A DNA stretch of 64,000 nt, from positions 62,124,001 to 62,188,000 of the forward strand of contig CM059430.1 of assembly GCA_030390025.1 (NCBI GenBank), written 5' to 3'. Made by a program: the position numbers and the translations under genes. Shown here one piece after another: positions 1 through 64,000 of this stretch; position 1 is the first letter of the stretch, and each line of letters opens with the position of its first letter. Origin of the DNA: Squalus acanthias. Its lineage: Eukaryota. Below the pieces are notes generated by a model, which saw nothing but the letters and a program-made list of their open reading frames with translations, ran no database searches and had not been told where the DNA came from.

Positions 1-494
1 ACAGATGGCAGCTGCATGTGATGTTATAGAAGTGATCTGTCACTGGTGAGAGTGGATCTCCCAATGAGGTGGGACTGGACATCCAATTCAAAACTTGTTA
101 CCTAAAGAAAAGTGTAAATGCTTTAAAAATGATTTACCCAACATTTTATTACCTCTGAAACTCACCAGTGCACCATTAAATCCTTCACACCAATTCTGCA
201 GCTGTCATCAATGCAGACACTTTACAGCAGACTCACAACACGCCACATTTACCTGGCGTGGTGTCCGGACGTCAGGAAGCCCGAAGCAGAAGCGGCAAAA
301 TTGAAAAAGAGCCTGTTAACAAGTATCAAGTACCTGTTAACAGGCAGGTAAGTGTCTATAATCCTCTTCCCGCAGCTATGTGTCGGGTCCATGCGCAAAA
401 CGGGGACCCAACAGTTGGGAAGATTGATTGGAGGCGGGTTGACAGCGGGTTTCCTGAGCGCAGGCAACATTGCGGCCAAATCTGTTTTTCTGCG

Positions 495-580
495 CAGATG
501 CTACCTGACCTGCTGAGTATTTCCAACATTTTCGGCTTTTATTTCAGATTTCCCGTATCCGCAGTATTTTGCTTTTTTAA
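495..580. repeat. Short interspersed repeat fragment (Penelope-terminus-like); inverted copy at ~2140-2225
   Basis: CAGATGCTACCTGACCTGCTGAGTATTTCCAACATTTT... is the approximate reverse complement of ...AAAATGCTGGAAATACTGAGCAGGTCAGGCAGCTTCTG at 2187-2224. The family assignment is from memory of shark repeats. Confidence 0.45.
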
Positions 581-1324
581 CAGTAAGCAATTACCTGGTT
601 ATGAGACCCTGGAAAAGAACGAGTTGTTTGATGAGTCTGAAATTAAAAACAGCGAGAATATGGAAAGGAGAAAGAAATTCAGGACACTGTGTTCTTATTT
701 TGTATCAATGGAAGTGACTTTATAAAATATTATTGTTGCATCCCAAACATATCTTTATTGTTTCTGTGAATTAAAGGGAAGAGAGCGTTAATGTCACGAT
801 GTTAATATTCTGATCTAAGCAGTGCAGTTCAACCCCATAGTTGCAGAAACGGAAGTGGACTAAAGAGACGCTTCAACCACAAAATGACTGTATTTGGTCC
901 ATTGCTGGCTTAATGATAGAGCAAACCCAAAACATATCCATCATCCTTTCGCTTCCTGTAACCCCTTATCTTCTTCTGCTTCGAATATTTATTAACGTTT
1001 CTCTTAAAATCAGATTATGATTTTCACAGTTATTCGGTGTTTTTAACGGAGCAGAAGTAGGTTTTAATACATTTATTTGACCTACCAATTGCAAACACAT
1101 TTTATACCATGAGCGAGACCAATTGAAACGAAGGTCTGTTACGAAATCATATTTTGACAAGAGAGAACTGAATTTTCGCATATGTTTATACAATAAATAT
1201 TAAGTACATGAAGTTCTTTAGAATAAACGTCCACATTGTGGGTTTCAATGATTACAAAGAAAATGTGAATCAGCTTTGTTTCCTGTATGCTTTATTTTTA
1301 CAAAGCATCGCAGGTGAACGCAAA

Positions 1325-1588
1325 AGATCCCATGACATTATTTCGTCGAAAAGCAGGGGAATTATGCCCGTGAGCTAGCAAATATTTATCCCTCAATCAA
1401 CATCACTAAAACAGATTATCTGGTCATTATCACATTGCTATTTGTGGGAGCTTGCTGTGTGCTAATTGGCTGCTGCCTTTCCTACATTACAACAGTGACT
1501 ACACTTCAAAAAGTACTTATTTGGCTGTAAAGCGCTTTGGGACGTCCTGAGGTCGTGAAAGGCGCTATATAAATGCAAGTCTTTCTTT
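1325..1588 (+). mobile_element. Deu-domain SINE (SacSINE1/AmnSINE1-like), 3' part
   Basis: Deu core AATATTTATCCCTCAATCAACATCACTAAAACAGATTATCTGGTCATTATCACATTGC...AATTGGCTGC and L2-type tail AAAGCGCTTTGGGACGTCC...GGCGCTATATAAATGCAAG. Confidence 0.8.
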
Positions 1589-2705
1589 TCCTTATTGAAC
1601 CACCTTTTGAAATGGAGGCATTCCTGGAAATGGAGAAGGGAAGTTAGATTTTGACATGAAGGGAGGACCAGATTACAATACATCCACAGCCTGGGTTGAA
1701 GTTTCTCCGACCACTTGAATTAAAGACTGGATTCCAATGGTACCTTGTTATAAACCGTCTGGGCATCCTTTGTAAATGAGAACTAAGTTCTGGTTTCTAT
1801 CTTAGACAGCTGTAATCGTGAGAACTGTAGTAGGGATTCCATGCTTGTCTTTGGGTAGGGAGAGAAGTGCAAAACAGAAGGAAGAAGATTGCCAAAGTAT
1901 GGACTGGCGCTACTGGGTCCATTTGTTTCCTTGCTGTGATAGTCCACATCTAATGAGGACAAAGTGTCTTGGAGCAATTGTGTAGAGCAATATTGCTGAG
2001 ATTTACGATAGGCTTTGTAAAAATATGGACTGTTTAAGGACTAAAACAAGGAAGCACGTGCCTTAAAACTTATGAGAAATATTTGGCACATATTTAAATT
2101 AAATGTGGGAAAAAGGTAGAGCAATCAACATTTTATTTTAAATAAAAGCAAATACTTCAGATGCTGGAAATATGAAATAAAAACAGAAAATGCTGGAAAT
2201 ACTGAGCAGGTCAGGCAGCTTCTGTCGGCTGTTTGAAACAGTTGTCCAATTAGTCCCCCTCCACTGCTCTTACCCCGTAGCTCTGCAATTGTTTTCTTAT
2301 TTAATTAATAAATACATAAATACTTGTGTATATGTGTGTGTGTGTTTATATGAAGAGAGTCATAGGCAATGCGTTCTTAAAGTAGAATCTGTGCCTTACT
2401 CCTATAATGTTGTAAAGGGAAATACTTGCACCATAACTGTTGTCTTCCATTCAACGCTTGTTTAGATGTTCAACTGCTGAATACAGGCAGCCTGTGAACA
2501 GACTATTTATCTGGAAGTACCTCCATAATTATGTTCCAGATAAATCACTCTTTTCTGCATTGTAAACAGGATCCATCCCGTCCACTCCCTCATCTTTTCC
2601 CCACAAATCAGAATATTGTCCAATTCATCACATTGTTGCGCTTTTTAACTATAGTTTCAGTTAGGGACTTGTCTTCTGCCCAGTGTCCTTTTGCTGAGGT
2701 GGTTA

Positions 2706-3464
2706 GGGGGCGAGTCATGTGCCGGGTGAGTACGCGTTGTGTACTTACCCGTAAGGCATCCTGAAGTGTCAGTTTCCTGCATGCACTGCGCATGCGTGGG
2801 AAACCGGAACTTCCGGTCTCGGGAAAGGAGGGGTTGAGAGGTGAACCGCGTGCGCGGTAGAGGCTGCGTGCACGCAGCGAACTTCGTTTTTTTTCAGGTT
2901 TCTCCGGGAAGGTAAGTATTGAAGAAACTGCGCTTTTAAAATGGAGGCGCAAGACCCGTTTTCAACAAGGTAAGTGGTTAATTAATTACAATGTTAATAA
3001 TTTTTCAACAGGTTTATCTTTTTTACTTACTTTAAAGAAAGGTAAGTTTATTTTTAGCACTTTTAAAAAGTATTTTAATTTTTTCAAAAATTTAAATTTT
3101 TGTTTAAAGTAGTTAATTTATTTAACTTATATTTATTTTAAAAATGTGATGGCTTTTTAAAAAAAATATTTGAAGTTTAGGTGTTGTTTTGGGGCCGATT
3201 TCAATTCATAGATTTGAAAGGTCTTCCTGTCAAATCTATGAATGAAAGATGGTCGGCTGCCATTGGATTTCCATGGCCCACGTGATCCCAGGGAACGCAT
3301 CGCACTAACTATGCCCCTGGGATACACAAGCATGCGCCCCGGAAGCTGCAGGAGGCCCAGGAGCTGAAGTCCCCATGAGCCCAGAGGTCAACGGCAGGCG
3401 CGGTAGGTAGGTGCGCGCGGGATCCTTGCACCCACAGGAAGCCAGGGAGACTAATTTCTGGGCC
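2706..3464. mobile_element. MITE (non-autonomous DNA transposon), same family as 4841-5551 but inverted; left end unclear
   Basis: Internal sequence matches the reverse complement of 4841-5551, including the hairpin at 3204-3243. Ends in AATTTCTGGGCC. Confidence 0.65.
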
Positions 3465-3732
3465 ATGATGTTCCTAAGGAGAATTATGCAAAATCTCCTC
3501 CATTATCGCCGCCCACCTGCAGTTCAAAGGTGCAACACACTGTAACAAGGGATAACATTAATTAACAGCATTCTTCTTTATATAATTAAAATTAAGTGGA
3601 AATTCAATATAAAAATTCTTCACTCTAGCTAAATTCTGTATATGTGTTAACTAATTGTCCAGAAATTACATTTCGGGATCCCGCATGACCAGCGTAACAT
3701 TGTCGGAGTACATGGAGACATTTCGTGGAAGG

Positions 3733-4479
3733 TGTAGCTTTTAAAAGCTCTTTATAGTAATTTTTACATGACTACAGAAACCACTCTGGCTAGAGGTATA
3801 TTGTGTATAAGTAAAACAGGTTTATTAAGCATTAAACATCCAGTATAAAGAAGTAATACTTAACAAGAAGATGGTCGCAGTTTGTTCATTGAACCCCGGC
3901 GTTCGTTCCAAGTGACTGTGGCAGCATCTCTGTAATTCTTGCTGTTTTATCTTGACTGAAGCTTCTCATCCTCTGGTATCGCACTGCTTTCAGTGTTCAA
4001 TAGGTGTTCCTTTATAACTCTTTTCCTTCATAATATATAGCAATTTGCAGCTGCTTGGGATATCTCACCATTCTGACCTTCAGAAGTACGATGTATGATT
4101 CTCTCCCCTTTTCTGCAGTGAGCTTTGAACATGATTACTTTTACATCTTTTGCCTTTCACATAGCCCATTACCTAGACTAGTCTGAAACTTCAGCGATTA
4201 GGTATGTTAGGTATTGAAAACCCTCTATCTTACTTTGAGACTTAATTAATGTTTCGTCCTCTGGTTTCTTGTTTGTAATATAACAGAAAATCTACACTAC
4301 CTCAGCACTATTCTTGCAGTTAACATAATTTTACCATCATGCTTTTATCTCAGCCGTTCGCCATTTTATACAGGCTTTTTAGGTTTTTAACATACAATTT
4401 CACATATTATAGTTGTTTAAAAATGGTTATAGAATCTTAATAATGTTTACTAAATCCTACAGGTACACTTTATTCTACA
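3733..4479 (-). repeat. 3' LTR
   Basis: TG...CA termini. About 90% identical to 12217-12974 (~18 differences in the first ~187 bp by hand). Minus-strand TATAAA at 4011-4016 and AATAAA at 3821-3826. Confidence 0.93.
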
Positions 4480-4482
4480 GAT

Positions 4483-4491
4483 CCCTACCTT
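4483..4491 (-). promoter_or_regulatory. Polypurine tract (PPT)
   Basis: Minus-strand AAGGTAGGG lies 3 nt upstream of the 3' LTR. Confidence 0.6.
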
Positions 4492-4840
4492 AAAGGCGAG
4501 GCATTTTGACGACCCCTCAAAACTAAAATCTTACATGTGGGTTTGTTCTCCCACGTTTATGTAATTCTAAGATATTCTGGGTTTTGATCATATTTAAACA
4601 CGATCGAATTTTGTACATTAGGTGTTTCAGGTGGCAGGTGCAAACTAGTAAGCATATCAGTACTACAAGTTGGGTGATGACCAGTACATGGGAAATTATC
4701 CTAATCCAAGGAGGAATTTCCATGTTAGTCCCTATGTTGTATTATTAGTCCTAACAATTTTTGTCTCCCTACCTATGGGTTACATATATCAAATACACTA
4801 TCATTACAAGTTGGAGAATTACCAGAGCATGTGAAACAAT

Positions 4841-5551
4841 GGGGCAGAAATTCGGCTCTCCGGCTTCCCGCGGTTGCAAGGATCGCGCTCGTACTTACCT
4901 AGCGCGCCTGCCGTTGTCCTTTGGGCCCGCATGGAATTCGGCTCCTGGGCCTCCTGCAGCTGCCGGCGCGCAGTGCTTGCGTATCCCAGGGGCGCAGTTA
5001 GCTGGAAGCGTCCCCTGGGATCACGTGGGCCATGGAGAGCCAATCGGAGCAGGGAATCTTCATTCATAGATTTTGACAGGAGGACCTGTCAAATCTATGA
5101 ATAGAGATCGGCCCCAAAACCTCACTAAAATTTCAAATACATTTTCTTTAAAAATCACATTTTCAAAATAACTATAATTACATAATTTTTGAAAAAATTC
5201 ATTACACTTTTTAACGGTGCTAAAAATAAACTTTCCTTTCTTTAAAGTATGTAAAAAAGATGAACCTGTCGAAAAAAATTTAAATTATATTTCATTCACC
5301 ACTTACCTTGTTAAAAGCAGGCCTTACGCTTCCTTTTTTCCTGCACAGCTTCTCCGTACTTACCCTCACGAAGAAACCTGAAAGAAACCCGAAGTTCGCT
5401 GCGTGCGCGCTGCCTCTCCGGCGCACGCGTTGGACCTCTGAAACCCTTCCTTCAGGGGAACGGAAGTGCATGCGCGAAACCGGCACTTTCGCTGTTTCTA
5501 CGGGTGAGTACACAGCGCGTACTCAACCGTGGAGACCCGAATTTTTGGCCC
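4841..5551. mobile_element. MITE (Harbinger-like), nested in the ERV env
   Basis: 21-bp TIRs GGGGCAGAAATTCGGCTCTCC / GGAGACCCGAATTTTTGGCCC (3 mismatches), 3-bp flanks AAT/ACT, non-coding interior. Confidence 0.8.
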
Positions 5552-5564
5552 ACTATGAACCTAT

Positions 5565-5866
5565 GGGCAGCATGGTGGCATAGTGGTTAGCACTGTTGCC
5601 TCACAGCGCCAGGGACCCGGGTGCGAATCCGGTCTCGGGTGACTGTCTGTGTGGAGTTTGCACATTCTCCCCATGTCTGCGTGGGTTTCCTCCAGTTTCC
5701 TCCCACAGTCCAAAGATGTGCGGGTTAGGTTGATTTGGCTATGATAAATTGACCCTTAGTGTTAGGGGGATTAAATACATGGGGTTACGGGGATAGGGTG
5801 GGCTATGTGTCGGTGCAGGCTAGATGGGCCGAAATGGCCTCTATCTGCACTGTGGGGAATCTGTGA
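5565..5866 (+). mobile_element. tRNA-derived V-SINE (HE1-like), nested in the ERV env
   Basis: A box TGGCATAGTGG, degenerate B box GGTGCGAATCC, V-domain CTGTGTGGAGTTTGCACATTCTCCCC...GGGTTTCCTCC...TCCCACAGTCCAAAGATGTG, CR1-like tail. Confidence 0.88.
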
Positions 5867-6344
5867 TGGTTGTGCTGATCTATTAAGCCTAATATCCCAC
5901 TAGTGTGAGTTGTCCCTTATGCTATCAATTTCAATATCTATTCTCGAATTGTCTTGTTTGAAAACATAAAAGTGCTTTAGGGAGGAGTTCATTCGCATCA
6001 CCGCTCACTGAAGCCCTCAGACAACAGGGGAATATATTACCCGAATTGTGCCACATAATTTTGCAGCTCATACTTGAGTATCTCATTTACTGTCAGTTTC
6101 ACTTGAGCATAGGTTTTGATATTGAGTAAAACGTTGATGGTTGATGGGACAGGTCCTGTTAGACCCGTAAAGCATGGCAGTTGCAGTAGTCGTGACACAG
6201 GAGGCACCATCAAAAACATCTCATAGTGGTACTGGTTTTTCCCACGCTCTGTTATCTACAAAACATAACTATTACAGTTACAAGTTATAATTAAGTCTTA
6301 CAATCATTTCACGTGACATTACAGTTTAACATCTAATCAACAAA

Positions 6345-8580
6345 TCATGAACTTAAAAGATTCTCCAGATCTCTTTCACTCGTATCCATCTTGTGGATAA
6401 TTCTTGCTGAACATGATTTCTCTTTAGCCCTCAATTGTCCCAATCCAAATTCTTCAACTTCAATTTCCATCCCTCTAACAGGTACCAGTGTGTTTAACTC
6501 TATTCTGAATGTTTCACTAATTAGATAGTTTCTCGGTGTAGTATGTGTCAATGCTTCAAAAGTTCTCTCCCTCTCCTTAGCCACATTAAACATTTCATGT
6601 CTTGCTGTTGTCAAGTAACTGAGTATGTCTGAGACCCGTTCTTCAGTGCAGATTCACCACGCATTTGCGGATGGTAATTGCTTCATATGTAACAAATCAC
6701 ATTTGCGCACTCATATCAGTATTTCAATATTGTGCCACACGTGTCCTCCAATACAAACCATTCTCGGGCTTTCAGGTATCTTGTCAAAAGATTGTAGTCG
6801 TCTGGAAATCTTTGCTCATCTTCCTCTGCAGTTTCCCGATGTCTTGGTTAGTGGTCATACTATAAAATTCAGTTTTCTTAAAAGGTTCATTGTAGGCAGA
6901 GACATAAATGTCTCCAAGAGAAAGTTATCAATTTACTATTCTTAGCTACACTTTCCTGACTTTCACTAGAAAGTTTTGAAAATTCCCAATCAGTAGTGTA
7001 ATTCTCCTGTTTCTATCTTACACCCTCAATCACGTCCTATCTCCATTTTAAACATCCCATTAATTACCATTCATATCTCATTCATGAGCCCTAGTGGAAC
7101 TTTACTGTCCAGTGCAATATTTAAGATTGAAAACATAGATAAAATGTTCTCACTTAGTCCAAGTTATTATCACTTTTTCTTTATCATTATTTTCGAGGAT
7201 CTTTTATTTTCCCAAAAGTAACCAAATATATAGTGCCTGAGTCCATTTTGTCATTTAAAAACTATCCCAAAATCCAATCAGCAGTACTGTTGAACTGATA
7301 CCGCAGGGTTCGGTGCGGGGGCCCCAGCTGTTTACATTATATATTCATGATTTGGACGAAGGGATTAATTGTAATATCACCAAATTTGCGGATGACACTA
7401 AATTGGGAGGCAGTGTGAACAATGAGGAGGATGCTAGGAGGCTACAGAGTGATTTGGACAGGTTGGGTGAATGGGCAAATGTATGGCAGATGAAGTACAA
7501 TGTGGATAAATGTGAGGTTATCCACTTTGGTGGTAAAAATAGGGAGGCAGACTATTACCTGAATGGTGGCAGATTAGGGAAAGGGGAGGTGCAACGAGAC
7601 CTGGGCGTCATGGTACATCAGTCACTGAAGGTGGGAAGGCAAGTGCAGCAGGCAGTCAAGAAAGCAAATGGCATGATGGCCTTCATAGCAAGGGGATTTG
7701 AGTACAGGAGTAGGGAGGTGATGCTACAGTTGTACAGGGCCTTGGTGAGGCCACACCTGGAGTATTGTGTGCAGTTTTGGTCTCCTAACTTGAGGAAGGA
7801 CATTCTTGCTATTGAGGGAGTGCAACGAATGTTCACTAGATTGATTCCTGGGATGGCCAGACTGACATATCAAGAAAGACTGGATGAACTGAACTTGTAT
7901 ACTCTGGAGTTCAGAAGAATGAGGGGGGATCTTATAGAGACGTTTAAAATCCTGACTGGCTTAGACAAATTCGATGCGGGCAGAATGTTTCCAATGTTAG
8001 GGAAAACTAAAACCAGGGGTCACAGTCTAAGGATAAAGGGGAAGCCATTTAAGTCTGAGATGAGGAGGAACTTCTTCACCCAGAGAGTGGTGAATCTGTG
8101 GAATTCTCTACCACAGAAGGTTGTTGAGGCCAGTTCGCTAAATATATTCAGAAGGGTATTAGATATAATACTCACAACTAGGGGGATCAAGGGGTATGGC
8201 GAGAAAGCAGGAATGGGGTACAGAGGTAGCCTGTTCAGCCATGAACGCATTGAATGGCGGTGCAGGCTCGAAGGACTGAATGGTCTACTCCTGCACCTAT
8301 TTTCTATGTTTCTATGTTTCTATGATAGGTTTTGTCAATGTTCAATTTAATTTCTGTCCAATTTATCTTATCAATTCCAAGTTCAGAAACAAGTGATTTC
8401 CAGGCTAGGTGGCTTAGACAGTGTTTTAACATTAGAGACAGAAGTGCTGCAATCAGTTTACAAGGTAACTTTCATATAACAAATGAAAGAAGAGAATCCA
8501 TTGTGACTCTGCTTAAGAGCCCAAGGGGTTAATTTATCAAATCATAATCTTCCTTCTGTCACTGTGGGGAAATATTAACT
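6345..8580 (-). pseudogene. Decayed ORF of unknown function inside the ERV, split by a CR1 insertion
   Basis: The frame continues across the CR1 junction (...INWTEIKLNIDKTYQFNSTADWILG...) and ends in ORF 6345-6614. It has scattered stops and frameshifts and no recognisable motif. Confidence 0.45.
7301..8324 (+). mobile_element. CR1 LINE, 5'-truncated, young (open RT C-terminal ORF 7313-8350)
   Basis: PQGSV.GP, FADDTK, RPHLEYCVQFWSP and RRNFFTQRVV motifs; (TTTCTATG)n tail; probable TSD TGATA at 7296-7300 and 8323-8327. Confidence 0.95.
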
Positions 8581-9630
8581 TAAAAGTAAGAAACTTAAAT
8601 TTAATAATGTCCAATATCTTTAAATTTCATTCAGCAATACTAAAGTTGTTGCTTGGTGAACTTAAACAGCTGTCAGTGGAAAGGGTTAACTCCTTTGCAG
8701 GTTTTAAGACGGCGGAGCGAAACATTGTCAGGTGCACACGATTGTGTCACTTCACGTAAATTTAAAAAATCTTCCCCGATCGAGAAAGACAGTTGTGTTT
8801 TCACACTTTAACTAAACACGAACAGAACAGATAAAACAAAACAAAATAGCACATGCTTGCAGAAAACAGTAAATTGTGTCATATTTCTTATTGTCCTTTC
8901 TTCAGATGCCTTTCCAAATGACTGTAAAAACATTGAATACAACTGGAGAAAAATTAGTTTTTCACATTTAAACAAATTAAATCAAACTGCCTTGGAAATT
9001 TCACCATAGTAACTGTGACTCCAAGGTTAAATTTTAGACTGACCCTTAAACTTTTGTTGAACAATTTTTTTGTTATTCTCCTCAGTTTTTGCACATCAGC
9101 TTAACTTAACTTGTAGTTCAAAGTTTCCTTTTTTAATTCTGGGTGCACATTCTTATTCACACATTCTTAAACTCCCAAAATCCAAGACAAGACTAAAGTT
9201 TTTTAATGATTTGTTTTACACAGAGAAGTGGGTGGAGCTGAAACACACACAACAGACAGTCTTCTAAAGACAGACTTTTCTGACAAAAGGAATACTGTAA
9301 CTTCTTAAACATTTATAGTTAGGAAAACTTTCACACTTTAACACATACTTTCACACAAACTGAAATTCCAGAATTTTTTTTAAGGTTCCTTAACTCAGCA
9401 ATCTTGTGTTTTATTTGTCTCGGCACAGATGTTAATAACTTCCATGTCGGTAAAACTTTAGGTTTCTCTCTCTTTTTTTCTTTTTTTAAATCGGCGTCTC
9501 AGCAACTTAGGGGTTACTTGAGTTCTAGTTAGGGCACCAACTGGTTGCTCAATAAATGCGAACTGTCCAGCGAGGTTTTCTCCATGTCACTGCTGACATA
9601 GGCTATGGCGGCTGTTGTAGGAGGAGGTGG

Positions 9631-10140
9631 TCAGGGAGGATATAATTCTCCCTCAGACGGAGGTAGGGAATGTGTCGGCAGTGTTATCTGCTGAGGCTTC
9701 TTTATAGCTAACACTGAGTGGGGGTCTGGAATTTGCCCTATATCTCCCCGTTTAGTCTCAACCCAAAAACAGTTCTGATTGTAATCTATAATGGCTGTCG
9801 TTCCCCGTAGGGTGTCATTGACAAGTATTCCCATTCCGCTGTTTATACACATATATAACGGATCAGTGATTTTTATGGGGAAGGCCTCAAGGGAAATACT
9901 AACTTCCTCTTCTGGGTATGCTGGTGCCTGTGCGCCGGTGAATCCTGTTTTTACAAAGCTATTTTTGGCTATTTCAAGCTGGCTTTCCGGGTCTGGGGAA
10001 TGCAGGATTGTAACAGATGAACCGGTGTCTATTAATATAGTCTGCTGTCGGCCCCCAGGCAGCAAAGCTGAGACTACCGGTCGACCATGGCCACTTCGTC
10101 TGAAATCCACTTCAGACCAGGCTGATGGGGCCGTATCCCG
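9631..10140 (-). pseudogene. pro: Retroviral aspartic protease (pol 5' end; RT absent)
   Basis: ILIDTGSSVTIL catalytic motif and GILVND (GxLGxD-like). In frame with gag after a TGA. Confidence 0.88.
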
Positions 10141-12066
10141 TCATAATGGGCCGTTGGGTTGTTGGGGCAATGGTGGGGGTGGGAATGGCGAACTCATAGT
10201 TGGAGCCACGGGGCACCCCGGCATCTGGGTCGATGCAAAAGTTTGCATAATACATGACTTTTTCTCCATACATGAACCTAGGGCATCTATTTTACTTTCC
10301 ATTGGATCGGGTGAATGGGACGGACCATATCGCGAGTAATTATTATTATTCCTCCCACATCCAGAGCCTGTCTGTCTAGGACCTCGGCAATCCTTTGCAA
10401 AGTGTCCCACCTTTCCGCAGTTATAATATATCAAGGGTTGCTTACGGGGTGGTGACGATGGGAAGGCCTGGGGTCCCTCAACTACATGCACTGGCGACTC
10501 TGCTGTTGGTACCTGAATCTGAGTTTTAGCGTAGGCGTTAGCATCTATTAAAAGATCTGTCCATTGCGAGTTGGGGCTGACAGTGTGCCCTAAGGCTGCT
10601 CGCAGTGAGGCCTCAATATTCTTCAAGTATATTTTCTTAAATGCTGCCTCATTCTTCCCGTTTAAGACATTATCATTGGGCGTGCCTCCATCATCTTATA
10701 AACAGTGTACAACTGATCCCCGAATGCAGCAGGGGTCTCATGAGACCCTTGTTGAGACTGGTTTAATTTCTGAACCAGATCAATAGTGTCCAAGCCCAGA
10801 GCTGTTTGTATAGTTGTGATTAAGTTATTCAGGAGGTGCCCCACATTAAAGACCATGACCATGACCAAGAGCAGACTGGTCAGTAGTTCTGGGGTTAAGG
10901 CAGACAGTATTAAATTTTTCATGTCACTGTCTTCAAGATTAGGATGGTAATTCCGGAACCCCACTATACGTTGCCTTAGCTCTATGGGGCATGTTCGTGG
11001 GTGAACTGGTCCGAATTGCAGGACACATGCCTATAGTTCTGCATAGTTCAGGGGCTGGGATTGTTCATAAGTACCCGCCCATAGCATTCCTGGGTGGGCT
11101 GCCGCTGGTTCTGCTCCTGCTTGTGCCTGGTCTACTTCAACAGCTGGTGGTGCGTTAGGAGTCACCTGGGTGCGAGTCAGAACATTAACTGGGGCTTTAA
11201 AGGGTGCAGGCTCGTCCACTGAGGTTTTTATGATTTTGTTATCAGCATAGGCTGGGGGCCTCTCAGTCAGATCGATGATGACATACGAAACGGGGGACAT
11301 TTGGGAAGGGTGTAGTAAGGGAGGATATAGTTCTCCTATGAACCCTTGGCATTGTTTATCATAACTCGCGGGGGCTCTACTTCCGTGACTGCCGCTATTG
11401 CAGCCCGTTGTTTACACAGCTGGTTTTCCAACTGTTGTATAGTAATATGACACTGCTTGTGGTTCGACACTCTTTGCGGGTACTGAAGAGCCTCTCTTAG
11501 GTCTCTTCATGAATCATTTAATTGTCTGGTAAGACGGTCATTGTCTTTTGTTAAGGAGGTTACCTGACATCTAGCCTCATCAAGATTCTCAATTGCAGCG
11601 CCAGCGTGAACTGCATTAATACTCTGTTGCTGTATTATTGCGGTCGAAGCACCGACCAGGCACTGACGAACTTCATTTTTACTTTTTAACTGTACAACCT
11701 CTTTTTCCAAGGTTGACTTCTCGCCGGTTAAAGTTTTTGTTATCTCCGTTAACGTTAGATTCTCTTCTATCAGCCGTAGCTTGGCTTTTTCTAATTTATC
11801 TAACTTGGTTTTATTATTCTCCATCTCTGGAAGGGTCTCTTTACTTTCTCTACAGAATCCAATGCCGCATAGGCCATTAGCTGCACTGCACTATCTGACT
11901 TCCATTTCTTCTCCTTAACTTGTTTCTCAATGGAAACAACAACGTCCTCAAAGGATACTCTCTTATCCTTTGTTAGACATGCTACTAGTAACGTCTGTAA
12001 CTGTACATCCTTGCACTTCATCATTAACTTCGTTTTAAAGTCTACAAAAACATTCTCACTCGACAT
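10141..12066 (-). pseudogene. gag: gag (N-terminal coiled coil, Pro-rich region, capsid-like segment, zinc knuckle), frameshifted
   Basis: Consecutive minus-strand ORFs: 11800-12150 (ATG 12066), 11507-11824 (heptads LDKLEKAKLRLIEENLTL), 11031-11300, 10662-10964 and 10141-10626 with YYNCGKVGHFAKDC (first Cys lost). Confidence 0.85.
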
Positions 12067-12195
12067 TCTGCTGTACGTTAAAGAGACCCTAACTTTTAGA
12101 TAACCTAACTTTCCACAAGGGTTTTCATAGAAAAACATAGAAAAATCCAAGCGCCTGCCTTATGCACAATAGGTCTCGTTTCAGTTAATAGTCAG

Positions 12196-12213
12196 GCCCC
12201 ACGTTGGGCACCA
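12196..12213 (-). promoter_or_regulatory. Primer-binding site for tRNA-Lys(CUU)
   Basis: TGGTGCCCAACGTGGGGC versus the canonical Lys1,2 PBS TGGCGCCCAACGTGGGGC (1 mismatch, G:U-compatible). Lies 3 nt from the 5' LTR. Confidence 0.9.
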
Positions 12214-12216
12214 ATC

Positions 12217-12974
12217 TGTAGCTTTTAAAAGCTCCTTATAATAATTTGTCCGGGACTACACAAATCACTCTGGGTGCAGTTATATTGTGTATGAGTAAAA
12301 CAGGTTTATTAAGCATTAAACATCCAGTACAAAGAAGTAATACTTAACAAGAAGATAGTCATAGTTTGTTCATTGAACCCCGGCGTTCCTTCCAAGTGAC
12401 TGTGGTACAGTCTCTTTAACTCTTGCTGTGTTCTGTTGACGGTGGCTTCTTATCCTTTGGTTTTGCGCCGCTTTCAGTGTTCAACAGCAGTTCCTTTATA
12501 CTTTTTTTTCCTTCAAAATACATAGCAATTTTCAGCTGCTTGGGCTATCTCACCATTCTGACCTTCACAAGTAAGGTCTATGATTCCCTCCCCTTTTCTG
12601 CTGTGAGCTTTGAGTATGAGAACTTTTACATCTTTTGCCTTTCCCATAGCCCGTTATCTAGACTGGTCTGAAACTACAGCGATAAAAGATGTTAGGTATT
12701 GAAAACCCTCTATCTTACTTTGAGACTTAATTAATGTTTTTTCCTCTTGTTTCTGTTTTTATTATAACAGAAAATCTACACTACCTCAGCACTATTCTTG
12801 CAGTTAACATAATGTTGGCTTAATTTTGCGATCATGCTTTGGTCTCAGCCATTCGCCATTTTATACAGGATTTTTAGGATTTTAACATACAATTTCACAT
12901 ATTATCGTTATTTACAAATGGTTATAGAAACTTAATAATGTTTACTAAATCCTACAGATACACTCTATCTTACA
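12217..12974 (-). repeat. 5' LTR
   Basis: Direct repeat of 3733-4479, adjacent to the PBS; TATAAA at 12495-12500 and AATAAA at 12305-12310 on the minus strand. Confidence 0.93.
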
Positions 12975-13539
12975 AAGGGATCTGACCAATTTCACTGCAG
13001 TAGCAGTGCAGGATAAAAAAAAATAAAGCGCCAGTATTTAGAAGTACACACCTGCTGTTTGATCTAGATTGTGTATAATGTCGATAGATATAAAGAATGG
13101 ATCTGATATAGCGTCTTCAGGCGAAGCCATTGTACATTCTAGATGTTAAGAAATGTTACAGGGCAAATACGACGTTTAGTTGCGGTTGAATGTGACCTTT
13201 ACGCGTATGCGGCGCTTTGCAGGCTTTTGCAAAGAACAGAGCTAAATTTAAATACTTGAACTGCTGCTGTGTGGAGGTGAATTAATGAGCCACATTCTTC
13301 ATTTAGCTGGAAAACGTGATGCGCTCGTGTCACTATTTCCGAACATGTTAAATTACTGCAAAAACCACACGGTCAAAAGCTTCGCTATTTCCTTACATTT
13401 CATCAGACTACGTGATAAATCGAACATACAGACACTTCACGCTGCTATATCTGAATTGCTTATTATTCCGGAATCGGGTTATTAAATTAATCCTTACCCC
13501 AATTATATATTCTCCAATTTGGAAACAGTTGGCCGATAA

Positions 13540-13845
13540 CCAAAGGTCACGTGCTTGAAATCATTGGCAAAAGAACTAGAGGGTAAATTAGGAGAACTGT
13601 TTTCATACAGAGGTTTGTTAAGATCTGGAATACACTACCGGAAAGACTGGTGGAAGCAGATTCCATATTAAATTTCAAAAGGCAATTGGAGATGTAGTTG
13701 AAGAAGACTAATTTGCAGGGTTATGAGGAAAAAGCTGGGGTGCGGGAGTAAATCGGACAGCTCTTTCAAAGAGCCGGTACAGGCACACCCGGCCGAATGG
13801 CCGCCTTCTGATCTTAAGAGTCTATGATTCCACGATTCTATGATT
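13540..13845 (+). mobile_element. CR1 3' fragment
   Basis: Degenerate CR1 ORF2 end and 3' UTR with (GATTCTAT)-type tail. Confidence 0.75.
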
Positions 13846-14159
13846 ATTATTAGATCTGGAAATCGAATGTAAAATATAACACAATTACAGGTAATGAGTT
13901 CCTTAAAACTTATTACTTTTTTTCGAACTGTGTCACAGCGGAACATTTGGTATTGCAAGTATGAGCATTCTTGAAAACGGCGACAGTCATCCAACCCAGA
14001 GAGTGCGCGAAACTATTTTGCTCACCTTATCGCGTTTAAATTTAGAGTAAAACTGCGCATTCAAACGCGATAGGGGAATACGAGGCAATCAGTTCAGAGT
14101 TCGCTTTCAGTCTAGCGGACGCATTTATAGGTCCAAAATCATACCCGAATTATGTTATT

Positions 14160-16482
14160 TTTTAATTCGTTTATGTGGGCATCGCTCGCAAGGCCAGCAT
14201 TTATTGCCCATCCCTAATTGTCCTTGAGAAGGTGGTGGTGAGCCGCCTTCTTGAACCGCTACAGTCCGTGTGGTGAAGATACTCCCACAGTGCTGTTAGG
14301 TAGGGAGTTCCAGGATTTAGACCCAGCGACGATGAAGGATTGGCGATATACTTCTAAGTCAGGATGCTGTGTGACTTGGAGGGGAACTTGGAGGTGGTGG
14401 TGTTCCCATGCGACTGCTGCCCTTGTCCTTCTAGTTGGAAGTGGTCGCAGGTTTGGGAGGTGCTGCCGAAGAAGCCTTGGTGAGTTGCTGCAGTGCATCA
14501 TGTAGATGGTACACATTGCAGCAACAGTACGCCTGTGGTGGAGGATGTGAATGTTTAAGGTGGTAGATGGGCTATCATTCAAGCGGGATGCTTTGTCCTG
14601 GATGGTGTCGAGCTTCTTGACTGTTGTTGGAGCTGCACTCATCCAGGCAACTGGAAAGTATTCCATCACACTTCTTACTTGTGCCTTGTAGATGGTGGAA
14701 ATCTTTTGCGGAGGTTGGAATGTTTCTGGTCAATGGTGAAACCCCAGGATGTTGATGGTAGGGGATTTGGCGATGGTAATGCCATTGAATGTCAATTGCT
14801 GGAGATAGTCATTGCCTGGCACTTCTGTGGCGTGAATATTACCTGCCACTTAACAGCCCAAGCCTGATCCACGTCCAGGTCTTGTTGCAAGCGAGCATGG
14901 ACTGCTTCATTATGTGAGGATCTGTGAATGGCACTGAGCACTGTGCAATCATCAGCAAACATCGACATTTCCGACCTTATGTTGGAGGGAAATTCAAGCA
15001 GCTGAAAATGGTTGGGCCTAGGACACTGCCATGAGGAACTCCTGCAGCAATGTCCTGGGGCTGTGATGATTGACCTTCAATCTCCACAACCATCTCCCTT
15101 TGTGTTAGGTATGACTCCAGCCAGTGGAGGGATTCCCTACCCCCGCCCAATTACCATTGACTTCAGTTTTACTAGTGCTCCTTGATAAAACACTCAGCCA
15201 AATGATGCCTTGATGTCAAGGGCAAGCACTCTCACTTATCCAATGGAATTCTGCTCCTTTGTCCATGCTTGGACTAAGGCTGTAATGAGATTGGGCGGAA
15301 CCCAAACTGGACATCAGTGAGCAGTTTATTGGTGAGTAAGTGTTGCTTGACAGCACTGTCGATGCCACCTTCCATCAGTTTGCTGATGATTGAGATTAGA
15401 CTGACGGGGTGGTAATTGGTCGGATTGGATTTGGCCTGCTTTTTATGGACAGGACATACCTGGCCAATTTTCCACATTGCCGGATAGATGCCAGTGTTGT
15501 AGTTGTACTGGAACAGCTTGGCTAGATGCGCGGCTAGTTCTGGAACACAAGTCTTCAGCACAATAGCTGGGATGTTGTCAGGGCCCATAGACTTTGCTTT
15601 ATCCAGTGCTCTCAGTCGTTTCTTGATATCACGTGGAGTGAACCGAATTGGCTGAAGACTTGCTTCTGTGATGGTGGGGCACTCAGGAGGAGGCCAATGT
15701 GGATCATCCACTCGGCACTTCTGGCAAACGCTTCAGCCTTGCCTTTTGCACTGACGTGCTGGGCTCCACCATCATTGAGGATGGGGATATTCATGGATCA
15801 TCCTCCTCCCATTAGTTGTTTAATGTTCCACCACCATTCACGACTGGACGTGGCAGGACTGCAGAGCTTTGATCTGAATCATTGATTGTGTGATCGCTTA
15901 GCCCTGTCTATAGCATGCTGCTTTGTTTTTTTGCATGCATGTAGTCCTGTGTTGCAGCTTCCCCAGTTTGGCACCTCATTTTTAGGTACACCTGGTGCTA
16001 GTCCTGGCATGCTCTTCTACACTCCTTATTGAACCACAGTTGGTCTCCAGGCTTGATGGTAATGGTAGAGTGAGGGATATGCCGCACCATGAGTTTACAG
16101 ATTGTCGTGGAATACAATTCTGCTGCTGCTGATGGCCCACAGCACCTCATGGATGCCCAGTTTGGAGCTGCTAGATCTGTTCTGAATCTATTCCATTTAG
16201 CATGGTGGTTGTGCCACACAACACTATGGAGGGTGCCCTTAGTTTGAGGACAGGAATTCATCTCCACAATGACTGTGCGGTGGTCAGTGCTACCAATACT
16301 GTTATGGGCAGATGCATCTGCGACAGGTAGATTGGTGAGGATGAGGCAAATTCGTTTTTCCCTCCTGCTGGTTCTCTCACCGCATGTCGCAGGCCCAGAC
16401 TGGCAGTAATGTGCATCAGAACTCAGTCAGATCGGTCAGTAGTAATGTTACCGAGCCACTCTTGGTGATGGACATTGAAGTC
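14160..16482 (-). mobile_element. Non-LTR retrotransposon (CR1/L2 superclade), decayed ORF2
   Basis: Minus ORFs with KSMGPDNIPAIVLK...WKIGQVCPVHKK...NYHPVSLISIISKLME...QFGFR and the C-terminal LDTIQDKA...HHRRTVA...SWNSLPN. Confidence 0.9.
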
Positions 16483-16790
16483 AGCAAATGAGGAAGTTAA
16501 ATTCAACCTTAGTGGGGGCGCAGAATGGGCGGTGGTAGATCGCCCACCGATTATACACCCTGCACGATTTTCCTTATTGGAGAATCTCAAAATTTACCCC
16601 AGTGACGTATTGGGGTATGCAATCGTCTTGTGCCGCTGTGCGATAGTGAATCGACATTCCGTTTTGCAGTCCACCCGATTATTATTCCATTGAAGTAAAC
16701 GCAAAGGGAAATCGGGCAGAGTGCAAATCGGGCAGCCGTCGTGCTGTCGCCAGTTTATCCGCTACTGCACAAGATGAAATTATAAATTTG

Positions 16791-17566
16791 GCCAAGAATT
16801 TGCTGGCCAAGAATTTGCTGTCTCGATGACGGCGAACTCGCAATGTTTGCCGTCAGTCCGCTTTGAAACTGACCGGAACTTCGGGGTTTGGCGAAGTTGC
16901 GGTCTGTTATTCACAGCTGCAAAACTGGCTGCACTGTGCCCTCCAACCACCCCCCGCCCCCCATTGAGTCGGCAACCCGTGTAATCAGCCAAATCAGGGA
17001 AACTGACGAAAACTTTGTCTGTTTCGCAGTAAGTATGCAGTTAAATTCCCCACTAAAAGTTAGACGTAAAGGGATTAAGTATAACTGAGGGTTTGACAGC
17101 ATTATTAATGCTGAACAAATGACCTGGAAAACTAATTTTAATTTTTGCAGTGTGAAATCGGTCCATTTTAATAAAAATTAAAGTATTAAAGACATTTTAC
17201 AAAAACATTTTTTTAAAATGTTTTTTAAAGTTTGTCCGTCTTTATTTCAGGTTTGCCTTTTCCCCATGTGAGAGCTCCCATCTTTGTTTTGCTGTAGCTA
17301 ACATTTTCTTAAAGTTAGAATTTTAAGAGCTTACTCACTTCCTTGTTCGCTGACTTTGAGAATGCTGCGTTTTGATTGGTTGCTTAGACAGCCTCTTGAC
17401 TTCACAGCAGTTAGCACAAGGGGATCCCCATTAACTTCCGTTGATTTGAATTGAAGCTCGGAAAACTCGAAGTTCTCGACACAGGGATCGCGAGATCTTT
17501 GTGCTAAATATACTTTGGGGCCAGCAGCGAACGCCTTCACTTTGCTGCTGTCCACAAATTAAGGAC
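16791..17566. mobile_element. MITE-like element; short MITE-like pieces adjacent at ~16493-16790
   Basis: Termini GGCCAAGAATTTG / CAAATTAAGGACC, GC-rich ends with an AT-rich core, no coding capacity. Confidence 0.55.
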
Positions 17567-18236
17567 CATTGAGTCCTGACTCTGATTTCTGGCTGCATTT
17601 GCATTGTAACTGCAGCGTCCAAGTCGCTACAATTGCATTATAAATGCAGAATAAGAGGTGAATTTGGATAGTTTGGGCAACAAATTTGGGATGGGAGTCT
17701 AAAGTTATTCCACAGTTCTGGTAAGTGTCCCTTTATTTAGAAGTGGTCTTATGTGAATTTGACTCTATCACCTGGATCTTCTGAAAGCATCACTTGGAGT
17801 GGTTACCAGAAGATGGTTACAGCATAGGAAAACAAAACACAAAATGTTCCATTTTTAATCATACAAATTATTGTTTCGAGTGCATTGTGGTTTCTTTATT
17901 TCAGAGAAATGGCACCACATCTATTTTATTAAACACCAACGGACTCACCGTGGCATTGCTCACTGAATCGGACGTTCTCTAAGAAGGTGTCTAATGGAAG
18001 TTTTGTAGTTTTGTACTTTAAGAATGGAATCGGATTAAGTGGCATTCAGGCAGCCCTGGAATCTGGGAGCTTTCGGAATATCAGAGTTTTAAAATTATTT
18101 GCATGCTGTGTAGCTGTATTTTGAGGATCTCAGAGTCTGACAGCATTGAGAGAGAGCCCAAGTATTCCAGAAACACTAGATAGCATCTGTACAGGGAGTG
18201 GGGGGGGGGGGCGGGGGGGCGGCGGTGGTGGGATAG

Positions 18237-19643
18237 AACATAAGAACATAAGAAATAGGAGCAGAAGTAGGCCATTTGGTGCTGCAAGCCTGCTCCACCA
18301 TTCAATAAGATCATGGTTGATCTTCTACCTCATCTCCACTTTCCTGCAGTATCCCCATATTATTTGATTGCCTTAATATTCAACAATCTATAGATCTCTG
18401 TCTTGAATATACTCAACGACTGAGCCTCCACAGCCCTCTTGGGGTAGAGAATTCCAAAGATTCACCACCCTCTGAGTGAAGAAATTTCTCCTCATCACAG
18501 TCATAAATGGCAGACCACTTATTCTGAGACTGTGACCCCTGGCTCTAGACTCCCCAGCCAGGGGAAACATTCTCCCTGCACCTACCCTGTCAAGCCCTGA
18601 CAGAATTTTCTATGTTTCAGGAGAGCACCTCTCATTCTTCGGAACTCGACAGAATATAGGCCGACTGAACGCAATCTGTCCTCATAGGACAATCCACCCA
18701 TCCCAGGAATCAGTCTGGTGAACCCTCGTTGCACCCCCTCTATGGCAAGTATATCCTTCCTTAGGTAAGAAACCAAAACTGTACACAATACTCCAGCATG
18801 TGGCCTCACCAGGGCCCTATATAATTGTAGTAAGACATGTTTACTCTTCTACTCAAATCCTCTTGAAATAAAGGCCAAAATACCATTTGCTTTCCTAATT
18901 GCTTGCTGTACCTGCATGTTAACTTTCAGTAATTCGTGTACAAGAACACACAGGTCCCTTTGATCACACAGAACCCTCTGAACACCAACATCTCCCAATC
19001 TTTCATCAATTAAAAATACACTGCTTTTCTATTTGTCCTACCAAAGTGGATAACTTAATATTTCTCCACATTATATCCAATTTGCCATTTTCCTGCCCAC
19101 TCACTTAGCCTGTCTATACACACTTGAAGGCTCTTTGCATACTCCTCCCAAATTACATTTCCACCCAGCTTTGTATCATCAGCAAACTTGGATATCGTAC
19201 ATTTGGTCCCCTCAACCAATTCATTGCTTTCGATTCTGAATAGCTGAGGCCCAAGCACTGATCCTTGCGGTACCCCACTAGTCACCGCCTGCCAACCCGA
19301 AAATGACCCGCTAATTCCTACTCTCTGCTTTCTGTCCATTAACCAATCATCAATCCATGCGAGTATATTACCCGCAATCCCATGAGCCCTAATTGTGTTT
19401 AATAACCTCTTGTGTGGCACCTTATCAAACGCCTTCTGAAAATCCAAAAACACCACATCCACTGGTTCTCCCTTATCTATTCTGCTAATTACAGCCTCAA
19501 AAAACTCTAACAGATTTGTCAAACACGATTTCCCTTTCATAAATCTGTGTTGACTCTGCTCAATCGTATTAATATTTTCTACGTGCCCTGTTACCACGTC
19601 CTTAATAATAGATTCTAGCATTTTCCCTAGTACTGATGTCAGG
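18237..19643 (-). mobile_element. CR1 LINE 3' half (RT)
   Basis: LDFQKAFDKVPH, VPQGSVLGP and FADDTK on the minus strand; (AAGAACAT)n tail at ~18237. Confidence 0.92.
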
Positions 19644-19659
19644 AAGTTCAGGAAACCAA

Positions 19660-22600
19660 TACGGGATTCAACAGTTGGGGGATAAGACAGGCTTTTCTGC
19701 AGCCGCAGATGAGATTCAAGGCTAATATGTTGCCTCCCCGGTGCCAGGGTCAAGGATGTCACTGAGCAGCTGCAGGACATTCGTAGGGAGAAGGATGACC
19801 AGCCAGTGGTCGTGGTCGTGGTCCATATCAGTACCAATGACATAGGTAGAAAGAGCGATGAGGTCCTGCAAGCAGATTTTAGGGACCTAGGTAAGAGATT
19901 AATAAACAGGACATCAAAGGTAATCTCCTTATTACTCCTGCTGCCACACAGTAGTGAGTGCAGAAATAGAAGGATAGAGTAGATGAACGTGTGGCAGGCG
20001 AGATTGTGCAGTTTGGAGGGCTTTAGATTCTTGAGGCATTGGGCCCAGTTCTGGCGTGGGTGGGACCTGTACAAGCCAGATGGGTTGCACCTCATCAGGT
20101 TTGGGACCAATATACTTGTGGGTTTCGGTGGTGGGTTGGGGATGTTGCTAATGCTAATGGGGCGGTTTAAACTTGCTTTGCAAAGGGATGAGAACCTGAG
20201 CCTAGATTCAGAATGGAGAGAAGTAAAGTTGGAAATGGCTGGCTGAAAAATAGTAAGTGAGTTTCGAATACAGAGGAAACAAACGCTAAAAAATAGAGAA
20301 CAAGGGATTTCGACCTATTGGTACATACTGCAATGCAAGGAGAGTAGCGAACACTGGAGTTGAGCTGTGGGTACAGTTCGAAGTGGAAGTGGAATTATGG
20401 TATCATAGCTATTCCTGAAACATGGCTTAAAGGAGGGCAGGAATGGCAGCTCAACATTCCTGGTTACAGCGTGTTCAGATGAGATAGAGAGAGGGATAAA
20501 ATAGGAGGGGAGGGTTCGCAATATTGGTTAAACAAACAATTACAGCTGTGAGGAGGGCTAATATTTTGGAAGTATCATTAAATGGGTAGAACTGAAGAAC
20601 AAAGCAGGGGTAATCACACTGCTGGTAGACCCCCAAATAGTCAGAGGGAGATAGAAGAGCAAATGTGTAGGCAAATTTCTGAGAAGTGCAAGAACAATAG
20701 TGCAGTAATAGTAGGTTATTTGAAACACCCTAATATTAACTAGGATAGAATCAATGTAAAAGGTTTGGAGGACGTAGGATTCTTAAAATGCAGTCAGGCG
20801 AAATTTTCTTAGCCAGTACGTAGCAAGCCCAACACGAGTGGAGGCAGTTGTGGACGTAGTTTTAGGGAATGAAGCTGGGCAAGTGGAACGGGTATCAGTG
20901 GGAGAAGATTTTGGTGGTAATGATCATAATTTAGGTAGATTTAGCGCAGTGCTGAAAAAGGACAAAGATAGACCAGGAGTAAGAGTTCTCAATTGGGGAA
21001 ACGCCAATTTTACCATGCTGGGATGTGATTTAGCAAAAGTGGACTGGAAAAAACTACTTCAAGGTAAATCAGTGTCAGAGCAGTGGGAGGCAATCAAGGA
21101 GGAGATAGTGAGAGTTCAGAGCAAAGATGTTCCCTCAAAGATAAAGGGTGGGACGCCCATATCTAGAGACCCCTGGATGTCAAGGGGCATACAGAGTAGG
21201 ATAAGGTCAAAAAGGGAAGCTTTTGTCAGCTCCGAGAGCTCAATACTGCAGAAAGCCTAGAAGAGTGTAGAAAGTGCAGGGGTGAAATTAAAAGCCAAAT
21301 TAGGAAAGCAAAGAGGGCATGAAAAAACATTGGCAAGTAAAATCAAGGAAAATCCAAACATGTTTATTAAATACATAAGGAGCAAGTGGATAATTAAGGA
21401 TAGAGTAGGGCTTATTAAAGACAAAAGAGCTAACCTGTGCGTGGAGGCAGAAAACATGGGTATGGTTCTTAATGAATACTTTGTATCTGTTCTCATAAAA
21501 GGGAGAGACGATGCAGATATTATAATTAAGGAGGAAGAGTGTGAAATATTAGACGTGATAAGCATAGTGAGAGAAGAAATATTAAGGGGTTTAGCATCTT
21601 TGAGAATAGATAAATCGCCAGGCCCGGATGAAATATATCCCAGAATATAAGAGAAGCAAGAGAGGAAATGCGGAGGCTCTGACCATCAATTTCTAATCCT
21701 TTCCGGCTACAGGTGTTGTACTGGTGCACTGGAGCACTGGAGGACTGCTAACATTTCACCGTTGTTTAAAATGGGAGAAAGGAATAGACCGAGAAATTAC
21801 AGATCAGTCCGCCTAACCTCGGTGGTGGGCAAATTATTGGAAAAAATTCAGAGTGACAGTATTAATCATCATTTAGAAAGGCTGGGATTAATCAAGGACA
21901 GTCAGCGTGGATTTGTTAAGAGAAGAAAGTGTCTGACTGACTTGATTGAATTTTTTGAGGAGGTAACACGTAGGAGCGATGAGGTTAGAACATTTGCTGT
22001 AGTCTACATGGATTTTAGCAAGGCTTTCCATAAGGTCCGACATGGCAGAGTGGTCAGAAAAGTAAAAGTCCAGGGATCCAAGGGAAAGTGGCAAGTTGGA
22101 TCCAAAATTGGCTCAGTGGCAGGAAGCAAAGGATAATGGTCGCCAGGTGTTTTTGTGACTGCAAGTCTGTTTCCAGTGCAATTCCACAGGGCTCAGTACT
22201 AGAACAATTGCTTTTTATGGTATATATCCATGATTTAGATTTAAATGTAGGGGGTATGATGAAGAAGTTTGCTGATGATACAAAAATTGGTCGTGCAGTT
22301 GATAGGGAGGAAGAGAGCTGTGTACTTCAGGAGGCTATCAGTGGACTGGTCAGTTGGGCAGAAAAGTGGCAAATGGATTTCAATCCAGAGAAATGTGAGG
22401 TAATGCATTTGGGGAGTGCTAACAAGGCAAGGGAATATAAAATATCTGGTACGATATTGAGAATTGTAGATGAACAGAGGGACCTTGTAGTGCATGTCTA
22501 CAGATCCGTGAAGATAGCAGGAGGGTTAGATAAGGTGGTTAAGATGGCATACGGGATACGTTCCTTTATTAAGAAAGGCATAGAATATAAGAGCAGGGAG

Positions 22601-23187
22601 GTTATGCTCGAACCGAATAAAACAATAGTTATGCCACAACTTGAGTACTGTGTACAGTTCTGGTCACTACGTTACAGGAAAGATGTGAATGCACGAGAGA
22701 GGGTAAAGAAATTTACGAGCATGTCGCCAGGACTGATGAATTGTAGCTATGAGAAAAGATTGGAAAGTCTGGGGTTGTTGTTTTTTCGAACAGAGGAGGC
22801 TGAGGGGAGATTTAATTGAGATATATAAAATTATGAGGGGCCTAGACAGAATGGATAGGAAGGACCTATTTCCCTCAGCAGAGAGGTCAATAACCAGGGG
22901 GCATAGATTTAAAATAATTGTTAGAAGGATTAGAGGGGCGTTGAGGAGAAGTTTGTAAACCCAGAAATGGGTGAGGGTCTGGAACTCATTACATGAAAGG
23001 GTGGAAGAGGCAGAAACCCGCATCGCATTTACAAAGTACTTGAACATGTACTTGAAGTGCCGTAACCTGCAAGGCTACGTACCAAGAGCTGGAAAGTGGA
23101 ATTAGGCTAGATGGCTCCTATTCGGCCGGCTTAGACACGCCGTTTGGCGTCCTTATGTGCCGTACATTTCTTTGATTCCATGATTCT
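19660..23187 (+). mobile_element. CR1 LINE, near full length, decayed (ORF1 esterase part, endonuclease, RT)
   Basis: CCLPGARVKDV and VHISTNDIG (SGNH-like ORF1), KSPGPDEIYPR, YMDFSKAFHKV, PQGSVL, FADDTK, (GATTC)-type tail. Confidence 0.92.
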
Positions 23188-23679
23188 AATTTACAGCTGA
23201 TCAGGAGAAAGGCCACTGAATTTAATGGGTTACGTTAATAAGCGTAACATTTTGGTTGTGGAAACCACAGTCACAATGTTACTACTCACGTGGCCTGTTC
23301 CTCACTTGTGTTGTCTAAGAAGTTCACAACAGAGAACTTCTCTTAATAAATGTGACCACTTTCATGAAATAAATATTTGAGAATTCAATCTCAAATTTAT
23401 TTCAGTCTTTTGGAAAAATCAACGCAATTCTCAAACCCTCAGGACTCAGGGGACATATCCTCTACCCGTCAGTTCCAAATGATCCACAAGCAGTATGTTG
23501 GGACATTCTGCAAACTGGGCATGATCCAAATACACAAACTGCATGCTGTGGAATTCTGTAAATTACAGAAACTGGGAATGCACAGATGCGGTTCATCTTC
23601 CCCTCCAACTGCTGTGTGATATGCACACATCCAGTTGAAGTCTAAGCTTTTGAGAAAGGTTGAGACCTTGAAACAACAG

Positions 23680-25020
23680 TGGTATGAAAAATAATGGAAT
23701 CACTACTAAAGGAGAAAATAGAAGAACATCTAGAAACCAAAAATATAGTAAGGAATAGTCAGCATGGATTTCAAAAGGGAAATTCTTGCTTGACCTACCT
23801 TATTGATATTTTTGAAGAGGTATCAGGGAGAGTAGACAATTGCATTGCAGTAGATGTAATTTATCTAGATTTTCAAAGGCCTTCGATAAGGTAACCCATA
23901 ATAGAATGATGAACAAGGTCAGAGAAAGCGGAGTCAGGGGATAAGTCATAGAATGGATAGTTAGCTGGCTTCAAGACAGAAAGCAGAGAGCAGGGCTAAA
24001 GGGTAGTCATTCAGAGTGGCAGAAGGTGGGTAGTGGTGTTGCACAAGGATCAGTGCTGGGAACACTGTTGTTCAAAATTTACATTAACAATTTATACTTT
24101 GGAATCAAATACACAATTTCTAAATTTCGGTTGACACTAAATTTGGCGGGGTGGGGGGGATAGTCAATACTGAGAAGGACTGCAACAACTTGCAGGAGGA
24201 CGTTAATAAACTTGCAGAATGGGCATATAATTGACAAATGAAGTTCAACACAGATAAATGTGAGGTATTACATTTTGGTAGGAAGAATAGGGAGGTCACT
24301 TATTACTTGGAGGGTGCGTGTCTTGGAGGGGTAGAGGAATAAAGGAATCTCGGAGAACAAATACACAAATCACTAAAAATTGCGGCACAGGTTAGCAAGG
24401 CCAGATAAAAAGCAAACCAGGCACGAGGGTTTATTTCTCGAGGGACATAATTGAAAAATAGGGAAGTTATGCTAAACCTGTATCGAACCTTGCTTAGACC
24501 ACATTTAGAGTACAGTTCTGGTCGCCATATTTTAAAAAGGATATAGAGGCACTGAAGAGGGTGCAGGGAAGATTTACAATGATGATACCAGAAATACGAG
24601 GGTATACATATCAGGAAAGGATGAACAGGTTGGGTCTCTTTTCTCTTGAAAAAAGAAGGCAGAGCGGTGACCTAATCGAGGTCTTTAAAATTATGAAAGG
24701 TGTTGATAAAGTGGATACAGAGAGAATGTTTCCACTTGTGGGGAAGAGCATAACTAGAGGCCATCAATATAAAATAGTCTCGAAGAAATCCAATAGGGAA
24801 TTCAAAAGAAACTTCTTTTCCACAGGGAGTGATTGAAGCGAATAGTATAGATGCAGTTAAGGGGACGCTAGAAAAGCATGTGAGGGAGAAGGGAATTGAG
24901 GGTTATGTTGATAGATTTAGATGAGGTAAGACGAGAGGAGGCTCGAATTGAGCATAAACGCCGGCATGGACTGGTTAGGCCGAAGGGCATGCTTCAGTGC
25001 CGCATATCATATGTAATCCG
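23680..25020 (+). mobile_element. CR1 LINE 3' fragment
   Basis: SQHGFQKG.SCLT, IYLDFQ, LGLFSLEKRR.GDLIEVFKIM. Confidence 0.9.
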
Positions 25021-25272
25021 ATCGGAAAATACGACCCATTGTTTTTTTTATGTGCGATGTTGAGCCTAACAGTGTCCTCTCTCAAGATCCACTTGTGTGC
25101 ACCTTCAAACAGGAATTACGGGCCATTGGTGAAGGTTTATCTTCCTCTTTAGCCCAGGGGCACTGAGGCTAGTTTTAACATTAACCCTCCCACCACCCCC
25201 AATTGAGGTCAGCTAACTTTGCACAAACTGTTCGTATTTACCTGGTTGGTCATTACGTCACAATTGCATTTT

Positions 25273-25885
25273 GGTCCTAATCTTGATGGAGCAGGCAATC
25301 TCGTGGCATGCGCCAGTTGTTAGATTTTTTTTCCCTGCACCATTCAGCTCACATTTTGTGCCCTATACGTTGCTGGAAGTGTGAGCTGATAATAGGGCTT
25401 TTGGGACCTTGGTGATTGACAGGCACAATAGTCTATCTCCTTAACCAATGAGATGTAAGGATTGAGATAGATATATAGAAATGACTGAGAAGGAGGGTGA
25501 ATTAGAGTGGGTGAATAAGAGTCAAATCATGTACAGAAAGGGAAATAAAGATTGGATTGTGAGAGAAAAGAGACAAAGGAAAATACTTTTAAAATCGCAT
25601 GCACGATTGAAACTCAGTAGCTTAAATTGTTCTTTGTGGGCTGGAGAGGTTGATTGGCATTGTGTTGTCATTCCGTTGTTAAAAGGGTACTTGAGCTTTT
25701 AAGTACGAGCCCTGACTTTCTGCGGTGAGATTAATGCGCAATTGCAGCACGTTGTTGAAAATAACGGGGAAGTTGAGCGTGAGCTGCTGTTTGTGCGAGG
25801 CAAAGGGCAGAGCGGTGTAAAGTGACCAAGATATGACGATTCACAACTCACGGCATGTCTCTTCTTTGCCTGAATTTTCTGGCCG
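25273..25885. mobile_element. MITE, related to the 28117-32548 element
   Basis: Shares internal sequence with 28117-28760 (e.g. GAATTAGA(G/A)TGGGTGA, GAGGTTGATTGGCA); ends in CTGAATTTTCTGGCC. Confidence 0.6.
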
Positions 25886-25896
25886 ATTTGCGCATT

Positions 25897-26210
25897 AAGA
25901 TTATGAAAGGGTTTAATATGGTAGACGTAGAGAAGTTGTATCCACTTGTGAAGGAGAAAAAAATAGGGCCGATTAATTATACGATATTCATTAATAAATC
26001 CAATAGGGAATTCAGGAGAAACCTTTATTTACCCAGAGTGGTTAGAATTTGGGGATCGCTACTACAAGGAATGTTTGAGGGGAATAGCATAGATTCATTT
26101 AAGGGGAAGCTAGATAAACACAGGAGGGAGAAAGGAATAGGGGGTTATGCTGATAAGATTGCATGAAGAGTGTTGGGAGGAGGCTTGTGTGGTGCATAAA
26201 CATCAGCACG
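25897..26210 (+). mobile_element. CR1 3' fragment
   Basis: KIMKGF...NREFRRN...RVVRIW...FKGKLDKH. Confidence 0.8.
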
Positions 26211-26515
26211 TAAGGATTACATCCATATTTTACATGGGACGAAGACTTCTAATTGCAGAAGTTCTGTTCAATATACATGGCACAGATGAGATGGAACGTG
26301 TCATTTTTTCACGGACTAACTTTCTGTGGTGATTATTAAAGTTGAGCCGAATGGCCAGTTTCTGTGCTGTACATTCTATGTCATAACAGCATTTTTGGTG
26401 AGCTTGCTGTTACTTTTCCAGCAAGATTTGGGCTGTTGTCTTTACTGGCTAAGTCACTGGGATAGCTATTTTAATGGATGCATTTACAGTATTTGTGACA
26501 CAGCAATAGTTCTGA

Positions 26516-26647
<132 letters not shown>

Positions 26648-28116
26648 TAACTTCTGAGCAGGTAACAAAGGAATATAATAATTCAGTAATACCTGCATAC
26701 TCATTGAGACTTCCAGGTGGTTTAAAGCTTACATGGTTGGGTACAAATTGTTGGGGAGCGGGATTAGCGCTGAGATTTTTTTATTGTGGAGTGGGAAGCT
26801 TTGAAACCACTTAGTATGAGAATGTGCTAACAGGCCTGTGGCTAATAAATGTGCCTTTAGAAATGGAAGAAGCAAGTCCTGTACTTGATCTAGACTGGCT
26901 TGTGTGGCTCCGAATGTGTGCTTTTTGTTTCACATGTTAAAAGTAAGACTTGGGTGGGGGGAGGGGGGGCTTACCTGGAAAATTGTTAGCAACATATTAC
27001 AGTTCCATCTCTTTGCCAACATCTTTTCATTGTTTACGGCTTAGCAGTTTTCTTGGGCAAACTGAAAACTGTCTTTGTTCTTTTCCCTACTTGGATTAAT
27101 CTAGATGAAGAGTAATAATTAACTCTGATTGAAGTAACTTGGCTACTGGAGAATATATAGGGTGCTCGATGTGTGTTAATACGCTGAGGACATAATATAT
27201 CCTGCTGCCTGATCACTTCTTTAAATTGCTGTTCTGGATTTATTTGTACATAAAGCTCAGTACATGGGCAACCTAAATAGCACAGTATTGATGACCAAGG
27301 GTGAATAACCCTTATTTTTAAACAAGCTGTCTGTACAGTTGCTTGTAAGGTAACCATTCCTTCAGATGATTCAGCAGAGTCTTTTCTTGGTACACAGTCT
27401 GTAGTCTTTCAGGATACAATGGCACGCTTGGAGTGAGTGTTTTGGCTACCAGCCTCTAAGCTAAAGAGACCAGAACCTAAGCTAGCAGTCAGCAATGGAA
27501 TATTTATCCTGTGAACTCGCTTTGATTTAAAGCTAATTATTTTTTAATTGGTCAAGCAAGTGAGCTATTAAGTCTTTGCATCCTGGTAACTAATCCCTTG
27601 ATGGCCTCGAACAGTTATACGTTTTTGCATTTTTCCCTCACCTGCTTGTTTTCTTATGGATCACAACAGGAATCAGTGCATTCATAACATTTTGAAATGC
27701 TTGCCCAGCCATGAAAGGACGTTTCCTTTATCTGATCACTTGTCTTGGTTCACGTGAAGCTGTCTGTCTTCCAATTGTATCTTAAGGAAGAGAGCTGCTT
27801 CCATTTCAACCCTATTATCCCTACCTAAATCTTTCCGCCTCGCTACTTCTCTTTCCACCTTTAAGACCCTCTTTAAAACCTACCTCTATGACCAAGCTTT
27901 TGGTCACCTGCCCTAATTTCTCCTTATGTGGCTCGGTGTCAAATATTTTGTCTTTTAATACTCCTGTGAAGCGCCTTGGGACGTTTTACTACGTTAAAGG
28001 CGCTATATTAATCCTTGTTGTTATTACTCGAACTTATGTAATACTGAAGACATAAATTCTGATTTGGGATGCTCCATTCCCTCTTAAATCACCCAGACAC
28101 GTCCTGTAGACACAAT

Positions 28117-31100
28117 GGGCAGGAATTTGCTGAAGCGGTAGATCTCGCTGCGTGCCCGGTTAGTTCGACTTTTTCCTGCACACTTCAGCTCAAATTTTTT
28201 GTCGTGCAATTTGCTGGAAGTGCAATATGGTAACTGTGTAGCGAGGGCAACAGGGCATCTGAGACCTTGGTGAACAACAGGACCAAGTGTATCTCATTAA
28301 CTATTGAGATTTAAGGATTGAGAAATAAACAAAGGACTGAAAAGGAGGATGAATTAGAATGGGTGATTCAATGTCAAATCGTACAGAAAGTGAATTGAGA
28401 GTGTAAGAAAGATTGGATTGAGAGAGACAGGAGACAAAAGGAAAAGTAGGGAAAAAATAACATCAAACTTGACAATTTTAAACCTTTAACAATTCACTAC
28501 CTGAAGGAATGCGACGGCGCACTTTTAATTCACTTTCTGGGCTAAAGAGGTTGATTGGCAGTCATTAACAATTCTTCAATCATTAATAGGGTACTTGCAC
28601 TATTAATTACTAGCTTTAACTTCCTGTGTTAAGTTTAATGAGCAATTAATGTGCAAATGCAGCAACTTCATGAAACACAAGGGGAAGGTTAAGGGCGAGA
28701 TGCTGTTTTTACCAAAGCTAGCGACAGACTGGCGCAAATCGTCCAGCAACTTGTGATGGGAAAGGGGATCCCAGGTGCAGTGCTGGAGGAGCCTCTGCCT
28801 TTGCCCTTGTCCAGCAGGTATGAGGTTCTTCCTGCCTGTGTGGATGAGGGTAATGTCTGCAGTGTGGATGAGCAAACTGACGACGGCACTGTGGTATGGG
28901 AGGCCATTCAAGTCGGGGGAGTGTGATGGAATGTTGTGTTGGTAAGTGACAGTATAGTCAAGGGGGTAGATAATGTTCTCTGCAGCTGTGACCGGGAATT
29001 CCGAAGGCTGTGTTGCCTTCCCGGTGACAGGGTTAAGGATTTCTCCTCGAGGCTGGAGAAGGATTTCGAGTGGGAGGAGAAGGATCCAGTTGTCGTGGTC
29101 CACGTAGGAACGACAGAGGGATCGAACTAGGAATGAGGTTCTGCTTAGAGTTTGAGGAGCTAGGGTCCAAATTAATAAGCAGAACCTCAATGGTAATAAT
29201 CTCTGGATTGTTACATGAGCCACGTGGAAATTGGCATAGGGGCAAGCAGATCAGTGAGTTAAATGCGTGGCTCAACGTGGTGTGGCAGGAAGGGATTTCA
29301 ATTCATGGGGCACTGGCACCAGAACTGGGGAAAGAATGAGTTGTTCTGTTGGCACGGTCTCCATTTAAACCGGGCCATGTCCTGAAAAATCAAATACCGA
29401 GGGGTGTAGATAGGGCTTAAAATTTAAAAAAAGGCGGGTTGGAGGTGGCAGGCAAGGGGAAATTTAGAAATCTAAAGACAAAAGTCCAGTCAATGGAGCA
29501 GTGTAATGATTTGGGTAAAGGTAAGCCGAGTGTGACAGGAAGGGGCAGGATTTAACAGTAAAAGTGCATCAGCGAGTAAGGTGAAAGCAGGAAATAATGG
29601 TAAAAAGTTAAAATTAAAGGCTCTATCTGAATGCACGAAGCATTCATAACAATATAGACTAATTAGGGGCACAAATAGAGATATATGTCTTTGATCAAAT
29701 AGCCATTACAGAGACGTGGTTGAAAGGTGACCAAGGTTCGAAGCTAAATATTCCAGGGTACTTGACGTTCAGAAAAGACAGGCAGAATGGAGAAGGAGGG
29801 GATAGCCCTGATAAAGATGACATAAGGAGAGTCAAGAGAAATGTTCTTGGCTCGGAAGATCAGGAAGTAGACTAAGTATGGGTGGAGATAAGAAATATAA
29901 AGGGGAAGAAAATACTGGAGAGAGTAGCTGTACTATTGGCCAGAGTTTTAATCAACAAATAACAGGAGCTTGTAACAAAGGTAACAGAATAATCATGCGG
30001 GGCTTGAATCTTTATGTAGACTCGGCAAATCAAATTGGCAAAGGTAGTCTGGAGGACAAGTTCATGGAATGCATTCAGGACAGTTACCTAGAGCAATGCT
30101 TTATGGAACTGACCAGGGAACAGGCTATTTTAGATCTTGTCTTCTGTAATGTGACAGGGTTAATTAGTAATCTCATAGTAAAGGATCATCTGGGGAAGAG
30201 TGATCATAATACGATAAAATTTCACATTGAGTTTGAGAGTGAAATACTTCAGTCGGAAACAAGATTCTTAAAGTTAAAGCATAGGTATGAGGTGCGAGTT
30301 AGCTGAAGGTATATTGGAAAATTAGATTAAAAGGTATGACAGTAGATAAGCAGCGTGAAACATTTAAAGAAATATTCTAAAATTCTCAACAAATATGCAT
30401 CCATTGAGAAACTAACACTCGACGGGAAAAGTGATCCATCCCAGGCTAACTAAAGAAGTGAAGAATAGTATTAAATTGAAAGAGGAGGCTTATAATGTTG
30501 TGAAGAATAGTAGTAAGCCTAAGGATTGGAAGAGCTTTAGAAACCAGCAAGGGATGACCAAACATTTATAAAAAGGGAGAACATACAATGGTAAAAAGGG
30601 AGAACATAGAATGAGAGTAAACTGGCAAGAAATATAAAAATAGATTGTGAGAGCTTCAAGTATGTAAAAAGGAAGCGAGTCGCAAAAGTAAGCATTGGTC
30701 CCTTAGAGGCTGAGACAGGTGAAATTATAATGGGGAACAAGGAAATGGCAGTGACTTTAAACAACGATTTTGTATCTGTCTTCATATTAGAAGACAAAAA
30801 AAGCATACCAAAAATAGTGGGGAACCAAGGGGCTAATGCGTGAGGAACTTAAAGTAATTAATATCAGTAGAGGAAAAAGTACTTGAGAAACTAATGGGAC
30901 TAAAAGCTGACAAATTCTGTCCTACATCCTAGGGTTCTAAAAGAGGTGCTGCAGAGATAGTGGATGCATCGGTTGTGATTTCCAAAATGTCCTAGATTAT
31001 AGAACGGTCCCAGCGGATTGCAAGTTAGCAAATGTAACCCCACTATTAAATAAAGGAGGGAGAGAAAACTGGGAGCTACAGGCCAGTTAGCCTGACATCA

Positions 31101-32548
31101 GTCGTCGGGAAAATGCTGGAGTCCATTATTAATGAAGTGGTAACGGGCCCCTTAAAACCATGTTGAATCTGCCGAATCATATTGTGATTTATTAAAAGGA
31201 AATAGTGTTTAACAAATGTGAGTTTTTTTGAGGATGGAACTAGTAAGGTAGATAAAGGGAACCAGTGGATGACGTATATTTGGCTTTCCAAAAAGCATTC
31301 GATAAGGTGCTACAGAAGGTTGCTACGCAAGATAAGGGCTCATTGGGTTGGGGGTAATATATTAGCGTGGCTAGAGGATTGTTTAACAGACCAAAATAGA
31401 GTAGGGATAAACTGGTCATTTTCAAGTTTGCAGGCTGTAACTGGTGGGGTGCCGCATGAATTAGTGCTTGGGCCTCAGCTATTTACAATCTATATTAATG
31501 ACTTAGATGAAGGGACTGAGTGCAATGAATCCAGGTTCGCTGACGGTACAAAGTTTGGTGGGAAAGAAAACTGTGAGGAGAACACAAAGAGTCTGCAAAG
31601 GGATATAGACAGTTTAAGTGAATGGGTGCTAAGGTGGCAGATGGAGTATAATGTGAGGTTATACACTTTGTTAGGAAGAATAAAAAAACATTTTTTTTTA
31701 ATGGTGAGAAACAATTAAATGTTGCAATTCAAGAAAGATTTAGGTGTCCTTGTGCCGGAAACACAAAGTTAGCATGCAGGTACAGCAAGCAATTAGTAAG
31801 GCAAATGGCATGGTGGCCTTTATTGCAAGGTGGTAGGAGTACAAGAGTAAGGAATGCTTACTACAATTGTAATGGGCTTTGAGACCACAACTGGAATACT
31901 GTGCACAGTTGGTCTCCTTATCTGAGAAAGGACATGCATGCCTTGGAGGTAGTGCAATGAAGATTCACTTGATTGATCCCTGGGATGAGAGGTTTTTTCC
32001 TATGAGGAGCGATTGAGTAGATTGGGCCTATACTCGCTGGAGTTTAGAAGAATGAGAGGTGATCTAATTGAAACATAAGATTCTGTGGGCGATTGATGGG
32101 GTAGATGCTGAGAGTTTGTTTCCCTGTCTTGAGAGTCTAGAACTAGGGGGCATTGTCTCAGGATAAGGGGTCAGCCATTTAGGATTAAATGAGGAGGAAT
32201 TCCTTCACAGGATTGTGAATCTTTGGAATTCTCTACTCCAAAGGAATGTGGATGCTGAGTTGTTGAGTATATTCAAGGCTGAGATAGATAGCTTTTTGGA
32301 CACTTGGGCAAACAAGGGATATGGGGATCGGGCGGGAAAGTGGAGTTGACGTCGAAGATCAGCCATGATCTTATTGCATGGTGGAGCAGGCTTGAGGGGC
32401 TGTATGGCCTACTCCTGCTTCTAATTCTTACGCTATTATGATTCACAATTCAAGCGATATCAGTTCCTCGCCACAAGTCGCTGGCCAATTTACATATTAA
32501 CTGCGTGTGTTGTTCACTCACTGTCATTTGTTCAGTAAATTCTGGTCC
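28117..32548. mobile_element. MITE split by a nested CR1
   Basis: Termini GGGCAGGAATTTGCTG (28117) and CAGTAAATTCTGGTCC (32548) form a TIR pair; the interior is interrupted by a CR1 at ~28760-32441. Confidence 0.6.
28760..32441 (+). mobile_element. CR1 LINE, near full length, decayed
   Basis: ORF1 DSIVKG...CCLPGDRVKD...VHVGT; endonuclease AILDLV...LGKSDHN; RT VPHELVLGP and FADGTK; 3' UTR. Confidence 0.9.
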
Positions 32549-35500
32549 AACAAAGAGTTGGAGTTTTTGCATGAGTTGTATCTGGGAGCGAGGAAGACCT
32601 CCAGCAAAGGGTCCCTGCCCCACCACCTTTTTGTTTCATGATTTGTTATGCTAAGAATTCGAACTTGTTTTCTGCCAGGAATTAGTGGACACTTTTAAAT
32701 CTTCCCTATGAGCAAAGTGTAACTGAAACACGGGGATTCTAATTCAGGTCAGCTTGGCTGCTTCAGTGTATACAGTGGGTTAGCCTTGAGCCTGGGACCT
32801 AATTCATACAATGCAGTCTTAAAAAGGATACCATACTTTATAATACCCTTAGGTCAAATTGCATTGTTCATGTTTAAAGGGGAAAACCATATTTATTTCA
32901 TATTGCAGCGATTGCTCTCATTTTTCAATGTAACTAAAATTCTCTAACTTTTTAATTGTAGGTTTAATTTTATTTATAACTGAAGTTGATGGACTTTTCA
33001 AAGACACAAGATCATGATGGCCGTGTAGGTTCAGTTTCCCTGTACATCTCCGAGCCAGTAGCGTGGCTTTCATCAGCCAGGGTCTGTAAGCAGTTCTTAA
33101 AACCAAACCGAGGGGCATATTGCAACACTTGCCCTGACTCGGCTGGTGCTCAAATGGGATTCTGTTCGACTCCACACAAATAATGCCGCCTACATCAATA
33201 ATCAAGCCAAGGAACTTAACTGGCGTTTTTTTAAAGAAATGTTTCTTTCTGCTCGTGTGTAATTGTTTGCATGTTCTACTTTATTAACTGGGCAAATGCC
33301 TTTATTTTTGAGGGTTTAAATGGCTGTAGTTTGTGTACTTTGATGTATTTCACCATGTTCATTTTGACTTCCACTTTATTTTGTAATTGGATGCAGCACT
33401 CAAAACCTAGCTGATGCATTGATAAAAAAAAATCACTGATCCGATTCTACTGCTTCAGTTTGTATGGTAGAAATGTGAAGTGTTTTTATCTCTCGTCTTT
33501 GGGCTAGTAATGTTCTAGTGCAATTCCAGCCTCGTGTACAGTTTTGGTCTGGTTTATGGTCAGATCTGGAACTCTGACCCTTGGCTTTATACTTTTTTTG
33601 GGATGTTAACGTCTGCCTGCTTTACACAAACACAAATGCTTTCTTTTAGCTGTATGCTTTGTACCATGTCATTTTAGGTTTGTAAATGATCTGACTGGTT
33701 TATGGGCCTGTCCAATTTGCTGTGTGTTTGCTGAGTGTAATTTAGATTTTCTGTATGTAAGTAATCTAATCTTCTGCAGCAAACTGAATTGTTCAGATTC
33801 GGTGGGTAGTACGATAAATGTCAGATTGCAAGCAGTCATAATGCTGTATGTGGATCTTTAGGAACTTGTGTCAAAATGTCTTCAAAAATAATGGGGGGGG
33901 GTGGTGGTGGGGTAGTGAATACTTGAAATCGCAAAGGAAACGATTCAGTTTGAGCTGGACTAAAATTATTAAAAGATTGGCCTGCGGGGATATAAATCTT
34001 TCACGAAGTGAGTGTATCTTGATCTTGACACCTGTGGGGCTGTGTTTGATGTGGGGCTATCGTTCATTTCACTTTCAGCCTTTAGCTCTAATTCTGAGGT
34101 TCTTCTGACTTTGGAAATGTCTGTTTTAATTGTTTAAACTGAATACTGCAAGTTGGAAGCATTAGATATTTATTTCATGCTTTCACATAATGCATTGAAA
34201 GTGAGTTGAGAGTTTCTTCTTGGCAAATCTTAGGTGAGATAGAATGTGAGAGGACCATCATCACCAGGACTGGCGCAATTCAAGAAGGCCCACCATCGCC
34301 TTCTCAGGGCACCAAATGTGACCTTCCCTGTGCCATTCACATCCAAAGAAGGAATTTAAGAAAAATGTCTTGCTGTACTGAGTACGTTGCAGAGATTGTT
34401 AGAATTCTGGCCTTTTTTGATGCTGTCTATCATTGTAGCGTTGCACTTCTGGCAGATGCTGGGCACAGTATAGAAGTGCTGTCATTAGGATTGCTGTAGG
34501 CATGCATAATTCATAGTGGATCTACCTGCACTGAAAATGCTGATGCAATTAAACAGTAATTCCAAAGCTAGTCGGTGCTTAGTGAAGCAGCAGGGTGGGA
34601 ATGCGTCTGTCACTGGTGGGAGTGATGCTGACAAGATGAACTTGTATTACATAAGTAGTACAAAGCACGTTGGATTAAATGCGGTGTCCCTGGCATTCCA
34701 TAAGGCTATCACTGGTCTCCCGCTGTAAATTTGACAACCCGAAGGAAATGACAAACTCCTGCTTGTGCTGTTTCTTTGCGGATGCCCTCTGGTCTGCTAA
34801 AGTTGCAGTGGAATTGATGGTAGTATCCCTGTGGAATTTCAGAGCCATTGTTTTTCCACCCTCCCCCCATCCTATTGTGCATTGGTACCAATATGCGCGA
34901 TCGCTTCGTGTCTGCACCACTCCATCACACAGACCTGTAGTGTAGTGGTACCGATACTCTACCTGCTGACAACAGTTTATGTAAATGTTGGCCAGACTTT
35001 ATATCCTATTTATAAAGTAGAGTTGACCAGCTCTCCATATTTGCTCTTGAACAGAAGTACACATATTTTTTGAAACGCCTTTTAAGAAACCTCTGTACTC
35101 TGCTCAAAGGGTATAAAGAACCTGTGCACATGTCTTTTGTCTTTCTGACCTATTTGTGTACCCGAAACTGATTTACAAATGCTGGGACCATGGTTGTAAC
35201 TTCGAGTTGCGTCCTGTTCTGCTATAGTGCCCCTTTACTAACTAAATTACAACGACCTAGCATTGGGCTTGACTAGTTGGCGCATCTTACAACACCACAT
35301 TGAAAACTACACAACCCCGGACCACAGCCAGAGTTCATGTTAGTTGCACTGTCTCTTTCACCCGGTTGGATCTAACTGAGTTGTGCTTTTCTTGGAGCGG
35401 GAAGAAATAAATTGCTTCTATATTTCAATAGTTGCTGTCTGTACTGTACTCTCCAACTAGGTTCGCTTCATGTGAAGGTCGGGGGCGGGGGTGGGGGAGA

Positions 35501-36863
35501 GCTCGGTAGGCACCATATTTAATTTTCCATTTGCATTTTGATGCTATTTTGTTTTTACTTTTGTTCAAAATTGTTTGGTTGAACCAGCCTCTGATATTTT
35601 AGTGATGTTGTCCCTTTGAGTAGAACTTAATTTGAGTACCTATGGGGGTTTTGGCTCGTCTGTCCCTGGATTGAAACTCGGCTACTTCAAAATAGGATCC
35701 TAGAATCATTTAGGAAACGTTTCGTTGCTATGGGAACATTGGCCTACCTCCTCCCTCTAGCCTGTGACCGAAAGATCACACGACATGTAGAATTCGCAGC
35801 AAATAATTGCTGTGGCCTAAAGCATTTTAAAAGACACATGTTATAATTTGTTAATGTAAATAAATATTAATTGTAACAAATGTTGAATCGATTTGCATTT
35901 TATTAGACTGCAAGGGACTCCTTATGAATCCCTGTGATCTCAACCATGCAAGCTAAATTTTAGGAGCCATCGCAAGCTGACATTGCAAAATTTCGATGAC
36001 AACCGGTTGATAATATCGCGCGCAGTACATTGTGCACACTTGAAATCCAGAACACATGGCACATGGGGCGAGGTAAATTTTCAGCATGCAGCTCGCGTAA
36101 AACTGACGTTGCGGACTCTGCCCTCGCCATGGAAAGCGCGCGATAGCGGGCTGGTTGTATAATGGGCCAGCGACGAATTCCGCCAGTTTACCGCCACAAC
36201 ACTGAAAGTGAAAATTACCACTTCACCTGCCTCCCCAACCCGCCCCACCCCCCGCCCCACTCCCCACACACACAAAAACACACAAAATGTGTGATGTTCC
36301 AGGTCGTTACTCCTTCGTCTGGCTGCTAAAAATGAAATCAGTGATAGACTGTTTATGGTGTATAATCGAATACACTGGGCCTGCAGTCATTAATAGCCTA
36401 CATCTTCGGACTATTCCGATTCTCAGCTTCTCGCTTTGTTTCTCACGTTTACTTCTACGTACACAGCCCGCTTGTGTTGGTGTTTCGATTTTGATGTTTT
36501 CTTGGAATCAGCAAGCTGCAGAGCGGCGTAAGTCAGCTTGTTGTCTCCGCCTCTTTGTTTAGTCTGTGAAAGTAACATTTAATATCAGCGTTAGTCCATT
36601 GCCCACTCATTGCTTGAAGCACTCGAACTTTAAAAAAGGCTTTGGGGAAATTTCCTCTCATCAATTACCAACTTCAGATTGGAACCGATTTATTCAGATT
36701 TTGTACTGATTTTGTTTTCTCGCCGGTTTCTCCTTGCTCTGCCAACAATGACTCCTGCTGGGCTCCAATTCCAAGAGGGTCTGCTGCCCCCACCACCCCC
36801 CACCCCCAGGGTCCATCCTTCGGCACGAAAAAAATCTTGTTAGTATTCCGGTTTAACGTTCAT

Positions 36864-38077
36864 ATAAGAACATAAGAACATAAGAAATAGGAGCAGTAGT
36901 AGGCCAATCGGCCCCACGAGCCTGCTCCGCCATTCAATAAGATCATGGCTGATCTGATCCTAACCGCCAATCTACTATCTATCACAGAACCATCTCCTGC
37001 ATCTAACAGAATTGCACACACGAAATAGGAGCAGAATCAGGCTACACGGTCCCTGGGCCCGCTCCACTACCCACAGGGCCATGACCGATCCGAACCTAGA
37101 CTCATGTCCAAATTCCTGCCCGCTCCCCGTAACCCTTAATGCCCTTTACTTCTAGGAAACTGTCTATTTCTGTTTTAAATTTATTTAATGATGTAGCTTC
37201 TACAGCTTTTTGTGGCAGCATATTCCATGGACCTACCACCCTCTGAGTGAAGTAGTTCCTCCTCATCTCAGTTTTGAAAGAGCAGCCCCTTCTTCTAAGA
37301 CTATGTCCCCTAGTTCTAGTCTCACCCGTCATCGGGAACATCCTCCCCGCATCCACCCGATCCAATCCCTTCACAATCTTATATGTTTCAATAAGATCGC
37401 CTCTCATTCTTCTGAACTCCAATGAGTAGAGTCCCAATCTACCCAACCTCTCCTCATATGACCACCCCCTCATCCCCGGGATTAACCGAGTGAACCTTTT
37501 TTGCACTGCCTCGAGAGCAAGGATGTCTTTCCTTAAGTAAGGACACCAAAACTGTATGCAGTATTCCAGGTGCGGTCTCACCAATACCTTGTACAACTGA
37601 AGCAATACCTCCCTATTTTTATATTCTATCCCCCTAGCAATGAAAGCCAATATTCCATTTGCCTTCTTAATCACTTGCTGCACCTGCATACTAACGTTTT
37701 GAGTTTCGTGCACCAGGACCCCCAGATCCCTTTGCACTTCAGTACTCTCCAGTATCTTGCCATTAAGATAATAAATTGCTCTAGGATTTATCCTGCCAAA
37801 GTGCATCACCTCACACTTTCCAGTGTTGTATTCCATCTGCCAAATCTCTGCCCACTTACTTAGCCTGTCTATGTCCCCTTGCAGGTTTTTTATGTCCTCC
37901 TCACTCACTACTTTCCCTCCCATCTTTGTATCATCTGCAAATTTAGATATGTTACACTTGGTCCCTTCCTCCAAATCGTTAATATAGATTGTAAAGAGTT
38001 GGGGACCCAGCACTGACCCCTGTGGAACACCACTAGTTACTGATTGCCAGTCTGAGAATGAACCATTTATCCCAACT
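36864..38077 (-). mobile_element. CR1 LINE, 5'-truncated, young (open 303-aa ORF)
   Basis: Uninterrupted ORF 37102-38013 with FADDTK and RPHLEYCIQFW; (ATAAGAAC)n tail. Confidence 0.95.
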
Positions 38078-38596
38078 TCGTGCGACTGCTGTTGTAACCC
38101 ATTTAAATGAGCAGGTTAATACTTCAATTGCAATAGCAGAGAAAGGAATGCCACACCCGTCTGTTAAGTTTATCTCATATCGCAATGTACCGTTTTAAGG
38201 TGTCTGAGCATGGACAGCCTGTGTGACCTGCTGATCCCATGGCGGAGGCTCCACGGTTGAACCTGCCCACGCATCTGCACTTTTCAGCCGCCCCCCACCC
38301 TCTGCCGATCCCTGGGACACGGAGGTCAATTATGATGAATCTTGGCTGAGATCAGCCGACACAGCACACTCGGTAGATTAAACCTGGGATCTTTCTATTT
38401 CCTGCGGCTCAGTGTCGTACCGCAGAACATTGATCGTGTTTCAATGAATGACCTGGCTATACCTTGGCATACACCGTGCTCTCTTCCTTCTGTCTGGCTT
38501 TCGCGTTTTTCGTGGTGTTGGTTACGAGAGCGGCGTGGGTCAGTCTGTCGCCGGTGCCTTGCTTCGTCTATAACAGAGATATTTGCCAGTCTGATC

Positions 38597-38813
38597 AGGT
38601 GAATTTATTCTTTTGCAATTTGTCGTACAGAGCAATCATTATCACAGCCAGACCCGAAAAAGAAACGCGGATAATTTTGACGAAGCGATAGTGTGAAACT
38701 GGTCCACTACCCGTTTTACATCTCTCCCGATTGTATTTCCATTGAAGTCAGTGGGCGAGATGCCGTTTCGCTATCACCATTTTACACTGTCGCACGAAGT
38801 CAAAATTACCCCC
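38597..38813. mobile_element. Short MITE; related copies at ~16613-16790, ~40677-40853 and ~45228-45383
   Basis: GG(G)TGAA(A/T)TT...AATTACCCC-type termini and a shared core (CCCGATT..ATTTCCATTGAAGT). Confidence 0.55.
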
Positions 38814-38920
38814 ACGTTTCTGTACAGATTGTTAACATTGCCTTTGTTATCACAGAGTGTTGATTTTGTATGGAAATGGTTTGGAAATTAATGGCGCCAA
38901 TACCCCACCGCTCTACCTGG

Positions 38921-39408
38921 AGGCATTCTAGAGGGTGCATAGACGATTTACAAGGACGATACCAGAAATGCGAGGGTATATATATCGGAAAGGATGAACA
39001 GGCTGGGTCTCTTTTCTCTTGAAAAAAGAAGGCTGAGGGATGACCTTATAGAGGTTTTTAAAATTACGAAAAGTTTTGATAGAGTGGATACAGAGAGAAT
39101 GTTTCTACTTGTGGGGAATAGCAAACTAGAGGTCATCAATATTAAATAGTCACCAAGAAATCCAATAGGGAATTCAGAAGAAACTTCTTTACCCAAAGAG
39201 TGGTGAGAATGTGGAACTCGCTACCACAGGGAGTGGTTGAAGCGAATAGTATAGATGCATTTAAGGGGGGGCTAGACAAGCATATGAGAGAAAAGGGTAT
39301 AGAGGGTTATGCTGATAGATTTAGATGAGGAAAGGCGGGAGGAGGCTCTGTGGAGCATAAACGTAGGCATGGACTGGTTCTGTGCCGTATATCCGATGTA
39401 ATCCTATG
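38921..39408 (+). mobile_element. CR1 3' fragment inserted in the last exon of the Ig-superfamily gene
   Basis: CR1 ORF2 end with an (ATCCTATGTA)-type tail; flanked by direct repeats TACCTGG at 38914-38920 and 39409-39415. Confidence 0.9.
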
Positions 39409-39517
39409 TACCTGGGAATAGACGGTATGCTCGTTCTCCTGTCTCCGTTTGGGAGGACCTCTGACGTCTCTGAAGTTTAGAGTAGCGTAGGCGGCAATCT
39501 CTTCACTTGGTCCTTGT
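39307..39517 (-). CDS. Exon 6: cytoplasmic tail with ITIM-like AAYATL and ITSM TVYSQV; last 33 aa derived from antisense CR1
   Basis: Acceptor ttgtactggttag|A; reads QGPSEEIAAYATLNFRDVRGPPKRRQENEHTVYSQV; the two Tyr are 23 aa apart. Confidence 0.75.
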
Positions 39518-39924
39518 CTAACCAGTACAAATAAGACATGAAATACTGATAGCGGAGAGTCTGATACAGCTGCCAGCTACCATTAATTGGAACTGAGTCT
39601 GAAAATCTAAATATGCACACAGTAGCCGATAGATTAGGGCACGATTACATTCTGTCCCACTCAATGATTTTATCCAATATTTCACCCATAAGTTGTAGAG
39701 TAATGTTCTAAATATGAAACCCATTGCGCACAAATTATTTACATACATTTAAAATCAGGATGATTCGGAGCACAGCTAATAACTATCCTATGAATACTAC
39801 ATATTACTCATTTCCCCCTTTCGTCCCCAATTAACTCACTCTCTCTACTGCCCTGAAGGTTTTCACTCATGCTGGTGTGTCGCCACATTCCTATTCCTCG
39901 GCCAACACAGCCTATTGGAGGATC

Positions 39925-40330
39925 TTACAACTGGGATTGTTCTCTTTAGAGCATAGCAGGTTAAGGGGAGATTTAATAGAGGTGTTCAAAATTCGGATGG
40001 GTTTTTGATAAAGTAAATAAGGAGAAACTGTTTCCACTGATGGATGGGTTGGTATCCAATGGACACAGATTTACGATAATTGGCAAAAGAACCAGAGGGA
40101 AGATGAGGAGAATTGTTTATGCAGCCAGCTGTTATGATATGGAACGCACTGCCTGGAAGGATGGTGGAAGCAGATTCAGTGGGAACTTACAAAATGGGAT
40201 TGGGATGAAAACAATTGCAGGACTATGGGTAAAGAGCGGGGGGATGGCACTAATTGGATAACTCTTATCAAAGAGCCGGAACAAGCACGGTGGCTTCCTT
40301 CTGTGCTGTAAGAGTTTATGATTCTATGAA
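39925..40330 (+). mobile_element. CR1 3' fragment (intronic)
   Basis: TTAAGGGGAGATTTAATAGAGGTGTTCAAAAT...; GATTCTATG tail. Confidence 0.8.
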
Positions 40331-40423
40331 ATTTAAGTAGTATCTTCTCGGCTGAATGTATATATTGGGTTGCTATTCCCCCCTGCCCCTTCTTCTTTTT
40401 TGGAACATAAAGAACATTGTCAC

Positions 40424-40472
40424 CCTACCGGCTCTTCACTCTGACCCGCTTCCACAGAATTTTTCTTAATAG
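40424..40472 (-). CDS. Exon 5: short cytoplasmic exon (AIKKNSVEAGQSEEPVG)
   Basis: Strong acceptor ttttttcctttcctttag; 49 nt, phase 1 to phase 2 using donor GG|GTGACA, which bridges exons 4 and 6. An alternative donor CCG|GTAGGG is possible. Confidence 0.55.
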
Positions 40473-41195
40473 CTAAAGGAAAGGAAAAAAATCCACCTTG
40501 AATAACTTAATCTGTGTGCCAGCAAAATCAACATGATTTGATGTTGGTCACATTTACTTTGTAAAGTAAGGAGATCTGTAGGGACAGATCAGCTTGAAGG
40601 TGTTTAGAAGTGCCAGTCCTTAGTGTAGTATACTGTTCATGTCCTTCTTATACCCTGTAGTGACGCTGCACCCAATGGAGTAGACTTTGACTTTGTACGA
40701 TAGTGTAAAAGGGGTGATAGTGAGACGGCAGCCAATTTTACATCTCTCCCAGTGACACACACACAGGGAAATAGAAATCGGGAGAGATATAAAACAGTCT
40801 GCCAATTCGCTATCAACCGTTTTACACTATTACAAAAAATCAACATCTACCTCAAAGTGTTTACGCTTCAAGATCTGGACCCGCATTGATACTAAAACTT
40901 TGCAGAACATTAAGGATTGCGGGTGTTTCAAAATGAAAGTGTATAAGTTGAGTGAATAGTTCGAATGGGAAGGTAAAATATTGACATTTCAAGATCCGGT
41001 TTACATTCTCATATTCAAATAGTGTCAACCAAATAACGCTCTTGTGGTAGTAACTTCATTCTTTAAAGATGCAGGCAGTTAAGGGTACTTTATTCCTCTA
41101 CAATCAATCCCTATTCACCTACCCTTTCGGTTTTGTAACAATACAACTGGACCGCAGAAAATAAAAGCATTCGGCGAAATAATAAATGTTCTTAC

Positions 41196-41299
41196 CGTCT
41201 GAAGCCTTCAATCTGACTCTCACCAAAATTATTATCAACAGCAAAATTGTAATGCGCCCCCTGCACATCCAAATATCAGTGCAAATTTGTCATCAGTAC
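41196..41299 (-). CDS. Exon 4: transmembrane exon with a 1-nt frameshift
   Basis: ctgtag|GTDDKFALIFGCAGGAL[shift]TILLLIIILVRVRLKASD|gtaaga. Confidence 0.8.
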
Positions 41300-41967
41300 C
41301 TACAGGATCAACAGATAATTGAAATAAGAAACTGTAGAACATACAGAGATATACACACAGGGAATGATGGGTCCGGCACGGGAGGGCGAGTTCCAAAGGT
41401 GTCCCTCGAGATGATGCCGTCCGCTGACAGTCAGAGGGGCTCGACCCCTTTATTTCTATGGGCAGTAGCTGGACAAGGATTAAAACGTGTACCAAACGAC
41501 ATCAACTGCAAGTCAGTGATGCAATTTATGGAGAGAAAAAATCCCATTACATAAAGGCCCAGGAAGCTTCTCTCTGCACACGAGGGTTGTTAATTAAGAG
41601 TAAAGGGAGATTCATGTTTTACTTAGCCATGCTATACCGGACTGATGGGCACCGGCTGCAAAAAGTGGCAAAGTCACCCGTTCGCCAGTGCTGCCACCCC
41701 TCACCAGCCTTACCAGAGGACACCTACTGCAACTTTTGGTAGGTAACAAGAACGACTTGCATTTATATAGCGCCTTTAAGGCACTTCACAGGAGCGGTAT
41801 TAAACAACATTTGACACCAAGCCACGATTAAGACAGGTGGATGTATGGTCTAAGGAACGTTTTAAAGAAGGAGAGAGATATAGAAGAGCGGTTTAGGGCG
41901 GGAATTCCAAAGTTTAGGGTCTAGACAGCTGAAGGAATGGTGCGCAGAAAACAGATTAACATAATAA

Positions 41968-42395
41968 GAACATCAGAATTAGAAGCAGGAGTAGGGCATA
42001 CGAACCCTCGAGCCTGCTCCGCCATTGAAAAACATCATGGCTGATCTTCGACCTCAACTCCACTATCCCGCCCTATCCCTACATCCATTGATTCCCTTAG
42101 AGTCCAAAAATCTATCTACCTCAGCCTTGAATATACTCAACGACCCAGCCACAGCCCTCTGGGGTAGAGAATTCTAAAGATTCCCAACCCTCAGAATGAA
42201 GAAGTTCCTCATCATCTCAATCCTAAATGGCCGACCCCTTATCTAGGGACTAAGCCCCCTAATTCTAGACTCCCCTGCCTGGGGAAACAGCCTCTCAGCA
42301 TCTAACTTGTCAATCCCCCTCAGAATTTTATATCTTTCAATGCGATCACCTCTCATTCTTCTAAACTCCAGAGAGTATAAGCTCAATCTACTCAA
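41968..42395 (-). mobile_element. CR1 3' fragment (intronic)
   Basis: Reverse-complement CR1 ORF2 end and 3' UTR, similar to 18237-18660. Confidence 0.85.
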
Positions 42396-42760
42396 AAACA
42401 GTTCCATGTATTCAATTTAAATACACAGGATGTAAAAGTAAATCTGGTAGAATGGATCAATTTGGTGCGTAATTTTATTTTATTTGGCAAAAATTTTACG
42501 AGGAATGATCTTTCAACTTTTGAACAGTTCGCACATCAACCTCCCGTTGCGGATTTCTTCAGCGAGATATTCTCCCTCCTTCACTTACAAACCATCTGGA
42601 ATATTTTTATTTAGTTCCCATTGATGTGACACTGAGAGTAAATACATTTCACATGTACCCTATATTCTCGGGGTTGAACAGTTCCCCTGCTACATGTCCA
42701 ATAAGTAATTACAGGTTGGAGCAGATCCCCGCTCCCCGCTGTAAAGGTATCCAATCTTAC

Positions 42761-43057
42761 CTTGACTAACGGTGTAGCTGACATTGGCGGGCAGCAGAAG
42801 AGAGACATGAGATACCAGACATGTATAAACAACTCCGCTCTGGGCAGGCTGTGCTTCTTCCAACGAGCTGGAAACCTTAAACAGTCCCTCTGCATTCCTG
42901 TTTTTCACAGTTGCTATTCCAGTCAGAATTTCGACACCATCTCTTCGCCAGGAGATTTCTAAATGCTCCGGGTAAAAGGCAGTCGTTTTACACTCGAGTT
43001 TTAGAGAAGTCGCTGAAATTCCTTCAACAGGAGCGATTTTCAGGGGAGCTGGGGAAA
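42761..43057 (-). CDS. Exon 3: Ig C1-set domain
   Basis: 297 nt, phase 1/1; LECKTTAFYPEHLEISWRRDG...NAEGLFKVSSSL...YTCLVSHVSL; ttttaaag acceptor and G|GTAAGA donor. Confidence 0.93.
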
Positions 43058-44634
43058 CTTTAAAAGAAAAAATGTTTTTTTTTAATTTAAAGGAACACAT
43101 TCTCATTTGCCTCTCTCGTTATGCGGTTACAGTCCTACTGTCACAACAGTTATCCGCGCTGTCGTTTTTTTTAAACTTCGAGTTTGCATCTATTTTATAA
43201 TTTGTTTTACGGCGCACAGCAAAATGACGGGATGTATTGGAACGTACGCAAAGAGGGTGAATCTCCCAGGGCTGCTAACATGCAGGGAGGCACGCGTCAC
43301 TGTTCTGAATGGAGTATCAGATCCTGGTGCGGGATTGTTCTTGGCAGCAGTGACCCCGAGTGAGGTTCCTGTCCGACTATATCGGAGAGAGCGCAACCCA
43401 GTCTGCACGAACAGTGAAATCGCTTCTCGTTATTGATTGATAATCTTTGGAGCATTAAACATTTTGTGTGTTTATTTAAAAATTGGTCGCTTTTTAGATA
43501 TTTCATATATTGCAAACATATTTTATATAAACGGTGAATATTGAGAAGAAGAATTCTTACCAATATATTGAAATATATCTGATGTCTACACAGATTGCAG
43601 ACAGGATGCTGTTATATCGATAGATTAATATTCGTGCATTACAGTTGCTAACTCAGCATTTCAGTGTCTGTGGTGGAGATTTCAGGTCGTGCAGCTTTCA
43701 TGAAATGAACTTTCCCCAGACCGCGAACCGAGGGCTGGAATTTTTTTCACGTCATGAAAGGGCTATATTGGTAATGATGTATCTCTGTGTAGATCACAAC
43801 ATCCATACAGATGAGGGAATACGAATAGGAACTCCTAACTCAGAGTGCATGTCTTATATAATTCCAGGTTTTTTGTCCTTCCCCACGTCTATTCGGTCTG
43901 TTGAACAACTTTTGCCTGAAAAGATTCTGCTTATATCAGTCCTACAGTCGTCTTTTACTAATGTGAACCTTTGTCCGCTAGAGCTACAGTCACTGTTTAG
44001 CTGAAAGTAGAGTCCCTTATTCGGTTTGCATTGTTGTGTCAGTTTATTACAAACAATCTCTGGAAAATCTTTTCTTTAAATGTTTACTTTTCCGATTTTG
44101 TAGTAATAGCAAACATTTAAATCAGTGGTATTATTAACTTGGAAAGTTTTTTTTAGCGTTTATTCCCAGCAGCACCGTATTGACTGCACCACCAAAGCTC
44201 AGAATTCCTCCGTTCTTTACCACTGATCTGTTTAGGTATAATATGTAATGCAGCAGGATTTCCGTGGAGGAGGAGGACGAAAGTTTTCACTTAATCTGCT
44301 GCCGTAACTTCAGACTGGGATTGGTAGAATGGAAATGGAAATCATGAATTGCAAAGACGGGCGCCCAGGCGTTTATAGCAATTTCGGCGATAATTTGCCC
44401 GTACTTTACAGGTTGTGAGTGTATGAAAGAAAGTCCAATTAGCGTAAGACAGATGTTCAAAAAGGAGCATTGGGTTTCTATACTCTCCTGCAAGGTCTGG
44501 GACTTGGGGTGGAATCCAGCATTGAGGGTAAGACCAACACTTGCCTTTCAATGGGTTATAAGATTCCATTGTGAAATGAGTTTGGCAGTCTCAAAAAAGT
44601 TCTCAATGAAAGCAAGTGCAGAGCCTAAACTGCG

Positions 44635-44855
44635 GATACAGGAACAGGAGGAGGCCATTTAGCCCCTCGAGTCTGCTCCGCCATTCAATTAGATGATGGC
44701 TAATCTGTACCTCAAATCCATTTGTCCACTTAACTCCATATCCTTTGATACCCCCACCTAACAAAAATCTATCCACCTCAATCTTGGAAGCTCCAATTGT
44801 CCCATCATCCACAGCCATTTCGGAGAGAGAATTCCAGATTTTGGCCAATTCTGTA
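44635..44855 (-). mobile_element. CR1 3' end fragment (intronic)
   Basis: KIWNSLSE...IDRFLLGGGIKGYG-like sequence plus 3' UTR. Confidence 0.8.
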
Positions 44856-45450
44856 CAGAAAGTATTAGATTTGCAATTTCAAGTAGTGGGACCAAAATGT
44901 TCCCTGGTGTGTGCAATAACCATGATTGTAGCAGGACATTTTTCTGTTGCGTTTGTGATGAAGGCACCTTGTTGGGGCGGCGTAGCCGGCCTTTAATGAA
45001 GTATAAAATACATGACCTCGGAGGTGTTAAAATTGTTCGCATTGTCGCTCCTTGGCAACGCTATTTTGGTGAGAAGGAATTTGGCCATCTAATCCCAGTT
45101 ATTAATTTGAAGCCAAGATTTAAACGTTTATACCATTTCAGTATCTTGCCTCCTTAATAATTGTAACTGCACTTCCAAAAGAACTCATTGGATGCAAAGC
45201 ACTTTGGAATGTCATGCGGACAATGAAGGGGTGAAATTGATCTGGGGCAGTAGCGCAAACCGGGCGCTAGCGAATCGGCCAGCCGTTGTACACCGGGGTG
45301 AATGGAAAAGAAAATCGGGAGAAGTGTAAAATCAATTTGCTATCACCTGGTTTTCGTCAAGTGATAAAATTCAAATTACCCCCACTATTGAGTTTTACGT
45401 ATATCGCACACTGCTGAGAATCTCCCACTCACCGGCACAATGACACTTAC

Positions 45451-45756
45451 CGTACACAGTAAGCTGGGAGCCACTTCCATCTCCAATAGATTTTTGTTGA
45501 TATTTTACTTTGCAGTAATACACTCCGGCGTCGGCGACACTCGCATTCACGAGATCAAATGAATCACTTCCCTTTTTTACATTAAATTGCTTTCTGCTAT
45601 CTGGCTCGAGAAACGTCTCATCGCCCCGTCTCCGCCAATAAACATCGGGGGCATCTTGAAACATGGGAAATGTGCAAAACATGGAAACATTTGTACTCCT
45701 GGCAACCTTAATATATTTCGGGAATTGAAACACTTTGATCGAAGGTACTTCAGCGG
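45451..45756 (-). CDS. Exon 2: Ig V-type domain with germline-fused J-like strand
   Basis: 306 nt, phase 1/1; MFC, VYW, DAGVYYC, GSGSQLTVY; ttttctgatag acceptor and G|GTAAGT donor. Confidence 0.93.
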
Positions 45757-46019
45757 CTATCAGAAAATAAACAAAAATGCTGACATAATAGTTTGCATAC
45801 TTTAGGAAAGGAACAAATATAATTCCTTAGAAATTTTTTAAAAATCAAGAAAATTAACCACATTAATAACACTATAAGAAAAACGGAAGAAATGTGCACA
45901 AAATATGACAAATTGTTTTAACATTAGCTTTTTTTCGATAAACATGGAGCGGTGAGATAAACAAACACACCTCTGTAAAGAACTCCCACCAAAGATATGC
46001 AGAAAAGCGCGGAGCTCAC

Positions 46020-46053
46020 CGCCATTCTGAGTGACGAGCATTAGACTAGCCAT
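46020..46053 (-). CDS. Exon 1: putative leader (MASLMLVTQNG)
   Basis: ATG at 46053; the phase-1 donor G|GTGAGC joins the V exon in frame. Short for a signal peptide. Confidence 0.55.
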
Positions 46054-46087
46054 AAGCTGCAAGGAACCAACAAGCTCCTGGAGCTTT

Positions 46088-46193
46088 GGAAGCCAGGGCT
46101 TTTCACGTGATCTGGAGTGGCGTGTAATATCACGTGCCTAAATGTACAATTTCAATTGATGTATTACCATTGTTAAGACAGAATTGTGGGCGG
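46088..46193 (-). promoter_or_regulatory. Candidate proximal promoter of the receptor gene
   Basis: CACGTG E-boxes at 46104-46109 and 46131-46136 and a GC box at 46188-46193, just upstream of the ATG. Motif match only. Confidence 0.3.
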
Positions 46194-47211
46194 AGAGTCG
46201 TGCAGACTCAGGGTTTAATGCATCCAATTAAAAGATCGAGGATACTTAGGCGTATTGTAGTTACTCCTGTGACTCACTTAAGCAAAAATGCGCCATCTTG
46301 AAAGCCATGTAACTTTTTTGCCTCCTGATTGCACTTCTCTCTTGGCGGAACCGCGAAGACAAATCCGGAGTGTAAGTGCTCCTTTCTTGTTCTTGTGGTG
46401 ATAAAGCGTTATTGATTTAACTGCTGTATATTCTTCCGCCTATCCCTACAGCAAGCCCTGATCAGTGTAAAAAAAATCTCCTGTCTGTGCATTGAATGCC
46501 CATGCGCCTTTACGCTAACCAGTCGAGTTCTCCATGTTAATGAGCTTAAATGCGTTTGTCAAAATCCAACGACTCACATTCTGCTATAAATAGGAGGAGC
46601 CTATTTGTCTGATCCACGCTTGACTTCAGCTGTGCTGGTGAACTGTCGGATGAACTGACTGGCCTACCGCGTCCCTATTAACCTTCTGGTCTTATTTCCG
46701 ATGATCGTTGAAACTAACAAATCAGAAAACAAGAGTGAAAGTGGAACGCCAGGACGTTTGGACTGTAGTTATTTTGTGCGTTATCGTGAATCCCCTCATC
46801 CTGTTGCCCGATCATAGCTCCCAGATCCACCTGAATTCACAAATGCTGTCCTAGTGGCTTCTATTAAATGATTGCAGTGTCTACCATCGCATATGAGTAT
46901 CCATTAGCACCATCCTCCGATCAAATACTCTGGTGTGAGTTTCGTTTACATATGTACGTTCAGTGAACTTTCATGCTGCCACTAAATCCATTCACTAGAT
47001 ATCTATTTTGTTTTAGATTGCATGCTTGCTTACCATGACCTGGTCGCTTATTTGGTGAAGCCATCGTAAATGGAGCCTTTTGTATTAGGTGACCTCAGAG
47101 ACAACTATTTCGGTAGTGGCATGTTTGTGCTAAGTTGCCCGGCACTGGACAGAATATTAATCAAATAGTCTTGGGTTGTCATCCATATCTGTAGCACTGA
47201 CATGACCGTCA

Positions 47212-47908
47212 GTGGTGAATTAGTGTTGGTGCTAACTGTTAGCGCCTAGGCGTCTAGCGCCGCTCACATGTTGACGCCAATGCATGTGCAATGCCCCGTT
47301 AATGGCTACGATGCAAAATTGCCTTTTGCCCCCTGCTTTAGCGCCTCGCTCTAACAACGCAAGTAGGAGGAAGTGTTGTGCACTCAGAAGTGTGCTGCAG
47401 GAGCAGTAATAAAAGGGAATGCTTCCGTGTCGCTGGAACATCGCGAGAAAGACTCTTTCACTGATCGCACCGTTTTTTACTAGCACCAATCTGCTGCTTG
47501 CACAAAATCTTTTACACCTTTTCTTCAAACATCGCCAAGTGCTGCACTTTCTGAAAGTGATGGGGGCTGCAATGGCAGTCGCCCAGGTCGCAGTGAAAAA
47601 CACCACTGATGACTATGAGGTTATACAGAGTGATTGGCCCTTCCCTTTAAGAGATGAAACCAGACTGTGTGATTAAAGAGTGCCGGTTGGACTGCACATG
47701 ACCTTCTGTATCGCTCTGCCTGTAGCGCGCCACTCTCAGAGGATAGTATCTTAAATTAGGAGTGTAGCGCTTGATTTAGAGCTCCACTTCCCTCTTGGAG
47801 CGCCAACAATGAATTTGACGGGAGTCAACAATGATTAGCGCCTGGCGCTAATTCTTCAACTTTTAAAGTTTTAGCGCCCCAAACGGGACTATACTGAATT
47901 TCTCCCCC
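47212..47908. mobile_element. Harbinger-derived non-autonomous element (left end uncertain)
   Basis: Repeated TTAGCGCC subterminal motifs; right end CTGAATTTCTCCCCC. Confidence 0.55.
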
Positions 47909-47909
47909 T

Positions 47910-48576
47910 GGGGGGAAAATTGGGTTGCTTTGCATCTCCCGTTAGTGCCCCAGGGCTTGCTAATGATGCGCAAAGCCCTTAGTGCATTGGCGCGCACCGC
48001 TAACGCCTCCTGCGAAATACAGCAGGAGGTTAGCAGCGGCGGAAGATGGTAGCACCCTGCGGCATTGCGCCTCCGGCGATTACTTCAGTTGCGCCCCCTG
48101 AACTACCGCCGAACGATATGTCTGACAGGGTCAGGGTGGCGCTTGTGCAGCCACGGCAGCGCAAATTAAAGGCCAGGTGCCCCTGAGGCCATTTTTGTTG
48201 TATCACCTACCAGCACCTGCCCCCTTTTGCTTCCTCATGCGGGGTGCCGGCCGCAATTGGTCAGCCTGGCACCGCTCTTGAGTGCCGGGCTGTTTTACCG
48301 GCATCCCGATCCCCAGTCGTCCTTTAATCAGGGGAGGGTGGCCTGTAATAATGCGGTGCTATGTGCTGACGCACATTGTTCTGCTGCACGTAGCACCATG
48401 ATATTGAATGGTAGCGCCCCAGGAAGGAGGGGGAGCGCTTCCAATAGCACCCCGCCTCCTGCTTGGGGTGCTAACACTCAATTTACGGCAAAGGGGTGCT
48501 AACATTTTCGGGGCACTAAAGGAACTACCCAGGCGAAGTTACTGCCCCAAAGGAGGCGCAGCCGAATTTTTCCCCC
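47910..48576. mobile_element. Harbinger-derived MITE
   Basis: TIRs GGGGGGAAAATT / AATTTTTCCCCC; left end resembles the reverse complement of the right end of 48601-52765. Confidence 0.75.
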
Positions 48577-48958
48577 AAGAAGTCTTACTGCAATTATATA
48601 GGGGGAAAAATTAGGTCGCGCCCCGTTTGGGGCGCAAATATCGTCTGGACGCAAAAATTAGCACCTGGCGCTAATTATCGCCACTGACTGGAAACTTCAC
48701 TTTTACCGGCCCGGGAGGTGAGTGGAGCACTAAATCAGGCCCTGCACACCTGTCTTAAGGCGCAAAGGCCGAGCAGTGAGGTGCTAACTCAGCGCGCGAG
48801 CGCAGCGCAGGTGCTGCCAGTTAGCGAGGGAACACAGACACACTGACGCCGGCCAGTTCTTAAAGCGGGGGGGCCAACTTGCTCCCCAGCCACACCCTGC
48901 TCATTGCAGCCTTGAATCTCGACCTGGAGAGACCTGTGAATCCATTTTGCTGCCAAGG

Positions 48959-50778
48959 ATGGAGAGGGTGAGAGAACGAGCTCAGCGCTTCACCGAGCGG
49001 GCCTTGGATGCTCTGGTTGGCGTGGTGGAGCGCAGAAGATCTATACTCTTCCCTGAGAGTGGCAGGAGGCCTTTGCCACGCGAGTACAGAAGAGTGTGGA
49101 GGGAGGTGGCTCAGAGCGTCTCCTCCAGGGGCATGGTGCCCAGGACCCATGTTCAATGCCGCAAAAAGTTCAACGACCTCACTCGGGTCGTCAGGGTGAG
49201 TGGCTTTTTCTCAATACCTCTCCATCCCTCCATCTCAACCTCACTCTATGGCCAGAGGGTCTTAAAACCCCAATGCACAACACTCATCCAACACCTATGG
49301 CCCATTCATTAAACACACACAGACATTCCACACTTTGCATACAGTAAGGGTTATTCACCTATGGGAGGCATATCAGGCAAGACCATGGCTGCATACAGTA
49401 AGGGCTATTCACCTATGGGAGGCACATCAGGCAAGACCATGGCTGTATATTTACTCAGATGCTGTCCTTTTACTTGCAGGCCAACATGGCGCATAATAGG
49501 AGACAACAGCAACGGACAGGTGGAGGGCGGCCTCAGCTGCAACGCCTCAGCGATCTTGAGGAGCGCGTCCACAGGATTGTGGCAAGCCGGGTGATCGGTC
49601 CCGTCGCCACTGGAGACGCCGACCCCGTTCTGGACAGCAATGGTAAGGTCATCACCTTTTTGTCCTCTGTCCTTCCACTTGTCCCTCACAACACCAGCCT
49701 TTGACACTTTCAATCCAACTTGCTAACTCGCTGCACTTATTCCTCCCTTACTGCCACCCTGTCCTCACGCTAAAGCCACTCTTGTACCTCCCTGCTTTCA
49801 GATGGTGATTCACCAGCTGAGGAGACGGGCCCTGAAGCTGCCAGTGGGAGTGAAGCTGCAGCCGAGGAGGAAGAGGAAGCCGGAGCATCAGTGCCACCCT
49901 CTCCCGAGGAAGCCCATGCCCACACTGGGAACACGCCTTCCCTGGAGGGGAGCAGGGGGGAAGGGTCTGATGAGGGTGAAGCTCCAGGACCCAGCGGGCT
50001 GCAGCAACGCCATGGGGGTAGGGAAGAACGGGGGCCTTCTCCCCAGAGGGAGAGTATGCCAGCGACTCCTACTGCAATGGACGCAGAGGAGGAGCGGCTG
50101 ATCGCAGAAATGAACACCCAGGCGGTGGGCATGCACACTGAGCTCATGGGTGCAGTGGGAAGGGTGCCCGAATGCATTGAGTCACTGGCAAGGAGTGTGG
50201 AGCACTTCGCTGTAGCACAGGCGGATGCCACACTAAAGCTTAGTGCTGCAATTCAGTCACTGACTGCCGTGATCCCATCTCTGACTGCTCTCATGCAGAC
50301 TCAGATTGAGGCCACGCAAGCACTGACTGCTGCCAACCTCGATGGTTCGTTCACATGTCCCCGGGGCTCTCACCGTGCCGCAGCAGGCCAGCAATCTGTG
50401 CTCCAGCAGATTGCTCCGGATGCTGAAGTGCTGCCCCTTGGGAGTGCCAGTGTGTCGGTCGAGCAGGGAGTTACTGTCCTCTCTCACAATGACAGCATTC
50501 CTGCTGCCAACACTGTCACTTCTCCACTGCACTTGCCACCGCCTGTAGGACAGACTGCTGCCGCCCATGCAGAGTTGGTGCAGTCTGCAGCCGGGCCCTC
50601 CAGGCCCAGAACTGTTCGAGGCCGTCCTTCAGGGGCATCTGCAGTGTCAGGGTCTGACAATCAGCAGCCTTCCACCAGCCTTGCTGCAGCCACTGAGGTC
50701 CCATTACGGAGGAGCAGTAGGGTTAGAAGGGGGGAAGTGCGCAAGGGAAGGATATCACCCTCGAACGGCAAAAAGTAG
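48959..50778 (+). CDS. Harbinger Myb/SANT-like DNA-binding protein, 3 exons (48959-49195, 49480-49642, 49802-50778), 458 aa, intact
   Basis: RERAQRFTERALDALV...WREVAQSVSS...PRTHVQCRKKFNDL and RTGGG motifs; GT-AG introns; the spliced 1377 nt are open to TAG. Confidence 0.85.
49337..49444. repeat. 54-bp tandem duplication in Myb intron 1
   Basis: GCATACAGTAAGGG(T/C)TATTCACCTATGGGAGGCA(T/C)ATCAGGCAAGACCATGGCT x2. Confidence 0.9.
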
Positions 50779-51089
50779 GAGGTGTGACAAAATGCCGGTC
50801 ATTTTTTTATTAAAGGCCGAGGTTCGTGGTCCAACTTTTGTCTAGTGTTTTGGACATTATCTCCAGGTTGTGACAACCAGTTATGTTAATGACTGTTTTT
50901 TGTGTTTATTTCTATGAGTTTTTCATGAGGAAATGACACACACAGAGTTAGTAAAATAAATAAGTTTTTGTATTCAAAATATACATGTTTGGTGTTTGGA
51001 ATCATTGGTGCCTTGGCCAGCTTAGGGGTTGCGTGCTGGGTTCATTGATGTTGTTAGCAATGGCAGAAGCCATTTCCACAGCAGGGGCC

Positions 51090-52249
51090 CTAGAAGCGGC
51101 TTGCTATCAGCCGTTGACGGACGGCCCTTGCAGTTTCACAATAGTGGGCCGCCCTCCCGCCTGGTGCTGCTGAATATCATCCTCCTCGTCCTCTTCCTCC
51201 TCTTCCTCCTCCTCCTCTGGTGGTGCTCCAAGGCCTGGTGGCATTGGCTGGGTCCTGACGATTGCCATGTTATGCAACATGCAGCACACAATTACGAAGT
51301 TGGATACTCGCTCATGCGAGTACTGCAGGGCTCCTCCAGAATGGTCGAGACAGCGGAACCGTTGCTTCAGCACGCCGATTGTGCGCTCAATGATGTTCCT
51401 GGTAGCTTGATGGCTCTCGTTGTACCGCAGCTCAGCAGGGATGTTGGGCGTACGGAGCGGTGTCATCAGCCAGGTGCTCAATGGATACCCCTTGTCCCCG
51501 AGAAGCCAACCAACTGGCTGATGCGGTGCCTCGAAAAGTTCTGCCACAGTAGTCTGGCGCAGGATGAAAGCATCGTGGCAGCTGCCAGGATAGTGGGCAT
51601 TGACAGCGAGTATCAGCTGTCTGTGGTCACAGACCAACTGAACATTCTAGGAATGGGACCCCTTTCTGTTCCGGAAATCCTCGGCATTCTCATGTGGAGC
51701 ACGCAAAGCCACATGCGTGCAGTCAATGGCGCCCTGCACCATGGGGAAGCCCGCTATCCTCGCAAAGCCCAGAGCACGGTCACGCTGCTTGTATGGGGTC
51801 ATGGGGAAAGAGATGAACTCTCGTCTCCTTTTAAAGAGGGCATTTGTGACCTGCCGGATGCAGCAATGCACCGCGAACTGGGAGATATTGGCGAGGTCCC
51901 CAGCAGCAGCTTGAAATGAGCCAGTAGCATAGAAATTGAGAGCCACTGTGACCTTCACTGCCACCGACAGAGACGTCCTGGACCTCAGTTGAGGCTGCAG
52001 ATCTGGCTGCAGCAGGTGGCAGAGCTCAGTGACCACCTCCTTGCTGAATCGCAGCCTTCGCAAACACAGCTCCTCAGACAAATGAATGTAGGAGAGCTGT
52101 TCACGATATACCCTGGGAGGGTAAGCTCTCCTCTACAGACGCCTGTTGGCCCTCCTCCGTCTGGCCATCATTGCCACTCTCTCTCTGCGTCTCTGTGTCC
52201 TCCGATTCAGCTGGAGCAGGACGACGCCCCAATTCAGTGCAGCCCCCAT
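51090..52249 (-). pseudogene. Harbinger DDE transposase (HARBI1-like) with 2 nonsense codons and a likely C-terminal frameshift
   Basis: [48 protein letters not shown]; in-frame TAG at 52133-52135 and 51647-51649. Confidence 0.92.
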
Positions 52250-52928
52250 AGTCTCTTTGCAAGCAAAGTAATGAAGGACAGCAACCAAAGCACCAGCGAA
52301 GTTAGGATCAGTAGGCAAAACTACCTCACAAAGCGTTGACTTAATGCAGAAGTCTCTCTTTCTCTCTCTCCGAATCTCTCTCTCTCTCTCTCAGAACGTG
52401 TGGGGCAAAAATGTCAACCACAGAAAAAGACAGGAAGAGGCCCCCTTTAAATAGCGCCCCCCCCCCCAGCCCCACAGCGATTGATAGCGTTCCAGTCTTC
52501 CGGCCGTTGGATGCGCCAGGCGGTAAGGCAGGGGGCGCCACTCAATTTCCGCTCCGGGGCGCCACAAGGGCGTTGCGCCATGGAATGACGTCACAATCTG
52601 CGCGCGCAGGTGGTCGCAGCGGTAAAGTTTAGCGCCGCCGCACAATGTCTAGTTAAGTTCCCGAGCGGCGCAAACATCGCTGCGCCCGGGCGCTAGCTGC
52701 TTTGCGCCCCATTAGCGCCCTCTTAAGGCGCTAACGGGAGGCGCAACCAACTGAATTTTTCCCCCTATAAAGGCCACACCTGAAGTACTGTGTTCAGTTT
52801 TGTTGTCCTTTCCTAAGGAAGGATATAATTGCCTTACGGGGAGCGCAATGAAAGTTCACCAGACTAATTCCTGGGATGGGGGTTTGTCTTATGATGAGAG
52901 ATTGAGGAGACTAGGCCTAAAATAACAA

Positions 52929-55298
52929 GGGGTAGAAATTCATTATAGCCCAGGAATGGGCACAAACTTCTGAAAACTTTGAGATTGAGCGCCAAGAACT
53001 AATGCAACTCGCTGCATGCTAACTTAAGTGTTAGCGCTCGAAGAAAGGACTAGAATGCTACCTCAAGCGTTAATGACCTGGCTCTGTGGCATTAGACTCA
53101 ATGTGCTAAGCAATTGCATGTGCAGTCAAATCGCTAGTCATCATTGCCACAGGCTCTTTCCAGTTCAATCATGCTGCAAAACTTCATTCTCAGCATTGCT
53201 GGTTCTGCAGCTTTCTCAGCAAGCAGCAGAAGGAGAAGGAGAAGGAACTGGACCGCTGAAGGAGGTGTCATTATGGCAGATTAACGGTCTAGAGAGAGAG
53301 CTCGGAGATTCTTAGACCAAGGATTGGAGGCCTTGATCCTCGCTGTGGAAAGACAGAGGGTGGTGCTATACCAGTCAAGTGTCAGGATGCCCTCGCCGCA
53401 AGTATTCAGTGCCATGTGGAGGGAGATAACCCAGCAGGTCTTGGGCAGCACTGTGGTCCCCAGGACCCAAACACAGTGCAGGAAGAAATTTAACGACCTC
53501 ACTCGGGTCGTCAGGGTGAGTCAATGCTTCAACAAATGCTACATCCCACCATCTGAACCTCAGTCTGCACAAACTGCCCAAAGCACTGCACACCCAGCAC
53601 TCACACACCAACCGTCTGCAACTCCCAACACTCACACCTGCATCTCACAGCTTGGACACAATGACAGCTACTCAACTATGGCAGGCACATCTCCCAAACA
53701 CATTGCTCCACACTACTCACACACTTTCCTTTCTCATGCAGGCCAAGGTGGCTCACAACAGGATAGAGCAGGAGTGCACAGGCGGGAGGCAACCTGACAC
53801 CCAACCACTTCTGAGCTGGTGGAAAGAGTGCTCAAATCATCGGGCGCCAGGTGGTGGACGTCGTGGCCACCGGCGATGTTGACCCCCTTGGGGACATCAA
53901 CGGTATGTTTATCCCTACTCCTGCTTGTCACATCTCACTTCACACTCACCCCACAAGCCTTTCCCACTTTCCAAGCTAATCATGCTGTATGCATGCCTTT
54001 CTCCCTTCCTGATCACTCCCCTCACCTTAAACCGACTCTTGGGGTTGCGGAGGGGTGTCATGAGCCAGGTGGAGATCAGTTAGTCCTGTCTCCGACCATC
54101 CATCCATGAGCTTGATATGATGGCTGGAAGAGTGCAGGTACACCAGTCCTGCAAAGGATGAAGGCATTGTGGCTGCTGCCAGGATAGCGGGCATTCACAT
54201 TGAGGATTCGCTGCCTGTGGTCGCACACCAACTGCACATTAATTAATTGTTTTCCTTTGCGGTAATGGAAGAGCTCAGGATTGTTATGCGGTGCCCACAA
54301 AGCCACATGGATGCAGTAAATGGTGCTATCCCGGCAAAGCCACATGCACGTTCATCCGGCTTCTCTCTGGTGATGGGGAAGGAAATGTAGTCCCTTTTCG
54401 GACTGTAGAGAGCCTCTGTGACCTCCCGAATGCAAGGATGGATTTTTGCGATACCTTCTGTTACAGACTGGAATGAACCGCTGGTGAACAAATTGAGGGT
54501 TACGGTGACGTTGGCTGCCACTAAATAAGCCGTGGTCGACCTGATCTGAGGCTCGAGGTCTGGTTGCAGGAGGTAGCAGAGTTTGGTGAGCACATCCTGA
54601 AGTGAGGCCTTCTAATGCACGGCTCCTCACTTAATTGGAGGTAGGAGAAGGGCTCTCTAGAATACCCTCCGAGGGTAAGACCTCTTGTTGAGAGCCCTGA
54701 TGGCCCACCTCCTCCCTCTGGCCACATCTTGCAATCTTTCTCGCTGCCTCTACTCCCTCCCCAGTAGATCCTGGAGGACGAGATCGACTACCAGTACAGC
54801 CCCCATTAATGTAACGATGTGTTGCACTTTGAAATTTTGTCACAATAAATTTAACAAATTTTTACTTGACACATTACTCCTGATACTAAAGTACCTTTAA
54901 ATGACTGAATTAAACTCTTGCACAATTGCAAACTGACAAGGAAGCAGTGAAACAGTACTAACCTGACAGCTGTGACTCATCAATTTAAATAACGACACCG
55001 GAGTCGCCAACAGCCTAACACGCCTCCTCTTCCTGTCATTGTTGGGGCGAGGAGCTAAGGCATGGGGTGATAATCAATTTGGCAGATAGGGTGCTCAGTG
55101 AGCGTTGCACGCTCATTAGCATCATGATCTGCATGGCGCTAAAGCCCCAGGTGCTAACTGTTAGCAGCGGCGCTAAGGGGCGACTGGATTTGGTGTGCGG
55201 TGCTGGATCCACCTCACCCCGGCGCTACTTCATTAGCCTCCAGTTAGCGCCCGTGACAGGTGCAAACGGGAGAGGCTGAACAACTAAATTTCTCCCCC
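52929..55298. mobile_element. Second Harbinger, internally deleted and decayed
   Basis: TIR GGGGTAGAAATT / AATTTCTCCCCC with flanks CAA/CTA; Myb exons 1-2 (PRTQTQCRKKFNDL, 53273-53902) and transposase N-terminal two-thirds ([17 protein letters not shown], ~54040-54800 minus); the 3' ends of both genes are deleted. Confidence 0.88.
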
Positions 55299-55716
55299 CT
55301 AGTATTTAGAAGAATGAGCGATGAGAGTTGATCTCTTTGAAACAGATACATTTCTTACAGGGCATGACAGGGTAGATACTGGGAAGATGTTTCCCCTGGC
55401 TGGGGAGTCTAGAGCTAGGGTTCAGAGTCTCAGAATAAGGGGTCGGCTACTTAGGACTGAGATGAGGAGAAATTTCTTTACTCAAAGGGTTGTGGATCTT
55501 TGGAATTCTCTACCCAGAGGGCTGTGGATGTTCAGTCGTTGAATATATTCAAGACAGAGATCGATTGGTTTTTGGCTACTAATGGAATCATGGGATATGG
55601 GGATTATTGCGGGAAGGTGAAGTTCAGGTAGAAAATCAGACATGATCTTATTGAATGACGGAGCAGGCTCAAAGGTCCGATTGGCCTACTCCTGCTTCTA
55701 TTGTTATGTTCTTATG
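55299..55716 (+). mobile_element. CR1 3' fragment, continuing 48577-48600 and 52770-52928
   Basis: MFPLAGESRAR...MRRNFFTQRVV; collinear CR1 sequence across both Harbinger insertions. Confidence 0.85.
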
Positions 55717-56269
55717 CTCTTTTGGGAACAGCATCAACTCCAAAATTCTCTCCAAGTCACACACCATCTCTACGTAAACATATATTGTGCTTCCTGCTTC
55801 ATCGCATAGTCAGAATACTGGAAGTCCCTCCCTCCCTAGGAGTAACTTCACCAGACAGACTGCGCGGTTCAAGAAGAAGGTCCATCACCACCATCTCAAG
55901 GGCAAATAATGATGAACAATGAATTCCTGCCTTGCCAACGAAGCTGACACCCCGTTAATGAGTTAAACAAACTGCTGTTTATTATAAGAGAATTCATTTT
56001 TCATTAATTTCTATTTACATCCATTTTCATCACACGGCCACGGCCACTGATGGATACGTAAACTAGATTATTTTAAATATGTTATCATAAAGCAAATGTT
56101 TCGTTACACATCTATTTATATATGAGTTGCGCAATTCTCAAGCTCTAGCCTTCCATGCACAGTAGTATATCTATTGTTGCCCTTTCATCGTGAATAAGAA
56201 GTCATCAATAATTGAATTATATTAGAAATCCATACAGGTTTGATTTCTGCCTCTATCTACCGTCAGTAT

Positions 56270-56660
56270 TGTAGTACTGAAGGAATGCTGCATTGTCCCT
56301 CAAGCCTAACCCAAACCTCATCTTTCGGACGAGCCCTTAAACTTAGACCCTCTTTCCCTGTTCTGGCCGTTCTGCTGTATGTAAAATACCCCACTGTATT
56401 ACTTGGAATAAGAACAGGGAGATCTTCCGATGACGCGGCCAGCATTCTGCCCGCAACACTGAGGCCTTAAAATAAATTAATTCATCAAGGAGATTATACA
56501 CCTACTTTCCTGTCTGTGGGGCATTTTGTACAAATTGGCTGCCCAATTGCCAGGATAAGAACAATGACTGCGCTTCAAAAATAACTAATTGACCGTGAAG
56601 GGCTTTGGGATGTCGCGAGCAGGTGAGTAAGGCACCATATCAATGAAAATTCTTTATTTT
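56270..56660 (+). mobile_element. Degraded Deu-domain SINE
   Basis: CAAATTGGCTGCC...TGACTGCGCTTCAAAA...GCTTTGGGATGTC, similar to 1325-1588. Confidence 0.55.
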
Positions 56661-57214
56661 GCTTTCAAGTAGTGAGCGTATGGACGGGCATCCAATAACG
56701 TTCCTAAATCGACTCCGTTTTCTGCATTTGTACAATTCCTTAACTACCCGATTTTAATTTGAGATATTTTAAATATTAATTAAGACTGAATATTAAATAT
56801 TTCAGATAATTTTTAATGCAAATGAAGGTTACTAATATGAGGCCTAAACCAAACAGTGAGAGGCTTGGTGATAATTTAAGCAGGAAGCAACCAGGGAAAG
56901 TGATGTCATCATGTCGCAAACAGATATCGTCGAGTCGTCAAGCCCACAGTTTCTCACACGGAAACTACAGCCATTGAATTAGCTTGCGATAAATGTTCAT
57001 GTTAAAGTATATTCTAAACAAAATATCATAACTGTAATTAACATCAGGAAAAGTAGCTAAGGCCACCCATTCTCCATCCAATTCTTCCACCTCCTCAAAG
57101 TGGTGATTCCTGATGGAGAGCATTGTACGATTTCCGCGGTGCTGGCTTCTCACCAAAGTGGTTTCTTCGAGTGTGAAACTTTACCATCAATGCCAACTGG
57201 CTCGCGTGCGCGTG

Positions 57215-57264
57215 AGTGTGTATACGTGAGTGTGTGTGCATGTATGTGTGTGTGTGTGTGTGTG
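57215..57264. repeat. (TG)n microsatellite
   Basis: Imperfect TG run. Confidence 0.9.
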
Positions 57265-57629
57265 TTCGGGAGGTTATTGAACTGAACCAATGTAATCCTC
57301 AGCTGAGACCTACAGGTGGAAGACACTGGCGAGCGATCACGAATGGAAACTCCATGAAATACTCCGTCTTATTGGCCTAGAGGAGACCAGTTGGAGCGCT
57401 CTACTGTTGACAGATTAAAATTAGCTACTTCAGCACAGACGAGATATTGAAACGGAGACCTTCCTGACCTATATACTGTTTTTCGATTACGTCGCTGTGA
57501 AGAGCCTTGGGACGTTTTCGTACTTTCAAGGAGCTATATAAATGCATATTGTTGCTTTTTGGTAGAGTATCACATCGCAAAGTGCATTCCTCAGCTAGTT
57601 GGAAGGGACATACAGCTGCCTTTTATACA

Positions 57630-57872
57630 CTTAGTGAAGCACTGGAGACGGAGCTGGCCATTCAACCCTTCGATCCTCTTCCGCGATGTAATTAGATCGT
57701 GGCTGAAATATACCTCTATCCCATTTCCTCGCTATTGCCCCATATCCCTTGAAACACTTTACCCAACAAGTATCTATAGATCTAAAATTGACAATTTTAA
57801 TTGACCCAACAGCCACAGCCTTTTGAGAGAGACAGTTCTAGATTTCCAGTATCCACTGCGTGAAGAAGTGTG
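57630..57872 (-). mobile_element. CR1 3' end fragment
   Basis: Reverse-complement ...KGYG...W ORF end and 3' UTR. Confidence 0.7.
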
Positions 57873-58199
57873 CATGCAACACGTGAACATTTTAAATATT
57901 TCTGATTTATTTATTTCACTTGCGCTGGCCTAGTGTAGGAATTGGTTGGCTTCACTATTTTTTTAATCTACACCACAGTTGCTTATGCTTTCATTTTATA
58001 AATAATATTATCTCATCGCAATGTCATGTCAATGAAGTTACAATATGGAGAGCTGCTTTCTTGATATATAACTTTCTACTATATTCTTCTGCAGCTTGTG
58101 AAATTTATCTCATTTCTATTTACAAAGAACAAGTTGCATTCATATAGTACATTTACATTAGCAAATGTTCCAAAGCGGTTTACAGCTGGACGTCAGATC

Positions 58200-60350
58200 C
58201 AAGCTGTAGCAAAAAACACAAGAAATATAAAAACTGATTTTAATAGCTTTCACAAGAATGTAAGGCCTAAGAGATTAGCGAAAGTAAACGTGGGTTCCTT
58301 TGAGGCATAGACAGGATAAATTATAATAGGAAATAAAGAAATGGCAGAGATGGTAAACAAATATGTTGTATCTAACTTCACAGTAGAGGATGCAAAGAAC
58401 ATACCGGAAATTTTAGGGAACCTAATGTCTAATGAGAGTGAGGAACCTAAATTTATTAATATTAGTAAAGATAAAGTACTGGAGCAATTAATTGGACTAA
58501 AATCCGACAAATCCTCTGGACTGCATTGTGGAGTTTTAAAAGAGGTGGTTGCAGAGATAGTGGATTCATTGACCGACACATCCCCTGGACTATATTGTGG
58601 AGTTTTGAAAGAGGTAGTTGCAGAGACAATGGATGCATTGGTTTTGATCTTCCAGAATTCGCTAGATTCTAGAACTGGACCTGTGGATTGAAAGGTAGCA
58701 AATGTATCCACGCTTTTCAAGAAAGTAGTGAGTGAGAAACCACGGGCTATAGGCCATTCAACATGAAATCAGTAGTAGCGAAAATTCTAGAATCAATTAT
58801 TAAGGAATTGGAAAATAACAATGGCGCAGATATTCTGATCCCTATGAGTGGTTACGCGCTGTGCACCCACCCGTAGGGACATCAGAAATGCCAGTTTCAG
58901 AATCCTCTTGACAGATCCTCCGGCTGCCCTAGATAAGGGCCTCTGCGAGCGAATAGTTTCACTTTTTGGAGACCCTCCGCCCGCAGAAAACCCTTACAAT
59001 TCTTACGACTGTTACAAAAAAATGTTTTCACTGATTTATCATTTAAAAATACTTTAAGAAAGGTAAGTTTATGTTTAGCCCTGTAAAATACTATAATTAT
59101 TGTTTTCAAAAGATTACATTTTTGTTTAAAATACTTAATTTATTGTAATTTCCAGTCATTTCAAAAAATGTGATTTAAAAAAAAATGTATTTAAAGTTTT
59201 GCTATGTTTTTTCATTGATCTCCATTCATATATTTGAAAGGTCATCCTGTCAAATGTATGAAGGGAGATTCCCTTCTGTGATTGGCTCCCCATGGCCCAC
59301 GTGATTCCAGTGATGCTGCGAACTACATGCGCCTCTGGGATACCTGGGCCCTGCGCACTTGGAGCTTGGTGAGGCCCAGCATCGGAACTGTGCGCGTCCC
59401 GGGAGCCCTCAGGTAAGGGCTCAGATTTTTCCAGATCGCAGGCCTTCACCCGCGGGAGGCCTGCGATCGGAAAATACGGGTCAATATGATTATGCAGAGT
59501 CAACACAATTTTCCGAAATGAAAACTGTGTATGACAAATCTATTAGTTTCCTTTGGGGTGTAACTAGCAGGGTAGATAAGGGGAAACCAGTGTGTGCAGT
59601 ATATTTGGATTTCCTGAAGGCATTCGATAAGGTGCCACACAAGAGGTTGTTACACGAGATTAGGCTCATGGGACTTGGGGGTATGATATTACCATGGATT
59701 GAGGATTGGTTAAAGGCCAGAAAACAGAGAGTAGGTCATTTTTGGCAAATGGTATGATCGTCTTTCTTGCAAGTGGGCTGGATTATATAAGTAAGGAAGG
59801 CTTGCTCCAATTTTATAGTGCATTGGTGAGACCGCACCTGGAGTACTGTGTACAGTTTTGGTCTCCTTACCTAAGGAAGGATATACTTGCCTTAGAGGGT
59901 GCAATAAAGGTTCCCTAGCTTGATTCCTGGGATGGGAGTGCTGTCCTCTGAGGAAAGGTTGACCAGAATGGGTCTATATTCTCTGGAGTTATTTTGAAAC
60001 GTATAAAATTCATAGAGGGCTTGACAGTGTAGATGCTGAGAGACTGTTTTCCCTGGCTGGAGAGTCTAGAACTAGGGATCATATTTTCTGGATAAGAGTC
60101 GGCCATTTAGGACTGCGATGAGGAGAAATTCCTTACTCAGAGGGTTGTGAATCTGTGGAATTCTCTACCTGAGAGGGCAGTTGATTCTCAGTCGATGTGT
60201 ATATCAAGACTGAGATCGATAGATTTTTGGGCATTAAGGGAATCAAGGGATATGGGGATCGGTCGGGAAAGTGGAGTTGACGTAGAATTTCAGCTATGAA
60301 CTTATTGCATGTTCGAGGGGCTGTTTGGCCTATTCCTGCTCCTATTTCCT
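58200..60350 (+). mobile_element. CR1 LINE fragment, decayed, with a nested MITE and a 69-bp internal duplication (58504-58641)
   Basis: YLDFLKAFDKVPH and RPHLEYCVQFWSPYL; duplicated GLHCGVLKEVVAE / GLYCGVLKEVVAE. Confidence 0.88.
58823..59484. mobile_element. MITE of the 4841-5551 family, nested in CR1
   Basis: Shares the hairpin (59225-59262) and ATTGG...CCATGGCCCACGTGA core; CR1 sequence resumes on both sides. Confidence 0.7.
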
Positions 60351-61380
60351 AGAAGGACTTTGGAGGAGCTGGTCCGTGGTTCCATCCCAGAGTTCAGTTT
60401 GATAGTGGACAAGATGCAGTAGGGCAGAATGTTTTGGAAGAGAAGTAAATAGTGCCGAATTCCAGATGACTGAGGACTCTGCCACAGATGGTAGGGTATG
60501 GGGGAGGATGGAATGTGTGGACTTGGAAAGCCTAAAATGAGAGCAAGGGTGAAGGAAGGATGGAGTGCAGTGATATTATGGAGGCATTTGTAGATAAGGA
60601 TGAGGAATGTGAAGTCTACCCCTGGAGGCACAGGGGCTCATTATTGTTGTCCTAAATAATGTTCTGATGTTCACTTCAGAAGTAATGAATTCAGTCTTCT
60701 TGTTATAATTATTTTAATCTTTAACTTCAGCATAACAAGCAATTTACAATCAGAGTTTAGTCACAAATAAAGCACGTAAACCTAGACAGGTCCTTTCTCA
60801 TGCTGCTTGAAGAAAGGAACAAACTTATATATACGTTGTTTTCTTATCAAACTGGAACTGGCTTTGCCTAATATGGAAGTCTCCTGCTACTGCATAGTCT
60901 AGAGAAACAAGTCTACACTTTCTTCAACATACATCAACAATGTTAGATACACGTAAAACACCTTGCTGTGATAAGCACAGCACTTCTAGTCTCTAGACAT
61001 TCTTAACATTACAATTCTAATCTAAATATTCTATTATAAACATATCCAAGGCCGGTTGGTTACAAACGCTGGTTGTTGCTAAGTGAAATCTGTATCTCTC
61101 TCACTCTCTCTCTAATGATGCCAACCATATGTTTCCCTATATTGAATGAACTAAACATGAACACCTTTTGGAAGCTGATTCAACCGAGTTCTATATGGCA
61201 ACAATTATTCAGAGGGGATATTGGTGATTGGCAATTAGCAAGTTAAGATTGTCAAACTGGAGGTCTCAATCAGTGCTTGGAGGTTGGAACTTAGAGACTG
61301 GCTGTGAGGGCCTTGGGAAAGTCCAGTCTGCAGGTGGCAAAGTTGCGGATGAGAGGTTTCGTGGCAGTGAAGATGAAATA

Positions 61381-64000
61381 GGGATTGGGACACGTGCTAT
61401 TAGTAATTAGTCTTGGTCACTCGCTGGATGTAGTACTCGAAGCTCAGGTCAGATACGCACTTGCTAGGTTGTGCATTGTCAGTTTGATCCTGAGCAGGAA
61501 TCCTGGAAAGGGATGGTACTGAAGGGGAAAGCACTGAGATTCTGCCAGTGGCCGAACAGTTTAACATCTGCCTTCAGTGAGATCAGTCACGGAACAACAG
61601 ACAATGAATAATATAAAGTGTGAACAATTAGCTGTTGTGGTGGGTTAATATATTATCCTTTCAATAATTCCACCTCTAAGTGAAGCATGCCCGCGTGAAG
61701 CGATCGAAGTCCCCAATCCTATTCTATTCCTCCCAGAGATTCCTACATGAAACGCGTTTGAGACGTTTGTTGATCAATTTCTAAAGGACAAGAGCCTACA
61801 ACAGAAAAAGATAATTCGTAATTAGAGACGAATTTTCTATTCCGTGGCCCCGCAGGGGCGGACATATACGAGGGTGATGGGAATAGCTGTAGCAGGGAGA
61901 TGGCAATATCTACTCCAGTACAAAAAGGATTCGCAATGCTGATACAAGAACTGAGAGGATATACTTATCACAAAAGGCTGAACAGGCCAGGGCTCTTTTC
62001 TTTAGAAAAGACAAGGCTGAGGGGGGATCTGATAGATGTCTTTACGATTATGAAAGGAGTTGATGGGGAAGACGAGGAGGAAAGTAATAGAAGGATGGGC
62101 TAATGATCTTTAGATGAAGAAAACAACTAAAGAATGGCTTGCATTTATACAGCCCCTTTCACGACCACAGGACTTCCCAATACACTTTACATTCAATGAA
62201 AAAGTTTTGACGTGTAGTTACTGGTGTAATGTAGGAAATGTGGCAGCCAATTAGTGCGCAGCAAGCTCCCACAAACAGCATTGTTATAATGACCAGAAAA
62301 TCTGTTTTTTTTGTATTGTTGATTGAGGAATAGATATTGACCAACACACCGGGGATTACTTTAATGCTCTTCTTCTAAATCATGCCGTGGGAATTTTTAC
62401 ATCCACCTGAGAGTGCAGACGGGGCCTTGTTTTAATGTCTCATCTGAAAGACAATGCAACACACCCTCAGTACTGCATTCGAGTTTCAGCCTAGATTGTT
62501 GTGTTCACATCTCTGGGTGGGAGGAGGCTCATGTGGAGCATAAACGCTCGGCTGAATGGCCTGTTTCTGTGCTGTAGACTCAATGGCCCGGATTCTGAGG
62601 TTCCGCTGACGGAATTTTATCCTTCGGAAAGGCCCTGCAATTTCTGGGTTTACACATGCGCTGCATATGCGCGAAAACATAGACTTTGCAATCTGCCTAC
62701 GTTCATCTTGACAGATCTACCGAACCGAATAGAAAATCACTTTCGCTTATGCAGAGTTGGGGATTGGGACACGTGCTATTAGTAATTAGTCTTGGTCACT
62801 CGCTGGATGTAGTACTCGAAGCTCAGGTCAGATACGCACTTGCTAGGTTGTGCATTGTCAGTTTGATCCTGAGCGGGAATCCTGGAAAGGGATGGTACTG
62901 AAGGGGAAAGCACTGAGATTCTGCCAGTGGCCGAACAGTTTAACATCTGCCTTCAGTGAGATCAGTCACGGAACAACAGACAATGAATAATATAAAGTGT
63001 GAACAATTAGCTGTTGTGGTGGGTTAATATATTATCCTTTCAATAATTCCACCTCTAAGTGAAGCATGCCCGCGTGAAGCGATCGAAGTCCCCAATCCTA
63101 TTCTATTCCTCCCAGAGATTCCTACATGAAACGCGTTTGAGACGTTTGTTGATCAATTTCTAAAGGACAAGAGCCTACAACAGAAAAAGATAATTCGTAA
63201 TTAGAGACGAATTTTCTATTCCGTGGCCCCGCAGGGGCGGACATATACGAGGGTGATGGGAATAGCTGTAGCAGGGAGATGGCAATATCTACTCCAGTAC
63301 AAAAAGGATTCGCAATGCTGATACAAGAACTGAGAGGATATACTTATCACAAAAGGCTGAACAGGCCAGGGCTCTTTTCTTTAGAAAAGACAAGGCTGAG
63401 GGGGGATCTGATAGATGTCTTTACGATTATGAAAGGAGTTGATGGGGAAGACGAGGAGGAAAGTAATAGAAGGATGGGCTAATGATCTTTAGATGAAGAA
63501 AACAACTAAAGAATGGCTTGCATTTATACAGCCCCTTTCACGACCACAGGACTTCCCAATACACTTTACATTCAATGAAAAAGTTTTGACGTGTAGTTAC
63601 TGGTGTAATGTAGGAAACGTGGCAGCCAATTAGTGCACAGCAAGCTCCCACAAACAGCATTGTTATAATGACCAGAAAATCTGTTTTTTTTGTATTGTTG
63701 ATTGAGGAATAGATATTGACCAACACACCGGGGATTACTTTAATGCTCTTCTTCTAAATCATGCCGTGGGAATTTTTACATCCACCTGAGAGTGCAGACG
63801 GGGCCTTGTTTTAATGTCTCATCTGAAAGACAATGCAACACACCCTCAGTACTGCATTCGAGTTTCAGCCTAGATTGTTGTGTTCACATCTCTGGGTGGG
63901 AGGAGGCTCATGTGGAGCATAAACGCTCGGCTGAATGGCCTGTTTCTGTGCTGTAGACTCAATGGCCCGGATTCTGAGGTTCCGCTGACGGAATTTTATC
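61381..64000. repeat. Tandem duplication, 1379-bp unit (61381-62759; 62760 to window end)
   Basis: Identical ORFs at 61900 and 63279; only ~3 substitutions noticed over ~1240 bp. Confidence 0.95.
62135..62505 (-). mobile_element. Deu-domain SINE (second copy at 63514-63884)
   Basis: Reverse complement of the Deu core and tail seen at 1325-1588. Confidence 0.8.

Follow-up and report, generated by a model that had tools for sequence, protein, structure and literature searches.

The window, a 64,000-nt stretch of DNA, contains a provirus on its minus strand at 3733-12974. Its parts are listed below from the 5' to the 3' end of the element.

12975..12978 (no strand): target-site duplication beside the 5' LTR, 4 bp
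12217..12974 (minus): 5' LTR, 758 bp, TG...CA ends
12196..12213 (minus): tRNA-Lys1,2-type primer-binding site (PBS), 3 bases past the LTR end
10141..12066 (minus): gag, broken across three frames, with internal stops
~11850-11490 (minus): gag coiled coil, after the N-terminal region and before a proline-rich linker
~11080-10500 (minus): gag capsid, following the proline-rich linker
10425-10384 (minus): single gag CCHC knuckle (Pfam zf-CCHC, E 4.5e-6)
10143-10141 (minus): in-frame gag stop, followed by the protease
9661..10140 (minus): aspartyl protease (DTG) running into the start of the PR-RT linker; same frame as the gag 3' end
9507..9651 (minus): diverged copy of the gag linker (source 11336-11155), at the expected RT start
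8328..9506 (minus): AT-rich spacer without recognisable coding
7301..8327 (plus): nested CR1/L2-type LINE, 3' part, with a 5-base direct repeat; other copies in the window
5871..7300 (minus): env ectodomain remnant, assigned by position only; no open frame above 102 codons
5565..5870 (plus): nested tRNA-derived SINE, identified from sequence, boundaries uncertain
4839..5552 (no strand): nested MITE with terminal inverted repeats
4500..4840 (minus): env 3' end with two diverged segments that code for a TM (4840-4778 and 4699-4637), plus a short tail
4480..4491 (minus): short polypurine tract plus 3 bases, preceding the 3' LTR
3733..4479 (minus): 3' LTR, 747 bp, TG...CA ends
3729..3732 (no strand): target-site duplication beside the 3' LTR, 4 bp

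Both ends of the provirus are flanked by AAGG (plus strand), whereas the 5-base flanks differ; a chance match of two 4-mers has a probability of about 0.004. The 5' LTR carries TATAAA at 12500 and AATAAA at 12310, consistent with a minus-strand U3-R-U5 order, and the PBS matches the Lys1,2 PBS of the foamy locus L082 at 17 of 18 positions. The 4-bp target-site duplication (TSD) and the Lys1,2 PBS of the preliminary description are thus confirmed, as is its LTR divergence of ~10%: the two LTRs align with 661 matches and 85 mismatches (11.4%, K2P 0.124). That description had left open great age or recombinant LTRs. Age is the best reading, because both TSD copies are intact and the mismatches are not clearly clustered (heterogeneity p 0.05 with 4 bins, 0.22 with 6), and recombination was rejected as the main source on the same observations and on a transition/transversion ratio of 0.93, which resembles that of other repeats within the window. 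None of 21 listed sequencing runs contained half of the query words (best share 0.27), nor was any RNA run listed as a carrier; these results have no bearing on copy number, range or expression.

The Gag features noted earlier, a coiled coil and a single knuckle, were both recovered; the heptad score of the coiled coil was equalled in 0 of 100 shuffles. Compared with nine reference capsids, the capsid matched only that of a caecilian element, P0027 (z 6.2; E 6e-4), and gave no significant match to the SnRV capsid (z 0.5). A single-sequence AlphaFold model of a capsid piece (pLDDT 46) returned no Foldseek match at E 0.001. The RNA past the gag stop folds no better than shuffled sequence (z 0.01), and an Rfam search gave no match.

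RT, RNase H and integrase are missing downstream of the protease, where the gag-linker copy and ~1 kb of non-coding DNA stand instead. Similarity to the nearest full Pol stops at 9661 and the rest of the element has no Pol match, in agreement with the earlier statement that RT is missing. The linker copy scores 73.5 against a maximum of 60 in 200 shuffles, and codon differences in its second block comprise six synonymous and two non-synonymous changes. The AT-rich spacer matched neither Pfam, in three frames, nor Pol; its last ~150 bases may be the start of env. An RVT_1 match at 7259-8347 (E 6.4e-10) belongs to the nested plus-strand LINE, not to the provirus.

The env slot is shattered by a LINE, a SINE and a MITE, and only its transmembrane segments are secure. 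These have hydropathies of 2.28 and 2.75 and are alike at 39 of 63 nt (score 42 against a maximum of 38.5 in 200 shuffles), so that the TM of the first reading is present as two diverged copies. The MITE has an inverted copy at 2809-3466 (78% identical), and the SINE presumably resembles the shark HE1 SINE. The three nested insertions, the gag-linker copy in place of pol and the second TM copy were absent from the preliminary description. The ectodomain remnant matched no Pfam family, PDB entry or reference Env: no significant PDB match came from the three env frames (Ig-Fc entries, with E-values of 0.03 and above, were regarded as chance), a search of the ESM Atlas with the longest env ORF was uninformative, and comparison with the SnRV Env yielded z -0.4. 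In agreement with the first reading, CX6CC and ISD-like motifs are absent from all minus frames of the env slot, insofar as such broken frames are legible. Two further claims about Env were not confirmed. The heptad-like segment is matched by 49, 57 and 88 of 100 shuffles in the three frames, and the (W)WDI motif is interrupted, with a stop codon preceding WDI; the motif may partly be insertion sequence, because it shares bases with one copy of the 7-base direct repeat that flanks the SINE. An RNRR at 7014, ~370 codons before the TM, may be a furin site but was given no weight, since one such motif is expected by chance in a sequence of this size. A search for relatives of the SnRV Env returned SnRV alone, and Foldseek found nothing at E 0.001 for a single-sequence AlphaFold model of the SnRV TM (pLDDT 44); the second-ranked entry, measles F at E 0.77, was not taken as evidence.

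The protease has 33% identity over 126 aa to a Xenopus Pol, P0003 (library E 7.6e-8), and its ESM features are those of aspartyl proteases. In a search of 1.84 billion representatives, 13 of 15 matches were knuckle matches, and the best of the others were P0003, at the E-value given above, and a second Xenopus Pol, P0004. Among 31 reference proteases, seven of the eight top scores fell in a set of frog, coelacanth and unnamed elements, with 56 bits for P0003 compared with 11.4 for the best lokiretrovirus, 9.9 for SnRV and less than 1 for foamy viruses. In the protease tree, the window protease joins this set at 91/86, an unstarred grouping, and groups with neither loki nor foamy proteases. The protease thus likely derives from a deep branch, likely the SnRV-like group, rather than from foamy viruses or lokiretroviruses.

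P0003 and P0022-P0025 form a Pol family from Xenopus tropicalis (UniRef A0A803JYW4), Pyxicephalus, Aquarana, Rhinophrynus and Latimeria, annotated as GIN1- or NYNRIN-like. They provide the best protease matches to the window, linker into RT included, at only 22-33% identity over the full protease matches, and retain the RT, tether, RNase H and integrase that the window element lacks. In the relative from coelacanth, P0023, the Gag end carries a glycine-arginine stretch and lacks a knuckle. The capsid link to the caecilian element is weaker than the protease link to the frog and coelacanth elements; the RT of P0027 is closest to this same set (51% to P0031, 47% to P0023 and P0025). Equating P0003 with Loki-Xtr was dropped, its RT being unlike the Loki-Xtr RT of the supplement. 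Other searches yielded no relatives: a word-index search with the protease (0 matches among 532 candidates), a PDB sequence search with the protease (nothing significant), scans of viral contigs with P0003 and alignment A1 (0 relatives) and a comparison of 80 metagenome loci with the window frames (0 matches at E 0.01).

While the anatomy, the breaks and the protease similarity are observed in the element itself, and the trees in its relatives, everything said of its RT is by proxy, through relatives reached via the protease. These carry RT, tether, a second RNase H and integrase. In trees built without RTs of ERV-L/ERV-S, ERV4, OVEX1 or labelled fish or shark FLERVs, their RT lies on the retrovirus side (100/94, 100/99), outside lokiretroviruses (100/99, 100/100), mammalian foamy viruses (100/100), gypsy elements and the class I/II branch, and hence in neither the Ty3/Gypsy nor the epsilon/gamma clades, a placement that would have refuted the first reading. 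Mean RT identity is 42.7% to SnRV, 36.6% to loki, 34.4% to foamy and 33.1% to gypsy elements; SnRV is thus the closest named reference, with a small lead over unnamed fish-type RTs (41.5% for P0032). The relatives form no clade with SnRV, however, and a starred set of SnRV, foamy and other retroviruses leaves them out (97/92, 96/90). AU tests rejected none of the groupings with SnRV (p 0.18), loki (p 0.30) or foamy viruses (p 0.18). By their sequences, the relatives appear to constitute a basal grade on the retrovirus side, nearest to SnRV by identity and with a weakly supported branching order.

The SnRV reference (P0036/L112) was identified by its RT start, which equals the SnRV row in the supplement of PMC7947760, and by its length of 10,688 nt, that of SnRV in PMC12193657. 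It has the same Gag type as the window element, with a coiled coil and a single CCHC, as well as an in-frame gag/pol stop with pol behind it, and its Env likewise lacks CX6CC or a Pfam Env family. The window element differs in its Lys1,2 PBS (that of SnRV is not Lys), in the deletion of pol and in a capsid and Env for which no similarity to those of SnRV was detected. Its link to the SnRV-like grade is the 33% protease match, and protease and RT can have different parents. SnRV-like elements are described as ~9 copies in X. tropicalis (PMC4131045), as the main ERV class of the coelacanth (PMC4977317), as lineage I (CmiERV) of the elephant shark (PMC4422223) and, under the name Huo, as a clade present across all vertebrate lineages (PMC6001957). 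We conclude that the element likely adds a new, though decayed, member to a deep group already known, likely the SnRV-like one.

The first reading had instead placed it in a loki- or foamy-related lineage. The traits invoked are not diagnostic: the same Lys PBS pattern is found in lentiviruses, betaretroviruses, the epsilon-like Xen-1 and five of 80 metagenome loci, 4-nt TSDs are also reported for gammaretroviruses/ERV1 (PMC5210030, PMC4299795), and the Gag and Env features are shared with SnRV. We disfavour both readings, which the protease does not support either. That the element is a foamy-like ERV of the fish or shark FLERV type (clade Tu), with its knuckle kept or regained, is improbable. 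The combination of Lys PBS and 4-bp TSD is usual in fish FLERVs according to PMC5210030, a frog FLERV is placed with shark FLERVs in PMC5512871, a foamy TM gave the highest env score (z 2.5-3.4, no higher than the best shuffle), and the AU test tolerates the foamy grouping. Yet FLERV and foamy Gags are described as devoid of a Cys-His box (PMC5210030), the LTR-PBS gap is 2 bases in foamy viruses and FLERVs against 3 here, and the GGGTG PPT:LTR junction is absent, with three extra bases between the purine run and TG. Pro lies in frame directly behind the gag stop, whereas foamy pol is expressed independently of gag; PF03408 has no match, while the control L087 matches at 1607 bits. Both the protease score and the RT identity of the relatives (34%), which fall outside the mammalian foamy clade, argue against it as well. 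That it is a lokiretrovirus, which would be the first in cartilaginous fishes, is highly unlikely, even though lokiretroviruses (PMC7947760; L001) have a coiled-coil Gag N-terminus like that of the window, a feature also given in bioRxiv 2024.03.25.586437, the env slot minus its insertions (~600 codons) has room for an F-sized protein, and the AU test tolerates the loki grouping. In the table of the loki paper, six screened chondrichthyan genomes bear no asterisk, the meaning of which we infer. Against it, loki proteases score at most 11.4 bits, lokiretroviruses form a 100-supported clade without the relatives in three trees, and neither the Env nor the capsid of L001 matches. The regions in which lokiretroviruses have a CGIN1-like integrase and a dual RNase H are deleted from this copy. 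PF00523 is absent from the env frames (control L001, 1.2e-5), in a remnant too broken for a firm negative, and an F-like Env would not be loki-specific, foamy Env being described with the same fold (PMC11468914).

That the provirus is a Ty3/Gypsy element with env, or an ordinary fish ERV of epsilon-like or class I type, is very improbable and, on the proxy sequences, appears largely refuted. A 4-bp TSD and a knuckle are typical of ERV1 in the table of PMC4299795, and Xen-1 shares the PBS and likewise has its gag/pol stop in frame; but there is no TLV_coat match (control Xen-1, 1.2e-11) or CX6CC, protease and capsid do not match Xen-1, and the relatives, with dual RNase H, lie outside both groups. 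P0003, as a proxy, carries tether plus RNase H and falls on the retrovirus side of the RT tree, not in Metaviridae. Finally, 'SnRV-like' may lump in a lineage separate from the SnRV clade, with a branch point between lokiretroviruses and the whole of the classified retroviruses. The relatives fall outside the starred set in both of the careful trees; nevertheless, the grade is short-branched, grouping with SnRV is not rejected, and the root among retroviruses is model-sensitive, the published trees of PMC7947760 not being reproduced with their references. We judge this quite unlikely.

Our preferred reading, which we hold to be probable, is a decayed provirus without RT, RNase H or integrase that descends from a deep-branching true retrovirus of SnRV-like grade, in keeping with the basal, retrovirus-type and probably chondrichthyan provirus initially proposed. 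UGA-CGG is a leaky stop context. In the parent, tRNA-Lys1,2 would have served as the primer of reverse transcription, Gag-Pol would have come from readthrough of the UGA after the knuckle, as the layout suggests, and entry into cells would presumably have relied on an Env lacking CX6CC/ISD. Pol was likely lost before integration, through a switch of template to a related genome packaged in the same particle, which would have left an additional copy of the gag linker and probably of the TM segment too; helper enzymes would then have reverse-transcribed and integrated the pol-less copy, giving intact ends and a 4-bp duplication. We lean slightly towards this order over deletion after insertion. 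Decay over ~60-280 My, depending on the rate, and three transposon insertions would have followed, and the provirus is presumably inert now.

Parts of this scheme have parallels. Chicken OVEX1 is described as having an SnRV-like coiled-coil Gag, readthrough pol and an Env-like ORF without CWLC, CKS17 or CX6CC; by that description it differs from the window element in having no knuckle and keeping pol (PMC2717909). Grouse TERV is pol-less with a truncated TM, like the window element, whereas its Gag is described as alpha-like (PMC2717909), and zebrafish BHIKHARI Bik-1 encodes Gag only.

The locus itself is one more dead ERV; both pol-less ERVs and SnRV-like elements from sharks, frogs and coelacanth had already been described. 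It illustrates that foamy viruses and lokiretroviruses are not identified by a Lys PBS, a 4-bp TSD, a Gag with a coiled coil or the lack of CX6CC in Env. It is of value because it leads to intact Pol genes of frogs and coelacanth, filed as GIN1- or NYNRIN-like, which are basal in the present retrovirus tree; their proper placement is relevant to the question of which retrovirus group was the first to diverge. A bolder and rather doubtful possibility is that the element is a chondrichthyan fossil of more than 100 My from a lineage distinct from the SnRV clade, which with its intact frog and coelacanth relatives would lie between lokiretroviruses and all classified retroviruses, the foamy viruses among them. 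If so, tRNA-Lys priming, readthrough Gag-Pol and a one-knuckle coiled-coil Gag would be candidate ancestral retrovirus traits, borne in this case by a recombinant form that depended on a helper and escapes RT screens.

The provirus claimed in the preliminary description is real, with paired LTRs, common 4-base flanks, a PBS, gag and a protease.

Features of the provirus at 3733-12974 (minus strand), in window positions
12217-12974, element on the minus strand: LTR, direct repeat with TG...CA ends
12213-12196, minus strand: Lys1,2-type PBS, 18 bases, one differing from the PBS of a foamy genome
About 12066 to the stop at 10143-10141, minus strand: gag, broken over three frames
9651-9507, minus strand: diverged copy of the gag linker (11336-11155), beginning where Pol similarity stops
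7301-8327: 3' end of a nested LINE
About 5565-5870: nested SINE
4839-5552: nested MITE
3733-4479, element on the minus strand: LTR, direct repeat with TG...CA ends

The two LTRs match at 661 positions and differ at 85, and an identical 4-base flank stands on both sides of the element. Three bases (12216-12214) lie between LTR and PBS, as against two in foamy loci. The other LTR is preceded by a short purine run, from which it is separated by the complement of these three bases (4482-4480), and the terminal inverted repeat thereby reaches 8 bases. The complementary triplets outside the inner LTR ends suggest that integration trimmed three, rather than two, bases per end. Later insertions account for roughly 2 kb of its 9.2-kb length. 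The provirus is old and probably inert: the LTR K2P of 0.124 gives an age of 282 My at 2.2e-10 per site per year (PMC4422223), 124 My at 5e-10 per site per year (PMC10699275) and 62 My at an assumed 1e-9 per site per year.

The MITE family has three copies in the window, namely the nested one and those at 2809-3466 (78% to the nested copy) and 59019-59387 (71%); one of them stops some 270 bases short of the 3' LTR. A GC-rich Harbinger-type transposon occupies 48788-53797; its plus strand carries Myb/SANT ORFs, and its minus strand encodes a DDE_Tnp_4 transposase. An identical repeat at 61381-61680 and 62760-63059 (spacing 1379 bases) is either a recent tandem duplication or an assembly artefact. 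V-set and C1-set Ig exons at 42690-45826 (minus strand) possibly represent a UrIg-like immune gene. The C1 exon, 30 kb from the provirus, has UrIg2 (9dmx) as its best PDB match (E 2.4e-17). UrIg is a subject of two papers on cartilaginous-fish immunology, and the match thereby favours a chondrichthyan host without proving it.

Gag features a coiled coil whose score was matched by none of 100 shuffles, together with one CCHC, and the protease follows in frame behind the gag stop. The UGA-CGG context is known for stop-codon read-through. The match to the nearest full Pol stops at 9661, and a search of the provirus for remnants of RT, RNase H and integrase found none. In blocks of the gag-linker copy that were chosen after the match was seen, the second block shows 8 codon differences, 6 of them synonymous, and the first has 1 synonymous versus 11 non-synonymous differences. 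We read this copy as derived from a related virus, not as a neutral duplication.

In the env slot, the longest open frame of the LINE-to-SINE stretch is at most 102 codons, and two diverged TM segments are present. The heptad-like segment and WDI motif described earlier for this region failed testing; the reported lack of a visible CX6CC or ISD motif held, neither being present in the slot. Comparison with Pfam, PDB and seven reference Envs gave zero matches. Among the Pfam controls, the loki, Xen-1 (epsilon-like reference) and foamy Envs match their own families, and the Env of the snakehead retrovirus (SnRV) matches none.

Relatives were sought with the gag end and protease as phmmer query against 1.84 billion representatives. 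Thirteen of the 15 hits came via the knuckle and two via the protease, these being the database Pol proteins P0003 (Xenopus tropicalis) and P0004. P0003 contains RT, tether, RNase H and integrase domains; a search seeded with it returned 346 proteins, and frog and coelacanth Pols lead among the best 120 (47-48%). SnRV, the lokiretrovirus locus L001 and, by way of the PBS scan, foamy, lenti, beta and Xen-1 genomes served as references. The protease comparison used the 31 sequences that could be excised from 35 candidates. With P0003 the protease of the provirus reaches 56 bits; its scores do not exceed 11 with loki, 10 with SnRV and 1 with foamy. In the protease tree it joins the frog/coelacanth set (91/86, unstarred, bootstrap unsettled). 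The sole capsid match is a caecilian element with an RT of the same set. Sequence look-ups found no look-alike of the provirus, and the literature searched, which excludes most subscription journals, held no publication on this particular family.

P0003, P0022-P0025 and P0029, from frogs and coelacanth, carry GIN1- or NYNRIN-like annotation and are apparently intact basal retroviral Pols. P0003 is likely among the roughly nine SnRV-like copies described in PMC4131045; it is distinct from Loki-Xtr, the RTs of the two differing. The caecilian gene model P0027 joins a gamma-type ERV and a basal-grade gag-pol, probably as nested proviruses. L001 is a near-complete lokiretrovirus (10,252 bp) on a metagenome contig, with a PF00523-positive Env.

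The RTs of the frog, coelacanth and caecilian relatives served as proxies for the missing one in three trees, drawn from subsets of the 113 RTs left after near-duplicate removal (a quick tree of 64 rows, a careful one of 44, and a second careful one of 30 that took in the connection domain). In all three, built without ERV-L/S, ERV4, OVEX1 and labelled foamy-like ERVs, the relatives fall on the retrovirus side and belong to none of the lokiretroviruses, the mammalian foamy viruses and gypsy. We ourselves labelled database proteins as loki or gypsy, from their grouping with L001 and their domain lists. Both careful trees place the relatives as an unresolved grade outside a starred set that unites SnRV, foamy and the other retroviruses.

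A loki- or foamy-related lineage had been proposed from the Lys1,2 PBS, the 4-bp TSD, the coiled-coil Gag and the non-canonical Env. The PBS is not foamy-specific, because the PBS scan also returned lenti, beta and Xen-1 genomes with this pattern. AU tests did not reject joining the relatives to loki (p 0.30), foamy (0.18) or SnRV (0.18). The loki and foamy readings are disfavoured by the protease scores and by the position of the relatives' RTs outside lokiretroviruses and mammalian foamy viruses. SnRV has the highest mean RT identity to the relatives among the named references, and it has the Gag layout and in-frame stop in common with the provirus, which is predicted to work like an SnRV-type read-through retrovirus. 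The provirus most likely belongs to this loosely defined SnRV-type group. The single point that merits specialist attention is the basal position of its intact relatives in the retrovirus tree.

Follow-up and report, generated by a model that had tools for sequence, protein, structure and literature searches.

Introduction

Defective recombinant endogenous retroviruses (ERVs) are a known and common kind of element, and the events that produce them are well known in mammals. The recKoRV elements are recombinants between koala retrovirus and PhER (PMC6112702). Non-canonical mosaics, Harlequin among them, make up 1959 of 3173 chains of human ERVs (HERVs) in one survey (PMC4724089). In cartilaginous fish, ERVs related to snakehead retrovirus (SnRV) have been described in the elephant shark as CmiERV lineage I (PMC4422223) and as clade Huo (PMC6001957).

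Here we analyze a 64,000-nucleotide stretch of Squalus acanthias DNA, referred to as the window. The minus-strand feature at 12974-3733 is a 9.2-kb LTR element, an old defective endogenous retrovirus with gag and protease. Like recKoRV, it is a defective provirus whose LTRs match, whose ends bear a target duplication and which has no pol of its own. Its ends would come from one element and its interior likely from another, through non-homologous joins, as in recKoRV (PMC6112702). For recKoRV both parents, which are dissimilar, and many loci have been identified; here one locus is seen, and the two parents would be related to each other, with a distance of about 33-38% in common blocks. The joins here also differ in leaving duplicated coding pieces, and gag and protease are retained. 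Harlequin-type mosaics are similarly formed within a class and defective in pol, and they are attributed to co-packaging and polymerase jumps; unlike the element here, they belong to primate class I and their re-integration is proven (PMC4724089). A mosaic of two lineages is the best but unproven reading of the element.

The element and its setting

The window consists of repeat-rich DNA with many LINE fragments plus Harbinger-type transposons. All parts of the element given below lie on the minus strand unless stated otherwise. LTR comparison identified a 5' LTR of 758 nt (12217-12974) and a 3' LTR of 747 nt (3733-4479), with TG...CA ends and with mismatches at 85 of 744 aligned sites (11.4%). 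The 4-bp target-site duplication CCTT is present on both outer sides (12975-12978 and 3729-3732). A primer-binding site, which we take to be of the tRNA-Lys type, is located 3 nt past the 5' LTR (12213-12196), and a purine-rich tract precedes the 3' LTR (4480-4493). The gag and protease of the element are related to retroviral Pol proteins. The two LTRs match each other, no third LTR is found inside, and all parts of the element are in the sense orientation. We found no second copy of the element within the 64-kb window, and Rfam gave zero matches there.

The AT-rich part of the interior at 8324-9460 (33% G+C) contains no coding remnant recognizable by sequence inspection or Pfam. The interior at 5871-7298 is degraded and has no Pfam match in three frames; an env ectodomain is possible there by position only. 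Across nine frames of the interior, Pfam gave no match to env. The element has also received later insertions. A LINE with an RT fragment, which has many relatives in the window, occupies 7299-8323 on the plus strand (Pfam, tblastx). Repeat search located a SINE-like insertion with approximate boundaries at 5565-5866 on the plus strand, and an unstranded MITE-like insertion with terminal inverted repeats at 4841-5551, with a second copy at 2809-3466. With a further member at about 59019-59387, the MITE-like family has at least three related copies at 70-78% identity.

Harbinger-type transposons are located at about 47900-52750 and 53100-54500, and the first appears well preserved. A Myb/SANT-like frame of this type is found on the plus strand by Pfam, and a nuclease-like frame was recognized by eye on the minus strand at about 52230-51050. 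Two segments identical over at least 300 nt (61381-61680 and 62760-63059) form a direct repeat spaced 1379 nt, which is either a recent tandem duplication or an assembly artefact.

Gag, its stop codon and the protease

The gag reading frame starts near 12066 and is broken by several stops and frameshifts. Its 5' part (11337-12066) contains frameshifts, a stop and a coiled-coil-like stretch, for which Pfam returned only weak coiled-coil matches below the cut-off. The coiled-coil-like region at 11890-11340, upstream of the gag linker, recalls the Gag proteins of foamy viruses, BHIKHARI and ERNI. The linker itself, hereafter copy 1, was delineated by translation and motif inspection (11157-11336). 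Within it are a late-domain-like LYPPL (11330-11316), a PPAY (11258-11247) and PVNVL-TRTQVTP, a putative protease site. In MLV and RSV, late-domain motif classes sit between MA and CA (PMC8402826). The conserved words of the linker would fit a late-domain-like LYPxL with PPxY, followed by a cleavage site ahead of the capsid. The cleavage site is suggested because similar motifs, PVHVV and HSVLA, occur at other expected domain borders.

A probable capsid region follows at 10665-11087. It is helical in a low-confidence model and bears a weak likeness to Latimeria P0008 Gag (E 0.085). The single-sequence fold of mid-gag had a pLDDT of 41 and a fold search of the PDB gave no match, so the capsid is not confirmed in this way. 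A 6-nt unit is repeated 2.8 times inside the capsid frame at 10867-10851. The nucleocapsid contains a single zinc knuckle (10387-10428; Pfam zf-CCHC, 26.9 bits, cut-off 20.8).

Translation places the gag stop in the context TGA-CGG (10138-10143), and gag and protease share one frame across it, an SnRV-like arrangement. This suggests translational readthrough at the stop. UGACGG belongs to the type II readthrough hexamers, known from alphaviruses and coltivirus, and the fish and frog retroviruses listed in the same paper have other UGA or UAG contexts (PMC13517186). No stable RNA structure was found 3' of the stop (z -0.55). The aspartic protease, identified by protein searches, has DTGSS at 10029 and extends up to the Pol linker motif, DPHSVLAIK (9700-10140). 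In a protein atlas it was linked in general terms to aspartyl proteases, and the capsid region yielded no atlas result. A PDB sequence search with the protease gave no meaningful match, and the NC-protease and mid-gag pieces used as protein queries against longer proteins gave none.

Pol similarity ends at the start of the reverse transcriptase

A search of the protease frame against 1.84 billion protein representatives yielded two matches, both distant, P0003 (33%) and P0004 (32%). P0003, a Xenopus tropicalis entry, is a full-length Pol that includes a tether and an RNase H, and its closest relatives are frog and Latimeria proteins. We then compared 121 Pol-type proteins, most of them Pol only, with the element by tblastn. 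Similarity to Pol stops at 9661 (P0003), 9679 (P0004 and P0010) or 9700 (three frog proteins), and one Latimeria alignment extends loosely to 9637. None of the 121 proteins matches the element from 9630 to the 3' LTR at E 0.05. Six of eight relatives have a KHD[CR]G motif 40-46 residues past the linker motif; of the other two, one ends early and one has no linker match. At that position the window contains a second copy of the gag linker.

Because Pol similarity stops and the KHD[CR]G position holds the gag copy, the RT is cut short after 10-20 codons, with the gag copy joined in frame at junction 1, about 9660-9652. The first residues of the RT region, at which Pol similarity ends, occupy 9661-9699 as judged by tblastn and motif comparison. 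No RT, RNase H or integrase was found in the element past about 9661. The initial annotation had placed the Gag fragment right after the protease. The two are in the same frame, and the 10-20 RT-like codons intervene.

P0003 and P0006-P0010 form a poorly resolved basal group of retroviral Pol proteins from frogs and the coelacanth, for which the annotations are NYNRIN-like or Gypsy integrase-like. In the Latimeria member the end of Gag is rich in glycine and arginine and no knuckle was seen, unlike in the element in the window. An RT-core tree was built from 41 of 42 matches chosen among 120 listed, one being left out for short overlap, and included no named reference virus. In this tree P0003, which with other frog and Latimeria proteins represents the nearest intact Pol relatives, groups with retroviruses (99/94) and falls in neither the gamma/epsilon-type subclade nor a clade presumed Loki-like from its motifs.

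A second gag piece behind the protease

Copy 2 is a diverged homologue of the gag linker (9509-9651; nhmmer and alignment), joined in frame to the protease and containing one stop and one frameshift. When gag (12070-10140) was compared with 9700-4480 by nhmmer, copy 2 was the single match (E 4e-6, 13.4 bits); the best score in 200 dinucleotide shuffles was 3.2 bits. The local DNA alignment of the pair has a score of 54.6, which none of 200 shuffles attains. At these levels, chance similarity is refuted. The signal is weaker at the protein level in a single frame, where 2 of 200 shuffles attain the score.

The peptides, codons and coordinates first reported were correct; copy 1 lies at 11336-11157 and copy 2 at 9651-9509. 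In the first six codons 17 of 18 nucleotides are identical. A third common block, KTSxD (11228/9579), has 13 of 15 identical nucleotides. LTRTQVTP is the same in both proteins, as originally noted, and 7 of its 24 nucleotides differ, all synonymously. Copy 2 is shorter than copy 1 by 36 nt, an in-frame length difference, and hence lacks PPAY. Its halves are in different frames owing to a 1-nt length difference at 9564-9560, and its stop codon is at 9633-9631.

Homology of the pair ends at QVTP, and none was found upstream of GELYPP (10 of 200 shuffles attain the score). An apparent continuation into capsid past copy 2, an ELR...FxN likeness near 9390, was rejected; over the next 300 nt, 449 of 500 shuffles did equally well. 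A 23-nt match further off from copy 2 was set aside as unrelated (5 of 200 shuffles attain it). Past copy 2, translation gives 16 basic codons in frame and then a stop (9461-9508), and shuffles support no capsid similarity there. Although strongly basic in translation, this stretch may not be protein at all but an A-rich tract of low complexity. A similar motif, PVHVV, is found at 10494 without wider homology. GELYP and PVxxLTRTQ occur in 0 of the 121 Pol-type proteins, most of which are Pol only.

Age of the gag pair and selection on it

Over three ungapped blocks the gag copies are mismatched at 44 of 135 sites, a divergence threefold that of the LTRs. The binomial probability of this many differences is 5e-11 at the LTR rate and 8e-6 at the rate of the most diverged LTR bin. 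Since its divergence is far above the LTR rate, the gag pair is older than the insertion. The copy had initially been attributed to a different related element rather than to neutral local duplication. Neutral duplication after insertion is excluded by the LTR comparison (P 5e-11), but no donor gag lineage was found.

The proposal that the copies diverged under coding selection is supported. Over all 44 alignable sense codons, pS is 0.49 and pN 0.26 (Fisher P 0.012), and the Jukes-Cantor ratio is 0.40. All changes are synonymous within the eight-codon block but not outside it, and 25 of the 44 sense codon pairs are the same in protein. In fully neutral simulations, 1.4-3.2% of runs produced 25 identical codons. 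When one branch was constrained and the other neutral, this count did not reject the model (P 0.15); only the following statistic did (P 0.0004). Eight identical codons with 7 synonymous changes appeared in at most 0.04% of neutral or one-neutral-branch runs and in 1% at omega 0.3, a statistic chosen post hoc. Because the test covers only 44 codons with end points picked by similarity, the selection signal is moderate, not strong. G-to-A hypermutation was considered as a source of the synonymous changes and rejected, since the substitutions show no bias in direction (G>A 5, A>G 5, C>T 8, T>C 7).

A probable second pair beside the 3' LTR

The top row of the internal tblastx comparison (29.9 bits) is not the gag pair but a pair of transmembrane-like stretches 141 nt apart. 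Stretch A is at 4778-4840 (hydropathy 2.29) and stretch B at 4637-4699 (hydropathy 2.75), with an open tail towards the LTR. They share 11 of 21 residues, 9 of these within the first 12, and have a pS of 0.52 and a pN of 0.33. Their 24 differences in 63 sites are similar in proportion to the 44 of 135 in the gag pair (P 0.52) and greatly exceed the LTR rate (P 4e-8). The score of the pair was attained by 0 of 300 local shuffles and 1 of 25 whole-element shuffles, which do not preserve hydrophobic bias. A sliding DNA search missed the pair, all 4 of its matches being the gag pair. A block beyond the SINE and the MITE is in register with the pair but weak (3 of 14 identical). Homology of A and B is probable. 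By position, both would be env membrane anchors, and junction 2 would be at about 4775-4750.

Relation to known retroviral lineages

The element has a single knuckle, the UGA-CGG readthrough context and a primer site, presumably Lys-type. Its markers point to a lineage like that of snakehead retrovirus. With SnRV the element shares one zinc knuckle and the gag-pol readthrough arrangement (PMC1224870, PMC13517186). The stop context differs, UAG-GGC in SnRV and UGA-CGG in the element. The comparison is one of described features, and the element has no RT to place.

P0003 matches foamy PR-RT at 243.7 bits, slightly above MLV RT at 236, and its best integrase match is foamy. The element has a 4-nt target duplication and what we take to be a Lys-type primer site. 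Both features are found in foamy-like ERVs of fish and amphibians (PMC5210030, PMC5512871). However, such ERVs have no Cys-His boxes, and their gag and pol are expressed separately (PMC5210030), whereas the present element contains a knuckle and its protease is in frame with gag. Assignment to the foamy-like ERVs (FLERV) was rejected on the zf-CCHC match above cut-off.

Lokiretroviruses and BHIKHARI resemble the element in having a coiled-coil stretch ahead of the capsid, and pol-less families exist among them (PMC7947760; bioRxiv 2024.03.25.586437). The capsid and the long PR-RT spacer of Lokiretroviruses were not matched by eye, and gag is broken here (PMC7947760). The motifs HKHDC, TRTQ and GELYP are absent from the part of the supplement of that paper that was examined. 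Lokiretroviruses are marked by an RT of the Loki clade, a fusion-protein-like Env and a long PR-RT spacer. The P0003-type relatives have a short PR-RT spacer and lie outside the presumed Loki clade. A Lokiretrovirus assignment was considered but not adopted.

Discussion

We think it fairly probable that the interior of the element derives from a related, long-diverged retrovirus through two out-of-register template switches before insertion. One element would have contributed the LTRs, gag, protease and the last transmembrane stretch. A second, the donor, would have contributed the interior from the second gag fragment through stretch A, and may represent a separate lineage. The switches would have taken place during reverse transcription of co-packaged RNAs, the joins being made by the RT. 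Two switches are proposed because two duplicated coding pieces of equal age are found, one at each end of the interior. The equal divergence of both pairs fits one divergence time for the two parents, and the transmembrane pair is a second, independent hint of a two-lineage mosaic at the 3' end. An extra deletion in the donor is needed because the gag homology stops at QVTP; the region from capsid to integrase could have been already absent from the donor, or lost later. The product would have been integrated with the enzymes of a helper, as its target duplication is intact and it has no integrase of its own.

The common motifs were likely kept in both parents for their roles, a LYPxL resembling a late domain and a site of protease cleavage preceding the capsid, and copy 2 is most likely without function in the present element. 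For the donor, a gag search gave no match and the all-protein search returned only the two distant protease matches (32-33%). A literature search of openly accessible papers returned no account of the element, or of any ERV carrying a comparable second gag fragment.

A single parent could also account for the arrangement, although we consider this unlikely. Its genome would have contained, downstream of pol, an accessory frame that was an ancient paralogue derived from gag, together with a duplicated end of env. One deletion beginning at the start of RT would then have placed the paralogue beside the protease. This would explain why homology ends at QVTP and why copy 2 runs in frame into the 16 basic codons. 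In foamy-like ERVs of fish, accessory frames are found between pol and env and there are accessory genes that are paralogues, but these are not described as gag-like in the available part of PMC5512871. Two independent duplications of equal age would be required, and the absence of GELYP and PVxxLTRTQ from all 121 Pol-type proteins also speaks against it, if weakly, as most are Pol only.

Quite unlikely in our estimate is that the element belongs to a pol-less family of Gag-protease elements that was amplified and represents an undescribed basal lineage with one knuckle, UGA-CGG readthrough and a Lys-type primer, in which a second late-domain and cleavage module, fused in frame behind the protease, would be kept by selection, or that the parent virus had a gag-derived accessory gene. 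Our literature search found no gag-derived accessory gene for any retrovirus.

Insertion of a second provirus into the pol of the first in the chromosome, with later deletions taking its LTRs and most of both pol genes, is very doubtful. Mosaics are known to arise by secondary integration (PMC4724089), and the element is old and has taken up three other insertions. However, the interior showed neither a third LTR nor a second primer site, and at least three deletions would be required, two of them removing the donor's ends exactly.

We give little credence to an old self-duplication, a non-homologous jump in the ancestor of a long-lived non-autonomous family in which copy 1 was selected and copy 2 drifted. 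The overall identity count (P 0.15) and the nearly identical first six codons (17 of 18 nt) are compatible with it. The eight identical codons with 7 synonymous changes are not readily produced this way (0.04% of simulations, post hoc), and the transmembrane pair is left unexplained. A neutral copy made after insertion, or a chance resemblance between proline-rich and cleavage-site motifs, is barely credible: such motifs do recur (PVHVV at 10494) and 2 of 200 shuffles attain the single-frame protein score, but the three colinear blocks (E 4e-6; 0 of 200 DNA shuffles) and a divergence far over the LTR clock (P 5e-11, or 8e-6 with the most diverged LTR bin) stand against both.

No general principle is altered by a mosaic origin of the element, mosaics being 1959 of the 3173 chains in the human survey (PMC4724089). 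Pol-based ERV screens are blind to pol-less elements of this kind. If the two-lineage mosaic reading is true, a single locus keeps pieces of two extinct relatives side by side, and their comparison reveals LYPx, KTSxD and PVxxLTRTQVTP as constrained Gag motifs. Recombinational degradation of the recKoRV kind would then have already acted on a basal retroviral lineage in cartilaginous fish.

What the first reader, a model, noticed from the sequence alone, without database searches (positions are those of the whole stretch)
39307..46053. Germline-joined VJ-C1 receptor with an inhibitory tail: antigen-receptor-like ectodomain without rearrangement
Seen: one exon encodes a V domain together with a J-like G strand (YYC-KVKYQQKSIGDGSGSQLTVY), with no RSS between V and J. 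It is followed by a classic C1-set exon, a TM exon and a tail with AAYATL and TVYSQV tyrosines 23 aa apart. Known: C1-set domains are largely limited to Ig, TCR, MHC, tapasin and SIRP-type proteins, and single-exon VJ occurs in NKp30, SIRP, NITR and PRARP. VJ-C1 is the proposed architecture of the pre-RAG antigen-receptor ancestor. Inference: this is a member of a poorly described chondrichthyan VJ-C1 inhibitory (SHP-1/2 recruiting) receptor family, possibly with activating paralogues. The ORF track shows the exons only as fragments and misses exons 5-6.
Basis: partly seen in the sequence, partly recalled or inferred. Interest (0 to 1): 0.85.

Follow-up and report, generated by a model that had tools for sequence, protein, structure and literature searches.

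The report
Shark SIRP-like VJ-C1 receptor gene
This is one copy of a large cartilaginous-fish family of non-rearranging, antibody-like surface receptors with a SIRP-alpha-style inhibitory tail, but this copy has a one-base loss in its membrane-anchor exon and may be dead.

Summary
On the minus strand a leader exon, a V-set exon that carries its own J-like G strand, and a C1-set exon follow one another, with phase-1 AG/GT introns and no RSS consensus. Two things were missed.

First, the gene does not end at 39307. By homology to shark proteins it runs on through two more tail exons to a stop at 36423. This gives eight exons and three tyrosine-pair units.

Second, the transmembrane exon is 104 nt where 105 are needed. 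All three of its frames hold stop codons. As assembled, this copy cannot make an anchored receptor with its tail.

The gene belongs to a multigene family seen in 19 named chondrichthyan species. NCBI's pipeline mostly labels its members [quoted passage not shown], that is, SIRP-alpha-like. The family includes short-tailed members with a charged transmembrane segment.

The tail unit (YxxL, then a second Tyr 23 residues on) mirrors the SIRP-alpha motif pair. I could not show orthology to SIRP. There is only one C1 domain, synteny could not be tested, and sequence ranking was inconclusive.

Earlier notes of this scan report the same family at many other places in this genome. My verdict is a real but ordinary new member of an annotated, unpublished family, and probably a pseudogene or null allele.

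The parts
45971..46025 (-). Exon 1: start codon and signal peptide (MAVSSALFCISLVGVLYR, plus 1 nt). Donor gtgtgt, phase 1.
   Evidence: Family members begin with a similar hydrophobic leader.
45451..45756 (-). Exon 2: V-set domain with a germline-joined J-like G strand (...YYCKVKYQQKSIGDGSGSQLTVY). 306 nt, phase 1 to 1.
   Evidence: Pfam V-set E 8.1e-9. AF2 model with mean pLDDT 92.7, in which residues 98-102 form the last strand. Foldseek finds V domains. No RSS consensus. 75% identical to Heterodontus P0151.
42761..43057 (-). Exon 3: C1-set domain. 297 nt, phase 1 to 1.
   Evidence: Pfam C1-set E 2.5e-10. It has FYP, 13 residues between Cys and Trp, and C-L-V-S-H (against the criteria quoted). 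AF2 model pLDDT 90.0. Foldseek's top hits are MHC class II beta2 domains, TM 0.86-0.88.
41196..41299 (-). Exon 4: stalk, transmembrane segment and basic anchor. It is broken: 104 nt where phase 1 to 1 needs 105. Frame A reads TDDKFALIFGCAGGALQFCC and then a stop at 41237-41235. Frame B reads ITILLLIIILVRVRLKASD. The frame switch lies near 41250.
   Evidence: all three frames hold stops. tblastn of P0008 and P0162 splits into two frames here.
40424..40472 (-). Exon 5: short cytoplasmic exon (IKKNSVEAGQSEEPV). Phase 1 to 2.
   Evidence: tblastn of P0008, 71% over 14 residues but E 0.54 on its own. AG/GT sites and phases fit.
39412..39517 (-). Exon 6: first tyrosine-pair unit (QGPSEEIAAYATLNFRDVRGPPKRRQENEHTVYSQ). 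Phase 2 to 0, donor gtacat.
   Evidence: (67.5% to P0008, E 1.3e-12). Tyr-Tyr spacing 23.
39000..39389 (+). LINE-tail repeat in intron 6.
   Evidence: Self-blastn repeat cover. Second copy at 25047-24906. The plus-strand ORF 39200-39328 resembles the C-terminal ends of the LINE ORFs.
38463..38567 (-). Exon 7: second unit, degenerate (TKQGTGDRLTHAAL...ESTVYAK). His stands where family members have Tyr. 105 nt, phase 0 to 0.
   Evidence: (E 0.004-0.026). The matching unit of Heterodontus P0151 is also degenerate.
36423..36563 (-). Exon 8: third unit and stop codon (TKQRGGDNKLTYAALQLADSKKTSKSKHQHKRAVYVEVNVRNKARS*).
   Evidence: tblastn of P0008, 75% over 48 residues, E 1.8e-14.. Tyr-Tyr spacing 23.
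37102..38013 (-). LINE reverse-transcriptase ORF fragment inside intron 7. It is not part of the gene product.
   Evidence: ORF list. It resembles the other LINE ORFs of the window listed.

Best explanation
The locus is an eight-exon gene on the minus strand, 46025-36423. Its exons are leader, VJ-type V-set domain, one C1-set domain, stalk/TM, a short cytoplasmic exon, and three exon-sized tyrosine-pair units.

It belongs to a large, fast-duplicating chondrichthyan family of non-rearranging V-C1 receptors. Automatic annotation mostly names these SIRP-alpha-like. Within that family it falls in a subfamily shared by sharks and rays.

Intact long-tailed members most likely work as inhibitory receptors. 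This mechanism is inferred, not shown. The V domain would bind a ligand. Src-type kinases would phosphorylate the paired tyrosines (YxxL, then a second Tyr 23 residues later). Each doubly phosphorylated unit would dock the tandem SH2 domains of SHP-1 or SHP-2, as the SIRP-alpha motif pair does. Short-tailed paralogues with an Arg and an Asp/Glu-His in the TM segment would be the activating partners.

The copy in this window has lost one base in the TM exon. As assembled, translation stops inside the TM segment and the tail is not made. It is most likely a young pseudogene or a null allele, because its other seven exons are still open.
For: Anatomy:
- Every exon has AG/GT splice sites, and the phases fit everywhere except across the TM exon.

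Domains:
- Pfam gives V-set and C1-set.
- The AF2 models are confident, pLDDT 92.7 and 90.0.
- Foldseek places the V exon with CD79b, VNAR, TCR and Ig V domains, and the C1 exon with MHC II beta2 domains.
- The C1 sequence hallmarks quoted from Hatherley 2009 are all present.

Family:
- The V-exon search of 1.84 billion representatives gives 295 hits at E<=1e-3. Many are 250-420 aa V-C1-TM-tail proteins.
- Named members come from 19 chondrichthyan species.
- 31 of 31 hits and 42 of 44 hits are chondrichthyan family members.
- The closest proteins are 70-78% identical in the V and C1 exons.
- In quick trees the window's exons sit inside starred clades of 17 rows (V, SH-aLRT 96) and 18 rows (C1, 98). 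These clades also hold Heterodontus, Heptranchias, Scyliorhinus and batoid members.

Tail:
- P0008 aligns to exons 6, 7 and 8.
- Among the fetched proteins, the Tyr-pair spacing of 23 occurs in 48 distinct segments, against 11 at 22 and 1 at 24.
- The human SIRP-alpha peptide printed in PMC5589908 (passage) has its two tyrosines 24 apart.

Defect:
- The TM exon is 104 nt and has stops in all three frames.
- Homologues align to it in two frames.
- DNA contigs of two samples of the same species label, and of a relative, cover the bins that hold the exon. None of the 12 indel rows shown lies there.
Against: - No RNA evidence exists. The one small RNA(?) run that I laid had zero depth on every exon bin and covered only repeats. 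Splicing of all eight exons is therefore inferred from homology and splice signals.
- The read test of the frameshift is weak. The runs are short Logan contigs laid at 88% likeness, which may come from paralogues, and 42 indel rows were hidden.
- Exon 5 matches only weakly on its own (E 0.54).
- The SHP-docking mechanism is borrowed from SIRP-alpha, and nothing here tests it.
- In this copy only LTYAAL is a canonical ITIM. AAYATL and AVYVEV have Ala at position -2, and one unit has His in place of Tyr.
Confidence: 0.7

Rival explanations
1. The gene is intact and functional. On this reading the missing base in the TM exon is an assembly or consensus error, or a rare allele of the sequenced animal, and the locus encodes a working inhibitory receptor.
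For: - Seven of eight exons are open, with all canonical Ig residues and splice sites.
- The break is a single base next to short homopolymer runs.
- The read test could not settle it, because 42 indel rows were hidden and contigs may be paralogous.
Against: - No insertion at the TM exon appears among the best-supported indel rows in any of three DNA runs whose contigs lie in those bins.
- Large, fast-duplicating receptor families usually carry many pseudogenes. This is general knowledge and was not tested here.
- The tail motifs of this copy are already partly degenerate.
Confidence: 0.3
2. The family is not SIRP kin. On this reading it is a separate chondrichthyan V-C1 lineage, derived from the Ig/TCR/UrIg-like stock, whose tyrosine-pair tail resembles SIRP-alpha by convergence or exon shuffling.
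For: - There is only one C1 domain, against two in SIRPs (SIRP architecture).
- The family profile scores an Ig lambda-bearing chain (1.8e-37) and UrIg2 (2.2e-35) above SIRP-alpha (5e-28, rank 6) in the PDB.
- The V exon alone hits SIRP-alpha V only at E 0.02-0.04, and SIRP-alpha V ranks 43rd by fold.
- The tail-only search found 4 of 42 candidates, all chondrichthyan.
- NCBI's names for members are inconsistent: SIRP-alpha-like, NCR3LG1-like, tapasin-related, Ig lambda-like and TCR beta-like.
Against: - Multi-domain Ig chains gain score by summing several domains.
- SIRP-alpha aligns across V plus C1 in one stretch and outscores single Ig light chains, 101 against about 86 bits.
- The tail shares the motif types, their order and the 23/24 spacing with the SIRP-alpha peptide and motifs printed in PMC5589908 and PMC5413580.
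- An amphibian protein named SIRP-alpha-like is among the few non-chondrichthyan V hits.
Confidence: 0.35
3. On this reading exon 6 is the last exon, read through into the LINE-derived sequence to the stop at 39307, giving a two-tyrosine tail.
For: - The donor after TVYSQ (gtacat) is weak.
- The read-through frame stays open for 34 more codons.
Against: - The two downstream exons are conserved at 75% (E 1.8e-14) and about 40-45% with family tails, and have matching phases and splice sites.
- The read-through part lies in a dispersed repeat.
- No family member ends this way.
Confidence: 0.1

Closest known systems
SIRP-alpha (PTPNS1/SHPS-1/CD172a) and the paired SIRP family of tetrapods
   Same: - An N-terminal V-set domain with a J-like end, followed by C1-set domain(s), a single TM and a tail (architecture).
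- The tail carries tyrosine pairs of the ITYADL...TEYASI / LTYADL type (motifs as printed in PMC5413580 and PMC5589908). The spacing is 24, against 23 here.
- The family has long-tailed inhibitory-type and short-tailed charged-TM members, like SIRP-alpha and SIRP-beta.
- V-only forms exist in the family (P0021, P0049, P0091, P0093), as D1-only SIRP variants do.
- NCBI names many members SIRP-alpha-like.
   Different: - One C1 domain instead of two.
- The number of tyrosine-pair units varies from one to three or more, one exon each.
- The V domain is short (103 residues) and closer in fold to CD79b and VNAR than to SIRP-alpha V.
- No sequence search here linked the tail to tetrapod SIRPs.
- Synteny and CD47 binding are untested.
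UrIg / UrIg2 (non-rearranging shark VJ-C1 genes; Flajnik et al., Sci Adv 2025, PMC12227049, abstract and passages read)
   Same: - A germline-joined VJ exon followed by C1-type domains in elasmobranchs.
- UrIg2 is the best PDB hit of the C1 exon (3.7e-18, summed over three domains) and second for the family profile.
   Different: - Nurse shark UrIg2 has nine C1-type domains and forms disulfide-linked dimers (abstract). This gene has one C1.
- The best single-domain match is modest (i-Evalue 7e-6).
- That paper's main text contains neither 'SIRP' nor 'ITIM'.
PRARP genes (Fu et al., J Immunol 2019; cited in PMC10751288, not held, so features are recalled)
   Same: Non-rearranging VJ-type IgSF receptor genes proposed as relics of the antigen-receptor precursor (passage).
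   Different: I could not compare them. No PRARP sequence or paper was available, and one search returned only unrelated uses of the acronym. Earlier notes of this scan describe convergent gene pairs inside IgL clusters elsewhere in this genome. That is a different setting from this tandem cluster.
Ig light chains, TCR chains and the MHC class II beta2 domain
   Same: - V-C1 order.
- The C1 exon superposes on MHC II beta2 domains at TM 0.86-0.88, rmsd 1.4-1.7 and 29-34% identity.
- Ig lambda-type chains score highest with the family profile.
   Different: - No RSS and no split between V and J.
- It has its own TM and a tyrosine-motif tail, not a partner-dependent antigen receptor chain.

Membership tests
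IgSF C1-set domain | Pfam C1-set above the gathering score | tested here: met
   41 bits against a cut-off of 21, E 2.5e-10.
IgSF C1-set domain | (F/Y)(F/Y/H)P at the BC loop, 13 residues between the strand-B Cys and the strand-C Trp, and xVxH after the strand-F Cys (criteria quoted from Hatherley 2009) | tested here: met
   C-KTTAFYPEHLEIS-W has 13 residues between Cys and Trp and contains FYP. YTC-LVSH follows the strand-F Cys.
IgSF C1-set domain | C1 fold | tested here: met
   AF2 pLDDT 90.0. The top 50 Foldseek rows shown are MHC class II beta-chain entries or complexes holding them, TM 0.78-0.88.
Germline-joined (non-rearranging) VJ domain | V-set domain and a J-like GxG(T/S)xLxV G strand in one exon | tested here: met
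   Pfam V-set. GSGSQLTV lies 4 codons before the donor. The model's last strand is residues 98-102. The canonical J motif itself is recalled, not taken from a call.
Germline-joined (non-rearranging) VJ domain | No recombination signal sequence | tested here: met
   0 exact matches to the consensus heptamer or nonamer on either strand in 36000-46500. Only exact consensus was searched.
Chondrichthyan 'PTPNS1-like' V-C1 receptor family (NCBI models) | V and C1 exons nest among named members | tested here: met
   70-78% identity to Heptranchias and Heterodontus members. Starred clades of 17 and 18 rows.
Chondrichthyan 'PTPNS1-like' V-C1 receptor family (NCBI models) | Same order of TM exon, short exon and tyrosine-pair tail exons | tested here: met
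   P0008 aligns collinearly to six places of the window. Splice sites and phases fit.
Chondrichthyan 'PTPNS1-like' V-C1 receptor family (NCBI models) | Open reading frame through all exons (a functional member) | tested here: not met
   The TM exon is 104 nt with stops in all three frames.
SIRP family (SIRP-alpha type) | V-set plus two C1-set domains | tested here: not met
   The 64-kb window holds only one C1 exon. Most aligned family models also have a single C1; P0113 is an exception.
SIRP family (SIRP-alpha type) | Cytoplasmic tyrosine pairs of ITIM type, about 24 residues apart | tested here: inconclusive
   The family meets it: spacing 23 in 48 segments, with motifs such as LTYAAL and TEYAEI. 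In this copy, two units have a Tyr pair at spacing 23 and one is degenerate, only one motif is a canonical ITIM, and the tail lies behind a frameshift.
SIRP family (SIRP-alpha type) | Sequence closer to SIRPs than to other V-C1 proteins | tested here: inconclusive
   SIRP-alpha ranks 6th for the family profile, behind Ig chains and UrIg2. The V exon hits it at E 0.02-0.04. The tail search found no tetrapod protein.
SIRP family (SIRP-alpha type) | Synteny with the SIRPA region | not testable with these tools
SIRP family (SIRP-alpha type) | Binds CD47 | not testable with these tools
   This needs an experiment.
UrIg / UrIg2 | VJ followed by an array of C1-type domains (nine in nurse shark UrIg2) | tested here: not met
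   One C1 exon, against the description in PMC12227049.
Rearranging Ig/TCR genes | V and J segments separated and flanked by RSS | tested here: not met
   V and the J-like part are contiguous in one exon, with no RSS consensus.
PRARP | Features as defined by Fu et al. 2019 (recalled only) | not tested

The most novel reading that the evidence does not exclude
The chondrichthyan V-C1 family is the true counterpart of the tetrapod SIRP family. That would mean a non-rearranging VJ-C1 receptor with exon-sized, SHP-docking tyrosine-pair units and paired inhibitory/activating forms already existed in the last common ancestor of jawed vertebrates. The single-C1 form would be ancestral, and V-C1-C1 would have arisen by C1 exon duplication, as the skate model P0113 shows can happen. 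This would give a living, experimentally tractable model of the V-C1 'myeloid receptor' stage that Hatherley et al. proposed as close to the antigen-receptor precursor.
Probability: 0.35. Interest if true: 0.6.

Novelty: new member of a known kind. Interest (0 to 1): 0.38.

Why it matters
Non-rearranging VJ-C1 receptors are the closest living models of what the RAG transposon invaded. Cartilaginous fish are the oldest lineage with Ig, TCR and MHC.

A large SIRP-like V-C1 family with paired inhibitory and activating forms exists across sharks, rays and chimaeras. That would place SIRP-type signalling, and the V-C1 receptor layout outside Ig/TCR, at the base of jawed vertebrates. It also offers many natural variants for binding and signalling studies.

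For this particular locus the value is smaller. It adds one, probably defective, copy. It also shows that exon models of this family need homology guidance, because tail exons are separated by LINE insertions and are easily missed.

In the library I could search, the family is known only from automatic gene models. A proper description with phylogeny, synteny, expression and ligand would still be new work.

Tried and rejected
- A second V or C1 exon, or a paralogue, in the window: none.
- An alternative 'activating' TM exon like those of P0167, P0175, P0010 and P0042: no hit better than E 0.12.
- A single-frame reading of the TM exon or another acceptor: all three frames hold stops. The only other AG, before GGGGCG, gives the wrong phase (read).
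- RNA evidence: the best holders were DNA. The RNA(?) run X13 covered only repeats.
- A link from the tail to tetrapod SIRPs by sequence: the tail-only search gave 4 of 42 candidates, all chondrichthyan. The Atlas search scored 0.82 with an unnamed cluster, below the level that means anything, and its structure rows had TM below 0.3.
- The family profile search of 5.8 billion proteins reached no bony-vertebrate relative. Its 2 non-family hits, at E 1e-4 and 9e-4, are PTK7a and an insect NCAM2-like protein. The tool needs shared 5-mers, so this is no evidence of absence.
- Literature on shark SIRP-like genes: searches found nothing relevant. The search for 'PRARP' returned only unrelated acronyms. 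The J Immunol 2023 UrIg paper is not held, and Fu et al. 2019 was not available. The supplements of the UrIg papers, which may hold trees with other V-C1 genes, were closed and not seen.
- The joined (spliced) protein was never built or searched. All searches used single exons or natural database proteins.

Full report
**What is in the sequence**

The feature lies on the minus strand. The start codon is at 46025. It opens a 55-nt leader exon that ends at a GT donor in phase 1.

The next exon, 45756-45451, is 306 nt and runs phase 1 to 1. It encodes a complete V-set domain (Pfam V-set, E 8.1e-9, above the curated cut-off). The domain ends in ...YYCKVKYQQKSIGDGSGSQLTVY, directly before the donor gtaagt. 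The J-like GxG(S)xLxV stretch is therefore part of the V exon. No exact RSS heptamer or nonamer consensus occurs anywhere between 36000 and 46500.

The third exon, 43057-42761, is 297 nt and also runs phase 1 to 1. It is a C1-set domain (Pfam C1-set, E 2.5e-10). It shows every sequence hallmark that Hatherley et al. 2009 list for C1-set domains (passages read):
- FYP at the BC loop;
- exactly 13 residues between the strand-B Cys and the strand-C Trp;
- LVSH after the strand-F Cys.

AlphaFold models were built on family alignments and are confident, with mean pLDDT 92.7 for the V exon and 90.0 for the C1 exon. By Foldseek the V model is nearest to CD79b, shark VNAR, and TCR and Ig V domains; SIRP-alpha V ranks 43rd. 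The C1 model is nearest to MHC class II beta2 domains, at TM 0.86-0.88.

The V exon alone was searched against 1.84 billion representative proteins. It found 295 hits at E<=1e-3. Among the best 150 listed were many proteins of 250-420 aa with the layout V-C1-TM-tail.

I laid the closest long-tailed protein back on the window. This was P0008/P0151 from Heterodontus francisci, at 78% identity in V and 74% in C1. The last of these is 75% identical over 48 residues (E 1.8e-14) and ends in a stop codon. All have AG/GT sites and mutually consistent phases.

It runs into a dispersed LINE-tail repeat covering 39000-39389, with another copy at 25047-24906. A LINE reverse-transcriptase fragment also sits in the next intron.

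The gene therefore has eight exons and spans 46025-36423. Its tail consists of three exon-sized units:
- AAYATL...TVYSQ, with the tyrosines 23 residues apart;
- LTHAAL...TVYAK, with His where relatives have Tyr;
- LTYAAL...AVYVEV, again 23 apart.

**The broken exon**

The TM exon, 41299-41196, is 104 nt. Entry from the C1 exon and exit to exon 5 both need phase 1, which requires 105 nt. Each of the three frames of the exon holds stop codons. Homologues align to it in two frames:
- GTDDKFALIFGCAGGAL in one frame;
- ITILLLIIILVRVRLKASD in the other.

The Heterodontus protein reads GTDNTFLLIFGCAGGILAILLLIIILTRLKLKASDG in a single frame. One base is thus missing near 41250. As assembled, translation stops at 41237-41235, inside the TM segment, and none of the tail is made.

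I laid contigs of four public runs on 40300-46100. DNA contigs of two samples with the window's species label, and of a related organism, lie in the bins that hold the exon. None of the 12 indel rows shown falls there. However, 42 rows were hidden, the contigs are short, and at 88% likeness some surely come from paralogues. I take this as weak support that the deficit is real. The one small run guessed to be RNA had zero depth on every exon bin and covered only repeats, so it says nothing about expression.

**What family it is**

Names given by the sources place the relatives in 19 chondrichthyan species. These cover sharks, rays, a skate and the chimaera Callorhinchus. The label is most often [quoted passage not shown], that is, SIRP-alpha-like. 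Others are labelled NCR3LG1-like, tapasin-related, Ig lambda-like, TCR beta chain-like, SIRP-beta-1-like or uncharacterized.

All 31 hits of a full-length search and 42 of 44 hits of a profile search are chondrichthyan family members.

Quick maximum-likelihood trees were made separately for the V columns (63 rows) and the C1 columns (60 rows). They put the window's exons in starred clades of 17 and 18 rows, with Heterodontus, Heptranchias, Scyliorhinus and batoid members. Several other subfamilies, including Callorhinchus-only groups, lie outside.

The family contains three kinds of member:
- long-tailed members;
- short-tailed members whose TM segment carries an Arg near its start and Asp/Glu-His near its end (P0010, P0030, P0042, P0046, P0166, P0167);
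- V-only forms without the C1 exon.

Earlier notes of this scan report the same kind of gene at many other places on this chromosome, from 247 kb before the window to 13 Mb beyond it. These notes are unchecked. They agree with the multi-copy picture that I see in other species and in the several distinct contigs laid on the C1 exon.

**How it most likely works**

Across the fetched proteins the tail is built from units in which a YxxL motif is followed by a second tyrosine. The Tyr-to-Tyr distance is 23 residues in 48 distinct segments, 22 in 11 and 24 in 1. The family consensus reads ...YxxLNLxxSKK...EERTVYAQTKQ...TYAxLxL...YA...; individual members end the last unit in EYAE(I/V/L) or VYAEV.

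Human SIRP-alpha carries ITYADL and TEYASI in one peptide, with the tyrosines 24 apart. That peptide is used as a bisphosphoryl motif that activates SHP-2 (passage of PMC5589908). SIRP-alpha also has a second motif, LTYADL (passage of PMC5413580). Phosphorylated SIRP-alpha ITIMs recruit SHP-1 and SHP-2 (review PMC12975943, passages).

I therefore infer that intact long-tailed members are inhibitory receptors. Each phosphorylated unit would dock the tandem SH2 domains of SHP-1/2. The charged-TM members would pair with an ITAM adaptor, as SIRP-beta does with DAP12. These steps are inferred and nothing here tests them.

**Is it a SIRP?**

Features shared with SIRPs:
- a V domain with a J-like end;
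- a C1-set domain;
- the tail motif types, their order and their spacing;
- paired receptor forms;
- V-only variants.

Features not shared or not shown:
- SIRPs have two C1 domains, whereas this gene and most aligned family models have one.
- The family profile scores an Ig lambda-bearing chain and UrIg2 above SIRP-alpha in the PDB (1.8e-37 and 2.2e-35 against 5e-28). Those chains do sum several domains, and SIRP-alpha outscores single light chains.
- The V exon alone matches SIRP-alpha V only at E 0.02-0.04.
- A tail-only search reached no tetrapod protein.

I therefore file the gene as a member of the chondrichthyan "SIRP-alpha-like" V-C1 family. It works like SIRP-alpha, and orthology to SIRP stays open at about one in three.

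It is not UrIg2, which has nine C1-type domains in nurse shark. It is not a rearranging receptor gene. PRARP could not be compared.

**Novelty and verdict**

Four literature searches found no description of this family. The held library lacks most subscription journals, and supplements were closed. Gene models with SIRP-like names have been public for years, for example the Callorhinchus entries.

The locus is a new member of a known kind and probably a defective one. The family as a whole deserves a proper study, but this window adds little beyond a corrected gene model.

All searches used single exons or natural database proteins.

Noticed in passing
window 46283-46474 (minus strand): A stretch about 260-450 nt upstream of the start codon matches the N-terminal extension of the Heptranchias perlo model P0175 at 55% over 64 residues (E 7.5e-16), with an in-frame stop in the window. 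It is either a conserved 5' region or upstream exon of this subfamily, or a mis-annotated coding start in that model.
   Followed up: partly
window 41658-42433 and 44568-44955: Two intronic repeats have very high summed contig depth in all four runs, including the RNA(?) run. That run's summed depth in these bins ranged from about 360 to 78,000. They are likely abundant SINE/LINE-tail elements, possibly transcribed. Many 'goes back' joints occur at 44636-44677.
   Followed up: no
protein P0113 (Amblyraja radiata, XP_032892405.1): This skate family member has V-C1-C1 with two nearly identical C1 copies. It is either a recent C1 exon duplication or an assembly duplication. It shows how a SIRP-like V-C1-C1 layout could arise.
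   Followed up: no
proteins P0010, P0030, P0042, P0046, P0166, P0167, P0175: Short-tailed family members share a TM segment that begins with Arg (R-[FLS]-[IFL]-L...) and ends in Asp/Glu-His. This looks like an adaptor-binding, activating-type anchor. No such exon exists in this window.
   Followed up: partly
proteins P0021, P0049, P0076, P0091, P0093, P0100: These family models go from the V domain straight to the TM and tail, without the C1 exon. They suggest C1-skipping splice forms or V-only genes.
   Followed up: no
window 48900-54600: A GC-rich block (0.52-0.56) holds ORFs on both strands at 51107-52081 and 54243-54593 that look to me like a PIF/Harbinger-type DDE transposase, together with Myb/MADF-like ORFs at 48947-49312 and 53324-53797. 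This is judged by eye and was not tested.
   Followed up: no
proteins P0097 (Heteronotia binoei) and P0140 (Varanus): Among the few non-chondrichthyan single-pass hits of the V exon are reptile receptors with two V-like domains and a VTYA(D/H)L...VVYAEV tail, spacing 18 measured in P0097. They are named obscurin-like and CEACAM1-like, and may be another unnamed ITIM receptor family.
   Followed up: no
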